A stretch of 62,517 nt of DNA, counting the filler, from Nemertoderma westbladi (taxonomy: Eukaryota; Animalia; Xenacoelomorpha), in assembly GCA_032718475.1 (NCBI GenBank). It is 4 parts of 4 records of this genome, joined end to end, with 100 filler letters (N's around TTAATTAATTAA, not from the genome) between each part and the next. Parts side by side here need not be neighbours in the genome. Positions count along the whole stretch, not along the records: positions 1 to 18,914 come from JAUCBJ010005069.1; 3 more parts are not named here. One strand, 5' to 3'. The notes under the pieces were generated by a model. It had not been told where the DNA came from, did no database searches, and saw only the letters and a program-made list of their open reading frames with translations. Position numbers and translations under genes: made by a program. Of the stretch, positions 1-62,517 are shown one piece after another. Every line of letters begins with the position of its first letter. Positions within the stretch are counted from its first letter, which is position 1.

Positions 1-3000
1 ATACAAACTTGCCTTGTTTGTTAAATTCGTTACAAGTTACCTTGTTAGTTAAATTCGTTACAAACTTGCCTTGTTAGTTAAATTCGTTACAAACTTGCCT
101 TGTTAGTTAAATTCGTTACAAACTTGCCTTGTTAGTTAAATTCGTTACAAACTTGCCTTGTTAGTTAAACTCGATACAAACTTGCCTTGTTAGTTAAATT
201 CGTTACAAACTTGCCTTGTTTGCTAAATTCGTTACAAACTTGCCTTGTTTGCTAAATTCGTTACAAACTTGCCTTGTTTGATAATCGCGTTACAAACTTG
301 CCTTGTTTGTTAAATTCGTTACATAATTGCCTTGTTTGTTTAACTCGTTACAAACTTGCCTTGTTTGATAATCGCGTTACAAACTTGCCTTGTTTGTTAA
401 TCGCGTTACAAACTTGCCTTGTTTGTTAAACTCGTTACAAACTTGCCTTGTTTGTTAAACTCGTTACAAACTTGCCTTGTTTGATAATCGCGTTACAAAC
501 TTGCCTTGTTTGTTAAACTCGTTTCAAAAATTGCATTGTTTGATAATCGCGTTACAAACTTGCCTTGTTTGATAATCGCGTTACAAACTTTCCTTGTTTG
601 TTAAACTCGTTACAAACTTGCCTTGTTTGTTAAATTCGTTACAAACTTGCCTTGTTTGTTAAACTCGTTACAAACTTTCTTTGTTTGTTAAATTCGTTAC
701 AAACTTGCCTTGTTTGTTAAATTCGTTACAAACTTGCCTTGTTTGTTAAACTCGTTACAAACTTGCCTTGTTTGTTAAACTCGTTAAAAACTTTCCTTGT
801 TTGTTAAACTCGTTACAAACTTGCCTTGTTTGTTAAATTCGTTACAAACTTGCCTTGTTTGTTAAACTCGTTACAAACTTGCCTTGTTTGTTTAACTCGA
901 TACAAACTTGCCTTGTTTGTTAAACTCGTTACAAACTTGCATTGTTTGTTAAACTCGTTACAAACTTGCATTGTTTGTTAAATTCGTTACAAACTTGCCT
1001 TGTTTGTTAAACTCGTTACAAACTTGCCTTGTTTGTTAAACTCGTTAAAAACTTTCCTTGTTTGTTAAACTCGTTACAAACTTGCCTTGTTTGTTAAATT
1101 CGTTACAAACTTGCCTTGTTTGTTAAACTCGTTACAAACTTGCCTTGTTTGTTTAACTCGTTACAAACTTGCCTTGTTTGATAATCGCGTTACAAACTTG
1201 CCTTGTTTGTTAATCGCGTTACAAACTTGCCTTGTTTGTTAAACTCGTTACAAACTTGCCTTGTTTGTTAAACTCGTTACAAACTTGCCTTGTTTGATAA
1301 TCGCGTTACAAACTTGCCTTGTTTGTTAAACTCGTTTCAAAAATTGCATTGTTTGATAATCGCGTTACAAACTTGCCTTGTTTGATAATCGCGTTACAAA
1401 CTTTCCTTGTTTGTTAAACTCGTTACAAACTTGCCTTGTTTGTTAAATTCGTTACAAACTTGCCTTGTTTGTTAAACTCGTTACAAACTTTCCTTGTTTG
1501 TTAAATTCGTTACAAACTTGCCTTGTTTGTTAAATTCGTTACAAACTTGCCTTGTTTGTTAAACTCGTTACAAACTTGCCTTGTTTGTTAAACTCGTTAA
1601 AAACTTTCCTTGTTTGTTAAACTCGTTACAAACTTGCCTTGTTTGTTAAATTCGTTACAAACTTGCCTTGTTTGTTAAACTCGTTACAAACTTGCCTTGT
1701 TTGTTTAACTCGATACAAACTTGCCTTGTTTGTTAAACTCGTTACAAACTTGCATTGTTTGTTAAACTCGTTACAAACTTGCATTGTTTGTTAAATTCGT
1801 TACAAACTTGCCTTGTTTGTTAAACTCGTTACAAACTTGCCTTGTTTGTTAAACTCGTTAAAAACTTTCCTTGTTTGTTAAACTCGTTACAAACTTGCCT
1901 TGTTTGTTAAATTCGTTACAAACTTGCCTTGTTTGTTAAACTCGTTACAAACTTGCCTTGTTTGTTTAACTCGATACAAACTTGCCTTGTTTGTTAAACG
2001 CGTTACAAACTTGCATTGTTTGTTAAACTCGTTACAAACTTGCCTTGTTTGTTAAACTCGTTACAAACTTGCCTTGTTTGTTAAACTCGTTACAAACTTT
2101 CCTTGTTTGATAAATTCGTCACAAACTTGCCTTGTTTGTTAATCTCGTTTCAAAACTTGCCTTGCCTTGTTTGTTCAACGCGTTACAAACTTGCATTGTT
2201 TGTTTAACTCGATACAAACTTGCCTTGTTTGTTAAATTCGTTACAACTTACCTTGTTTGTTAAATTCGTTACAAACTTGCCTTGTTAGTTAAATTCATTA
2301 CAAACTTGCCTTGTTAGTTAAACTCGTTACAAACTTGCCTTGTTAGTTAAATTCGTTACAAACTTGCCTTGTTAGTTAAACTCGTTACAAACTTGCCTTG
2401 TTAGTTAAATTCGTTACAAACTTGCCTTGTTTGCTAAATTCGTTACAAACTTGCCTTGTTAGTTAAATTCGTTACAGACTTGCCTTGTTTGATAATCGCG
2501 TTACAAACTTGCCTTGTTTGTTAAATTCGTTACAAACTTGCCTTGTTTGTTTAACTCGTTACAAACTTGCCTTGTTTGATAATCGCGTTACAAACTTGCC
2601 TTGTTTGTTAATCACGTTACAAACTTGCCTTGTTTGTTAAACTCGTTACAAGCTTGCCTTGTTTGTTAAACTCGTTACAAACTTGCCTTGTTTGATAGTC
2701 GCGTTACAAACTTGCCTTGTTTGTTAAACTCGTTTCAAAAATTGCATTGTTTGATAATCGCGTTACAAACTTGCCTTGTTTGATAATCGCGTTACAAACT
2801 TTCCTTGTTTGTTAAACTCGTTACAAACTTGCCTTGTTTGTTAAATTCGTTACAAACTTGCCTTGTTTGTTAAACTCGTTACAAACTTTCCTTGTTTGTT
2901 AAACTCGTTACAAACTTGCCTTGTTTGTTAAATTCGTTACAAACTTGCCTTGTTTGTTAAACTCGTTACAAACTTGCCTTATTTGTTAAACTCGTTACAA

Positions 3001-6000
3001 ACTTGCATTGTTTGTTAAATTCGTTACAAACTTGCCTTGTTTGTTAAACTCGTTACAAACTTGCCTTGTTTGTTAAACTCGTTACAAACTTTCCTTGTTT
3101 GTTAAACTCGTTACAAACTTGCCTTGTTTGTTAAATTCGTTACAAACTTTCCTTGTTTGTTAAACTCGTTACAAACTTTCCTTGTTTGTTAAACTCGTTA
3201 CAAACTTGCCTTGTTTGTTAAATTCGTTACAAACTTGCCTTGTTTGTTAAACTCGTTACAAACTTGCCTTGTTTGTTAAACTCGTTACAAACTTGCATTG
3301 TTTGTTAAATTCGTTACAAACTTGCCTTGTTTGTTAAACTCGTTACAAACTTGCCTTGTTTGTTAAACTCGTTAAAAACTTTCATTGTTTGTTAAACTCG
3401 TTACAAACTTTCCTTGTTTGTTAAATTCGTTACAAACTTGCCTTGTTTGTTAAACTCGTTACAAACTTGCCTTGTTTGTTAAATTCGTTACAAACTTGCC
3501 TTGTTTGTTAAACTCGTTACAAACTTGCCTTGATTGTTTAACTCGATACAAACTTGTCTTGTTTGTTAAACGCGTTACAAACTTGCATTGTTTGTTAAAC
3601 TCGTTACAAACTTGCCTTGTTTGTTAAACTCGTTACAAACTTGCCTTGTTTGTTAAACTCGTTACAAACTTGCCTTGTTTGTTAAACTCGTTACAAACTT
3701 GCCTTGTTTGTTAAACTCGTTACAAACTTTCCTTGTTTGATAAATTCGCCACAAACTTGCCTTGTTTGTTAATCTCGTTTCAAAACTTGCCCTTCCTTGT
3801 TTGTTAAACGCGTTACAAACTTGCATTGTTTGTTTAACTCGATACAAACTTGCCTTGTTTGTAAAATTCGTTACAACTTACCTTGTTTGTTAAATTCGTT
3901 ACAAACTTGCCTTGTTAGTTAAATTCATTACAAACTTGCCTTGTTAGTTAAACTCGTTACAAACTTGCCTTGTTAGTTAAATTCGTTACAAACTTGCCTT
4001 GTTTGCTAAATTCGTTACAAACTTGCCTTGTTAGTTAAATTCGTTACAGACTTGCCTTGTTTGATAATCGCGTTACAAACTTGCATTGTTTGTTAAACTC
4101 GTTACAAACTTTACTTGTTTGATAATCTCGCTACAAACTTTCCTTGCCTTGTTTGTTAAACTCGTTACAACTTGCCTTTTTTTGTTAAACTCGTTACAAA
4201 ACCTGCCTTGTTAGTTAAATTCGTTACAAACTTGCCTTGTTTGTTAAACTCGTTACAAACTTGCCTTGTTTGTTAAACTCGTTACAAACTTTCCTTGTTT
4301 GATAAATTCGCCACAAACTTGCCTTGTTTGTTAATCTCGTTTCAAAACTTGCCCTTCCTTGTTTGTTAAACGCGTTACAAACTTGCATTGTTTGTTTAAC
4401 TCGATACAAACTTGCCTTGTTTGTAAAATTCGTTACAACTTACCTTGTTTGTTAAATTCGTTACAAACTTGCCTTGTTTGTTAAACTCGTTACAAACTTG
4501 CATTGTTTGTTAAATTCGTTACAAACTTGCCTTGTTTGTTAAACTCGTTACAAACTTGCCTTGATTGTTTAACTCGATACAAACTTGTCTTGTTTGTTAA
4601 ACGCGTTACAAACTTGCATTGTTTGTTAAACTCGTTACAAACTTGCCTTGTTTGTTAAACTCGTTACAAACTTGCCTTGTTTGTTAAACTCGTTACAAAC
4701 TTGCATTGTTTGTTAAATTCGTTACAAACTTGCCTTGTTTGTTAAACTCGTTACAAACTTGCCTTGTTTGTTAAACTCGTTAAAAACTTTCATTGTTTGT
4801 GAAACTCGTTACAAACTTTCCTTGTTTGTTAAATTCGTTACAAACTTGCCTTGTTTGTTAAACTCGTTACAAACTTGCCTTGTTTGTTAAATTCGTTACA
4901 AACTTGCCTTGTTTGTTAAACTCGTTACAAACTTGCCTTGATTGTTTAACTCGATACAAACTTGTCTTGTTTGTTAAACGCGTTACAAACTTGCATTGTT
5001 TGTTAAACTCGTTACAAACTTGCCTTGTTTGTTAAACTCGTTACAAACTTGCCTTGTTTGTTAAACTCGTTACAAACTTGCCTTGTTTGTTAAACTCGTT
5101 ACAAACTTGCCTTGTTTGTTAAACTCGTTACAAACTTTCCTTGTTTGATAAATTCGCCACAAACTTGCCTTGTTTGTTAATCTCGTTTCAAAACTTGCCC
5201 TTCCTTGTTTGTTAAACGCGTTACAAACTTGCATTGTTTGTTTAACTCGATACAAACTTGCCTTGTTTGTAAAATTCGTTACAACTTACCTTGTTTGTTA
5301 AATTCGTTACAAACTTGCCTTGTTAGTTAAATTCATTACAAACTTGCCATGTTAGTTAAACTCGTTACAAACTTGCCTTGTTAGTTAAATTCGTTACAAA
5401 CTTGCCTTGTTTGCTAAATTCGTTACAAACTTGCCTTGTTAGTTAAATTCGTTACAGACTTGCCTTGTTTGATAATCGCGTTACAAACTTGCCTTGTTTG
5501 TTAAATTCGTTACAAACTTGCCTTGTTTGTTTAACTCGTTACAAACTTGCCTTGTTTGATAATCGCGTTACAAACTTGCCTTGTTTGTTAATCGCGTTAC
5601 AAACTTGCCTTGTTTGTTAAACTCGTTACAAGCTTGCCTTGTTTGTTAAACTCGTTACAAACTTGCCTTGTTTGATAGTCGCGTCACAAACTTGCCTTGT
5701 TTGTTAAACTCGTTTCAAAAATTGCATTGTTTGATATTCGCGTTACAAACTTGCCTTGTTTGATAATCGCGTTACAAACTTTCCTTGTTTGTTAAACTCG
5801 TTACAAACTTGCCTTGTTTGTTAAATTCGTTACAAACTTGCCTTGTTTGTTAAACTCGTTACAAACTTTCCTTGTTTGTTAAACTCGTTACAAACTTGCC
5901 TTGTTTGTTAAATTCGTTACAAACTTGCCTTGTTTGTTAAACTCGTTACAAACTTGCCTTATTTGTTAAACTCGTTACAAACTTGCATTGTTTGTTAAAT

Positions 6001-6794
6001 TCGTTACAAACTTGCCTTGTTTGTTAAACTCGTTACAAACTTGCCTTGTTTGTTAAACTCGTAACAAACTTTCCTTGTTTGTTAAACTCGTTAGTCGTTA
6101 CAAACTTGCCTTGTTTGTTAAATTCGTTACAAACTTGCCTTGTTTGTTAAACTCGTTACAAACTTTCCTTGTTTGTTAATCCCGTTACAAACTTGCCTTG
6201 TTTGTTAATCCCGTTACAAACTTGCCTTGTTAGTTAAATTCGTTACAGACTTTCCCAGTTTGATAATCGCGTTACAAACTTGCCTTGTTGGTTTAACTCG
6301 ATACAAACTTGCCTTGTTTGATAATCGCGTTACAAACTTGCATTGTTTGTTAAACTCGTTACAAACTTTACTTGTTTGATAATCTCGCTACAAACTTTCC
6401 TTGCCTTGTTTGTTAAACTCGTTACAACTTGCCTTTTTTTGTTAAACTCGTTACAAAACCTGCCTTGTTAGTTAAATTCGTTACCGGTACAAACCTTCCT
6501 TGTTTGTTAAATTTGTTACAAACTTGCCTTGTTTGTTAATCCCGTTACAAACTTGCCTTGTTAGTTAAATTCGTTACTGGTACAAACCTTCCTTGTTTGT
6601 TAAATTCGTTACAAACTTGCCTTGTTTGTTAAATTCGTTACAAACTTGCCTTGTTTGATAATCGCGTTACAAACTTCCCTTTTTTGTTAATCTTGATACA
6701 AACTTGCCTTTTTTGTTAATCTCGATACAAACTTGCCTTTTTTGTTAATCTCGTTACAAACTTACCTTTTTTGTTACATCAGTTACAAACTCAC
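1..6794. repeat. 29-bp tandem satellite (consensus GTTACAAACTTGCCTTGTTTGTTAAACTC), about 230 copies, filling the start of ACC intron 1 and running off the window start
   Basis: Continuous 29-bp periodicity. Variant blocks recur, e.g. identical 186-nt blocks at 3662, 4224 and 5070. Confidence 0.98.
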
Positions 6795-8064
6795 CTATAT
6801 TTTTATCAGGGCTCTCAAACAAAGACTCCCGGTAAAGCTGTCTGATATCCTTCACGCGATTCAACGCGACCCCCATCGCGATCTGCAGCTGAGCCGCCGG
6901 TAGATTTATCTTGGCTATCATCTCGGTGCACGGGTGTTCCACCTGGAGACGGGGGTTTAACTCAAGGAAGTAGTACTCAGCCGGTTCCGTCTCGGCGTAT
7001 AGATACTCCACAGTACCGGCGTTCGTGTACCCCACGGCCTTCGCCAACGCGATGGCTCCCTGCTCCATCCGCCGGAAGACCTGCGCATCTGCGCTGATCG
7101 CCGGCGCCTCCTCTATGATCTTCTGATGCCGTCGTTGTACCGAACAATCTCGTCCGAACAGCGAGATCACGTTACCGTAGTGATCAGCGAGAATCTGAAC
7201 CTCTATGTGTCGGACGGCGGTCGCCATGCGACACAGGAAGATTGGGGAGCCCGGTACCTCGGCCTGAACGAGTCGCAGAGCGGAAGGAATCGCATCCGGG
7301 CCGTCGACCTTTCGGATACCCTTACCGCCGCCTCCCTCGCTCGCTTTCAACATCACCGGGAATCCCAACTTAGCGGCTTCCGCCACCGCGGATTCGCAAC
7401 TCGAGATGCAGCCCTCCCGGAAGACCTCGTCGGATATCTCCACATGATGGGACGTTCCGTCGACAGGAACGTCCACGGTTAGCGCGGAACCGTTCCACGG
7501 GATAGTCGGAATCCCGATACTCTGCGCCACTATGCTCGCGCTTATTTTATCCCCCAGAGAGCGCATCGCGCTGCTAGGAGGTCCGATGAAGGCGATACCA
7601 ACCCTTTTTAAGAGTTCCGGGAGTTTCGGATTCTCGGAGGCGTGGCCCCAACCCGCCCAGACCGCGTCGCAATCCATCCGTTTCGCGATGTCCACGATCA
7701 ACTCGACGTTCGCGTAGTTGTTGTGGTTCGCGCCGCTCGGTACCGGGACGTACTGGTCCGCCATACGGATGTACTCCGCGTTACCTTTAAGGTCGTCATC
7801 CGTTACCATGACGACGAAACGAACCGCCCGCTCGTTCCGGAACGTTTCGTACGCCCATTGCCGGATGCTCCGCATACATTTGACGGCGGCGATTCCGTTG
7901 TTCGCAATGAGGACGTTTTCGATGACTCGTTTACCGCCGTGGCGGTGCACGAATTCCCCCACCGTGGCCACGTGGTCCCGGAGTTTGGAGAGGCTTCCAG
8001 TTCGGACGTGGGTCCGACGGCCACGAGGTTCCAGCAGGGAATTGTGGCGTGGTGATGTCGTCAT
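6795..8064 (-). CDS. ACC: Acetyl-CoA carboxylase, first coding exon (biotin carboxylase domain); the gene continues beyond the window start
   Basis: Motifs [53 protein letters not shown] and [14 protein letters not shown]. Likely ATG at 8064 (MTTSP), with HVRTGSLS resembling the N-terminal AMPK-site region. Donor ATAG|GTGAGT at 6795/6794. Confidence 0.95.
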
Positions 8065-8169
8065 TATTACTGCATACTGTAGCTGTGTAGGCCTACTGTT
8101 GTACTTGTACTGATACCGTATTGCTGTAGTGTAAGGAAATGGCAGTGCAGCGCAGCAATGTGTTACCGG

Positions 8170-8814
8170 CCAGGCTGCAAACCACCACTGAAACGCGCAC
8201 AACACCCGCGCACAATTTTTCAGCCGCGCAATATCTGACAATATACCGCGCACGGACTGAAAAAACGCGCACACCAAGCTGAAAAACAATTCAATTCACA
8301 CAAACATACGAATACAGGAAGAAATAAAAAATATTTATTAACGTAAAGAAATAAAAAAATAAATTTAAGCAATGCAAAATGAAAAAAAACATGAGAGCGA
8401 AATTTTTCATTTTAACAATGTAGAATGAAAACGAAACGCGAGCGAAGCGTGTGAAATTTTTAACTTTTATATGTACCGGTAGCATGTAGGTTAGTAGGTC
8501 TAAAATGAAAAAAAAGGGGAGCGAAGCAGCGAAATTTTTTTATTTTAACAATGTAAAATGAAAACGAAATAGCGAGCGAAAACGAGAGAAAATTTTTATG
8601 GCTAATTATTTTTCTCATTAAATTGCAGTTTTGCACACACTTTACAACTTTTTTTACACCTCATCCGCGCACTTTGCTGCTTTGACTTTTAATATTTTGC
8701 ACAGATTATCGCGCACTTTTGGTGTTTTTCACACAATTCCGCGCACTTTTACCGCGCACTATTTCAAAACGGCGCACAACGCGTTGCGATTTTTGCACTC
8801 CATTTGCAGCCTGG
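8170..8814. mobile_element. Non-autonomous hAT-like element (MITE) about 105 bp upstream of the ACC ATG
   Basis: 12-bp TIR CCAGGCTGCAAA/TTTGCAGCCTGG. 8-bp TSD GTTACCGG at 8162-8169 and 8815-8822. Subterminal CGCGCAC repeats. Confidence 0.85.
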
Positions 8815-8828
8815 GTTACCGGCAGCAT

Positions 8829-9094
8829 ATTACCAATTGGGGTGTCGTTTCAGCCAATTTTAATATATTAACTTAATTTCGCTATTCACCATTTTTAGTG
8901 ATTTACTGTAAAGGTACCTTTTAAAGGAAAGTAGCAGGTCAGCAGGTTATAATGGCAGGCTTTTCTATCCAAAAGAATAAACTAAATTTAGGAACACAGA
9001 TTACAGTAAAACTTTTACTTCTAGACACTCATTTTTCAATATTAATTTAACATTAACCCTATGAGAAGGCTGAAACAACACCCCAATTGGCAAT
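8829..9094. mobile_element. MITE-like inverted-repeat element
   Basis: About 27-bp imperfect TIR ATTACCAATTGGGGTGTCGTTTCAGCC / GGCTGAAACAACACCCCAATTGGCAAT. Confidence 0.6.
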
Positions 9095-9959
9095 TGGCTT
9101 ACCGGCAAGCGGCAACCGGTATGGTAAAACGAAAAATTGACTACATTATTACAAAAACCGTCTACATTATATAATCATTTATGTACCAGGAACTTACTCA
9201 ATTATATGAAAGTATGTATCAATTTGATTATATTGTGTAGTAAATAGTTCATTAAATAAATAAATAAAAAATAAACGAGTAAGTTTAATAATAAAGATCC
9301 AATATAAGGATTCTCCCCTCTCATGTACGCGTTGCCTATTAATTGGCTGTTGTCAGCTTATTCTTTTCATTTTCATCTTCGGTATCACTGTGTTTATTAG
9401 TTCATATATTCCAGTTACAGGAGCCGAGGTCTCGAAGCTCCCGACCTCTCGAGCATACGAAGAGCCTTGGATTCTCGAGAGCTGGGGTTCGGGGACCCGA
9501 ACGCTCGGGTGCTCATTTTGGCATTTGGTAGGGTCTCGAAGTTCCCAAGCGTTCGGGCACCCAAGCACGAGCACCCGAGCACCCGAGACCTTACCTGCCT
9601 TTAACTATTTCGTTTGTTACAACTATTTTCACTGAGTAGCGTCGACTGTATCAACATTGTCGCTAACCCCCCTACTGCCCTACTTAGTATATTGTATTAT
9701 TCGATATGTAGGCCTACTTTCTTAGTTAGGACTTTTTTTATCCATGAAATATATTACCGGTATGGTTGTTTACGAAATACTTCTTTGCTACAAATTAATT
9801 AAAATTAGTATTATTTAGAACTATAGTTGCTTATAAAAGTATATTTACATTTATAATTATAAGCAGTATGCCCATGCAGTATGAACGTACATACAGGATT
9901 CAGTGATTTGTGTCTAAAGTTGGAGTAAACTTATTACGATATTCAGTCAGTATTAACGT

Positions 9960-10530
9960 CTACAGTATGTTTATATTTTTATTGGGATTGCTTTCCATAT
10001 GGAATGGATGGGCCCAAAAAATTCATGGATCGTTGTGTGAAGAGAGTCTAACAAGGGGAGTATAAAAATTTAGGTTAGTTGCAGCACGAGTAGCGTAGCC
10101 ATGTACTGTTGATGTTCTAGGAAAGAGGCGGACAAGGTCAGATGTTAGGGGGAATGGGGTTGGTGTGAATAAGAATGTCGAACATAAACAAGGATACTTG
10201 GTGTTTAAACAATAGATCGATGATTTACATGGCAGTTTGGAGGAAGTTTGGGAGTGGCTGAAAGTTATAAAAAGAGTGCGTATGGGTGGGTGTATTAGGG
10301 TAAAGTATAGCTGGCAGAGGATACGGAGGGAAAATACAGTATGTACCGGGGTTTATAGAACAGTCCTGTCGTTTTTTATATTTTCTTGAGTATATACTGT
10401 ATGAGTTTTCCAGGTGAGTTTGTTGTCAAGCCAGATTCCTAGTATTTTAGAATTGTTAGTGGATTTAATTAGATAACAATACTCGGCCTCATTCCTTTCT
10501 TTGTCAGCAGATTGCCAACCGATTGCCCTA
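9960..10530 (-). mobile_element. Degraded LINE 3' RT fragment (CR1/Crack-like)
   Basis: The minus strand encodes KILGIWLDNKLTWKTH and LCQLYFTLIHP, typical of the LINE RT thumb region. Frames are broken. Confidence 0.55.
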
Positions 10531-10820
10531 CCCCAATCTTAGTTATTTTGTAACCCGCAGTTCATCAGTTAAGTTAATTTCAGAAATTCTGACAAGTATA
10601 TGAAGAATGGCTCATATATAATATATGGAAAACTGAACCAAACATATTCAGCACCAAGAGAAACCAGCGACTGAAAGCCTGCAACAACCTACAGTAAAGT
10701 TCTCTATTGACAACTATGAAATTCGAGTCAAGAATTCTGTTGTGTGCTATCTCTACTGTAGGTTGCCACTTTAACCGATGGAAACACAATCATTCAAAAC
10801 ATTATAGAGAAAGATAATTC

Positions 10821-10921
10821 TAGACCGCGGTTTCCGTTCAGGTAAGATGATGTTCTCGGTAAACCCCTTAGACTGCGGTTTCCGTTCAGATAAGATGATG
10901 TTCTCGGTAAACCCCTTAGAC
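10821..10921. repeat. 48-bp tandem duplication
   Basis: TAGAC(C/T)GCGGTTTCCGTTCAG(G/A)TAAGATGATGTTCTCGGTAAACCCCT occurs twice. Confidence 0.9.
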
Positions 10922-12926
10922 AGCTGCTGTACCACCGCTCCACTCATACAATTTACACAGAACTGGCAATTGCGTCTCGAATCTAGCTACTGTAGCTAGC
11001 TTATCTCGACGCAAAATGCTTCAGGTTCTGCCTAAATTTCAGCGATCGCCAGCATTACGGGTCACTGTAAGGTTAAATTGGTAACCGCAATAGAGGAAAG
11101 GGCGACCTATTGTAGAACCAGGGGATAGTGAAAAATACGTACAAGATCGGTACATAATTCACACACTGGAACTAAAATATTCGCTACGGGTTTGATTGCT
11201 CTTTAATTAATTTCATTTCTGTTGTCAGTCTTTATACGATTAATGAGTTCCAGTAAGTCCGTCTGCCTGTTTGTCGGCCTATATGTTTGTCAAAATTAGA
11301 GAAGTTCACGAAACATAACATAAATACAAAAATACATACGAAACATAAATAAGGCGTTTTCGATATCAATTTTTGGGATGTACACATTCTAGTCGCTCAG
11401 ACTAGGTCTCTGTTCGCCACTCTGTGGTCAGAAAATAATGACCAATATCACCTTAACTAAACAATTTGCAATCGAGTATTTCATTGTTGGTGTTTTCATT
11501 TCTGATCTGAGTTTTAATGATTGAAGGATTCTATCTATCTGTCGTGCAGGCTTTTGGTCTGTCTGTCTGTCTGTATGACTTTCTAAAGCAGCATACCTCC
11601 GTACTATATTTTTCTATTGGAGTTTCCGTGGACAGTACGTTTTGCTTCAGCCATGTATGGTGTACTTCCTTATTGACAGACATACCGATAGACGAACAGA
11701 CAGGCAGACGGACCGACTGACGGACATACCCCGACAGACGGACATTCAAACTGTAATCGGTTAATCGCAAAAACTGACATCGTAAATTAAATAACCGAAT
11801 CACAAACAAACAACATTAGACTTTCAGGTTGGCTAAATGACTGGGACTTTTTCCAGCCAACAGGGCTATACCGCAAACCGGAGAGTCGCTACACAAGCAC
11901 GGGGTCTGCCAAATACTGTTACCATGGATCCCGTTATAGTCAATACTGCGGTAGCGTTCCGCGGCGATTTGTTTTTAATGAAATCCCCATTTGCTGTAAA
12001 TATTACAATAAATATTGAACAATTATAATAGGCCTACTAACTACAGTAGTATCCGTTACAGTATTGCAATATAAAAATTGAATTACCTGTCCGTCTGCCA
12101 AAGTTTTTAAGGAGGTTAAACACATCCGCAAACGTCATCTTCCATTTCAATGATTTGATAGACTAGACCAAAACCCGGAAATTAGTATTATCCGAAGACA
12201 TAACAGTAAGAAACGTGAATGTAATTATTGTTTTACATACGAAATATAATATGTCATAACATCATATCAATCATTTAAAGCATTCGTATGCATTTATGGA
12301 GTGGGGCAAGCCACGGAGTGAGATAGCCTTAGCAATAAGTTTGTCAGAATTATTGAATAGAATCAAATTGCATAGCGCAGCTGCGTAGGCTAAACGTTTT
12401 CTATCTTGACCAGCGCTAGATTGGGGTGGTGGGGGGTAGTTTCCCGCCGCAAAAAAATAATATCAGGAAAATAATCATATATGTATTATAGAGAACTTAA
12501 TTAACAAATCTTTTTATAAATAATAAATATTTTTGGTAGAAATTCTTAAATTGTATTACATGTGTTGAAAGAGCATCGAAATAGAAAATGTTTGCAAGTC
12601 ATTTGAGCAAAATCCATGCACACACTCAAAAGTTATTGCAACTTTAGTGTCTGCAAGACGAACTCCAAAACGGAACTCAATATCCAATATTGGTTTATGT
12701 AGTTAAGCGGCTCTCTAGTTGCGTAATTATTATTCGAGAACACTAAATTATTTTAACATTGAGTAAGGCAATATCAAGAGTTGAAGAGTACAATAATTTT
12801 AATAGCAGTAACTATGGAAGCAATATAGTATAATACTGCAGTTCAACGTATTTTGTAACTTATATCGCTCTATCTTTTATTAAATAATTAAGCGATAAAA
12901 AAGTACAAAATTAAGAGTAAATTACG

Positions 12927-13060
12927 TATTACACGGGGATAAAAACGTGAACATTTTTTTCAATATTCTCTCGACCCTTTATTAACATCGCTGGCGCTCG
13001 GTAAAGGAAAAATGCCTCGATAATATTGAAAAAGAGTTCTACTTTTTTCCCCATGTAATA
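12927..13060. mobile_element. Short hairpin MITE
   Basis: Imperfect inverted arms of about 40 bp: TATTACACGGGGATAAAA...TTCAATATT / AATATTGAAAA...TTTTTTCCCCATGTAATA. Confidence 0.55.
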
Positions 13061-14440
13061 AATCATTATTTTTGCACAACAACACTATTTTCAATTACTG
13101 TATTTCCTGCACATCCGAAAAATTTACAGAGTTTGCACAGATGTTTGCGGATTTAATGATATTGTTGCTATCGACAAAAATAAGGTATATTTGTATTATT
13201 TCATTATATTGGTTACCTAGTGCGTAAGATGTGTTTTAATATAAAAAGAAACCATTGGAAAACGGGTAAAAGAGAGGTACTACAGTATATACTCCAAAAA
13301 ACATTCCATATTCCAAAAAAATCGATTTTTCATTTCCAATCCCCCTGGTGCATTAATTTTATGAGGATTTCAAAACTTCAGATCGTTTGTTAATAAAGCT
13401 AATGCAGACAAAAGTAATGATTGATAATGTTATTATTACTTTGACTAAGTGTCTGTGAACCCTGTTTGGTGTCTGTCTGGGATTGTGGTTCTGACAGGTT
13501 CTCTGTCAAAATAAAACAAAAGCATTCACCCATTGATTTGTCATGTTTTGTGATGGGTGATTTCCTGGTCGCTGATTAAATTCCAAACGTTAGTTTTCAC
13601 TTTTAACGAAAACTATTATGTCTCCATTTTTATCTGCTAGCTGTCTGTCTACTTAGTTAGAAGTAGAGTATTAAGTACACAAGGTTCAGACATTTCAGAA
13701 AGTGCAGAAATACTAATAATTACAGAAATAAAGCCGCTAAAAATATAAAAAAAATTAACTGTTGTAAAAGTCAGGGGCTTCCGCAGCTCTATATACAGTA
13801 TCTGGCTATATACCAGAAGGTGGGGAAAGTGACGAAACATCGCCATTTATAGCCTGACCTTATGCCAATCGGGATCGAAGCGTCTGAATGCTGATTGGCT
13901 CGTCACTGATTGGTCGGGGCTACTGGTTGGCTAAACAGTTACGTTTCAATCCTATTGCACATATGGGCTGGTGAATGACCGGCGTGTGGTAAACCAAACG
14001 TGACATATTTTTTTTCATTTTCTTTCATATTTTCAAACTTTGTTGTAATTTTTGAACAGTTAATTTTCTCAATTTGTATAATAATTAGCGTCATTTCAAT
14101 GTCACGCAGAAAAGAGGTCAGTTAACTGGTAAATGGATTCTAGATGGAACATGACAATTCCAAATTTTGTATTAACTTTTATCAAATTAACTCAAAATCA
14201 ACCAGTTAAATCCTTTTCTAAGTGACATGCCACATTTGTGCACGATTTTGGAACATGCGATTGTTTCTGATATTTTATTTTGAAAAATTTATTATATTTA
14301 TTTTACTGAATTGGTGTTTAACTGGAGTCAAACCTCGTACATTTTGTAACAAACTCTATGAAGAATGATATAAAGTGCTCCTTCTTACAAAATGATGTTT
14401 GTAGCTTACCGGATACCGGGATTAATAATATCATGAAGTG

Positions 14441-14573
14441 AATAAAAACTGAATAATCACTGCTCCCTTCCCTTACCAGAAGCGAATTAACCTGTATAAT
14501 TACCGAGGCCGCAGTTATTATATTAGGTTAGTTTGCTGAAGGATAAGGCAGAGGTGATTATTACAGTTTTATT
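14441..14573. mobile_element. Short hairpin MITE
   Basis: AATAAAAACTGAATAATCAC...TAACCTGTATAAT is mirrored by ATTATATTAGGTTA...GTGATTATTACAGTTTTATT. Confidence 0.5.
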
Positions 14574-15119
14574 CGCTGAAGGTTTATATTTCCGTATACT
14601 AACTCTAGATCATTGCAATATTGTGTTTATTGTTCATTTGGGCATTTTAAAAGTATACTGACATAGTGTACAGTATGTATGCATTATTGGGTGACGTCCT
14701 GGCCATGGCCATGTATGCTATTGGCACCTTCCCATGGTCAAGAAATTGGGGGAATTCCTCAAATCCTCAGATTTGACTCCAGCTGCCCTAATAGAAGAAT
14801 GCCACCAGTACACCTACACAGTGTTCTTCGATACCACCGGAATCCTCCAGAAATGTCACTTTGGAGGCTTACCAAGCAACAGCCCACATCAGTACTCACA
14901 CGCATAGTCCAATGTCTATAAGCTGCAATCAGGCTTCTCCATTAAAAAATGTAGATGACAACGGCGACCAACAAGCCGATACATGGGCCGATGTAATTGA
15001 CACCTCACACCCAGTACTTCTAGAAACTAAGCCAGACGACACGCAGAAGCCTTCATTAGATCTACATGAATCTCCTCGCAACCCCACAGTAAACGATCAT
15101 CATGAAAAATCAAGATCTA

Positions 15120-16160
15120 TTCAAAAATGGTATGCAGATGACGCGAGTGTCGGAGGTAGACTGAACACTCTTTTGCTTTACTGGCAATTGGTCTGTCAAA
15201 TCGGCCCTGGCTATGGCTACTACCCGAATGCTGTGAAGACAAAGCTTATAGTAAAGGGAGACTTAAATACTGAATCACTTTACTTGTTTGCCTCTACAGG
15301 TGTTGAGATCGTCAATGGCCATAGGGTTCTGGGGTCAGTCATTTGGAGTGATCTAGCATGTATAGAAATCATAACTAAGAAAGTGGAAGAACTTTCCGAT
15401 GAACTTTCATGCCTAACAAATTTCGTAAAATCGGCACCTCATCCATCATACAGCTGCTTTATTTTCGGTTTCCAATATAAGTTGAACTTCCTTGCCAGAA
15501 CAACACCACACTTTACCGATGCCCTCGAACCCTATGAACAAACACCTTATCATTTTATCCCACCACAAGTTTATCCCACTGGTAGGTATCCTCCAGGCGA
15601 TGTGGAAAGACAACTGTTAGCTCTGCCAACCCGAGAGGGAGGCCTGGCAATTCTCCAGCCCTCTGATCTATTACAATGCTATAGTAATTCTATGACGATC
15701 TGTGAACCACTAGAACAGCTTGATCTAGGGCCAGGCGTAAGAAGCGCAATGTCTGAAACTATCACCAAGGTGAAGACTGCTGACCTCTGCGCGCTTAAGA
15801 CAAAATGTGATATCCTCCACAACTTCCTACGCCCGGATGCCCAATATCATCGCAACTTGGCAAAGGAAAAAGGTGCATCGGCTTGGCTGAGCGTCCTCCT
15901 ACCCATATCGAACAACAGGCTTTCCCTACACAAATCCGCATTTCGGGATGCCCTTTGCTTACGATACGGGTGGGCCCCAGCAAAACTTCCCACAACTTGT
16001 GTCTGTGGTGCTTCCTTCACTGTGTCTCATTCGCTACCCTGCCCCACAGGTGGATTTCCAAACTTGAGACACAACGAGATACGAGATCTGCTAGCTGAAA
16101 TCCTCTCGGAAATTTCTAAAGATGTTGAGTTGGAACCACATCTTCAGAAAGTGGAACAGG
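15120..16160 (+). mobile_element. CRE-clade (RLE-type) non-LTR retrotransposon fragment: RT C-terminus plus zinc knuckle, truncated at both ends
   Basis: WYADD, GYYPNAVKT, REGGLAI, EKGASAWL, FRDALCLRYGW, CxCG...H..C and RHNEIRD within ORF 14861..16222. Confidence 0.85.
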
Positions 16161-16204
16161 AACTAAATACAACAAACATATACAATTTTTTCAATTTTTT
16201 TCTC

Positions 16205-16400
16205 GTTCCCATCATGGCGTAGTGGTTAAATCCGTTGCATTGAATTCACATCTCTCCAGAGATCGTGGGTTCGGTCCCTGCAAGGGTTCGAGTTTCCCCT
16301 TCCGAGTTTCGTTTGGACATGAAGAATGCTTTTGAGAGACTAACCAAGGTGTGAATCTCTAACTTGCAGCCTTAAATGGTCGCTAAATGAGTGTTTTTAG
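16205..16400 (+). mobile_element. tRNA-derived SINE-like element
   Basis: A-box TGGCGTAGTGGT (~16215) and B-box-like GGTTCGGTCCC (~16268). No convincing cloverleaf. 3' end approximate. Confidence 0.55.
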
Positions 16401-17724
16401 AGTTTTTGCGCAGGATAAACAGGCATAATGAAGAAGCTAGTTATTATACTGTATGTAATATATTTTAGCGTTTGCGTTATTGTTAGGCCTACTGTAATAG
16501 GCAGAAGAAACATAGAAAGATCCTGCGACCTGTGGTTTTCGTCTGTCGGATAGAATTTACATATAGCACATTTTTTAAATGACTACATCATTTTGTGCAA
16601 CACAGCCAACACTTATTCAACCTCTACCAATCCACCTGCATTGGTGCAAAAATTTATTTTAAGGATCGCATATTATATTCCCACATCCACTGCACTCTCT
16701 ATGCCGAAACTTTAAAACACTATGAATAGAAGTTATTCAATTCAATCGTTACGACTTGGCCCTCAGCCATCACGACCTCCAAGAATCAAGTCAAGAAACA
16801 CCAAAAAGGCCTTGCCCTTTGTGGCAGTCCATTAATTATAATCTCGCTGGCGGAAAGCGAAAGAATCGAAGGAATGGGAAGCAAATTTATGGGCCGTGGT
16901 TTTTTCTATGTTTTGTACGGGGTACCGGTAAATTGGACCATGGTTGGGCCCGAATATTGTTACCATTAAATAGGCCTACAGGCCTAACGCGTCATGAAAA
17001 ACAAATATAGTCAACTAACTACATTCCAGGACTCCATAACGATAACTAGAACCGTGTCACAAAGATCACGTACGCAATTATGCTATGAGCCATGGCATTC
17101 ATAGTTGATGCATTCTTAACCAGCAACAATGGCCTTGATATCAGCCAAGCCTTAGCTTATCTGTGCATTGCCCAGCATAGAAGGACCAATGGTATCTCTC
17201 CATAATAATTTTCCAACAGCCTTCTTGCATAACAAACGTCACCCAATCCAACCAATAGAATTACTTTATTGAATTTGAACTGTAAGGTACATCCATGGAA
17301 CTACAGTAGTACAGTTTTATAATATCCCCCTGCCTGCATAGTAATTATTGTATCTATGATATTTTTATCTTTCATTAATTATTCTGAGTTTTATTATAAA
17401 TTATAGTTTCTTTATTGTGTTTCATGAAATAAACTTCCAGATGGCGGGTATGTGTGTTTATGATGTATGTGAGTATGTGACTTCAACTGACACTACCTGC
17501 TATAGTTTTTTTTCTTCGTATCGTTTGGTCATTTGTGCTGTTCATGAAGACCTCAACCTTCACACTTTTGTTTTCCTTTATATATAGTTATCTTGATGTA
17601 CATTATATACGTACTGGTAATTGTTTATTCCCATTTGCAGATAAATACAGTAGAACTACCAACTTAGCACTCGTAATACCAGTTTTATCTCATTTTTCAT
17701 AACCTGTACAGTACCCGTACAGTA

Positions 17725-18100
17725 CATGTGAAGAATACCATATTTTATGCTGTTAAATTTCACTTTTCCGTTTACCCTCAAGTAAAGAATATTAGGTTTT
17801 CACTAAAAACCCAGTTACAGAATGGCTGAATCTAACCAAAACAATAAACAAATAAGTATCACTACAGGTTATAATGTAGAGAAATAAGCGCTATAAAACA
17901 CTTAATAAGGAAAATTAAAAAATCCAAATTATTCATACTGTATATAAATTTTCCATCAAATTCCGACCTCAAAGTGAAAACCTGGTTCCTTCACATTATC
18001 ACATTATCACATGCGACAGAAACCAATTAGTTTATTGTTTTGGTTAGATTAAGCTCTTCTGCAATGTGGGTTTTTAGTGAAAACCTGGTATCCTTCACAT
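17725..18100. mobile_element. MITE with inverted arms built from the dispersed TTTATTGTTTTGGTTAG family
   Basis: AGGTTTTCACTAAAAACCCA...CTAACCAAAACAATAAAC is mirrored at 18030-18100. A related arm lies at 19340-19432. Confidence 0.6.
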
Positions 18101-18351
18101 GGCATGGGGTAAGCTAAATAACAGCAAAATGTTATAAGCTTCATTCATATAAGACATGCCACATCTATTGCTTTAGGGCTAATAATATTGTTTATTGCAC
18201 TTTCGAGAGGCCTACATACCCAAACCAATAAACCAATATTCCTAAAAGTAAAGTATTACCATTAAATATTATTGAATATTTAGCTATTTGATTTAATATT
18301 GAATGGGCTGATGGGGTAATTCAATAATATACTATTTGTGTTTCGGCCACT

Positions 18352-18565
18352 ATGACATATACCATATTTCTCATACTCTTCACTATGGAGATATTATTAG
18401 TAAGTTCGCAAGGCTTTGAGACCGAACAACGCAACCCTAGAGAACCAGGCACGGCCGTGGTCTGTGGCTGGAATGACACATTGTCTGCCCTTTACGCGGA
18501 AACTCATGGAGATAAATACGGTTACTTTGTTTGCGACCCTGACAAACATTTAACAGAAAATCAAT
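18352..18565 (+). CDS. First exon of a small secreted or single-pass membrane protein (possibly Shisa-like)
   Basis: ATG followed by a hydrophobic signal peptide (MTYTIFLILFTMEILLVSS) and the Cys motif CGWND...GYFVCDPD. Donor T|GTAAGT at 18565/18566 (phase 1). Confidence 0.6.
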
Positions 18566-18914
18566 GTAAGTTGAAAAGACGTAAATAAAACTTTAAAAGG
18601 TTGTTCCTTGTGTCACCACAGTGGTGTAATATATAAACATAGGCCTACTAATTGTTATGCAAAATTAAAATGAAAAAAATTCGTTGTTCTCTGGGCTCAC
18701 ATATTTTCGTTACCGGTAAGTTACATCCATCCGCATAGCTGGGATTTGAGGTGGTAAAGCCCTACTACTAGGATCGGCATGCTGCATTGCAGCTGCATTT
18801 TTAAGAATGCTGGTAAAGCCCCCCCCCCCCCCCGGCCATCTGGTACACCAGATTGTTCCACGCTACTTGCCACTTCATAATTCGCTCACATCGCCTCGTT
18901 GCCCTCTTCCGCCG

Positions 18915-19014
18915 NNNNNNNNNNNNNNNNNNNNNNNNNNNNNNNNNNNNNNNNNNNNTTAATTAATTAANNNNNNNNNNNNNNNNNNNNNNNNNNNNNN
19001 NNNNNNNNNNNNNN
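18915..19014. other. Scaffold gap with artificial TTAATTAATTAA linker
   Basis: 100-nt N block containing a six-frame stop linker. Confidence 0.99.
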
Positions 19015-19515
19015 TATCAAATAATATTAAATTTTGATTTAGAGGTGTTTTTATTTCAAACGCTCTAGTAAAGCTTATATTTTTCAAATTGTTGTTGCAA
19101 TATTTGATTTTAGAAATATTTCTAAACAAGTTTAAAAAATTTAGAAATCACTATTTTTATTTATAAATTTCACTAACATATTTAGAAAAAAAAACCCTGT
19201 GCTGATGTTCTGCATACATGTCAGCCCACACTGGGGTGGTCTTCCTATTGATATAACTTAGGCCAGCAACCACTAATTCCATTTTCTATTTATTTTATTT
19301 CTCCTTGTTAAGTATTTTATAGCGCATATTTCTATGTTATAACCTATAAAGATACTAATTAGTTTATTGTTTTGGTTAGATTCAGTCCTTCTGTAACCTC
19401 GGTTTTTGGTATAAACCTGGCATACTTCACACAGGCCAACTTTAAGGTTAATATGTTTGACATGTTTTACATTGTAAATATATAAGTAAATTAATAAGTA
19501 AATTTTATATTACAG

Positions 19516-19650
19516 AGATTCCGACGCTTAAAACGTCCGGAGAGCGGATTTCTTGACAGAATCGACAATGAATTGAACAAACAATGGAGGCGAGAAAAAT
19601 TATCGAAGTCAACAAAAACATCGCAGCCAAAAACAAGAACTGCACGTTAA
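19516..19650 (+). CDS. Probable terminal exon of the same small gene (basic tail RFRRLKRPESGFLDRID...TRTAR*)
   Basis: Acceptor TTTTATATTACAG at 19515, a 44-codon open frame ending in TAA, less AT-rich than the flanks, and AATAAA at ~19726. The phase mismatch with the first exon implies missing exon(s) in the gap. Confidence 0.5.
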   Translation, partial: RFRRLKRPESGFLDRIDNELNKQWRREKLSKSTKTSQPKTRTAR

Positions 19651-20344
19651 CAGACTGAGAGAATTATAAAGGAATATTCGAACTTAAGTTTTTTAATTAT
19701 ATTATTTATTATAAATATTAAATAGAATAAAATTTACACAAAAATAAATATTTTTATACAAGATAGATATTTTTAAATAAGGCATTTATCACTGTTAGTT
19801 GTTTGGGGCTGTTTACATAGCGTAATGTATCCTACGTAATAATATTGAACTATTTAACACTATTTTCAGATAAATGGGTTGAAATTATTATATACAATTT
19901 ATTAATGTAAACAAACATTGGGAACACCAAAATAATACCTGAAAACACTTAAAAATAAAATAGACCATAAAGTATTTAGGGCAACACAAAGAAGCATGTA
20001 ACGGTTCATAAAGATATGTCTGTACCCAATTCCTATATTATATAATTTAAATTATTAATATTATATTGATAATTCAAAAGTGCCAAGGCTAACTAATATG
20101 CCTTTCTATGTATAAATTCATATTATATTATACAGTTTTTTATTAATGTCAAATAAATCTGGCATTGTCTTCCTCATAAGACGTCGTATTGTATTTGACA
20201 TGTTAAATATAAATCGAGGGATTGTAAAGGGTCGGGAAAAAATGTATCGCGTTGAAATTCAAAAAATAGTCTAAAAAATGTGCCGGGCAAATATCGAAAA
20301 AAATGTTAAAACATCCATGAAAAAAATATATCCAATATAATTAA

Positions 20345-20610
20345 AATAAAATACATAAAACCAAGTTATAGGTGAATGAAAAACATGAAACACTGGGTCA
20401 GCCCGAAGGCGCCTTCTCTCTCTTGGCTGTTACCAGCAGAGGGCGCCACACTAACTTCCAAGGGAGAACACTGCGTATTCCACACAGGAGAAATCAGTTC
20501 ACCTATTGTTTAGATCGACGCGTCTGTAACGGAATAGTAAGTGGATAGACGCGGGATCGAACTCGGAACTTCCCAGCTAGAAGAATAATGATTGACCACG
20601 ACACCATCTA
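20345..20610 (-). mobile_element. tRNA-derived SINE-like element
   Basis: Minus-strand A-box TGGTGTCGTGGT and B-box GAGTTCGATCCC, followed by a GC-richer body and a T-rich tail. Confidence 0.5.
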
Positions 20611-20676
20611 GCGATAATCGAGACATTAACAATATAAAATTACAGGCCATTATACCGGATACTATAATTAATTAAG

Positions 20677-21253
20677 TTACAAGACATCCCTGACTGTATC
20701 GTTATTGTATTTGGAGAAGCACCATAACTGCTTGGGATCGGAAATTGCACACGGTTCCACGGTAACTGAAGTCCCCCCAGTGGAGGCCGTAAGACAAACC
20801 CCGGAGAGATAGGCGGATATAGACCCGCACGAACGTTTGTGAACGATCCGCTGATTGCCGCCGGCGCCGTGGCACGCCATTAAAGTGACGTCACTTCCGG
20901 CGGCATGCTCAGCCACGTCCGCGCATTTACCACCCCGACTCAGTTTCAACTCGTCCCTAAACGATAGTTCGAACGTTTGCTTGCTCTTAACGGTTTCTCT
21001 CTCCAGAGGATGTTGGTAGTCCTCCGCACAGACCCCTAACGATAGTTTGTTGGTGCGCGCCTCCAGACAGAGTCTCCCGGCCGCTGTGATTGGTCCGTTA
21101 CGTACAAACCCGGAAGCCAGAGGAACTGGTTCCACCGGCGGGTATTTCTTCAGTATGTCGTAGGCGACCTTCTCCATGTACCATTGGAAGGATTTACAGT
21201 TTAACCGTTTTCGCAGCGCAACCATATCCGAGATATCGCCGTAATCCAAACCC
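20677..21253 (-). CDS. GALNT10: Polypeptide N-acetylgalactosaminyltransferase, exon 6 (linker plus ricin-B lectin domain, stop)
   Basis: DYGDIS..ALRKRLNCKSFQWY and CHGAGGNQR. Acceptor TTTCCAG| at 21254, phase 2, matching exon 5. Confidence 0.92.
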
Positions 21254-22122
21254 CTGGAAATGCGGTAGAATATTTAGATTAATAATTATTGTCAAATAAA
21301 AATAATAATTAGAGTATTAAAAAATGATGAATTAAATCTAATCTACTAAAATTTTAAAAAGTGTAAAAAAAGTTTAAACTTATCAAACTGTAAGAGTGTG
21401 AAAGTCATTAATTATATAATACTGTGTATGAATGACAAAGTCAACTGGGTTGTTGACTTTAACGTTAGGGACCCAGCTTTAATTCATTGTTTCTCTACGA
21501 TTGCGAAATATGGAATCCCGGTCCCGATCCCGACTTTTTTAGACCGCGATCCCGAAGTATAAATAGTGAAGTTGAATATCTTACAAATATTTCCAGCAGA
21601 ACGGAAATGTTCTGATTATATATAATTTTTATGTCAGTAAACCATACAGTAATCAATTATTGTGAGTGAGTGAGTGTGTAAGATATAAAGTGAGTTTTGG
21701 CCAAAACCCGCCACATACGATTAACTTTAAGGAATTTAATCCAAAATTGCAATCCCGTTCCCGAAAAACGGGATCCCGAGAGTGATAATCCCGGTCCCAA
21801 TCCCGAAAAGTCTGATCCCGTTGAAACATTAGCAAGACGCAATCAAAATTTGGACGCAACTGTGCGTAATTTACAGCGGATGATTTGAACTTGCGCCGAC
21901 AATTACTAAGGTGAAATAAGTTCAGACGTTATATCCACTCCTACACTGCCGTCAGTGATCCGGTGAGAACTTTAGCGTCAGACGGGTAATAATTTTTATA
22001 TCCAAACTCTTTGGGATTAATTAAACATTAATAATTAACTAAATTAATACTTTTGGACACTCTGGAGAGTGTTTAGATATCTTTTATACAATATTTATAA
22101 TAATAATTAATAAAGAACGTAC

Positions 22123-22307
22123 TTTAGATGGGGTTTCCTTTTATAGAAATAGTTTTTGTACTGATCCATCCATACTTCCGCTACCCGGACGTGGTTTCTA
22201 TCTATAGTTATTGCTCCACCCGGAACGGTGTACGGCATGTAATTCCGGTATATATGGCCAACGCGACTGCACGGCACTTCGTACATAACGCCGCCGCATT
22301 GCCAAGT
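22123..22307 (-). CDS. GALNT10: GALNT exon 5 (absent from the ORF track)
   Basis: Translates as TWQCGGVMYEVPCSRVGHIYR...RVAEVWMDQYK. Acceptor TTTCAG| and donor AA|GTACGT. Confidence 0.93.
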
Positions 22308-22644
22308 CTGAAATATAAATCAATTGCGAAATTTATGCAGCTAATAAAATTATCAACTACTTTTATTATCTTATTATTTTAGCACATCGAAAACAAATCG
22401 CGAATTATTTTTCGCGTCGTGCCCGAATAGTTTGCGAAGCGGCCGTTAGCAGAGAGATCGAGGGGTAAAAGGGGAAAATGCTGCCTTCTTTTCAACTAAT
22501 AGGAAATAATTTTCCATTATTCTCCATTATTTTCTCTCTTCTATTATTTTTAGAAACTCCGGTCCACTGAACCTCCACGGACTCCTTCCACCATACTTAT
22601 GGTGGAAGGTGTATGTATGTATCTGACATATATATATTGACCAA

Positions 22645-25600
22645 TGCCAACCATATTGGCCAATGCCAACCATATTGACAAATGTCCCCTACGTGATTTG
22701 GGACATATTGATATGGTATAGGAAGGAATTTACATGGAAACGATTATTATAAATTTTGATATTTATTTTCCAATTAAAAACAAATCATAAAATTCTTCAA
22801 ACAATTCCTCCGTACTAGAATTTAAATCCAGTTGATCATCCTTCCTCCTTCCCACCGCCTACTCCTGTTCCATTCCCAACTTCCATCCCACTGCCAACTC
22901 CTGTTCCATTCCCTACTTCCATCCCACTGCCAACTCCTGTTCCATTCCCTACTTCCATCCCACTCTCAACTACTGTCCCAATCTCAAAACCCTTTCCACA
23001 AATAGTTTATTTGGTCTGTTGTCAATTAAGGGGAAGGAGCAGGTTACAGTTTATCTGTGACTGGTAAGCCCCCAACCATTAATTAAATGTAAGTAATTAG
23101 TTGTTTAGACCAACACAATGTCAAGTATGGGACATCCGGTCACGTTATGGGACATAGCAGTTTTTTCAACCTGGCTAAATAAATGTTTACTTAGCAGTCT
23201 CACTGATACAACCCATACATGGCAAAACTATCTGAGAAATGGATGTGGTGATCTAAATCTTTATAAGTTCGCGTTTTCTGATAGAATACCTCCGTTAAGT
23301 ATGGGACACTTTTTTGGACCATTTTGGAGACGGTCACGCAATATATTATTCATATGAACTGCTAAACCACCAAAAATTGGCAATCTAAATCAATCTATAT
23401 CATTAAATTAATCATTTACCGAGTGTCACGTATGTGACAAAAAATCGGACCACGTTAATAGTTTTTGTATTTCTGATATCTCAAATTTACTAGGAAGCTA
23501 TTTTTATTTGTTCACAGGAATTATACTCTGCAGGGATATTAATCGTTTATTTGTTCACAGGAATTATACTCAGCAGTGATATTAATCGTTTATTTGTTCA
23601 CAGGAATTATACTCAGCAGGGATATTAATCGTTTATTTGTTCACAGGAATTATACTCAGCAGGGATATTAATCGTTTATTTGTTCACAGGAATTATACTC
23701 AGCAGGGATATTAATCGTTTATTTGTTCACAGGAATTATACTCAGCAGTGATATTAATCGTTTATTTGTTCACAGGAATTACACTCAGCAGGAATATTAA
23801 TCGTTTATTTGTTCACAGGAATTATACTCAGCAGGAATATTAATCGTTTATTTGTTCACAGGAATTATACTCAGCAGGAATATTAATCGTTTATTTGTTC
23901 ACAGGAATTATACTCAGCAGGAATATTAATCGTTTATTTGTTCACAGGAATTATACTCAGCAGTGATATTAATCGTTTATTTGTTCACAGGAATTATACT
24001 CAGCAGGAATATTAATCGTTTATTTGTTCACAGGAATTATACTCAGCAGGAATATTAATCGTTTATTTGTTCACAGGAATTATACTCAGCAGGAATATTA
24101 ATCGTTTATTTGTTCACAGGAATTATACTCAGCAGGAATATTAATCGTTTATTTGTTCACAGGAATTATACTCTGCAGGGATATTAATCGTTTATTTGTT
24201 CACAGGAATTATACTCAGCAGTGATATTAATCGTTTATTTGTTCACAGGAATTATACTCAGCAGGAATATTAATCGTTTATTTGTTCACAGGAATTATAC
24301 TCAGCAGTGATATTAATCGTTTATTTGTTCACAGGAATTACACTCAGCAGGAATATTAATCGTTTATTTGTTCACAGGAATTATACTCAGCAGGAATATT
24401 AATCGTTTATTTGTTCACAGGAATTATACTCAGCAGTGATATTAATCGTTTATTTGTTCACAGGAATTACACTCAGCAGGGATATTAATTGTTTATTTGT
24501 TCACAGGAATTATACTCAGCAGGGATATTAATAGTTTATTTGTTCACAGGAATTATACTCAGCAGTGATATTAATCGTTTATTTGTTCACAGGAATTATA
24601 CTCAGCAGGAATATTAATCGTTTATTTGTTCACAGGAATTATACTCAGCAGTGATATTAATCGTTTATTTGTTCACAGGAATTACACTCAGCAGGAATAT
24701 TAATCGTTTATTTGTTCACAGGAATTATACTCAGCAGGAATATTAATCGTTTATTTGTTCACAGGAATTATACTCAGCAGGAATATTAATCGTTTATTTG
24801 TTCACAGGAATTATACTCAGCAGTGATATTAATCGCTTATTTGTTCACAGGAATTATACTCAGCAGGAATATTAATCGTTTATTTGTTCACAGGAATTAT
24901 ACTCAGCAGGGATATTAATCGTTTATTTGTTCACAGGAATTATACTCAGCAGGGATATTAATCGTTTATTTGTTCACAGGAATTATACTCAGCAGGGATA
25001 TTAATCGTTTATTTGTTCACAGGAATTACACTCAGCAGGAATATTAATCGTTTATTTGTTCACAGGAATTATACTCAGCAGGAATATTAATCGTTTATTT
25101 GTTCACAGGAATTATACTCAGCAGGAATATTAATCGTTTATTTGTTCACAGGAATTATACTCAGCAGTGATATTAATCGCTTATTTGTTCACAGGAATTA
25201 TACTCAGCAGGAATATTAATCGTTTATTTGTTCACAGGAATTATACTCAGCAGGGATATTAATCGTTTATTTGTTCACAGGAATTATACTCAGCAGGGAT
25301 ATTAATCGTTTATTTGTTCACAGGAATTATACTCAGCAGGGATATTAATCGTTTATTTGTTCACAGGAATTATACTCAGCAGGAATATTAATCGTTTATT
25401 TGTTCACAGGAATTATACTCAGCAGGAATATTAATCGTTTATTTGTTCACAGGAATTATACTCAGCAGGGATATTAATCGTTTATTTGTTCACAGGAATT
25501 ATACTCAGCAGGGATATTAATCGTTTATTTGTTCACAGGAATTATACTCAGCAGGGATATTAATCGTTTATTTGTTCACAGGAATTATACTCAGCAGGGA

Positions 25601-26015
25601 TATTAATCGTTTATTTGTTCACAGGAATTATACTCAGCAGGAATATTAATCGTTTATTTGTTCACAGGAATTATACTCAGCAGGAATATTAATCGTTTAT
25701 TTGTTCACAGGAATTATACTCAGCAGGGATATTAATCGTTTGGCACCTGAATTGTACAATATTAATGGCCAAAATGAGCCCGTAATCACAATCATAAAAT
25801 TTGAAATTTGTCCCGTAAGTGACGATTTTATTTTTTAATTCATTGTAGCTTTTTATATAACAAACTGTGGTTGGAGTCTATCACAGCGCAGGAGGGGACC
25901 GACTATAGTGTATCTGGCGATCAAATTATCAAAGCCAACCGACCATTCATTTTCGAATGATTTACATTTTTGCATATTTTTTGTCCCGTACGTGACTTGG
26001 TCAATATGGTTGGCA
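22645..26015. mobile_element. Non-autonomous TIR element carrying a 43-bp satellite, in GALNT intron 4
   Basis: 19-bp TIR TGCCAACCATATTG(G/A)CCAA at 22645, tandemly repeated, and inverted at 25997-26015. (TA)n on both flanks. GTCACGTA..GGACA subterminal motifs in opposite orientations. Confidence 0.7.
23503..25741. repeat. 43-bp tandem satellite, about 52 copies (GTTTATTTGTTCACAGGAATTATACTCAGCAGG[G/A]ATATTAATC)
   Basis: Very homogeneous 43-bp periodicity. Confidence 0.98.
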
Positions 26016-26333
26016 TATATATATATACCCGTGTATATAGGTAACCAGGATTACTCTCGCGTCGTTAACCATTGGGTTGCGATTTGCAAAGTTATTGACA
26101 CCAGAAAAACCTTGCTGAGATATTGCTGTGACAGACAGACAGAGAGCCAGATACAGACAGACGGACATACACACAGATAAAGAGATCTAGAGAGACATTC
26201 AGAGATACGGACATAAGTACAGACATACAGCCATACAAACAGATAGTCAGACAGAAACCAGAGCAGAATGTCTCTAATAACAGATTGTTTTTAGAGACAG
26301 TTTAGTGGAAAAACCGTAACAGACTTAACCAAC

Positions 26334-26541
26334 CTTGAATGATAATTCGTACTGCTCGCCTCCCCATATATTGAGTCCTTTATCATAGCCACCCAGCATG
26401 CTAAACCAGTCCCGGTCTATAGCAAACAGTCCGCCCGCCAGTACTGGCGTGTAAATAGGGTCAGCCGAGTCTCCACGACGACGATTCTCTTCTTCGGTGA
26501 TTGGCAGACGTTTATATAATAACTCCCAGTTAAACGCACCT
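26334..26541 (-). CDS. GALNT10: GALNT exon 4
   Basis: [30 protein letters not shown] and [14 protein letters not shown]. Phases match exons 3 and 5. Confidence 0.94.
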
Positions 26542-26696
26542 CTAAAATACATGTAATCCATGTTGGATGAACATATACTACGTGGAAACTAATTCGAGGC
26601 TCGCCCCTTTCGGAGCCAGAAACTATGTGTCTTTAACATAAATTTAATATTTCACAGCCAATAATGATCACCAGAATACAAGAAGGTAGAGTTTAA

Positions 26697-27666
26697 ACAG
26701 AGACCTGTTTTTCTTGATCCCGGTGAACCAGAGAATTATTTTGAAAAATACCGAGACCAGAGCCGGAGATCAGAGACTTTGCTTATTTTTCTACTTGCAA
26801 TTTGATTACTCTCCTATAGCACAAACAGGTATCATACGGCCTTAGATCTATTTTTTTATGGTTCAATTACAGTAAATACCAAGTACAGTAAATCCAACCC
26901 ATTTCAACCCTTACCCATTGTAAGAAAATAAGCGCACATACAGTTTGGGGGGCTTAATTAATATTAATTTGGTTATTTGTTTATTAATTCGTTCTTATTT
27001 TGTTATTGTTAATAATATGTTACATAATTTTGTTTTGCCCCATAGGTACCGGTACTTTGTTAATTAAAGGCACTTATTTTACAATTGTTCAAATCATATA
27101 TTTCAATGTACTATAAACTTAGTCATTTACGAATACTTAGTGCACAGGTATAGTACTCTACTCGCCCCATTTACAAGCATCGTTACGTTCGTTCTCTCCA
27201 TTTGGTCGTCATATTATCTATCCCATAACAAATTGAATGGAGAACAGCCCTTTCTTTCACTTTTAAACATTATGAGTGCTCAAATTAAGCGCCTTTATCC
27301 TTAAATAAGAACCATCTTTAGGGGCTAATTTAACTTAAAATTAAACGCGCCTTAAATTAAATAGAAGATTATCGGTACATTTATTAGAAATAGTGTAAAA
27401 GTGAATATATAATTGTGTTGAAGTGGTGTATGAAAAATAGTTAAAACTTAAAGAAATAATTAATTGTAAAATTTTTTTAAAAAATAATCTTGATTTCACA
27501 TTTTGTGTTGTACAGGATCTATTTTTAAATATGTATTTCTAAGTTGTCAAATCACTGATCTCTGGGTAAAATGTCTATTTTCAATACTCGGGAACCAGAG
27601 ACCTATCCGGAGACCAAAAAATAGCCCGGAGAATCCAGAGATCAGAGATCAGTGACAAGTCTCTGT
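26697..27666. mobile_element. Possible MITE with CAGAGAC termini
   Basis: ACAGAGACCTGT / ACAAGTCTCTGT ends and CCAGAGA/CCGGAGA subterminal repeats at both ends. No clean TSD. Confidence 0.4.
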
Positions 27667-29514
27667 TACAACTCTACAAGAAGGTTTCAAGTGGATCTGT
27701 GAAACTTAGAGTCTAAAATTGTCTAACTTATTCAAATCCCAAAATCAACGAATTAATATTTTGTCACAATGTTAAAATATTTATTTCGGGAAAGGAGGAT
27801 ACAGTGGCATGTTGCTCTAACCAAAATATTAAACGTAACAACTTAAGTCAATAGAACAGCCTGGAGTTCTATTTTTGGGAGTAATCAGCTGTTATTTGTG
27901 TCGATTCTCCCCTGGAGAGATATAAATTTGATTGCCTGCGTTGAAAGTCACCCCTGTCTGACTATATGGACACACAGTTTTGCTCACTACGGTGTAGAGA
28001 TTATGATAAATGGAAATAAATTAAATAAAACCCATATAAGGCTAATTACATATACAAAATAATTGTGTGATCGTAATTGGGGGACCATTGTACCACTGCA
28101 TCTATTACATCTTTATCTTTATATTTAACACGTTAGCTGCGGATTGAGCACCGGTGCACAATTCGTGTTTTAACATTACTGCGACAGGTTTTACTCCCTG
28201 TCAACTTATTACTGCGGATTGAGCACCGGTGAACATGACCTGTGCAACCCTGTAGTGTGGAGCTATTTTGGCTTGGCTAGCCAGTGCGGAGGCTATAAGT
28301 TGAGCACCGGTGCTCAAATACATCAGCTGTTGTCATATTCGGTATCTGTGACCTTTGTATGACCCATATATATATTTTTTTGGGTTTGTGCACCGGTGCA
28401 CAATCCGCACTACACAAGTGCCAGTGCGGATTGAGCGCCGGTGCTCAATATTTCCAATTATATAAATATGGCGGGATTTTTAAAATGCTCTACTGTAGCA
28501 TTACGTCACCTTCAAGGCAGAACCCCCTAAGTTGATTTTTTTCGATTTTCATGTTTTTGACTTTTTGGGTAATTCGATATCGGCTTTTTCGTCTGGCATA
28601 ACCCCGAAGCTTTTCTACCAGCCATTTTTGAGTTATAAGCCAAAGACAGTTCCCCGTAACTTATGCCCACTTCGAGGCAGAACCCCCCAAGTCAATAATT
28701 GGCTTGCAAAACACCGTAAATTCAAGTATATGAAATTCAGTCCACCTGGCAAAACCCCTTAAATCAGAAATAACAACCTGTAAAACCCCTTAAATCAGAA
28801 ACAATAGCCTGGCAAAACCCCGTAATTTATCATTTATATACTGGTTTGTATTGCGGCCAGGACACAAATATTAATTAGGGACACAAACATTATTGAGGGA
28901 CGCAAACATTAATGAGGGACACAAAACATTAATAGGGGTCCAAGGTTGCCAATGGATATTAATATGAGCGATGGTGATGCTTGCCATCAGATGATTAGAT
29001 ATTAAGTGATTAACTGGAAAAAATACTACCATGGGAACGTGAGCTTCGATCAAAGTACCGCCGTTTCGTATACATTCCATCTTCCTAATTAGATGGAAAT
29101 TAATTGAAAGCGACGTTCGGTTACGTTGTTCAGCTACCCCCCCCCCCCCCCCCCCGGCTGGTATACCCCCATATTTTCAATTTACCTCCTACAACTACCA
29201 TTCATGTTACCCCCCCCCCCCCCCATTCATGTCTCCCCCTCATGTTCATCATTTTTTTACTCCTACTCCTTCCCTTTTTAGTAACAACATCGTTTATTGT
29301 TTTGGTTAGAAAAACCATCGCTGTAACCTGATCCTTTCCTTCAATTGGCAATAACATAGTTTATTGGTTTGGTCAGATTAATATGTTATTATTTATTGTT
29401 GTTATTTTATTGCTTGACAGTAATGAGAATTGTAATACTGTAATATATTGTATGTGTGTATGTATGTATGAGTGGTAACATGAATCATACTAAGTGCGAA
29501 GGGCGATAGTGCCC

Positions 29515-30416
29515 ATGATTAATGTTTGTGCCCTTGATTGATATCTGTCCCTCGTTTATTGTTTGTGTCCCTCATTAATGTTTGTGTATCTCATTAATGT
29601 TTGTGTCCCTCATTAATGTTTGTGTCCCTCATTAATGTTTGTGTATCTCATTAATGTTTGTGTCTCTCATTAATGTTGTGTCCCTCATTAATGTTTGTGT
29701 CCCTCATTAATGTTTGTGTATCTCATTAATGTTTGTGTCCCTCATTAATGTTGTGTCCCTCATTAATGTTTGTGTCCCTCGTTAATATTTGTGTTCCTCA
29801 TTAATGTTTGTGTCCCTCATTAATGTTTGTGTCCCTCATTAATGTTTGTGTCCCTCATTAATGTTTGTGTCCCTCATTAATGTTTGTGCCTTTGATTGAT
29901 ATCTGTCCCTCGTTTATTGTTTGTGTCCCTCATTAATGTTTGTGTCGCTCATTAATGTTTGTGTCCCTCATTAATATTTGTGTACCTCATTAATGTTAGT
30001 TTCCCTCAATTAATGTTTGTGTCCCTCATTAATGTTTGTGTCGCTCATTAATGTTTGTGTCCCTCATTAATATTTGTGTCCCTCATTAATGTTGTGTCCC
30101 TCATTAATGTTTGTGTCCCTCATTAATGTTTGTGTCCCTCATTAATGTTTGTGTCCCTCATTAATGTTTGTCACCCTCAGTAATATTTGTGTTCCTCATT
30201 AATGTTTGTGTCCCTCATTAATGTTTGTGTCCCTCATTAATGTTTGTGTTCCACATTAATGTTTGTGTCCTATATCAATGTTTATGTCCCACATTATTGT
30301 TTGTGTCCTACATCAATGTTTATGTCCCACATTAATGTTTGTCACCCTGATTAATGTTTGTCCCACACTAATGTTTGTGGCGCTGATAATATCTGTCCCT
30401 CATTTAATGTTTGTCT
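29515..30416. repeat. 19-bp satellite (CATTAATGTTTGTGTCCCT), about 47 copies, with about 4 inverted copies at 28858-28940
   Basis: 19-bp periodicity plus a reverse-complement mini-array upstream. Confidence 0.95.
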
Positions 30417-31110
30417 CCAAGTTGCTATGGGGTTCAGGACGTTTTGGATAACTTGGTCAGTAACAAGCAACTTGATTTGAGTAACATTAACTTTTAGTCT
30501 CCGTTATATGAGGCATCTTTTACAGCAACAAACTTCGCGTTTACATAGCGCAACTTGATCGGCAACCTGACCTGCTCACTAAGTTGCTGATAGAGTTGCT
30601 CAAAATGTTGCCACGTACTGTAGAAAAAACAGATCTTTAATTATTCGTCATGACGTACTGTAAGTGAACTTTACTTTAACGTAGCTGTAACCCTGTAGCT
30701 AGACTTTGTTCTTACTGTAGAGTACCACCCATGGCTATATTTTGTACTTAGAGTTCCGCTTTCTTGAATCAAAATTTTGTTCTTATAGTTCTGCATTTGG
30801 CTACATTTTGTTCAATTTGTATTGATACATGATTCTAACTACAGTCCCGTACTTATTTTAGAAGCAATTAATACCAAAATATCAAAAACTTATGGAGCCC
30901 TTTGATTTTGAATTCAAAAATTTCCAACATGTGCGCAAGTGTGTTAGCTATATTGTATGTGATTATTTGTTATTATTGCGTTTACAGGTAATACTAACAC
31001 CTGATCATGTGCTAGTTAACATTTTAGATAGCACGTTTTAGCTAATAACAAATGCGCACATGTATTACGTGCGCACTACGCACTAAATTATTAAGGACGT
31101 ACGATAAGCC

Positions 31111-31316
31111 TTGGCTATTATTTGATATATTTTGCGTGTTTTTTGTAAAAATTCGTACTTATGGTGTTTTGCCAAATTGAGGATACCTTGTTTTCTAGGC
31201 AATACCCCGCAACTATCGTATAGTTACGGGATAATACCAGAAAATGGTGTTCCCCTTTGTTTTGGCAAAACACCATAAGTCAGAATTTTTACAAAAAAAC
31301 CGCAATATATTTCAAA
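31111..31316. mobile_element. Hairpin MITE nested inside the ATTA-TSD element
   Basis: Inverted arms TTTTTGTAAAAATTC..ACTTATGGTGTTTTGCCAAA / TTTGGCAAAACACCATAAGT..GAATTTTTACAAAAA. Confidence 0.7.
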
Positions 31317-32236
31317 GGTAATTCTAAATCATATTGAAAGTTTAATTATATGAATTCTATATATATTTAGTTATCAAAAAACACAATAACAAGTAAACTG
31401 AGGCATCTCTCTAAAAAATAAACAGTTTTTATCGATTATCTCAGAACTACAAAAATCGACTTAGGGGGTTCTGCCTTGAAGGTGACGATTAGCTATTAGG
31501 CCTATTTGATTTAGTTCATTGTTAGTTAAGCAAATGTGCAAAAAGCAAATGAGCAAATGTGCTGTAGTAACAATAACAATGATATTTTAGATTATTTTAC
31601 TTTATAAATGTTTTTAAAACCCAAATAATTGATTGATGGTGGGGGGGGGGGGGGGGGGGGGGGGGGTTGTTAAACTGCAGACATTATCTACTGGGGTTAC
31701 CCCGTGAAATTTCGAAAGTGGCCAAAAGTCATTTACTAATGTGATGGGATAATTATTGGAACAGTTTTGAAAATTGTTAACCCTGTAAGATCATATAAGA
31801 TCATGTAAGATCATGTAATATGAGTAAAATCACAAAAAATATATAAAATTTTGATGAAATTCAAACCACTATCTCTGGACTGGACGGAGCTATTGAGATG
31901 CAGTTTTTTCCATGGTGGTTCTCCAATGTTTTATAAATACAATGATAGTGAATTTGAGCACCGGTGCCCAAAGGCATTCCCACAAAATGTAATTAACAAA
32001 AAGTAATTTGTTGAGCACCGGCGCACAATCCGCAGTTGAGGAACTGCACAGGAATGTTCACCGGAGCACAATCCGCACTAACTAAACGCCAAGCCTCAAA
32101 TCCTGCCGCAGTCATGGAACAGCATATGGTTGTTCACCGGTGCACAATCCGCAGTAACAAAGAACCAGTGGTTTCGGAGCCGCAGCTAACGTGTTAAACG
32201 AATTAAGTCGAATGAATATCATATCTTTTGTTTTAC

Positions 32237-32475
32237 CTTAGAACGTCTCCTGGTTGGCTGTAATAAGCGAACGTGTTCATTTCTATAACGTCAATCATTG
32301 GCTGGGCTACAGCCAATCGGTTAACGGCAATCAAGTTCAGCAACGGCGGGAGCCAATTAACGTTGGCTTCGCAGTGACAGTCGAGGAATGTGAGGACCTG
32401 TCCCTTAGCGTGGGAGACCCCCAAGAGACGAGCACGGGTGAGTCCCAGACGAACGTCGCTGCGTAATATGTGAAC
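32237..32475 (-). CDS. GALNT10: GALNT exon 3 (DxH catalytic motif)
   Basis: GLTRARLLG and [19 protein letters not shown]. Acceptor CTTACAG|GTT and donor AG|GTAAAA. Confidence 0.94.
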
Positions 32476-32487
32476 CTGTAAGAGCAC

Positions 32488-35400
32488 GTGAACATATACG
32501 GAACCTGTTTAAGTGAACATATACGGAATCTGTTTAAGTGAACATATACGGAACCTGTTTAAGTGAACATATACGGAACCTGTTTAAGTGAACATATACG
32601 GAACCTGTTTAAGTGAACATATACGGAACCTGTTTAAGTGAACATATACGGAACCTGTTTAAGTGAACATATACGGAACCTGTTTAAGTGAACACACGGA
32701 ACCTAATTAAGTGAACATATACGGAATCTGTTTAAGTGAACACACGGAACCTAATTAAGTGAACATATACGGAACCTGTTTAAGTGAACATATACCGAAC
32801 CTGTTTAAGTGAACACACGGAACCTGTTTAAGTGAACATATACGGAACCTGTTTAAGTGAACATATACGGAACCTGTTTAAGTGAACATATACGGAACCT
32901 GTTTAAGTGAACATATACGGAACCTGTTTAAGTGAACATATACGGAATCTGTTTAAGTGAACATATACGGAACCTGTTTAAGTGAACACACGGAACCTAA
33001 TTAAGTGAACATATACGGAACCTAATTAAGTGAACATATACGGAACCTGTTTAAGTGAACATATACCGAACCTGTTTAAGTGAACACACGGAACCTGTTT
33101 AAGTGAACATATACGGAACCTGTTTAAGTGAACATATACGGAACCTGTTTAAGTGAACATATACGGAACCTGTTTAAGTGAACATATACGGAACCTGTTT
33201 AAGTGAACATATACGGAACCTGTTTAAGTGAACATATACGGAACCTGTTTAAGTGAACACACGGAACCTAATTAAGTGAACATATACGGAATCTGTTTAA
33301 GTGAACACACGGAACCTAATTAAGTGAACATATACGGAACCTGTTTAAGTGAACATATACGGAACCTGTTTAAGTGAACACACGGAACCTAATTAAGTGA
33401 ACATATACGGAATCTGTTTAAGTGAACACACGGAACCTAATTAAGTGAACATATACGGAACCTGTTTAAGTGAACATATACGGAACCTGTTTAAGTGAAC
33501 ATATACGGAACCTGTTTAAGTGAACATATACGGAACCTGTTTAAGTGAACATATACGGAACCTGTTTAAGTGAACACACGGAACCTAATTAAGTGAACAT
33601 ATACGGAATCTGTTTAAGTGAACACACGGAACCTAATTAAGTGAACATACACGGAACCTGTTTAAGTGAACATATACGGAACCTGTTTAAGTGAACATAT
33701 ACGGAACCTGTTTAAGTGAACATATACGGAACCTGTTTAAGTGAACATATACGGAACCTGTTTAAGTGAACATATACGGAACCTGTTTAAGTGAACACAC
33801 GGAACCTAATTAAGTGAACATATACGGAATCTGTTTAAGTGAACACACGGAACCTAATTAAGTGAACATATACGGAACCTGTTTAAGTGAACATATACCG
33901 AACCTGTTTAAGTGAACACACGGAACCTGTTTAAGTGAACATATACGGAACCTGTTTAAGTGAACATATACGGAACCTGTTTAAGTGAACATATACGGAA
34001 CCTGTTTAAGTGAACATATACGGAATCTGTTTAAGTGAACATATACGGAACCTGTTTAAGTGAACACACGGAACCTAATTAAGTGAACATATACGGAACC
34101 TAATTAAGTGAACATATACGGAACCTGTTTAAGTGAACATATACCGAACCTGTTTAAGTGAACACACGGAACCTGTTTAAGTGAACATATACGGAACCTG
34201 TTTAAGTGAACATATACGGAACCTGTTTAAGTGAACATATACGGAACCTGTTTAAGTGAACATATACGGAATCTGTTTAAGTGAACATATACGGAACCTG
34301 TTTAAGTGAACACACGGAACCTAATTAAGTGAACATATACGGAACCTAATTAAGTGAACATATACGGAACCTGTTTAAGTGAACATATACCGAACCTGTT
34401 TAAGTGAACACACGGAACCTGTTTAAGTGAACATATACGGAACCTGTTTAAGTGAACATATACGGAACCTGTTTAAGTGAACATATACGGAACCTGTTTA
34501 AATGAACATATACGGAACCTGTTTAAGTGAACACACGGAACCTGTTTAAGTGAACATATACGAAACATGTTTAAATGAACATAATTAAGTGAACATATAC
34601 GGAACCTGTTTAAGTGAACACACACGGAACCTGTTTAAGTGAACATATACGGAACCTGTTTAAGTGAACATATACGGAACCTGTTTAAGTGAACATATAC
34701 AGAACCTGTTTAAATGAACATATACGGAACCTGTTTAAGTGAACACACACGGAACCTGTTTAAGTGAACATATACGGAACCTGTTTAAGTGAACATATAC
34801 GGAACCTGTTTAAGTGAACACACGGAACCTAATTAAGTGAACATACACGGAACCTAATTAAGTGAACATATACGGAACCTGTTTAAATGAACATATACGG
34901 AACCTGTTTAAGTGAACACACGGAACCTAATTAAGTGAACATATACGGAACCTGTTTAAGTGAACATATACGGAACCTGTTTAAGTGAACATATACGGAA
35001 CCTGTTTAAGTGAACACACGGAACCTAATTAAGTGAACATATACGGAACCTGTTTAAGTGAATACACACGGAACCTAATTAAGTGAACATATACGGAACC
35101 TGTTTAAGTGAACATATACGGAACCTGTTTAAGTGAACACACGGAACCTAATTAAGTGAACATATACGGAACCTGTTTAAGTGAATACACACGGAACCTA
35201 ATTAAGTGAACATATACGGAACCTGTTTAAGTGAACATATACGGAACCTGTTTAAGTGAACACACGGAACCTAATTAAGTGAACATATACGGAACCTGTT
35301 TAAGTGAACATATACGGAACCTGTTTAAGTGAACACACGGAACCTAATTAAGTGAACATATACGGAACCTGTTTAAGTGAACATATACGGAACCTGTTTA

Positions 35401-37480
35401 AGTGAACACACGGAACCTAATTAAGTGAACATATACGGAACCTGTTTAAGTGAACACACACGGAACCTAATTAAGTGAACATATACGGAACCTGTTTAAG
35501 TGAACATATACGAAACATGTTTAAGTGAACACACACGGAACCTAAATAAGTGAACATATACGGAACCTGTTTGAATGAACATATACGAAACATGTTTAAG
35601 TGAACACACACGGAACCTAAATAAGTGAACATATACGGAACCTGTTTGAATGAACATATACGGAACCTGTTTAAGTGAACATAAACGGAACCTGTTTAAG
35701 AGAACACACGGAACCTAATTAAGTGAACACATACGGAACCTGCTTAAGTGAACACACACGGAACCTAATTAAGTGAACATATACGGAACCTGTTTAAGTG
35801 AACACATACCGAACCTGTTTAAGTGAACACACGGAACCTAATTAAGTGAACATATACGGAACCTGTTTAAGTGAACACACGGAACCTAATTAAGTGAACA
35901 TATACGGAACCTGTTTAAGTGAACACACACGGAACCTAATTAAGTGAACATATACGGAACCTGTTTAAGTGAACATATACGAAACATGTTTAAGTGAACA
36001 CACACGGAACCTAAATAAGTGAACATATACGGAACCTGTTTGAATGAACATATACGAAACATGTTTAAGTGAACACACACGGAACCTAAATAAGTGAACA
36101 TATACGGAACCTGTTTGAATGAACATATACGGAACCTGTTTAAGTGAACATAAACGGAACCTGTTTAAGAGAACACACGGAACCTAATTAAGTGAACACA
36201 TACGGAACCTGTTTAAGTGAACACACACGGAACCTAATTACGTGAACATATACGGAACCTGTTTAAGTGAACACATACCGAACCTGTTTAAGTGAACATA
36301 TACGGAACCTGTTTAAATGAACATATACGGAACCTGTTTAAGTGAACACACGGAACCTAATTAAGTGAACATATACGGAACCTGTTTAAGTGAACACACG
36401 GAACCTAATTAAGTGAACATATACGGAACCTGTTTAAGTGAACACACGGAACCTAATTAAGTGAACACATACGGAACCTGTTTAAGTGAACACATACCGA
36501 ACCTGTTTAAGTGAACACACGGAACCTAATTAAGTGAACATATACGGAACCTGTTTAAATGAACATATACGGAACCTAATTAAGTGAACATATACGGAAC
36601 CTGTTTAAATGAACATATACGGAACCTAATTAAGTGAACATATACGGAACCTGTTTAAATGAACATATACGGAACCTAATTAAGTGAACATATACGGAAC
36701 CTGTTTAAGTGAACACACACGGAACCTAATTACGTGAACATATACGGAACCTGTTTAAGTGAACACATACCGAACCTGTTTAAGTGAACACACGGAACCT
36801 AATTAAGTGAACATATACGGAACCTGTTTAAGTGAACACACGGAACCTAATTAAGTGAACATATACGGAACCTGTTTAAGTGAACACACACGGAACCTAA
36901 TTACGTGAACATATACGGAACCTGTTTAAGTGAACACATACCGAACCTGTTTAAGTGAACACACGGAACCTAATTAAGTGAACATATACGGAACCTGTTT
37001 AAATGAACATATACGGAACCTAATTAAGTGAACATATACGGAACCTGTTTAAATGAACATATACGGAACCTAATTAAGTGAACATATACGGAACCTGTTT
37101 AAATGAACATATACGGAACCTAATTAAGTGAACATATACGGAACCTGTTTAAGTGAACACACACGGAACCTAATTACGTGAACATATACGGAACCTGTTT
37201 AAGTGAACACATACCGAACCTGTTTAAGTGAACACACGGAACCTAATTAAGTGAACATATACGGAACCTGTTTAAGTGAACACACACGGAACCTAATTAC
37301 GTGAACATATACGGAACCTCTTTAAGTGAACACATACCGAACCTGTTTAAGTGAACACGCGGAACCTAATTAAGTGAAAACATACCGAACCTGTTTAAGT
37401 GAACACACGGAACCTAATTAAGTGAACATATACGGAATCTGTTTAAGTGAACATTTACGGAACCTGTTTACGTAAACATA
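32488..37480. repeat. 23-25-bp satellite (GTGAACATATACGGAACCTGTTTAA and variants), about 200 copies, filling GALNT intron 2
   Basis: Continuous periodicity with TGTTTAA/TAATTAA and TATA/CA variants. Confidence 0.98.
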
Positions 37481-37743
37481 CGAAACACGTTTCATAAAAC
37501 GGTCTGTCCTTGTACCATACGATGGTACGAATATAAAAAAATTGGGTCGGGTTTCTTTTCGCAAATTTGGGTTTTCAGGTGTAAAATTTATAGTTAAAAA
37601 TGTGTAAAAATATTTACTATTTGTTCCATAATCTTTGTTTCGGCTAGTAAAGCTAGAAAAGCTCGTCGCTAAAACCTACTATTTTACCATAATAAAGCTC
37701 TTTAAAATAATGGCAACAGTCAATGTGAGCTGCCGATACTAAC

Positions 37744-37973
37744 TTTAGGCCAATCTGCAAACAGATAGTCCAAAGGTTCTTTAACGTCCTCTGTGGTACT
37801 GGCATCGTCTACTAGAATAATATCTACGAGTAGGTGAGCTGGCGACTGACGGACTACAGAGTAGACAGTGCGAGACAGAGCGCATAGCGCTTCGTTATGG
37901 AATGGGATGATAATACTGGTATTGGGCAGATTCTCATGGTAAAGTTTGTCTAAACAAAGGGGATTGCGGATAT
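37744..37973 (-). CDS. GALNT10: GALNT exon 2
   Basis: DIRNPLC..LPNTSIIIPFHNEA and IILVDDAS. Acceptor TTTACAG| and donor AAA|GTTAGT. Confidence 0.94.
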
Positions 37974-38234
37974 CTGTAAACATAAAAAACAAAAAATAAG
38001 TTTAGGAACGAAATGGAATTAAATAGGCCTAAGATATTAAAATGGTTTATATAGTAACCAAATTAATCAAACCACCAGATTAAAAAATATAAGCCTCTTC
38101 CTTTAATTGTAGTAATTAATTATCAAGTCGAAGTCTGATTCACACCCACTCAGATAACTTAATTCTTAACTGATTTCGATTGAATTCGATCACTAGGCCT
38201 ACCGGTAGGCGTATCTGATAGACACTGCACCTAC

Positions 38235-38706
38235 CTTTGATTGCCCTGTTAGGCGATATAATGTTGCAAACATCGATGTCGTAGCCATAATTATGGGTCT
38301 GCCCACCGCGGTGTACGTCTTGCCGTTGCTCCGCTGTCAGGGATACCGGCAGCCCCTGCTCCCCGAGTCCAACTCGTTTGAGATCGGAGTCGATGAGACT
38401 GTAGTTGTGCCAGTCCCGCAGTGGTCCGATGTCTGTAGCGGGGTGGAGATCCTTAGGGGAGTCTCCCACATTCGACACTCTATCACCATTAAGTATATGC
38501 GAGGGGTCCTTTACGTCGTGTTGCTGCGATTCAACAGCCCTTGTTACTTCTAATGTGTCTACAGAAACATAATTCTTCAATTTCTTTCGATTAACATCGA
38601 CTACGGTGGGAAATTTCAATACATTGATGAAAAATATTATAAATATAAATGTTGCCGTAATATATTTAAATATAGGTTTTATTTTCCTCACCGGGAAATT
38701 CATCAC
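38235..38706 (-). CDS. GALNT10: GALNT exon 1 (type II TM anchor and stem). The six exons total 1911 nt, about 636 aa
   Basis: N-terminal TM segment, then DWHNY...GLGEQG and ISPNRAIK. Donor G|GTAGGT. All splice phases are consistent. The subfamily call rests on the WLPPLL and WGGEQYE motifs. Confidence 0.9.
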
Positions 38707-40019
38707 AAGTGGCTAGTTATCCGGAGTTCAGTATTGCTTCATAATATGTTATGCGCTTATGTTAATATAATACGCTACGCCGATAACCGACAACCGACAA
38801 CCACTGCCGACAACAGCAAATATGAAAATATAACCTGAGTTCGTGACTCCCGTTTATTATTTTGGTTACAATAACCTTCCACTGTAACCTGTTCCTTTCC
38901 CTTAATTAATAAATAACATTAATTAGCTTTAATAGTGCTTGTCGGCGTTGGTTGTCGGTAGTCGGCGTAACGTTTACACCCTCATAATATTGACCTAGGC
39001 CTACTGTAATCTATAACCTTGATTAGAAGATAATAGACAACGAAAGTAATAATGACTTCAGGACTTACAGGAAGCTGGGTAGTGAAATATACTAAGAGAG
39101 AGAGAGATATCGGTGCGACGGTGCGGTAGCAGCAGCAGGGTAGGTTCTAGATCTCGGTAGGGTCATATAACTTTGGGTCCGACCTTTTCAACCGCTTCTA
39201 ATTGTTATTCTACAGCTGCGTACCGGTACCTATTTCTTGACTGCGTGATTTTTTGGGTTATAGAGTGACTACTGACTGTCTGACCATATGGTTTCCCTCA
39301 ATTGGTAAAGTGATCGTATATTGTTTTGGTTAGAAAAGCCTGCCTCTGTAACCTGATCCTTTCCCTCAATTGGTATATATATATATTATTCATATTCATA
39401 AAATTACATGGCAAGAAAGCAAAGCTTATGGTGCCCATAAAACAGAAAATTAACATACAGACATTAAGAAATCTAAAATGACAATGCAACAAGTAAAATA
39501 GTATTAGGCGAATCAATTAGACTAATAGATGCATAATTAAAAAAAAGTACACGCTAATAATGATTACCGTAACTAAGTAGAATTTCTAGAAAACTTAGTT
39601 CTCCAAGATATCAAGTAAAGGATCATATTGTTAGACTAAAATATGGCTGCAAATATTCATAAATTTAATTTGCTTGTTCGGCCAAAAATTGTACTGTCAA
39701 ATAAAAATACTGTTACCGGTAAATTAAAATATTGGGTAATAGTTGTGCTGTCAAATAAAAATAAATAAAATTAAAATTTTAAAATTTAAATTGAATTAAA
39801 AGAAAATTGAATTGATACAATCTAAATGAAATTGAAGTTCTTCCACATTGAAGTCCTCCATACGTACCATACCCGCACCGCATAGCTATTTACAGTACAT
39901 AATTAGAGAATGGAGAGAATAGAGAATTGAATTTTTACACTTTCAATTTTTAGTTCCCTATATGTATATAAAAATATATATAAAAGTGCATTTACTTAAT
40001 AATTATTACAATAATATTT

Positions 40020-41117
40020 TATGCAGATGACACTAAATTGTATCGTCCAATATATTCCCCAACAGACTCATTAGCACTTCAACAAGATATAGACTCCTTG
40101 GTTTCATGGTCCTCACAGTGGCAAATGAATTTTAACATTAAAAAATGCAGTGTTGTTCAACTACAAGCCCCACAGGTACATACAATAAGGAGCTACTATA
40201 TGGGTGATACAGAACTAGCCAATTCGAAAGAAGCCAGAGACCTTGGAATAATTATTTCCCCTGACCTTCGTTTCAGTGAACATGTTGCTCAAATTACAGC
40301 CAAAGCAAGAAACACCTGCTGTCAGATCCATAGAGCGTTCGGTCACCGTGATGCCACATTCCAATGGGGGTTATACTGTACTTACGCCAGACCTATAATT
40401 GAACACAATAGTTCGATATGGTGCCCTAGTCTCGTTAAAGATATAGACATTCTAGAATGTTCTCAGCGATCTTTCATCCGTTACCTTCCTGGTATGTTTG
40501 GTCTCAGCTATGCCGACAGACTAGCAAGGTTCGATGCTAAGCCCCTGGAATATCGCAGAATATTCAATGACTTAGTCGAAATGTTCAAACTAATAAACGG
40601 TCTGAGTCCCCTCAGTGCTAATAATATTTTTCGGCTTGTTACGCGATCAACCAGAGGAAAAGGGTGTAAGATATTCCTTCCACGATCAACAAATTGTATA
40701 TTTCAAAATCATTTCGTAGTTCGGCGTATATCCGTCTGGAACAATCTCCCATCCAATGTAGTTCTATGCACAACTGTGTCATCATTTAAATCCCGCCTCG
40801 ATAATGTGGATCTTCTACCTTACTGCAAGGGCTCTTGGAAGAACACGATGGACACTGTTTATATCCCCACACCCCGTAATTAACAGTTCAATATCCTATA
40901 ATAATTTAATTGTTAAAGTTATATTTTAAAATTATGTTTTTATCAATATCAATATAATATTTTTACTATAATTATACTGTATATTTATTTTATTTAAATT
41001 ACTCTGTGGTGCCTCATGCACGGCTGAGTTCATTTTATTGCCCTATGTACCGGTAATATTTCTTGTATGTGAAAATTTTAACTGATGTGTCATTAAATCA
41101 AATCAAAATCAAATCAA
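40020..41117 (+). mobile_element. 5'-truncated CR1-like LINE (RT C-terminus, 3' UTR, (AAATC)n tail)
   Basis: YADDTKLY, LQQDIDSL..WS..WQMNFN..KC, RDLGIII and WNNLP. Microsatellite tail at ~41095-41117. Confidence 0.9.
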
Positions 41118-41569
41118 CATACTTACAGCCCTAGTTGCAAATACTTTACGCTTAATTATATGATGTATTCGGTCGTACAGTAGGTTTTTGTTATGTCAGT
41201 ATGTAACGGTGTAATGCGGTTTATAATAAATTATAGTGCAGCTACAATAGATAAATGATAGCGGTGGTGGCTGGTGTAATGGGCCTACCCGTCCAACCAC
41301 CGTCTACATTCTGATTCTAAATTGTATGTAGAAATGCACCCCAAATGTAGTAAATTGTTAATAATAATAATAGCCAAATGCAACTGTGCACTGGACTATG
41401 AAGATCTGGTAAAACAGTAAAACAAAATAAAATATGTAAAATTAAGTTAGAAGAATGTTACAAAAGGTGTGCAATAATCAATAAATTAGGATACGTATGA
41501 ATAGTATATCAAACATTGAACAATGGGGAGTTGTGCACAAATTTCGATAAAAAAAGGGGGAAATTATTT

Positions 41570-41780
41570 TAAATTTAGTAGATTCTGGTTCAACCACCAC
41601 ATTAGCTGATTAGTGCCACCAGGATGGTCTGAACTTCAGAGGTAAGTAAGTCTTTTGTATTGTAGTAATTATTGAGTGATGACTTTAAGGCGTTCACAGA
41701 TACTGACTGACTGAGGTGACGACAATGTTCGGTAAGTTATTCCATGGGTCAATTACCCTGAAGAAATGAAATGTTTCGTA
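41570..41780 (-). mobile_element. Degraded CR1-like LINE 3' fragment
   Basis: The minus strand reads RVIDPWNNLPNIVV..SVNALKSSLNNY. Confidence 0.55.
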
Positions 41781-43208
41781 TATACCAGTATTTAATATAT
41801 ATACCAGTATATAGTTTTTGATTATGCATGACACTCTGCGGGCCTTTGGACGGACTTTATAATTTTATTACTTGGACTGGAATTTCAACTAATTCGTAAA
41901 TCGGTGATCCCGATCCGTTAAGATATATATCCCCGTCAAGATATATATATATATATTATATAGGCCTATATGATATAAAAGAAGAAGATACACCACGAAA
42001 ACAATGAGCAACCCAAGAAGATCATCAACAGGGAATAACGCAAAGGCCAGCCAAAAGAAGTTTGTACAAACTAGTGTAGAATGTGGGGCGAGCCACGAAG
42101 TGAGTGAGCCTTAGCGTAGTGGTACCATTAATCAACCTGTCGTTCTGTCGTGTTCAATTTTAAACGTTAATAACTCGGCCAATCTTTGATGAAATCTATC
42201 CAAACTTGGTACACATGTTGTTTGGCAAAAGTTTAGAAATTTTCCAAGTAGAATTTCCGTGTGGCCTTCGAGAAGCTAAGATAATAGCAGTTAATTAGTT
42301 AATTAAGTTGATTACGGTGAAAACACCATTTTCAACCTGCCTTTTAAAGGAAATTAATTGTTTTACAGTATAAGATTTAAATAATTATAATTAAAAATTA
42401 TACAGATGTAATCCACATACGCCATTCTATTATAGTTTTTAATTAGTTCAAGTGATTTGCTTTAATAATTGTGTCTTTAATTGATCTAAAGTAATTAAAA
42501 CGGCATAAAAAATTGATTCTATTAAATACTGATCATTTATTGGCCAACTTGCAAGTTGGCTGGTACATAGATGGGGGATGTGTGTGTAAGGGAGCCAGTT
42601 GCTGGGAATGCCAGTGGAGGGGGGTTGTATGTAACTAGCCACACGGCTGCCAGCTAGACCTAACGAGATTGAAACCTGCATTCCCTACCTCCTATTACAC
42701 TATAGAGTCTGTGTTCTTTAGTCTCAGGTAATAGACAGATCTCATTTAATGATTGTCAGTCAATAAGATTACCACTGCGCAGAAGGCTTATATCCAAAAT
42801 TGTTTATTTCTCAAAATATTATGCTTATTATTTTTTGATGGGATTTCTGTGTATTTTAATTGTCTAAGTTTTCAGAGGCATTAACAGTATATTAAATAAA
42901 TTATTTGAATATCATTCATTACTGCATCGACTGTATTTAGTACTGCGTAGATTATATTCCTATAAACCACCTGGCTTCGCATATTGAACGTGCGATTGGA
43001 AATAAGTTCGTGCTACCTTCCGTGGGTGGTAGATGTCGCGGTTATGTATTGGTGGGTGGGAAGGGTGGGGGGGGGGGGGGGGGTGGTGGGGTGGGGTGGG
43101 GGTGCAGATTTAAAGGGCTGAACACGTACTGTCCCTCTTTTTTTGATTGATTGGCGGTGTGGTTAAATTTCTAAATTTTACTAATTTATAAAGTTAAATA
43201 CTGATTTT

Positions 43209-44147
43209 GTGATACAGTCGCTCGATATTAATTTGTATCTCATAACTGGGCCTCGTGCTGCGCGAAGGCCCCACGAACGTGTACATTCTGCACATCAACC
43301 TGGACTGATATTCAGTTACCTGAAGAGATGGCGCGTAAAAAAAACCATTGTATCTAAGAAATTTGCCTGTGGATTCTGCGCTGCTGAGCACTTATCCCGC
43401 TTGTCAGTGATGGAGGAAGAAAATCTACAGTTGCAGCAGGAACTGGAAGCAATGAAAAAAAAGATAAGCGTAGACTTAGACGGCGAAGATAAGCTAGTTG
43501 CTAGTAAGGAATTATCAGATATGCGTTGCGAGATCGAAGAACGTTTCAACGAAGTTGAGGCTTCCCAAGCCGGGCTTCAGACAAAGATTGATAAAAGTGA
43601 TACTTCTCCCATTGCAGTAGATCAAGATGAGAGTTCGTCTACCTGGGTGGAAGTGGTGCGCCAAAATACCAAAAAGCTTGAAGACCTAAATAAAAAAATG
43701 GACGTTCGAACCCAACAGCAACCTCAAATCGCTATTGAGAGAGCAATACGATTACATGATCAACGCAAATGCAACGTTGTGATTAAACATATCCCTGGAG
43801 ATAACGCAACTAACGAGTCTGCCAAACAACGATCTCTGGATACAAAGTTCCTAGAGGACTCACTAGGAGAAAAAATAGAATGCCGCGGGATCCAGAGGCT
43901 TGGAAAACCACGAGATGATAATTCTGCTCGAATAATATTGCTCTCATATGACTCCCCCATTGAAGCAAATAAAATGCTAGCACGTCGCAACTTCACAGTG
44001 GATGGAACCAAATACTACTTCGACAGGGACATGTCAAAAAGTGAAAGAGAAGCTGAATACAATGCTCGGCAGAAGAGGCGAGGAGTACAAGAACAGAAGT
44101 CCACATCAGGTCCCAAGAATCAAACAGATGCGGAACGGGTAGATTGA
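43209..44147 (+). CDS. LINE ORF1 (CxxC motif, coiled coil, RRM-like RKCNVVI..QRLGK..RIILL); true start uncertain
   Basis: Motifs typical of CR1/L2-group ORF1, lying directly upstream of an APE-RT ORF. Confidence 0.8.
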   Translation: MIQSLDINLYLITGPRAARRPHERVHSAHQPGLIFSYLKRWRVKKTIVSKKFACGFCAAEHLSRLSVMEEENLQLQQELEAMKKKISVDLDGEDKLVASKELSDMRCEIEERFNEVEASQAGLQTKIDKSDTSPIAVDQDESSSTWVEVVRQNTKKLEDLNKKMDVRTQQQPQIAIERAIRLHDQRKCNVVIKHIPGDNATNESAKQRSLDTKFLEDSLGEKIECRGIQRLGKPRDDNSARIILLSYDSPIEANKMLARRNFTVDGTKYYFDRDMSKSEREAEYNARQKRRGVQEQKSTSGPKNQTDAERVD

Positions 44148-47100
44148 CTATACTCTTACTCAACCGCCCCACACAATAGACCACAGCAGCAGACCCCGGC
44201 TGCGTTGCCAACGCCCGCGCGGCCCCCGGCTGCATCGCCAGCGTCCGCGCACCCCCCGGCTGCGTCGCCAGCATCCGTGCGGCCCCTGGCTGCGTCGCCA
44301 ATGTCCGCACGGCCCCCGGCTGCGTCGCTAACGCCCGTGCGGCCCCTGGCTGCGTCTCCAGCGCCCACGCGGCCCCCGGCTGCGTCGCCAACGCCCGCAC
44401 GGCCCCCGGCTGTGTCGCCAACGCCCGTGCGGCCCCCGACTGCGTCTCCAGCGCCCACGCGGCCCCCGGCTGTGTCGTCAGCGTCCGCATGGCCCCCGGC
44501 TGCGTCGCCAACGCCCGCGCAGCCCCCGGCTGCGTCTCCAGCGCCCGCGCGGCCCCTGGCTGCGTCGCCAGCGTCCGAGTGGCCCCCGGCTGTGTCGCCA
44601 ATGCCCACGCGGCCCCCGGCTGCGTCGCCAACGCCCGCGTGGCCCCCAGCTGCATTTCCAGTGCCCGCGCGCCCCCCGGCTGTGTCGCCAATGCCTGCGC
44701 GGCCCCCGGCTGCATCGCCAGCGTCCGCGCGGCCCCCGGTTGCGTCGCCAGCGCCCGTGCGGCCCCCGGCTGCGTCGCCAGCGCCCGTGCGGCCCCCGGC
44801 TGCGTCTCCAGTGCCAGCGCGGCCCCCGGCTGCGTCGCCAATGCCCGCGCGGCCCCCTGCTGCGTCGCCAACGCCCCCGCGGCCCCCGGCTGCGTCACCA
44901 GCGTCCGCGCGGCCCCCGGCATCATTATCAACTGGTATCTCTCTCCATCTGTGCATAATGAATACTCGATCAGCCCGCAACAAAAGTGCTGAAATAGTTG
45001 ATTTCATCACGCAAAACAACATCGACATATGCGCGTTAACCGAAACATGGTTCAATCTCAAAGATGATGCTGTTAAAAGCCTTTGTACTCCCGATGGTTA
45101 CACAACCAATGACTCCCCTAGGCTCGGCCGTTTGGGCGGAGGCACGGGAGTTATAGTAAAGAACTCTCTGCCAGTTACACTACACAGTGATGGCGAGAAC
45201 AAGTCATTTGAATACTCAATATGGTTCATCAAATGCTCAAAAACCACACTATGTATGATTGTAATATATCGTATGCCATTTAGTCCTACCCACCCCGTCA
45301 CTTGTTCAACATTTTTGAGAGAATTTCCCAAATTCATTGAACCATGGCTTTGTTGTGAACAGCGTCTAATTGTGGTGGGTGACTTCAACATACATGTCGA
45401 TGCAAGAGATGACTACTATGCAAAAAAGCTAATAGACCTTCTCGATAGTATGGGTTTAACACAACATGTTTTAGTCCCTACCCACGAAACAGGACATACT
45501 CTCGACTTGATATTGACTAGAAATTGTGACGACCTAGTCGTTAGTACCCCAGCAGCAACCTACTACATATCCGATCACTGTGCAGTACAATGCTTTTTAT
45601 CAATACCCAAACCACCGACGGTTCCAAAAGTTATTCACTGGCGAGATTTAAAGTGTATAGTTATGGAAGATTTCAATAACAGTATTAGTAACTCTGCTCT
45701 TTGTAAACCCGCATTCACCGATCTCAGCATAGACGAACAAGCAGTAACTTACAACAAGATCTTATCTGCAATGATTGACAAATATGCCCCGATGAAAACC
45801 AAAGCAATCACTGAACGTTCAGGTCCTAAATGGTTTACCACAAGCGCAAGAAGTTTGAAAGCACAACGACGAGCAGCTGAACGACGCTGGCGACAGTCGA
45901 AATCTCCTACCGATTTGGAAGAATTTAAGCGAATACGAAAACTCTACGCTGTTAAGTTAATCGCAGATCGCAGGGCTTTCTACCGCGGTGAAATCGCTGC
46001 GTGTAATGGCGACCAAAAAGCATTGTTCAGTCTGGTAAACTCGCTGGCCAAACAAAAGAAAAACATAGTTTATCCAAATCACAACTCACCAGTCGAGCTG
46101 GCTAATTTGTTTGCAGATTATTTTGCTGCAAAAATCCGAATTATCCGAGATGATCTAGACATTGCGAACTCCAGAACGGATCCTATGCAATGTAAATCTC
46201 ATCAAATCTCTAGTGACCACACAAGAACTGCAACGCTTTCCCAATTCACTGTATTGCCTACCTCCGAAGTGGGACGACTAATATCATCAGCACCCAACAA
46301 GCAATGTCCTCAGGACCCATTGCCAACCAGTATCGTAAAACAGTGCATCTCGAGTCTTTGTATACCAATCAGTATTATGACAAACAACTCTCTGCAGAGC
46401 GGTAACGTCCCTGACGTTTGGAAAACGGCAACAGTCACGCCGACTTTAAAGAAAACTAATTTGAACTCGATTATAAAATCCAATTTTCGACCTGTAAGTG
46501 GTTTACCATTTGTATCAAAAATTGCAGAGCGAGCAGTAATGTCACAATTCCTACCATACATTGATGAACACCATCCTTTACCATGCACTGAATCGGGATA
46601 TCGACGATTCCACAGTACCGAAACAGCCTTAATTAAAGTTCAATCCGATATCCTTATCAACATGGACAACAAGAAGGTGACATTTCTAGTGCTACTAGAT
46701 CTAAGTGCCGCCTTCGACACTGTAGACCACGATCGGCTATTGAACGTATTCGAGTCGGACCTGGGAATTTGTGGCACCTGTCTCCGTTGGTTTTCATCGT
46801 TTCTCCGAGGACGTCATCAACACGTAACAACATTGGGTTCGAACTCTAAGGATCACTTACTAGAATATGGTTTTCCCCAGGGAGCTTGCTCATCATGTCA
46901 CTACTTTGGGAACTTTGGCAGAGGGCTATTTAAAATCATCGAGCGACACTTACCGATTGCTTTACATGGATATGCAGATGATAAACAAACCTACCACGCA
47001 TTTCAGCCAACTAACGAATCCGATGAAGCCGATGCACTAAAAGCTCTAGAAAATTGCATCGCAGATTTGCGCGAATGGTTCATCGAAAATAAACTAAAAA

Positions 47101-47427
47101 TAAACGATGACAAAACCGAGTTTATAATATTAGGAACCCCGCAACAATTATCTAAACTAACTACTAAGTCTATTCGTGTTGGGGACTTTGAAATATATCC
47201 AGCAAAATCGGTGAAGAACCTTGGTGCATGGCTCGATCCTGGTCTAACCATGAGCAAGTTCATAACAAAAACTTGTAGCGCAGCCTTCTTCCACCTCCAC
47301 AATATTCGACGCATCGCTAACTTTCTCGACCAGAAGTCTGCAGAAACCATCATACACTCGCTCATATCAAGCCGTATCGATTACTGTAACGGTCTTCTCT
47401 ACGGTGTACCTGGCTACCAACTTGCAA
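44148..47427 (+). CDS. L2-like LINE ORF2 (APE endonuclease plus reverse transcriptase), open until the assembly gap
   Basis: CALTETW, VGDFN, GHTLDLI, SDH, NFRPVS, VLLDLSAAFDTVDH, GFPQG, YADD and SRIDYCNGLL. No stop codon from 44148 to the gap. Confidence 0.95.
44194..44920 (+). repeat. 30-bp GC-rich coding minisatellite, about 24 copies (decapeptide about ARPPAASPAP), ahead of the APE domain
   Basis: GGCCCCCGGCTGCGTCGCCA... recurs every 30 nt with no indels. Confidence 0.97.
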
Positions 47428-47527
47428 NNNNNNNNNNNNNNNNNNNNNNNNNNNNNNNNNNNNNNNNNNNNTTAATTAATTAANNNNNNNNNNNNNNNNN
47501 NNNNNNNNNNNNNNNNNNNNNNNNNNN
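47428..47527. other. Scaffold gap with artificial linker
   Basis: N block containing TTAATTAATTAA. Confidence 0.99.
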
Positions 47528-48110
47528 TGTCCTGCAAAGCGGAGGCGATTTTGTTCTAGTGTCAAGCTTGGGGGAACCAATGAGACACCTCCAATGTTAT
47601 ATAGTGTCTGGTTGGAGATGTGTGCATTGTACCTGACACAATGAACCCGGCGTAGCATTCTTGTGAATATGCCATCCAGAGATTTGGTGTCCTCAGCAGT
47701 TAGAGCCCAGCATGGACTCCCGTAGAGGAGTACTGGAACTACTGCTGCTCTAAATAATCGGACCTTAAGTTTACGATTAATTCTCGGTGACTTCCAAATA
47801 CTGGAAAGCCTATTCAAGGCTGCCCATGCCTTTTTCCCTAACGTATTCGAAGGTCCTCACCTGACTCCCGGATCCATGATCCCAGGTAACAGAAGTCGTC
47901 CACATGCTCAAGCATACCATCCTTTGAACTTGTGCTCATCCGATCTTTCAAAGTTAACTGTCAAAATGTTGGTCTTTCTGCAGTTAATAAAAAGACTAAC
48001 ACTAGAAGAAGCCTGTTTTAATGAGTTGAGGAGCCGTTGGGCTCCCTCTAGTGATTCTGAGAGTACTCCTAAGTCATCAGCAAATTCTAGATCAGTTAGG
48101 TACTTGCGAG
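47528..48110 (-). mobile_element. Frameshifted RTE-like RT fragment
   Basis: LEFADDL, VDDFCYLGS, KAWAAL, KVRLFRAAVVPVLLYGS..W and RLRFAG spread over three frames. Confidence 0.85.
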
Positions 48111-48124
48111 CAGTCGATGGAGTG

Positions 48125-48510
48125 AGGGCAGGTCTGGTCTCTAGAGGTGTTTGGGCGAACGAGGTTGTGGCGTCTTTCGACATTTCGATTATAAATCTCG
48201 ACGCTGTTTCCTATGTTCGATTAAATGCCTCTGCTGAGACCTTACTCACCCAAAGGGAACGTGTCAAGCGGGCCCACTATCAGGAGCCCTGCGAGACACG
48301 CCGTATGCACTTCACTCCTCTCGTGTGCTTAACTGATAGTGTGTGGGCTGTGGAATCTCAGAAGTTCATTAAACACCTTGCAGAGACACTTGTGTCAAAG
48401 CGCGTGGGGATGAGGCAGCGAGGGTTGGGGGTTGAGTTGGGTGCTGTGAGGAGGCGATTGCAGTTTGGGCTGTTTCGGGCTGCGTCACTGTGTCTCAGGG
48501 GTGGAGACCA
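48125..48510 (+). mobile_element. CRE-clade restriction-like endonuclease C-terminal fragment
   Basis: RGVW...FDISI, ERVKRAHY, FTPLV and RRLQF.L.RA...CLRG. Confidence 0.75.
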
Positions 48511-49450
48511 TGGAGGAGTCTCGGTATCGGCGATGGAGCGGGGGTGCGGGGTCTTTACCCTGAAATGTATTAGGGCTTCAACAATATCTTAGGAACTAAT
48601 TAATATATATGCTACTCTTCTGGAGGAATTGTTTATTGTTTAATCATTATTATTATTCTAAATCAATTATAGAAATGTGACTACTGTATATATATTTATT
48701 TAATCATATTAATATAACAACCAAAGTCACAGTGTCAATCATTATATACAATAAAACAAACAAGGGTAAAGAAATAGCAAGAAATGTAGCGTTGGTGCAT
48801 TAAGGGTGGGGGGGGGGGGGGTCAGGGTCAATGGCCTGGTTACTAAAATTTTGTAAATATTTATATTCAATAAACGTAAATTATGTTTAAATAAAATATA
48901 TATCTGAAACAATATAAAAGTTATTAAAATATTAATCCAAAACAAATCAATATGTCTAATAATGATTATGAAAAACTGAAACAAGTCGGATAAGCTTGCT
49001 TTTCCTACGGTTGACACCAAACGATAAATTTTAACCTAAAACACCTCAAGAGACACTCACATATTATTATTGTTATTACCGTAGAGTGAATTAAACTTAC
49101 ACACAGTCCGTTAGAGAGACCAATGACAAACGAATATATAAATAACATATAATATAAATTACCCCCCCCCCCCCCCCCCCCCCCCCCCCCATACTGCCAC
49201 AATAATAGCACCCGATAAGTTCTAATGTTCCTAGTGATCAACGTTGTCAAAGGCCTTTTGTAAATCTAACATAATTTACACAAATTATGTAATTATTTAT
49301 ATTCAATAAATGTAAATTACTGTATGTCTAATATGTGTGCCTGAAACTATTGTAGAATTTACGGATGTCATATAAAGTTGAGCTTTAACTTCAATTTCAA
49401 AATATTTTTAAAGAATATCTTTGAACTAACTTTATTGCATTGACTGATAT

Positions 49451-52400
49451 TTAATTATTTTTTGTTTTCTTAGCTGTCAAATATAGCAAGCTGTTCTCGT
49501 TTTCTATTAAAATATCTGGTTTATCAAATTCCACTATTTTTCCTTCACTCATCACTATTATTCTATCGCAGTTTATGATGGTATCTATCCGATGGGCAAT
49601 CGTCAAAACCGTGGCATCAGCGAAATTCTTCGAGATGGCAGACTGTATGAGTTCATCTGTAAACTGATCAATCGAAGATGTTGCTTCATCAATTAGAACA
49701 ATCATGTATTTCCTTAACATTGCTCTTGCTAAACATATCAATTGTCTTTCACCGACACTAAGGTTAGCACCACGACTTTCTACCACAAAATTCAAGATAT
49801 CAATTTGTCCGCCATGGGGAAGAATTGAACCATAACCATATCTAGAATCATGTCTCATTTCTAAGAAAGATTTTAATTGAACCCTTTCTAGAGCCCCAAT
49901 GATCTCAATACCATTAAACTCATTAAAAGGGTCTAAGTTATATCGCAAACTGCCTTCAAATAGAACAGGATCTTGTGGAATAACTGCGATTGACTTCCGC
50001 AAGTCGTGCAAACCAATTTTAGTTATGTCAACATCATCAATAGTGATTATTCCTTGAGGTTCAACAAGACGAAGTAACACTGTAAATAATGACGATTTTC
50101 CCGCTCCAGTTCGCCCTACTACTCCAATTTTCTCAAAAGGTCTCGTTTTAAAATTTATTCCATGCAGTACCTCATTATCTCCATAAGTAAGCTTTACATT
50201 TTTGAAGGTGATAATTCCACTATTTGGCCAATGGTTTGGAATTTTAATACCAGGAATATGGAATGGAGCCTCTTGGTCCAAATTATAGAAATCTAGAACT
50301 CGTTCAACAGATGTTAACTTAATTTCCAACTGCGCAGTTACCATCATGAAATATGTGATAAAATTTACCAAACCAAACACATATATTACCGCAACGAACA
50401 ATATCTCATTAGATACAAAGCTACCCATGTACAAAGAAATAAATAAAACAAATATGCTAAAAATGGTAAAAAGAATCGATATACTCATAGTGAGCAACGT
50501 AGTAAGATTATAAACCATGTACAATGATTCTGTATGACGATCTATGTGGGCAAAAAAACGTTTTACGTAAAATGGTTGAACAGCAAATGCCTTTATAATT
50601 TCACGACCTTCCATTGTATCGGATGCATGTTGAAATATTGGATTTCTCACAGATCCTTCAATAAACTTAACTTGTTTAAGACTTTTCATAATATACAAAC
50701 GTATCAAGAAGAGAAGTACTACAGTAGGTATAGCAAGCAATAAAGTCCAGGGATTAGCTATTCCCGAAAGTAAAATGGCAAGAGTGCAACGACATGCTAT
50801 ATTTACCATGTCAACAACTAATTCTGGTAAAATATTATCCATTATTCCGATGTCTTTGGAAAATCGGTTCAAGATTCCACCTGCGGGATTCTGCTCAAAG
50901 AATTTCATTGGGGCATGCGCAACTCTTTTAAAAATGTCTCCATGTAATTTGTCAGAAGCGCCTAGTATAACATGATAGAGAGTGAGCATACTTATTGTAC
51001 TGCATAATAAACATGAAAACACCAGATATGCATATCCAAGTACAATATCTCTCCATTGGCTCTTAATTATTAGTTGGTTAATAATGTTATTATTAACTTC
51101 AACGTAATTATGACTTTGAGAATTATTAAATGATTGTTGTGTAGCCCAATTGACCAACCAATAATCCGACAATGATAGATATACGTATGTTAAAATCCCT
51201 GTTGATACCAATACTAGAAAACGCGGTGCACTTAATCCCGATTTAATGTAAACGAGAATCATTGTAACGGATGACTTGGCTGTTCTATCATTATTTTCGG
51301 AATTATTGTCAATATTAGCATTGTAGTTTTCATCTTCCCTCAATTTACTTTCAGTCGTTTTGGTAATATTGATTTCCATACACTTTGATGTTTGTGACAA
51401 ATTGTTACGGATTAGAGATTCAGTGATATCTTTTCCATAAAGTGACACTGTCTTTGAATTTGCAGGTATAATTTCTAGGAGGTGGGTGACCATGATAACA
51501 ATTCCTTTCGATAGACAGTGCTTTAAACAGTTATCAACCAAGTTATTTGCCACTCGTCTGTCTACAGCTGAGAGAGGATCATCCATAAGGTATATATTTG
51601 CCCTGGAATAAACTGCTCTTGCTAAGCTAATACGAGCTTTCTGCCCGCCAGATAATGATATACCCTTTTCACCAACTAATGTCATATCGCCATCTTTAAA
51701 CAGCAATAAGTCCAAAGATAAACAACATAATTTAATAACTTCATTGTACCATTTTCGCTCAAACATTTGCCCCAGTAAGATATTTTCCCTTATTGTTCCA
51801 GAGAATATGAATGGTGTTTGAGATACATAGGCCAACTTCCCATTTGTCTCAATTGATCCATTTTCAGGAAGCCACTCACCTAATATTGCCTGCAATATGC
51901 TTGACTTTCCAGAACCTACTGGACCAATAATGTAAACTATTTCACCTAAAACTGCATTGAAAGATATCTGAATGATAGACCCATTGTTGAAAGACCATCT
52001 TCCTAAAATATTATCTACATTTACAAAAATATCTTTTGAGTCTGAAATATTTCGCATTTTTACTTTCCTCTGTAATTCAACAAAATCAAATAATTCGTAA
52101 TTGAAACCTACAAAATTATTAATTCGTTGAAAAACACAGTGAAGTTCCCCCAGTTCACGTAAAGCAGTAGCAAATACAAGCACACTTGTAATTACATTCA
52201 TCAATATAATATTGGAACTCAATACAGTGATAATATTTAATTGAAACCCAATCCCAGAATACAGAACATAGACACAAAATATTACCACATTAACATAAGC
52301 AAACAAAATGGTAGAATAAAATGAATGACAATACATGATTTTACAAATCTGTGAGAATTCTTTACTTCGGGCATTCTTTACAGCCGCTTCATAGAATTCT

Positions 52401-53065
52401 TCCCACCCGTAAACTTTAATTAGTTTCATACCAACTAATATTTCATTAATCAAGGTTATTCTTCGGTCAGTGAACGATGCAGCTTTCCGCCGTACAATGG
52501 AAAATAATTTGGCGAATCCAAGACTCATCGGAAAGACTAACATAACCAGTAACATACCAAAAATACCAGACCATCCCAGATTGAAAAACATTAAAGGGAA
52601 CACTAAAATCACTAAAATAGGTGTTGAAATCAAGCTATTCCCCAGAATTGCAAAGGATTCAAATCTCCCAACATCTGAGGACAACAAGTTGGTAACTTGG
52701 CCAGTTGTTGTACTTTGGATATTAAAAGAATTTAATGACAATATTTTCCTATAGATGAGAGCACTGCAACTAACTTTAATCTTGGTCCACAATAGTTTAG
52801 AATATAACGAAGAATTTGTAGATGCGATGACAGACACAAACGAAGTTCCACCAATCATTAAGCAATCAAGTAATGCTCTTTCTCTTGAAACATTACCATC
52901 CATTTCCAAATAATGTTCAATAAACCGTTGTAAAAATATTAATCTAACCAACTGGGAGACTTCGTGAATGGTTCTTAATATACAACATATAAGGTATTCT
53001 TTCCAATGTATTATTATCAGTGCTCTTGGAATATTGAATTTGTCTTGTCTTGTTCCATCCACATT
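49451..53065 (-). CDS. ABCC4: ABCC4/MRP4-like ABC transporter, 3.6-kb main exon (TMD1-NBD1-TMD2-NBD2)
   Basis: NBD1: GPVGSGKS, LSGGQKAR, YLMDDPLSAVD. NBD2: GRTGAGKSS, NLSVGERQL, DEATS, IAHR. ILNRFSKD in TMD2. Acceptor TTTCAG|AAT at 53066/53065. Confidence 0.93.
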   Translation of the reverse strand, partial: NVDGTRQDKFNIPRALIIIHWKEYLICCILRTIHEVSQLVRLIFLQRFIEHYLEMDGNVSRERALLDCLMIGGTSFVSVIASTNSSLYSKLLWTKIKVSCSALIYRKILSLNSFNIQSTTTGQVTNLLSSDVGRFESFAILGNSLISTPILVILVFPLMFFNLGWSGIFGMLLVMLVFPMSLGFAKLFSIVRRKAASFTDRRITLINEILVGMKLIKVYGWEEFYEAAVKNARSKEFSQICKIMYCHSFYSTILFAYVNVVIFCVYVLYSGIGFQLNIITVLSSNIILMNVITSVLVFATALRELGELHCVFQRINNFVGFNYELFDFVELQRKVKMRNISDSKDIFVNVDNILGRWSFNNGSIIQISFNAVLGEIVYIIGPVGSGKSSILQAILGEWLPENGSIETNGKLAYVSQTPFIFSGTIRENILLGQMFERKWYNEVIKLCCLSLDLLLFKDGDMTLVGEKGISLSGGQKARISLARAVYSRANIYLMDDPLSAVDRRVANNLVDNCLKHCLSKGIVIMVTHLLEIIPANSKTVSLYGKDITESLIRNNLSQTSKCMEINITKTTESKLREDENYNANIDNNSENNDRTAKSSVTMILVYIKSGLSAPRFLVLVSTGILTYVYLSLSDYWLVNWATQQSFNNSQSHNYVEVNNNIINQLIIKSQWRDIVLGYAYLVFSCLLCSTISMLTLYHVILGASDKLHGDIFKRVAHAPMKFFEQNPAGGILNRFSKDIGIMDNILPELVVDMVNIACRCTLAILLSGIANPWTLLLAIPTVVLLFLIRLYIMKSLKQVKFIEGSVRNPIFQHASDTMEGREIIKAFAVQPFYVKRFFAHIDRHTESLYMVYNLTTLLTMSISILFTIFSIFVLFISLYMGSFVSNEILFVAVIYVFGLVNFITYFMMVTAQLEIKLTSVERVLDFYNLDQEAPFHIPGIKIPNHWPNSGIITFKNVKLTYGDNEVLHGINFKTRPFEKIGVVGRTGAGKSSLFTVLLRLVEPQGIITIDDVDITKIGLHDLRKSIAVIPQDPVLFEGSLRYNLDPFNEFNGIEIIGALERVQLKSFLEMRHDSRYGYGSILPHGGQIDILNFVVESRGANLSVGERQLICLARAMLRKYMIVLIDEATSSIDQFTDELIQSAISKNFADATVLTIAHRIDTIINCDRIIVMSEGKIVEFDKPDILIENENSLLYLTAKKTKNN

Positions 53066-53556
53066 CTGAAATGTAATTTTTCAAAATAAAGACTGATGTA
53101 GAAATTTACATTGTTATATATTTATTAAGAACCTCCATATCGGCTTTACTAATGATTATCAGATGATACTATGTCTATCATTGTAATGGTTTATCATAAA
53201 TGTCGAACAATAACTACTAAAACTACGGCGCCCAAAGTTATCTTGAACGCACAACATATAATCTCGAGCGCATTTGCACTACTCACCAAATCAGGCCAAA
53301 CTATCAAATCCAAAATATCTTTACCGTATATAACAAAAAAATATATTTCACAAAGTCCCTTTAGGGGCGCCGGACAAAACACCAAAACACAAATTTATAT
53401 TATTTTTTAAATCCCCTGAGACAAAGACAAATCACTTGGCTGAGGCCTTTCTACCAAGACCAGTTTGAAGAACTTTTATCAGACCCATATTGGATATTAT
53501 TTGCAGGACATAAGCGCTAGTGATATAGTTATTTTTACATACGATATAACAACAAA

Positions 53557-53812
53557 GGTTATTGTTTTGGTTAGAAAAATCCGTCTCTATAACCTGCTCC
53601 TTTCCCTCAATTGGTAACAAGATCGTTTATTGTTTTGGTTAGAAAAGGCCATATCTGTAACCTGCTCCATTCCCTCAATTGGTAACAACATCGTTTATTG
53701 TTTTGGTTAGAAAAACCCGTCTCTGTAACCTGCTCCATCCCCTCAATTGGTAACAACATCGTTTATTGTTTTGGTTTGAAAACCCCGTATGAGAAACCTG
53801 CCCCTTTCCCTA
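53557..53812. repeat. 68-bp tandem array (about 3.7 copies) of the dispersed TTTATTGTTTTGGTTAG...CTGTAACCTG..CCCTCAATTGG module
   Basis: Period 68 (53561, 53629, 53697, 53765). Single copies occur elsewhere in the window. Confidence 0.9.
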
Positions 53813-54239
53813 AATTTTATTGGACACTAAAATGGTTTCTAACCTGCATTATTATTTGTGTTGGGGGGGGGGGGGGGGGGGGGTAACAGGACAGTACCAA
53901 AATGCTCGACATTGCCTATGCAATGATACAATATTATACATGTACTAATCAGTATCCACCCCTACTGCCATTATAAATAAACTACATTATATTTTTCTAT
54001 CTTATTATCCCTATCACCCACATCATTATTGAACTATCCCTTTTCGCGCTTAACGTTCGTGTATTTCTTTCCTTTCGTCGTCATCCGTGGACAGTCACGT
54101 GATGTTTAACAAACAGTTAGCAATAACTGTGAGAGATTCATTTTACCACCTGCGCTTCTTGTCTTCTTGTCACGCTGCACCACTGGCTTCCAGTTCGCAG
54201 TCGAATTAAGTACAAGATCGCAATACTCACATACTGTAC

Positions 54240-54480
54240 AAATGTCTTAATCTGGAATCTAACTATTTGAGTGAGAAACTGAAACCTTCCAAACTTTCCA
54301 AACTGCAATTCAGCTAATGCTGGCCTCCTGAAGATTCCACGGTATCGGGTTAAAAATTATTGAAAACCGGCCTTTAGTGTCTCGGCTCCGACCACTGCAC
54401 TCCGACTCCGACTCCCGGCTCCGACCACCTGGACCTCGCTACCCTCTGATGTGCGCTCTGCACCGACCATAGCTAGCCTA
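54240..54480 (+). mobile_element. Degraded L2 LINE 3' fragment in the ABCC intron
   Basis: SANAGLLKIPRYRV..AFSVSAPT..WTSLPSDVRSA. Confidence 0.6.
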
Positions 54481-55174
54481 CTTGCGCTAGTATACGATTG
54501 CTGATATGATCTGGAGAAGGGGTGCAGTCACTTTCCTAATAAGTCATCTCCCCAAGGTCACTTGACCGATAAGTTGCTAAAAATCAGCTGATTTCTACAA
54601 AATTAATTATAGTATCCAAACATACGTCGTTACATGTCTCATTTTGATAATTATGTTCTGGGAATTCAAAAATTGTTCATTATTTCGCATAAACAATACA
54701 TTATATAAAATTAATTTCAACAATTACAAACATTCAAGACATGTTATCGCAGTCCCTTTCATACTATGGGAATTAATAATTAAAAAAAAGCAATAAAAAT
54801 TCTGGGAGTGTATGGAAACAGGAGACAAGGGGGGAAACTGGACGCAAAACCCGCCTTGTCGAATTAATAACCCGCCTCAATGTTAAATTCTCAATTTAGG
54901 GAAAGGAGCAGGTTACAGTGGAACGTTATTTTAACTAAAATAATAAACTCTAATACTAAACACATTAGAACAGGTTGCAGTTTTATTTTTGCTCGTAAAC
55001 AGCTGTTATTTGCGTCCAACTTCCCCTAGAGAGGGATGAATTGAATTTGTATTGCGTCCAGTCCCCCCCCCCCCCCCCCCCCATATCTGCTTTTTATATC
55101 CTATACAATACAATATTAAAAGTTACTGAAGAACTACAATAGCTATTTATTACTGTGTAATAAACAGAAATAAC

Positions 55175-55351
55175 CTTGCTGTTTAAAGTGTTTAGTAGAA
55201 TGCGGCTCCGGCAATCAGCTGTTAGACATTCAGGAATTGGTCTAAAGAAGTCATCACTTGTTATTCGCCTGTGTGATTGAATTCTTAGGAAAGGCAAAAT
55301 GTATGAATAGAACCAAGGGAAGAAAGGATTTATTTTCAAATATGATCTCAT
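55175..55351 (-). CDS. ABCC4: ABCC4-like upstream coding exon (lasso region); the exon may extend to an acceptor at 55377
   Basis: NPFFPWFYSYILPFL..SHRRITSDDFF. Donor AAG|GTTATT is phase 0, matching the main exon. Confidence 0.75.
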
Positions 55352-55579
55352 AATCTCCAGTTCTGGTCTCTCATAATCTACAATAGGTTAAATGAGAAAT
55401 ACCGGTAGTCAATAAGTAAACAATAACTACAGAAGTCAAAAGTAACAGCCTATTCCTTTTAAAGACCTTGTCAGTCTGACTGGCTTATGCTAGAATAAGC
55501 TAATAGTCCAGGCGCTAAAGTTCCACTTTAATTAAAGTACAGTGCAGTACAAAATGGTACAGGGTAAGGTACGACACGG

Positions 55580-56438
55580 GACCGTACAGTACAGAGCAGG
55601 TACAGTATATGGTGGTTTGGTACAGTTTAGTACGATATGGTAAAGTACAGTAAGTATTGTAAGAGGTATGTCGGTATGGTATGTTACGGTTACGGTACAG
55701 TACAGTATATGGTGGTTTGGTACAGTTTAGTACGATATGGTAAAGTATTGTACGAGGTATGTCGGTATGGTATGGTACGGTACAGTACAGTATATGGTGG
55801 TTTGGTACAGTTTAGTACGATGTGGTAAAGTATTGTACGAGGTATGTCGGTATGGTTACGGTACAGTACAGTATATGGTGGTTTGGTACAGTTTAGTACG
55901 ATGTGGTAAAGTATTGTACGAGGTATGTCGGTATGGTTACGGTACAGTACAGTATATAGTGGTTTGGTACAGTTTAGTACGATGTGGTAAAGTATTGTAC
56001 GAGGTATGTCGGTATGGTACGGTACAGTACAGTATATGGTGGTTTGGTACAGTTTAGTACGATGTGGTAAAGTTTAGTATGATGTGGTAAAGTATTGTAC
56101 TAGGTATGTCGGTATGGTACGGTACAGTACAGTATATGGTGGTTTGGTACAGTTTAGTACGATATGTGAAAGTAAGTATTGTAGGAGGTATGTCGGTATG
56201 GTATGGTACGGTTACGGTACAGTACAGTATATGGTGGTTTAGTACAGTTTAGTACGATATGGTAAAGTATTGTACGAGGTATGCCGGTATGGTTACGGTA
56301 CAGTACAGTATATGGTGGTTTGGTACAGTTTAGTACGATATGGAAAAGTATTGTACGAGGTATGTCGGTATGGTATGGTACGATTACTGTACAGTACAGT
56401 ATATGGTGGTTTGGTACAGTTTAGTACGATATGGAAAA
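55580..56438. repeat. About 76-91-bp tandem repeat built from GTAC(A/G)/GTATG pentamers, about 10 copies
   Basis: Recurring GTACAGTATATGGTGGTTTGGTACAGTTTAGTACGAT core. Confidence 0.93.
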
Positions 56439-57952
56439 GTTGTAAAAGCCTTTGCTGAATTGCCCCGTTATTTTTATTATCTTTTACATTAAAATACTCT
56501 GTAGTTGATTTAATAAGTGTAAGAGACCGTATTATTGCCGTATCGGTGTTTTTAGAGGATCTAAGACCTATTTCCTCCGTATGTGTACTGTGAAAGGCAT
56601 ATTTTATGATTCTATGGCAATTCGTGACGCAAAGGGGTGATAGCTACTCTTGAACAGTAGTTACTATGACTACGGTTAACAGCTGATATTCATACGTGTT
56701 GATTTCCTTTGTTCTACGGCGTCTCTCAGTTCAGTCAGCCAATTAGAGCGTTTTTGTGGCTCCTTGTACAGAAAATTTCCGAGAAATGACGCAATGCCTA
56801 TGTGCAGTGTTTACATTCAGTCCTGAGCCAAAGAAAGAACGGCTTGGAAGTATTTTGTGCTTTACTGTTTTTTAGTCTTACACTAGTAGGTTTAATTATA
56901 AAGGGCATATATCCTTTAACCCTAACGACTACTGATGACTGATCATACATCCTGACTGCTGAAACATTCCAAACTCATAACAATCAGTGTTCAGTTGTTG
57001 TTTTATACTGCTATTTACTGTCAGTTCTTCATAATATGGTTGATGAATAATTATATTTGGAATAACGAGAAATAACCCCGAAACCCAATATTCTTGATAT
57101 ACCGAAGGTAAGAGAGAAAGGTTACAGATAAACGATTGTGACTTATGTTAAAGTGGTTTGAAGTGAATCTAATGTTATTTGATAGACCCTACATGAGCCA
57201 GTCTGTGTTCCTTTTATATGTGACTAAAATCAGTGAAGATCGGCAGATTAGTGTGCAGCATTGTGTATGAGTGAGTCTGTTAAAGAAGCATTCCTAAAGA
57301 ATGCGCCATATATGTGAATTATAATTAAGCCATATCGTTGTGAGTAGTTTAAGTCATAACTCTGTTTATATAGATAAAGCGCCACGTCCTAAAGGAACTG
57401 TTAATATTCCCGAAGGTGAATAATATTGTCAGAGATTATATAATACTGTCAGTCGAATAATACATTAGGCTTACATAGCAATAAAATTAAACCGTCGAAC
57501 CCAATCTCCCGGGAATCTCCAGCGGGTGAATGGTCGCGCACGGATTGGTTTCGACTAGTGTAGTGAATCAAATACTTGTCATAGACTAAAAACTGATTTA
57601 ATATCTAGAAGACATCTTGATTTGGTGGGTTAAACTGCCAAAGGTCTGAAAGCGCGAACATTAAAGGATATATACTTCTTTATTGCAGTAAGCAATAAAG
57701 TTGAAAGTACCGGTCAACCGGTAAACCTGAACAGTACACCTGTAGGTCAGTAGGCCCAACCGCTAGAACCGGTACTGCCGTATAAGTACACTAGTATTAT
57801 TCGATTTGATTGTTGTATACCGGTAGGCTGTTTAAGAGATTAGGGACTGTACACCCCTTGTTTCTTTTGGAGCTTCTTATTTCTGTCAGTTTTATTTGTT
57901 TGTAGGCCAGTATTGAACAGAAGGCGTGTAAACCTGATCAGATTGTACAGAC

Positions 57953-58510
57953 AATTTGTAGGCTGAGCTGTTGTCTGATTGCTGTTAAGTCTGAACGGAT
58001 TACAGTGTGTGTAGAGCACTTGTCCGATTAAGTACGGTTAGGAAGTAGGGGCAGCCAATGCGGTAAGGTAAACCCCCAACTAAAGAATAAGTCGCACTAC
58101 TGGGTTAGAGCGCATACTCCCTAATCATTTCGGAGTCTGCATGTCCTGTGGTTTATTTAGGCTTGAGAGTAGTCTGCCATCGTTTAGTCTGTACTTTGTT
58201 TGTGTAAGTCTGTACGGGTAGCGTATAATTTTATTTAGATAATTTGTAGGCTGGATAGTTGTCTGGCTGTTATTAGGTCTGAACGGATTGCCGCGTGTGT
58301 AGATCATCTGTCCGATTAAGTACGGTTAGGCAGTAAGGGCAGCGAACGCTGTAAGGTAAACCCCAACTAAAGAATAAGTCGCACTACTGGGTTAGAGCGC
58401 ATACTCCCTAACCATTTCGGAGTCTGCATATACCGTAGTTTGTTTAGGCTTGATAGTAGTCTGTCAGTGTTCGGGCTGTATTTTGTTTGAGTAGTTTGTA
58501 CGCGTAGCGT
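57953..58510. repeat. Diverged tandem duplication of about 288 bp
   Basis: TGTCCGATTAAGTACGGTTAGG...GGAGTCTGC at 58021 and 58309. Confidence 0.88.
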
Positions 58511-59233
58511 AATATTTATTATTCAGAGTTTATGCGATTATCCGCAACATTCATTCCCTAAGTTTGTTCCTACAGTAATTGTGTTTGTTATACATACCGC
58601 TATAGTTAAATTAACCCCGGTACTACACGGGCTGCTCGGCGTAGGTAAAGACTGGTAATTTTGTGCATCGGTCACTCCAGCAGATGCCGTGGTTCTTTTA
58701 GCTGTTCAAGTATATTTAACTACTGATTATCTGTTGTACAAGTACTCGTACCTAATTTAGGGTTTAGTGTACAGTACTTTCCGAAGTAATTATTGTAGAA
58801 ATTATATCTGTGTTGTAAAGTGGTTGATAGGCACATTCGATTAGCTCTATTAACTTCTAGGTAGGAACACTCCGTGATACATAACGTAGAACCTATAGCG
58901 ATACGGCTATAGGTCGTCAGGCGGTGGTATTTTCCTATCTAGACAATGCAGTGTATTTACTACTACTTATTATTTCAAAACACCGTAGTACCCTGTCCGT
59001 GTAATAACCAGTTTTCTAACCCTTTGTTAGGCTGGTTTGTAGACTTCTTGTAAAATTACCCTAAAAATTCGTATTTGTGTTTTTGTAAATTTTTGTGTTT
59101 ATTTAGAGATTGTAATCTCACCCGAATTGTACGTAATTTGTAGTATTAAGTAACTTAGGTAAATTAGAATTATTTGTTTTAGTGTCCTATACGTAACACT
59201 TCACTGAAAGCGAACCGCTTTGTGTAGTGATTA

Positions 59234-59333
59234 NNNNNNNNNNNNNNNNNNNNNNNNNNNNNNNNNNNNNNNNNNNNTTAATTAATTAANNNNNNNNNNN
59301 NNNNNNNNNNNNNNNNNNNNNNNNNNNNNNNNN
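59234..59333. other. Scaffold gap with artificial linker
   Basis: N block containing TTAATTAATTAA. Confidence 0.99.
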
Positions 59334-60365
59334 TCTAACTGTTTACCACAACCCTACTACTACTGTATGCATTCCAGAAAGAATGCAGTCTGGAGCGTGA
59401 GTATTAAAAAGGAAATGGCTACCTACCATCCTAAGCATAAGCTTAAAGTGGAGACCATGACCAAAAATTGTCACCCTAATCAAATTTTTAGCGAAATAAA
59501 ATAAAATTTTCAAGTTTTCAATTGAAATTCTTATTTACTAAATAATATACTGTAATACAGTAGCATCACCCCGTGATGATCACCCTCTCTCACAAGTTGG
59601 TTGGAAATAAATTATCAATGAGATGTAAAATAAGAAATGTGTCCAGGAGTACAGGCTGGTTGGCCGCTATCCTCCAAGTACATAAACTGTAATACTACAG
59701 TACATTACCGTCTCTGGTAGTGATAGTATCGAAATATCATGTTTTGTTGTTCATTAAATTTCAATTTCCCCTCCATTTTCTGTAAATATTGAACCGGGAA
59801 TTTCAAAACAATACTATTGTCCTATGCTGCAATTTACTGTAGGCCTACTGATCGGTGATTGCGCGTAGCGTTTGGTAGTATTTTTGCTGTTTGGAAGTAA
59901 TTTTTTTATTATCCACTTTACATTATTTCTTTATTCCTAATATATTTTCAATCCTGTGTAGGATTATTTCCTTAAAATTTAATACCGGCTGACCGGTGCC
60001 TGTAGGGCCTACACTTCTGTACTTACGGTACACTCGGTACGGCGGTGCATTATCCTACAGATTTCGAATTTAGCTGGGTTTTGACGAGTTGTGTTTGAAT
60101 ATCTACAGACTGACAGAGTAATTGTAGTACCGGTACCCATTGCCCTACCTGTTGCTTTTACCGTTGCATATTACCAGATTACCGTCAACCGTCTGACCGT
60201 GTAATATCGCCTTCACTGACCACTGACAGACTGACCTGCTGACTGTCTGAGTCTGAGACTAAGCCTGTAAGCTGCTAAGGTTTAATGAGTGAATGAACTA
60301 CAATTTAATAGGATCTATAAACAGGGAAGTACAGAAGTACGAATAGCTGAATAAGCTGTTAGGAT

Positions 60366-61415
60366 ATGGATGTAGATAATCTACTAACGGCGACTGAGAC
60401 AGCCCCTCCTGGGGCCGCGGGAGTGGACGAGCGAATGGACACCGCCCTGGACGTGCTGGAACGCGTGGACGCAGCAGCAGACTCAGCCATGGACGACCGA
60501 GTAGACCCGATACAGGTTGTCTGCACAACTGGTCTGGTATCCACCATGTTGGTTGACGAGGAGACGGAAACATCGCGCGCGGGGAAGAGCCTCGGACAGC
60601 TGACCTCCCGGTTTATCGCCCTACTAAAGGAATCCGAGACGGGGATCCTCGATCTTAAATACGCTACGAAACAACTAAATGTTAAACAGAAACGTCGTAT
60701 CTACGACATAACCCTCGTGCTTGAGGGTATCGGACTCATTGAGAAGACAAACAAGAATTGTATTCAATGGAAGGGCGGATTCAACCAAGAGTCTGACATA
60801 TCGGATCGGGTTTTGGGTTACAGACAAGAGATTAAGGAGTTACAGTACAGGGAAATCTTGTTGGATCAGCATCATTCCTTTATAAAGCAATCGGTTGCCA
60901 ACGTTACCGAGGACTCCGAGAACAGTTGCTATGGATACCTCCATTGCGACGACGTGGTTGGTTGTTTCGAGGAGCAGACTGTCTTGGCGGTTCAGGCACC
61001 TCCGGGAAGTCAGTTGGAAGTCCCCTCAGAGCACCTCCGCCAGTTCCATATGAAGTCCCACACCGGGCCCATCTACGTGATGTTAGTTAATAAGGAGGAT
61101 TCCAATCCCGTCCCCCCTAACTTTGTGGAAAGAAACAACGTTCCCCCTGACTGTGTGGAACGCAGGAACATTACCACAGATACGGAGGAACTGGTTCCTA
61201 ACCCGGAAAAACAACCTGTGTCAACTACCGTGGCAACCAATTGTGTGGCGTTGCCAGGGACTAGCAGAGCGGTGGCCGGGGGAACCCAGCGGACTTCGCA
61301 ACCGGCAACCAGCCAGTTAGTTCGTCTTTCCCCTCCCCATGTTGACACGACGACTAACTATACATTTAAACTGGACGACACTGAGGGTTTATGCAACCTG
61401 TTTGATTTACCGTAA
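60366..61415 (+). CDS. E2F4: E2F4/5-like transcription factor, single coding exon, 349 aa
   Basis: KSLGQLT.RF, QKRRIYDIT.VLEGIGLIEK..KN.IQW, marked box (AVQAPPGSQLEVP, KS..GPI.V) and C-terminal pocket-protein motif YTFKLDDTEGLCNLFD. Confidence 0.93.
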   Translation: MDVDNLLTATETAPPGAAGVDERMDTALDVLERVDAAADSAMDDRVDPIQVVCTTGLVSTMLVDEETETSRAGKSLGQLTSRFIALLKESETGILDLKYATKQLNVKQKRRIYDITLVLEGIGLIEKTNKNCIQWKGGFNQESDISDRVLGYRQEIKELQYREILLDQHHSFIKQSVANVTEDSENSCYGYLHCDDVVGCFEEQTVLAVQAPPGSQLEVPSEHLRQFHMKSHTGPIYVMLVNKEDSNPVPPNFVERNNVPPDCVERRNITTDTEELVPNPEKQPVSTTVATNCVALPGTSRAVAGGTQRTSQPATSQLVRLSPPHVDTTTNYTFKLDDTEGLCNLFDLP

Positions 61416-61488
61416 CTTTAGTTTAACTAATTCTTTCTCACCGAAATACACCATTATTCGGTGACATATACCCCACCCCCAAAATACA

Positions 61489-61494
61489 AATAAA
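61489..61494 (+). terminator. Polyadenylation signal of the E2F gene
   Basis: AATAAA about 75 nt after the stop, followed by a T/GT-rich stretch. Confidence 0.5.
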
Positions 61495-62517
61495 ATTTTA
61501 CAAAATTTATTGTGTACTAACTTATTTTCGCTTTCAATCTTTAACTACTTTTGAAAATATTCCATCAATTCAAGAAATATAAAACTGACATTATTATTAA
61601 TTCTCAATGATGTAGCTGTCCCACTCCAGCTTATAGTGTTGAGTTTTAGTTTCCTGATTTTGTGGTTCTTTGTCATTAATTAAGGTTTACTGGATATTTA
61701 TTTAAAATACCCTGTATTATTGAGGAGATTTAATTTATCCCCATTATAAAATAATGGGGAATTTATTTGGAATGCTATTTGCTACTACAGAAAAAGATAT
61801 CGCTTCTTTTATAATTATATATTTTAAGTCGCTGTTGGTATATCATTGCTGCTGGTGTACATTTAAAACAAACACGTAAATATTAATTTAAAGCAGAATT
61901 TTGTTTATTTCCCCTGTTCCACAACATCATGACCACTGAAACAAACAGCAAAATTTTAATAAATAATATCCTTGAGGCCACATAGACACGACGCGGAATA
62001 TAGAAATGGGGAGGATTTTATTTCCGTATTTGAAACAATTTCTTTAAGAATAATTAATGGAATTATTATTGAATCTATTTGCGGAAACACTTCCTTCCTC
62101 CCAACATTGATTTGTTAGGTTTCTAAAATCGACTCAATAGGTTTACAGCTGTTTATCTTTGTTAAACTTGTTAATTGATTATCTGTATCTTTAGAGTGTA
62201 TATACTGTATGTTATGATATTATAAATAATTACTAAGTAAGAAAGGTGTTGCTTCATTCATTATTGTTGTTTATGTTCTATTTAATTAAATTAGGTCTAG
62301 ATAAAGACCAGTCCCGAGGAAGATAACTGGGTGGAGTGGAAAAAGTTTTTTTAATTTAATTTCATCCAGCCAAGTTAGGATATCCTCGAAATGCAAATAG
62401 AGAGTGCCGAGGGGGGGGGGGGATTCTATGGGATCTAAATTCGTCCCTCTCCAGGTGAAAATCTATGCGAATAGATTACGATTATCTTAAAAGATTTAAC
62501 TATAAGCTCCTAAGCTG

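What the first reader, a model, noticed from the sequence alone, without database searches (positions are those of the whole stretch)
1..6806. ACC intron satellite looks like an amplified copy of its own 5' splice junction
Seen: on the sense strand the real junction reads ATAAAAATATAG|GTGAGTTTGTAAC. The array starts there in register with 29-nt monomers TTAACAAACAAG-GCAAGTTTGTAAC (11/13 intron-side matches). The second monomer has a perfect AAG|GTAAGT (6766/6765), which would frameshift if used. Nearly all others have AAG|GCAAGT. Established: this is the consensus donor of GC-AG introns. Inference: the array arose by amplification of the exon-intron boundary, so the pre-mRNA carries about 230 potential U1 sites. 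These could act as decoys or U1 sponges, or reflect selection for the weaker GT>GC variant.
Basis: partly seen in the sequence, partly recalled or inferred. Interest (0 to 1): 0.78.

Follow-up and report, generated by a model that had tools for sequence, protein, structure and literature searches.

The report
Large splice-donor "mirage" repeat in ACC
A 29-base unit resembling the predicted splice signal at the end of an exon of an animal's acetyl-CoA carboxylase gene is repeated at least 232 times right behind that exon, and a neighbouring gene shows the mirror-image arrangement, so this is likely a large but harmless example of a repeat type already known from lancelets and human genes.

Summary
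Observation mostly confirmed. A 232-unit, 29-nt array starts exactly at the predicted ACC donor (6795|6794, minus strand) and runs off the window. Contigs of two samples span the border. 'Nearly all GCAAGT' is overstated: 155 of 232 units read AAG|GCAAGT, and four more internal perfect GT donors were missed. No RNA run was available, so donor use is inferred. Protein conservation favours the first donor; a U1-pairing model favours the second. Exon-side likeness is weak (8 of 11 nt, not beyond chance over 16 nt). Public contigs suggest a single-locus array. A second case sits in the same window: a 25-nt, about 200-copy array ending at a GALNT acceptor and carrying its junction word. This fits a known kind: amphioxus 'mirages' and human F7, IFI6 and CBS minisatellites, here with 10- to 70-fold more copies. 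A decoy or U1-sponge role is not supported: the donor columns are no more conserved than the rest of the unit. Selection for GT>GC cannot be shown. The scan found this arrangement before: at 16 other loci of this genome and in octopus, mussel and shark (unchecked notes).

The parts
6795..8064 (-). ACC first coding exon (ATG at 8064; biotin carboxylase domain; 423 codons plus one base)
   Evidence: contigs of two samples
6789..6797 (-). Predicted true donor, TAG|GTGAGT, cut at 6795|6794, phase 1
   Evidence: sequence; protein-profile argument; use not shown by RNA
6766..6794 (-). Unit 1, the most diverged unit (7 differences from consensus); likely intronic
6760..6768 (-). Second, perfect-consensus donor AAG|GTAAGT, cut at 6766|6765; frameshifting relative to the first
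1..6794 (-). 29-nt tandem array, 232 units, 57 unit types, block duplications of 9 to more than 100 units; runs off the window
5284..5292 (-). Internal perfect GT donor copy (the same variant recurs at 4443, 3881 and 2251)
32488..37486 (-). Second junction-anchored array: 25-nt unit, about 200 copies, fills 4,999 of 5,268 nt of GALNT intron 2 and carries ACAG|GTTC like the acceptor it ends at
32237..32487 (-). GALNT acceptor (cut at 32476|32475) and exon 3 (32475-32237)
   Evidence: six-exon model gives 635 aa without an internal stop; Pfam Glycos_transf_2

Best explanation
This is likely a 'mirage'-type minisatellite: a short piece straddling the predicted ACC exon end and splice donor was likely duplicated head to tail and then expanded to the 232 or more copies seen, and splicing likely ignores the copies by using the donor nearest the exon. 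Shown: the array, its register with the predicted donor, its block duplications, and the mirror-image array at a GALNT acceptor. Inferred: (1) the seed was a duplication of roughly 11-16 nt of exon end plus about 13 nt of intron start; (2) unequal crossing-over or slippage homogenised the inner copies and swept the GT>GC and -4 A>C variants through them, while the edge units kept older states; (3) the exon-proximal donor at 6795|6794 is the main one, as shown for human F7; (4) the array persists because a duplication across a junction leaves one intact exon and only lengthens the intron. It is tolerated rather than functional.
For: The array begins at the very base of the predicted donor. States fade inward: +2 is T in units 1-2 and then mostly C; -4 is A in the exon and units 1-4 and then mostly C; unit 1 has 7 mismatches, and block means are 3.05 for the first 20 units and 0.85-2.25 elsewhere. 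The peptide read from unit 1 scores like noise on a profile of 227 distinct homologous linkers (-15.1; homologue mean +15.1; 43% of shuffles score as high), while ten residues just upstream beat 99.9% of shuffles. The family keeps I-x-F in 223 of 227 linkers, with x coded by a G-starting codon in 168 of 216, which fits a phase-1 cut after Ile. In run X1 the listed long contigs touching the unit were two: the ACC exon end and one 2,397-nt contig leaving the array at unit position +12 into A/T-rich DNA, as expected of one locus whose array ends after the intron-head half. The 29-mer is found nowhere else in the window. GALNT case: 8-nt exact match across the acceptor, reached by 48 of 20,000 shuffles; exon-side score reached by 0.8-2.2% of coding stretches. 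Precedent: F7 uses only the most upstream donor even against stronger copies (PMC1557585); amphioxus mirages occur at both 5' and 3' borders, do not disturb splicing and exclude edge units from homogenisation (PMC3087553; PMC3902484).
Against: Exon-side likeness at the ACC donor is weak and depends on the window chosen (1.5% for 11 nt; 14-29% for 16 nt; local alignment 1.9%; none corrected for multiple tries). The second donor pairs with U1 as well as the first (-10.6 kcal/mol each) and is predicted more open (opening cost 1.1 against 4.4 kcal/mol). Reading to the second donor gives a 23-residue linker, the commonest length in homologues (219 of 222; 147 of 227 distinct). Position +3 of the copies (A) matches the second donor, not the first (G). 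Chance alone puts one of the four other large arrays across a junction with probability about 0.04-0.06, and three of those four lie far from any inferred junction. The far-end contig has a third of single-copy depth (6.7 against 21.2) and was listed in one run only; 512 records were not shown.
Confidence: 0.74

Rival explanations
1. The second donor (6766|6765) is the real one, unit 1 is coding, and the intron itself arose by tandem duplication of an exonic AG|GT segment (Rogers-type intron gain), later expanded.
For: Perfect and more accessible donor. Linker length of 23 residues. Unit 1 is open in frame. The unit starts G(T/C) and ends AG. By eye, read-through homologues break at AQLQ, SENPDE and FKPSSG and not in this linker, which suggests a lineage-specific intron. 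The mechanism is documented (PMC3443670; PMC2812944).
Against: The unit-1 peptide is noise-like, lacks the prolines found in the last four linker residues of 223 of 227 homologues, and breaks the I-x-F spacing (0 of 227 have only I-x-x-F). The likely far end runs into A/T-rich DNA, not into exon 2.
Confidence: 0.11
2. An ordinary intronic satellite that happened to contain a donor-like word grew up to the exon edge or supplied the donor; the exon gave no sequence.
For: Exon-side likeness is near chance over 16 nt. The unit has its own internal sub-repeat (seen in the sequence).
Against: A shuffled 29-mer carries AG|GYRAG in only 166 of 20,000 trials. The start is exactly in register. No other loci were evident. 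The GALNT case has exon-side identity.
Confidence: 0.09
3. The copies are kept by selection as U1 decoys, a U1 sponge or landing pads along a long intron, or the second donor is a regulated frameshifting ('poison') donor that tunes ACC levels.
For: 169 AG|GYRAG sites. GC copies pair with U1 at -5.9 kcal/mol, within the range of the window's six other inferred donors (-3.0 to -11.4). A strong, open GT donor persists 29 nt behind the first. IFI6 and CBS use proximal pseudo-donors (PMC1557585, introduction).
Against: No extra conservation of the donor columns. +2 A (30 units) and -1 T (25 units) variants spread freely. No AATAAA or ATTAAA on the sense strand for U1 to mask.
Confidence: 0.06

Closest known systems
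Amphioxus 'mirage' minisatellites (Adh3, troponin C, globins BflGb6 and BflGb9, PGBD5); PMC3087553 and PMC3902484, passages read
   Same: Tandem copies of an exon-intron boundary, at 5' or 3' borders; AG/GT signals in many but not all copies; concerted evolution that leaves out the edge units; unit length within the Adh3 range of 10-72 bp.
   Different: 232 or more and about 200 copies, against 3-6 in BflGb6. Exon-side identity is eroded at ACC. Most copies carry GC. The ACC does not look like a lancelet's (long branch, 69% best identity). Splicing was not tested here.
Human junction-spanning VNTRs: F7 IVS7 (37 bp, 5-9 copies), IFI6/6-16 (25 pseudo-sites), CBS IVS13 (15-20), LMNB2, PDGF; PMC1557585, abstract, synopsis, introduction and passages read
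   Same: The first monomer spans the donor, so the donor is reiterated into the intron; 29 nt is in the same size class.
   Different: About 10 to 45 times more copies. In F7 the pseudo-sites are identical to the true donor; here they differ at +2 and +3.
Intron gain by tandem genomic duplication of AGGT (Rogers model); PMC3443670 and PMC2812944, passages read
   Same: Tandem unit bounded by AG and G(T/C); the intron position seems lineage-specific (by eye).
   Different: The unit does not read as ACC coding sequence, and the likely far end does not abut exon 2.

Membership tests
mirage / junction-spanning minisatellite | Tandem array that begins at an exon-intron boundary, in register with it | tested here: met
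   Distance 0 from the predicted donor; border present in contigs of two samples; the donor itself is predicted, not shown
mirage / junction-spanning minisatellite | Unit reiterates the splice signal | tested here: met
   169 AG|GYRAG sites; 166 of 20,000 shuffles carry such a word
mirage / junction-spanning minisatellite | Unit contains sequence derived from the exon side | tested here: inconclusive
   ACC: 8 of 11 nt (1.5%), 7-8 of 16 nt (14-29%). GALNT array: 8-nt exact span, 48 of 20,000 shuffles
mirage / junction-spanning minisatellite | Locus-specific, not a dispersed satellite family | tested here: inconclusive
   None elsewhere in the window; two long flank contigs listed in X1, and 1 of 35, 0 of 17 and 1 of 477 laid contigs only partly fitting; whole genome not held
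mirage / junction-spanning minisatellite | Concerted evolution with diverged edge units | tested here: met
   Unit 1 has 7 mismatches, first 20 units average 3.05, inner blocks 0.85-2.25; exact block duplications
mirage / junction-spanning minisatellite | mRNA uses mainly the exon-proximal site | not testable with these tools
   No RNA holder listed
Rogers-type intron gain by tandem duplication | Unit is exonic coding sequence, one copy kept in the mRNA | tested here: not met
   Unit-1 peptide scores like shuffles; the test assumes right-anchored, ungapped alignment
Rogers-type intron gain by tandem duplication | Array ends at the acceptor of the next exon | tested here: inconclusive
   One contig, likely the far end, leaves into A/T-rich DNA; only 30 letters seen
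GC-AG intron | A GC donor is actually used | not testable with these tools
   No RNA; the copies only match the GC-donor consensus (consensus recalled, not from a call)

The most novel reading that the evidence does not exclude
In this animal, splice junctions are hot spots that seed giant tandem arrays genome-wide through a splicing-coupled mutational process, making junction amplification the main engine of intron growth; at ACC the strong second donor is a used, frameshifting switch.
Probability: 0.13. Interest if true: 0.75.

Novelty: new member of a known kind. Interest (0 to 1): 0.27.

Why it matters
As a single locus it is ordinary: a large example of a repeat type described in lancelets and human genes. 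Its value is as a natural test of splice-site choice. One exon end faces six perfect GT donors and about 160 GC donors, and a neighbouring exon faces about 196 intact acceptors. If junction-anchored arrays prove enriched genome-wide beyond what short ancestral introns and a high duplication rate predict, that would point to an undescribed link between splicing and repeat birth. That claim belongs to the genome, not to this locus, and rests so far on unchecked notes.

Tried and rejected
No whole genome is held, so no genome-wide test was possible. No RNA holder listed. Runs X1-X4 laid on 6730-8400 showed no spliced joint or listed loose end at either donor; X1-X3 run on from the exon into the array as DNA does, and X4 covered only 7195-7369. 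X5 gave nothing on the unit, which is no proof of absence. Summed contig depth on the unit (peaks 50,103, 2,128 and 85,150 against about 21, 9 and 13-19 on the exon) is not a copy number and was not used. A loose end that looked like an allele of unit 1 was set aside, because its second read is only about nine letters and fits the internal GT units. Three homology searches and one search of representatives found no relative above 69% over most of the exon, so no exon-2 sequence. A 48-row ACC tree left the window on a long branch (0.76) with no named close kin; rows were hand-picked and no acoel row was included. Hairpin masking of the copies was tested and not kept: an inner trimer folds with z -3.3 against dinucleotide shuffles, but only 11% of tandem shuffled monomers fold as well or better, which is not significant, and the first donor is about as closed (4.4 kcal/mol) as the inner copies (mean 4.6, n=151). 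Pyrimidine content does not separate GALNT acceptor copies (6-8 of 11) from the seven inferred acceptors (6-8). A near-match count beside 14 junctions flagged the GALNT acceptor clearly (9 at 3 mismatches), the ACC donor barely (1), and 12 others not at all. The idea that the unit is a tiny intron or ratchet step was dropped: its AG lacks a pyrimidine tract, and the window's inferred introns are 261 nt or longer. Literature searches for a genome-wide description found nothing relevant (two searches returned no paper). The library lacks most subscription papers, so this does not show it is unpublished. PMC10565955 (passages) and PMC10078293 (passages) did not describe such arrays in the passages seen. 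No supplements were read.

Full report
The observation. Tandem Repeats Finder gives a 29-nt array at 2-6791 with 232.3 copies and 89% matches. On the minus strand it follows a 1,270-nt coding exon, ATG at 8064, that encodes the biotin carboxylase part of a eukaryotic acetyl-CoA carboxylase. The frame meets a stop 13 codons into the array, far short of a whole ACC, so an intron must open nearby. Two GT donors are on offer: TAG|GTGAGT at 6795|6794 and AAG|GTAAGT at 6766|6765. The array splits into 232 units in register from 6794. Of these, 155 read AAG|GCAAGT; at +2 the counts are C 194, A 30, T 7, G 1. Four perfect GT donors lie inside, at 5289, 4443, 3881 and 2251; they share one variant context, and exact block duplications run through the array. 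Contigs from two samples cover the exon and the first two units without a differing letter, so the border is not an assembly artefact.

Which donor is real. No RNA holder was listed, and no homologue close enough to show exon 2 was found. For the second donor: it pairs with U1 as well as the first (-10.6 kcal/mol each; U1 end recalled), it is predicted more open (1.1 against 4.4 kcal/mol), and reading up to it gives 23 residues from the linker Tyr, the length in 219 of 222 homologues with a recognised linker, out of 228. For the first donor: the ten residues unit 1 would add score -15.1 on a profile of 227 distinct linkers (from 320 of 492 proteins). Homologues average +15.1 and only 1 of 227 scores as low; 43% of stop-free shuffles score as high. 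The ten known exonic residues at the start of the linker beat 99.9% of shuffles. The I-x-F motif is present in 223 of 227 linkers and I-x-x-F alone in none; x has a G-starting codon in 168 of 216, which a phase-1 cut after Ile would supply. In human F7 the most upstream donor wins even against stronger copies (PMC1557585). I put the first donor at about 0.8. This is inference.

Did the unit come from the junction. The exon side is the test. The last 11 exon bases match units 1 and 2 at 8 positions, reached by 1.5% of 410 AG-ending coding stretches of the window; over 16 bases, or against the consensus, the match is at chance level. A gapped local alignment of the exon end with unit 1 is reached by 1.9% of 1,198 other exon windows. 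More telling is the gradient: T at +2 in units 1-2 and A at -4 in the exon and units 1-4 give way to C in the consensus, and unit 1 is the most diverged. Two consensus-like units laid on public contigs picked up, among the long records listed for X1, only the ACC exon contig and one 2,397-nt contig that leaves the array at unit position +12 into A/T-rich DNA. That is what one array with two ends would give, ending after the intron-head half of the unit. Caveats: that contig has depth 6.7 against 21.2, was listed in one run of four, and 512 records were not shown. The 29-mer occurs nowhere else in the window at up to 8 mismatches.

A second case in the same window. A six-exon GALNT gene on the minus strand (38703-20677) gives 635 residues with no internal stop. 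Its second intron is 5,268 nt, of which 4,999 are a 25-nt array ending 12-13 nt before the acceptor at 32476|32475. The unit carries ACAG|GTTC, identical to the real junction over 8 nt (48 of 20,000 shuffles), and resembles the exon start (0.8% of 2,553 coding stretches; 2.2% of 1,812 starting with G). 196 YAG sites are intact. Each of the five nearest copies tested would shift the frame or bring in a stop. Three other large non-coding arrays (43, 19 and 81 nt) lie 311 nt or more from any inferred junction. Under uniform seeding, one hit among those four arrays has probability about 0.04-0.06: suggestive, not strong.

How it most likely works. A duplication across a junction leaves one complete exon and adds spare splice signals to the intron. 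If the exon-proximal site wins, the change is nearly neutral, and unequal exchange can then expand and homogenise the array. The GC variant likely arose in unit 3 or further in and swept. Whether selection helped cannot be told. Against a maintained decoy or sponge role: the nine donor columns are no more constant than the other twenty (4.4% against 6.3%; 14 of 29 rotations as low), donor-killing variants at +2 and -1 are common, and no polyadenylation hexamer lies on the sense strand. Against strict purging: perfect GT copies were multiplied, and the GALNT array keeps its AG. For possible U1 binding: the GC copies pair at -5.9 kcal/mol, no worse than three of the six other inferred donors. 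Hairpin masking was tested and not kept.

Comparison with what is known. PMC3087553 (passages) describes amphioxus 'mirages': tandem copies of 5' or 3' exon-intron boundaries, units of 10-160 bp, splicing undisturbed, edge units left out of homogenisation, and a proposed route to new introns. PMC3902484 (one passage) adds troponin C and PGBD5. PMC1557585 (abstract, synopsis, introduction, passages) lists F7, IFI6, CBS, LMNB2 and PDGF, with 5-25 copies; IFI6 and CBS also use two proximal pseudo-donors. The present arrays work like these and meet the testable defining features, with exon-side origin and single-locus status inconclusive and splicing untested. They differ in size and in the GC consensus. 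Searches for a genome-wide account found none, within a library that lacks most subscription papers.

Earlier notes of this scan, consulted after my own reading was fixed, list 16 distinct other loci of this genome with donor- or acceptor-anchored arrays, most of hundreds to about 2,100 copies. Several report an assembled transcript using the exon-proximal site, and one reports a variant copy in use. They also list cases in octopus, mussel and shark. 54 and 53 of the genome's 79 notes fit my two word queries; these are word matches, not verified cases. One note calls the animal a likely acoel; my tree neither confirms nor excludes that. I tested none of these notes. Look-ups near this place and by the unit's sequence returned nothing.

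Verdict. Real, mostly as described, and a new member of a known kind. This locus is a small and eroded example by the standards of those notes. Interest 0.27.

Noticed in passing
window 32488-37486 with acceptor 32476|32475 (minus strand): Acceptor-side mirage array in GALNT intron 2: 25-nt unit, about 200 copies, 196 intact YAG sites; only 269 nt of the intron is not array.
   Followed up: yes
window 8161-8400: High-copy interspersed element about 105 nt upstream of the ACC start codon: contig depth in the thousands against 8-21 on the exon, with many different flanks at 8169-8170; no second copy in the window.
   Followed up: partly
window 53547-53816; also about 29289, 39312, 54892, 17814, 23017, 19362: A 68-nt unit occurs as four tandem copies and as dispersed single or partial copies in both orientations.
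   Followed up: partly
window 43185-47480 (plus strand): LINE-like element: ORF1-like frame, then endonuclease and reverse transcriptase frame, with a 30-nt GC-rich repeat at 44194-44920 and an N run near 47480.
   Followed up: no
window 49454-55377 (minus) and 60363-61412 (plus): ABCC-type transporter with a coding exon of about 3.6 kb and an apparently single-exon E2F gene; with the 1.27-kb ACC exon this suggests an intron-poor lineage.
   Followed up: partly
window 23503-25741, 29518-30418, 55688-56440: 43-, 19- and 81-nt arrays that lie 311 nt or more from any inferred junction; useful as negative controls.
   Followed up: partly
window 6795-6830 (minus): The ACC linker has its Ile at offset 13 where 204 of 216 homologues have it at 11; the two extra residues lie next to the array and could be a scar of an older duplication.
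   Followed up: partly
window 7122-7177: Contigs of all three deep runs break near 7122-7150 inside the ACC exon, with raised depth and one loose end, suggesting a short word shared with another locus.
   Followed up: no
protein P0301: One yeast ACC record departs from the family right after the same linker Ile; unexplained, possibly an assembly or annotation error.
   Followed up: no
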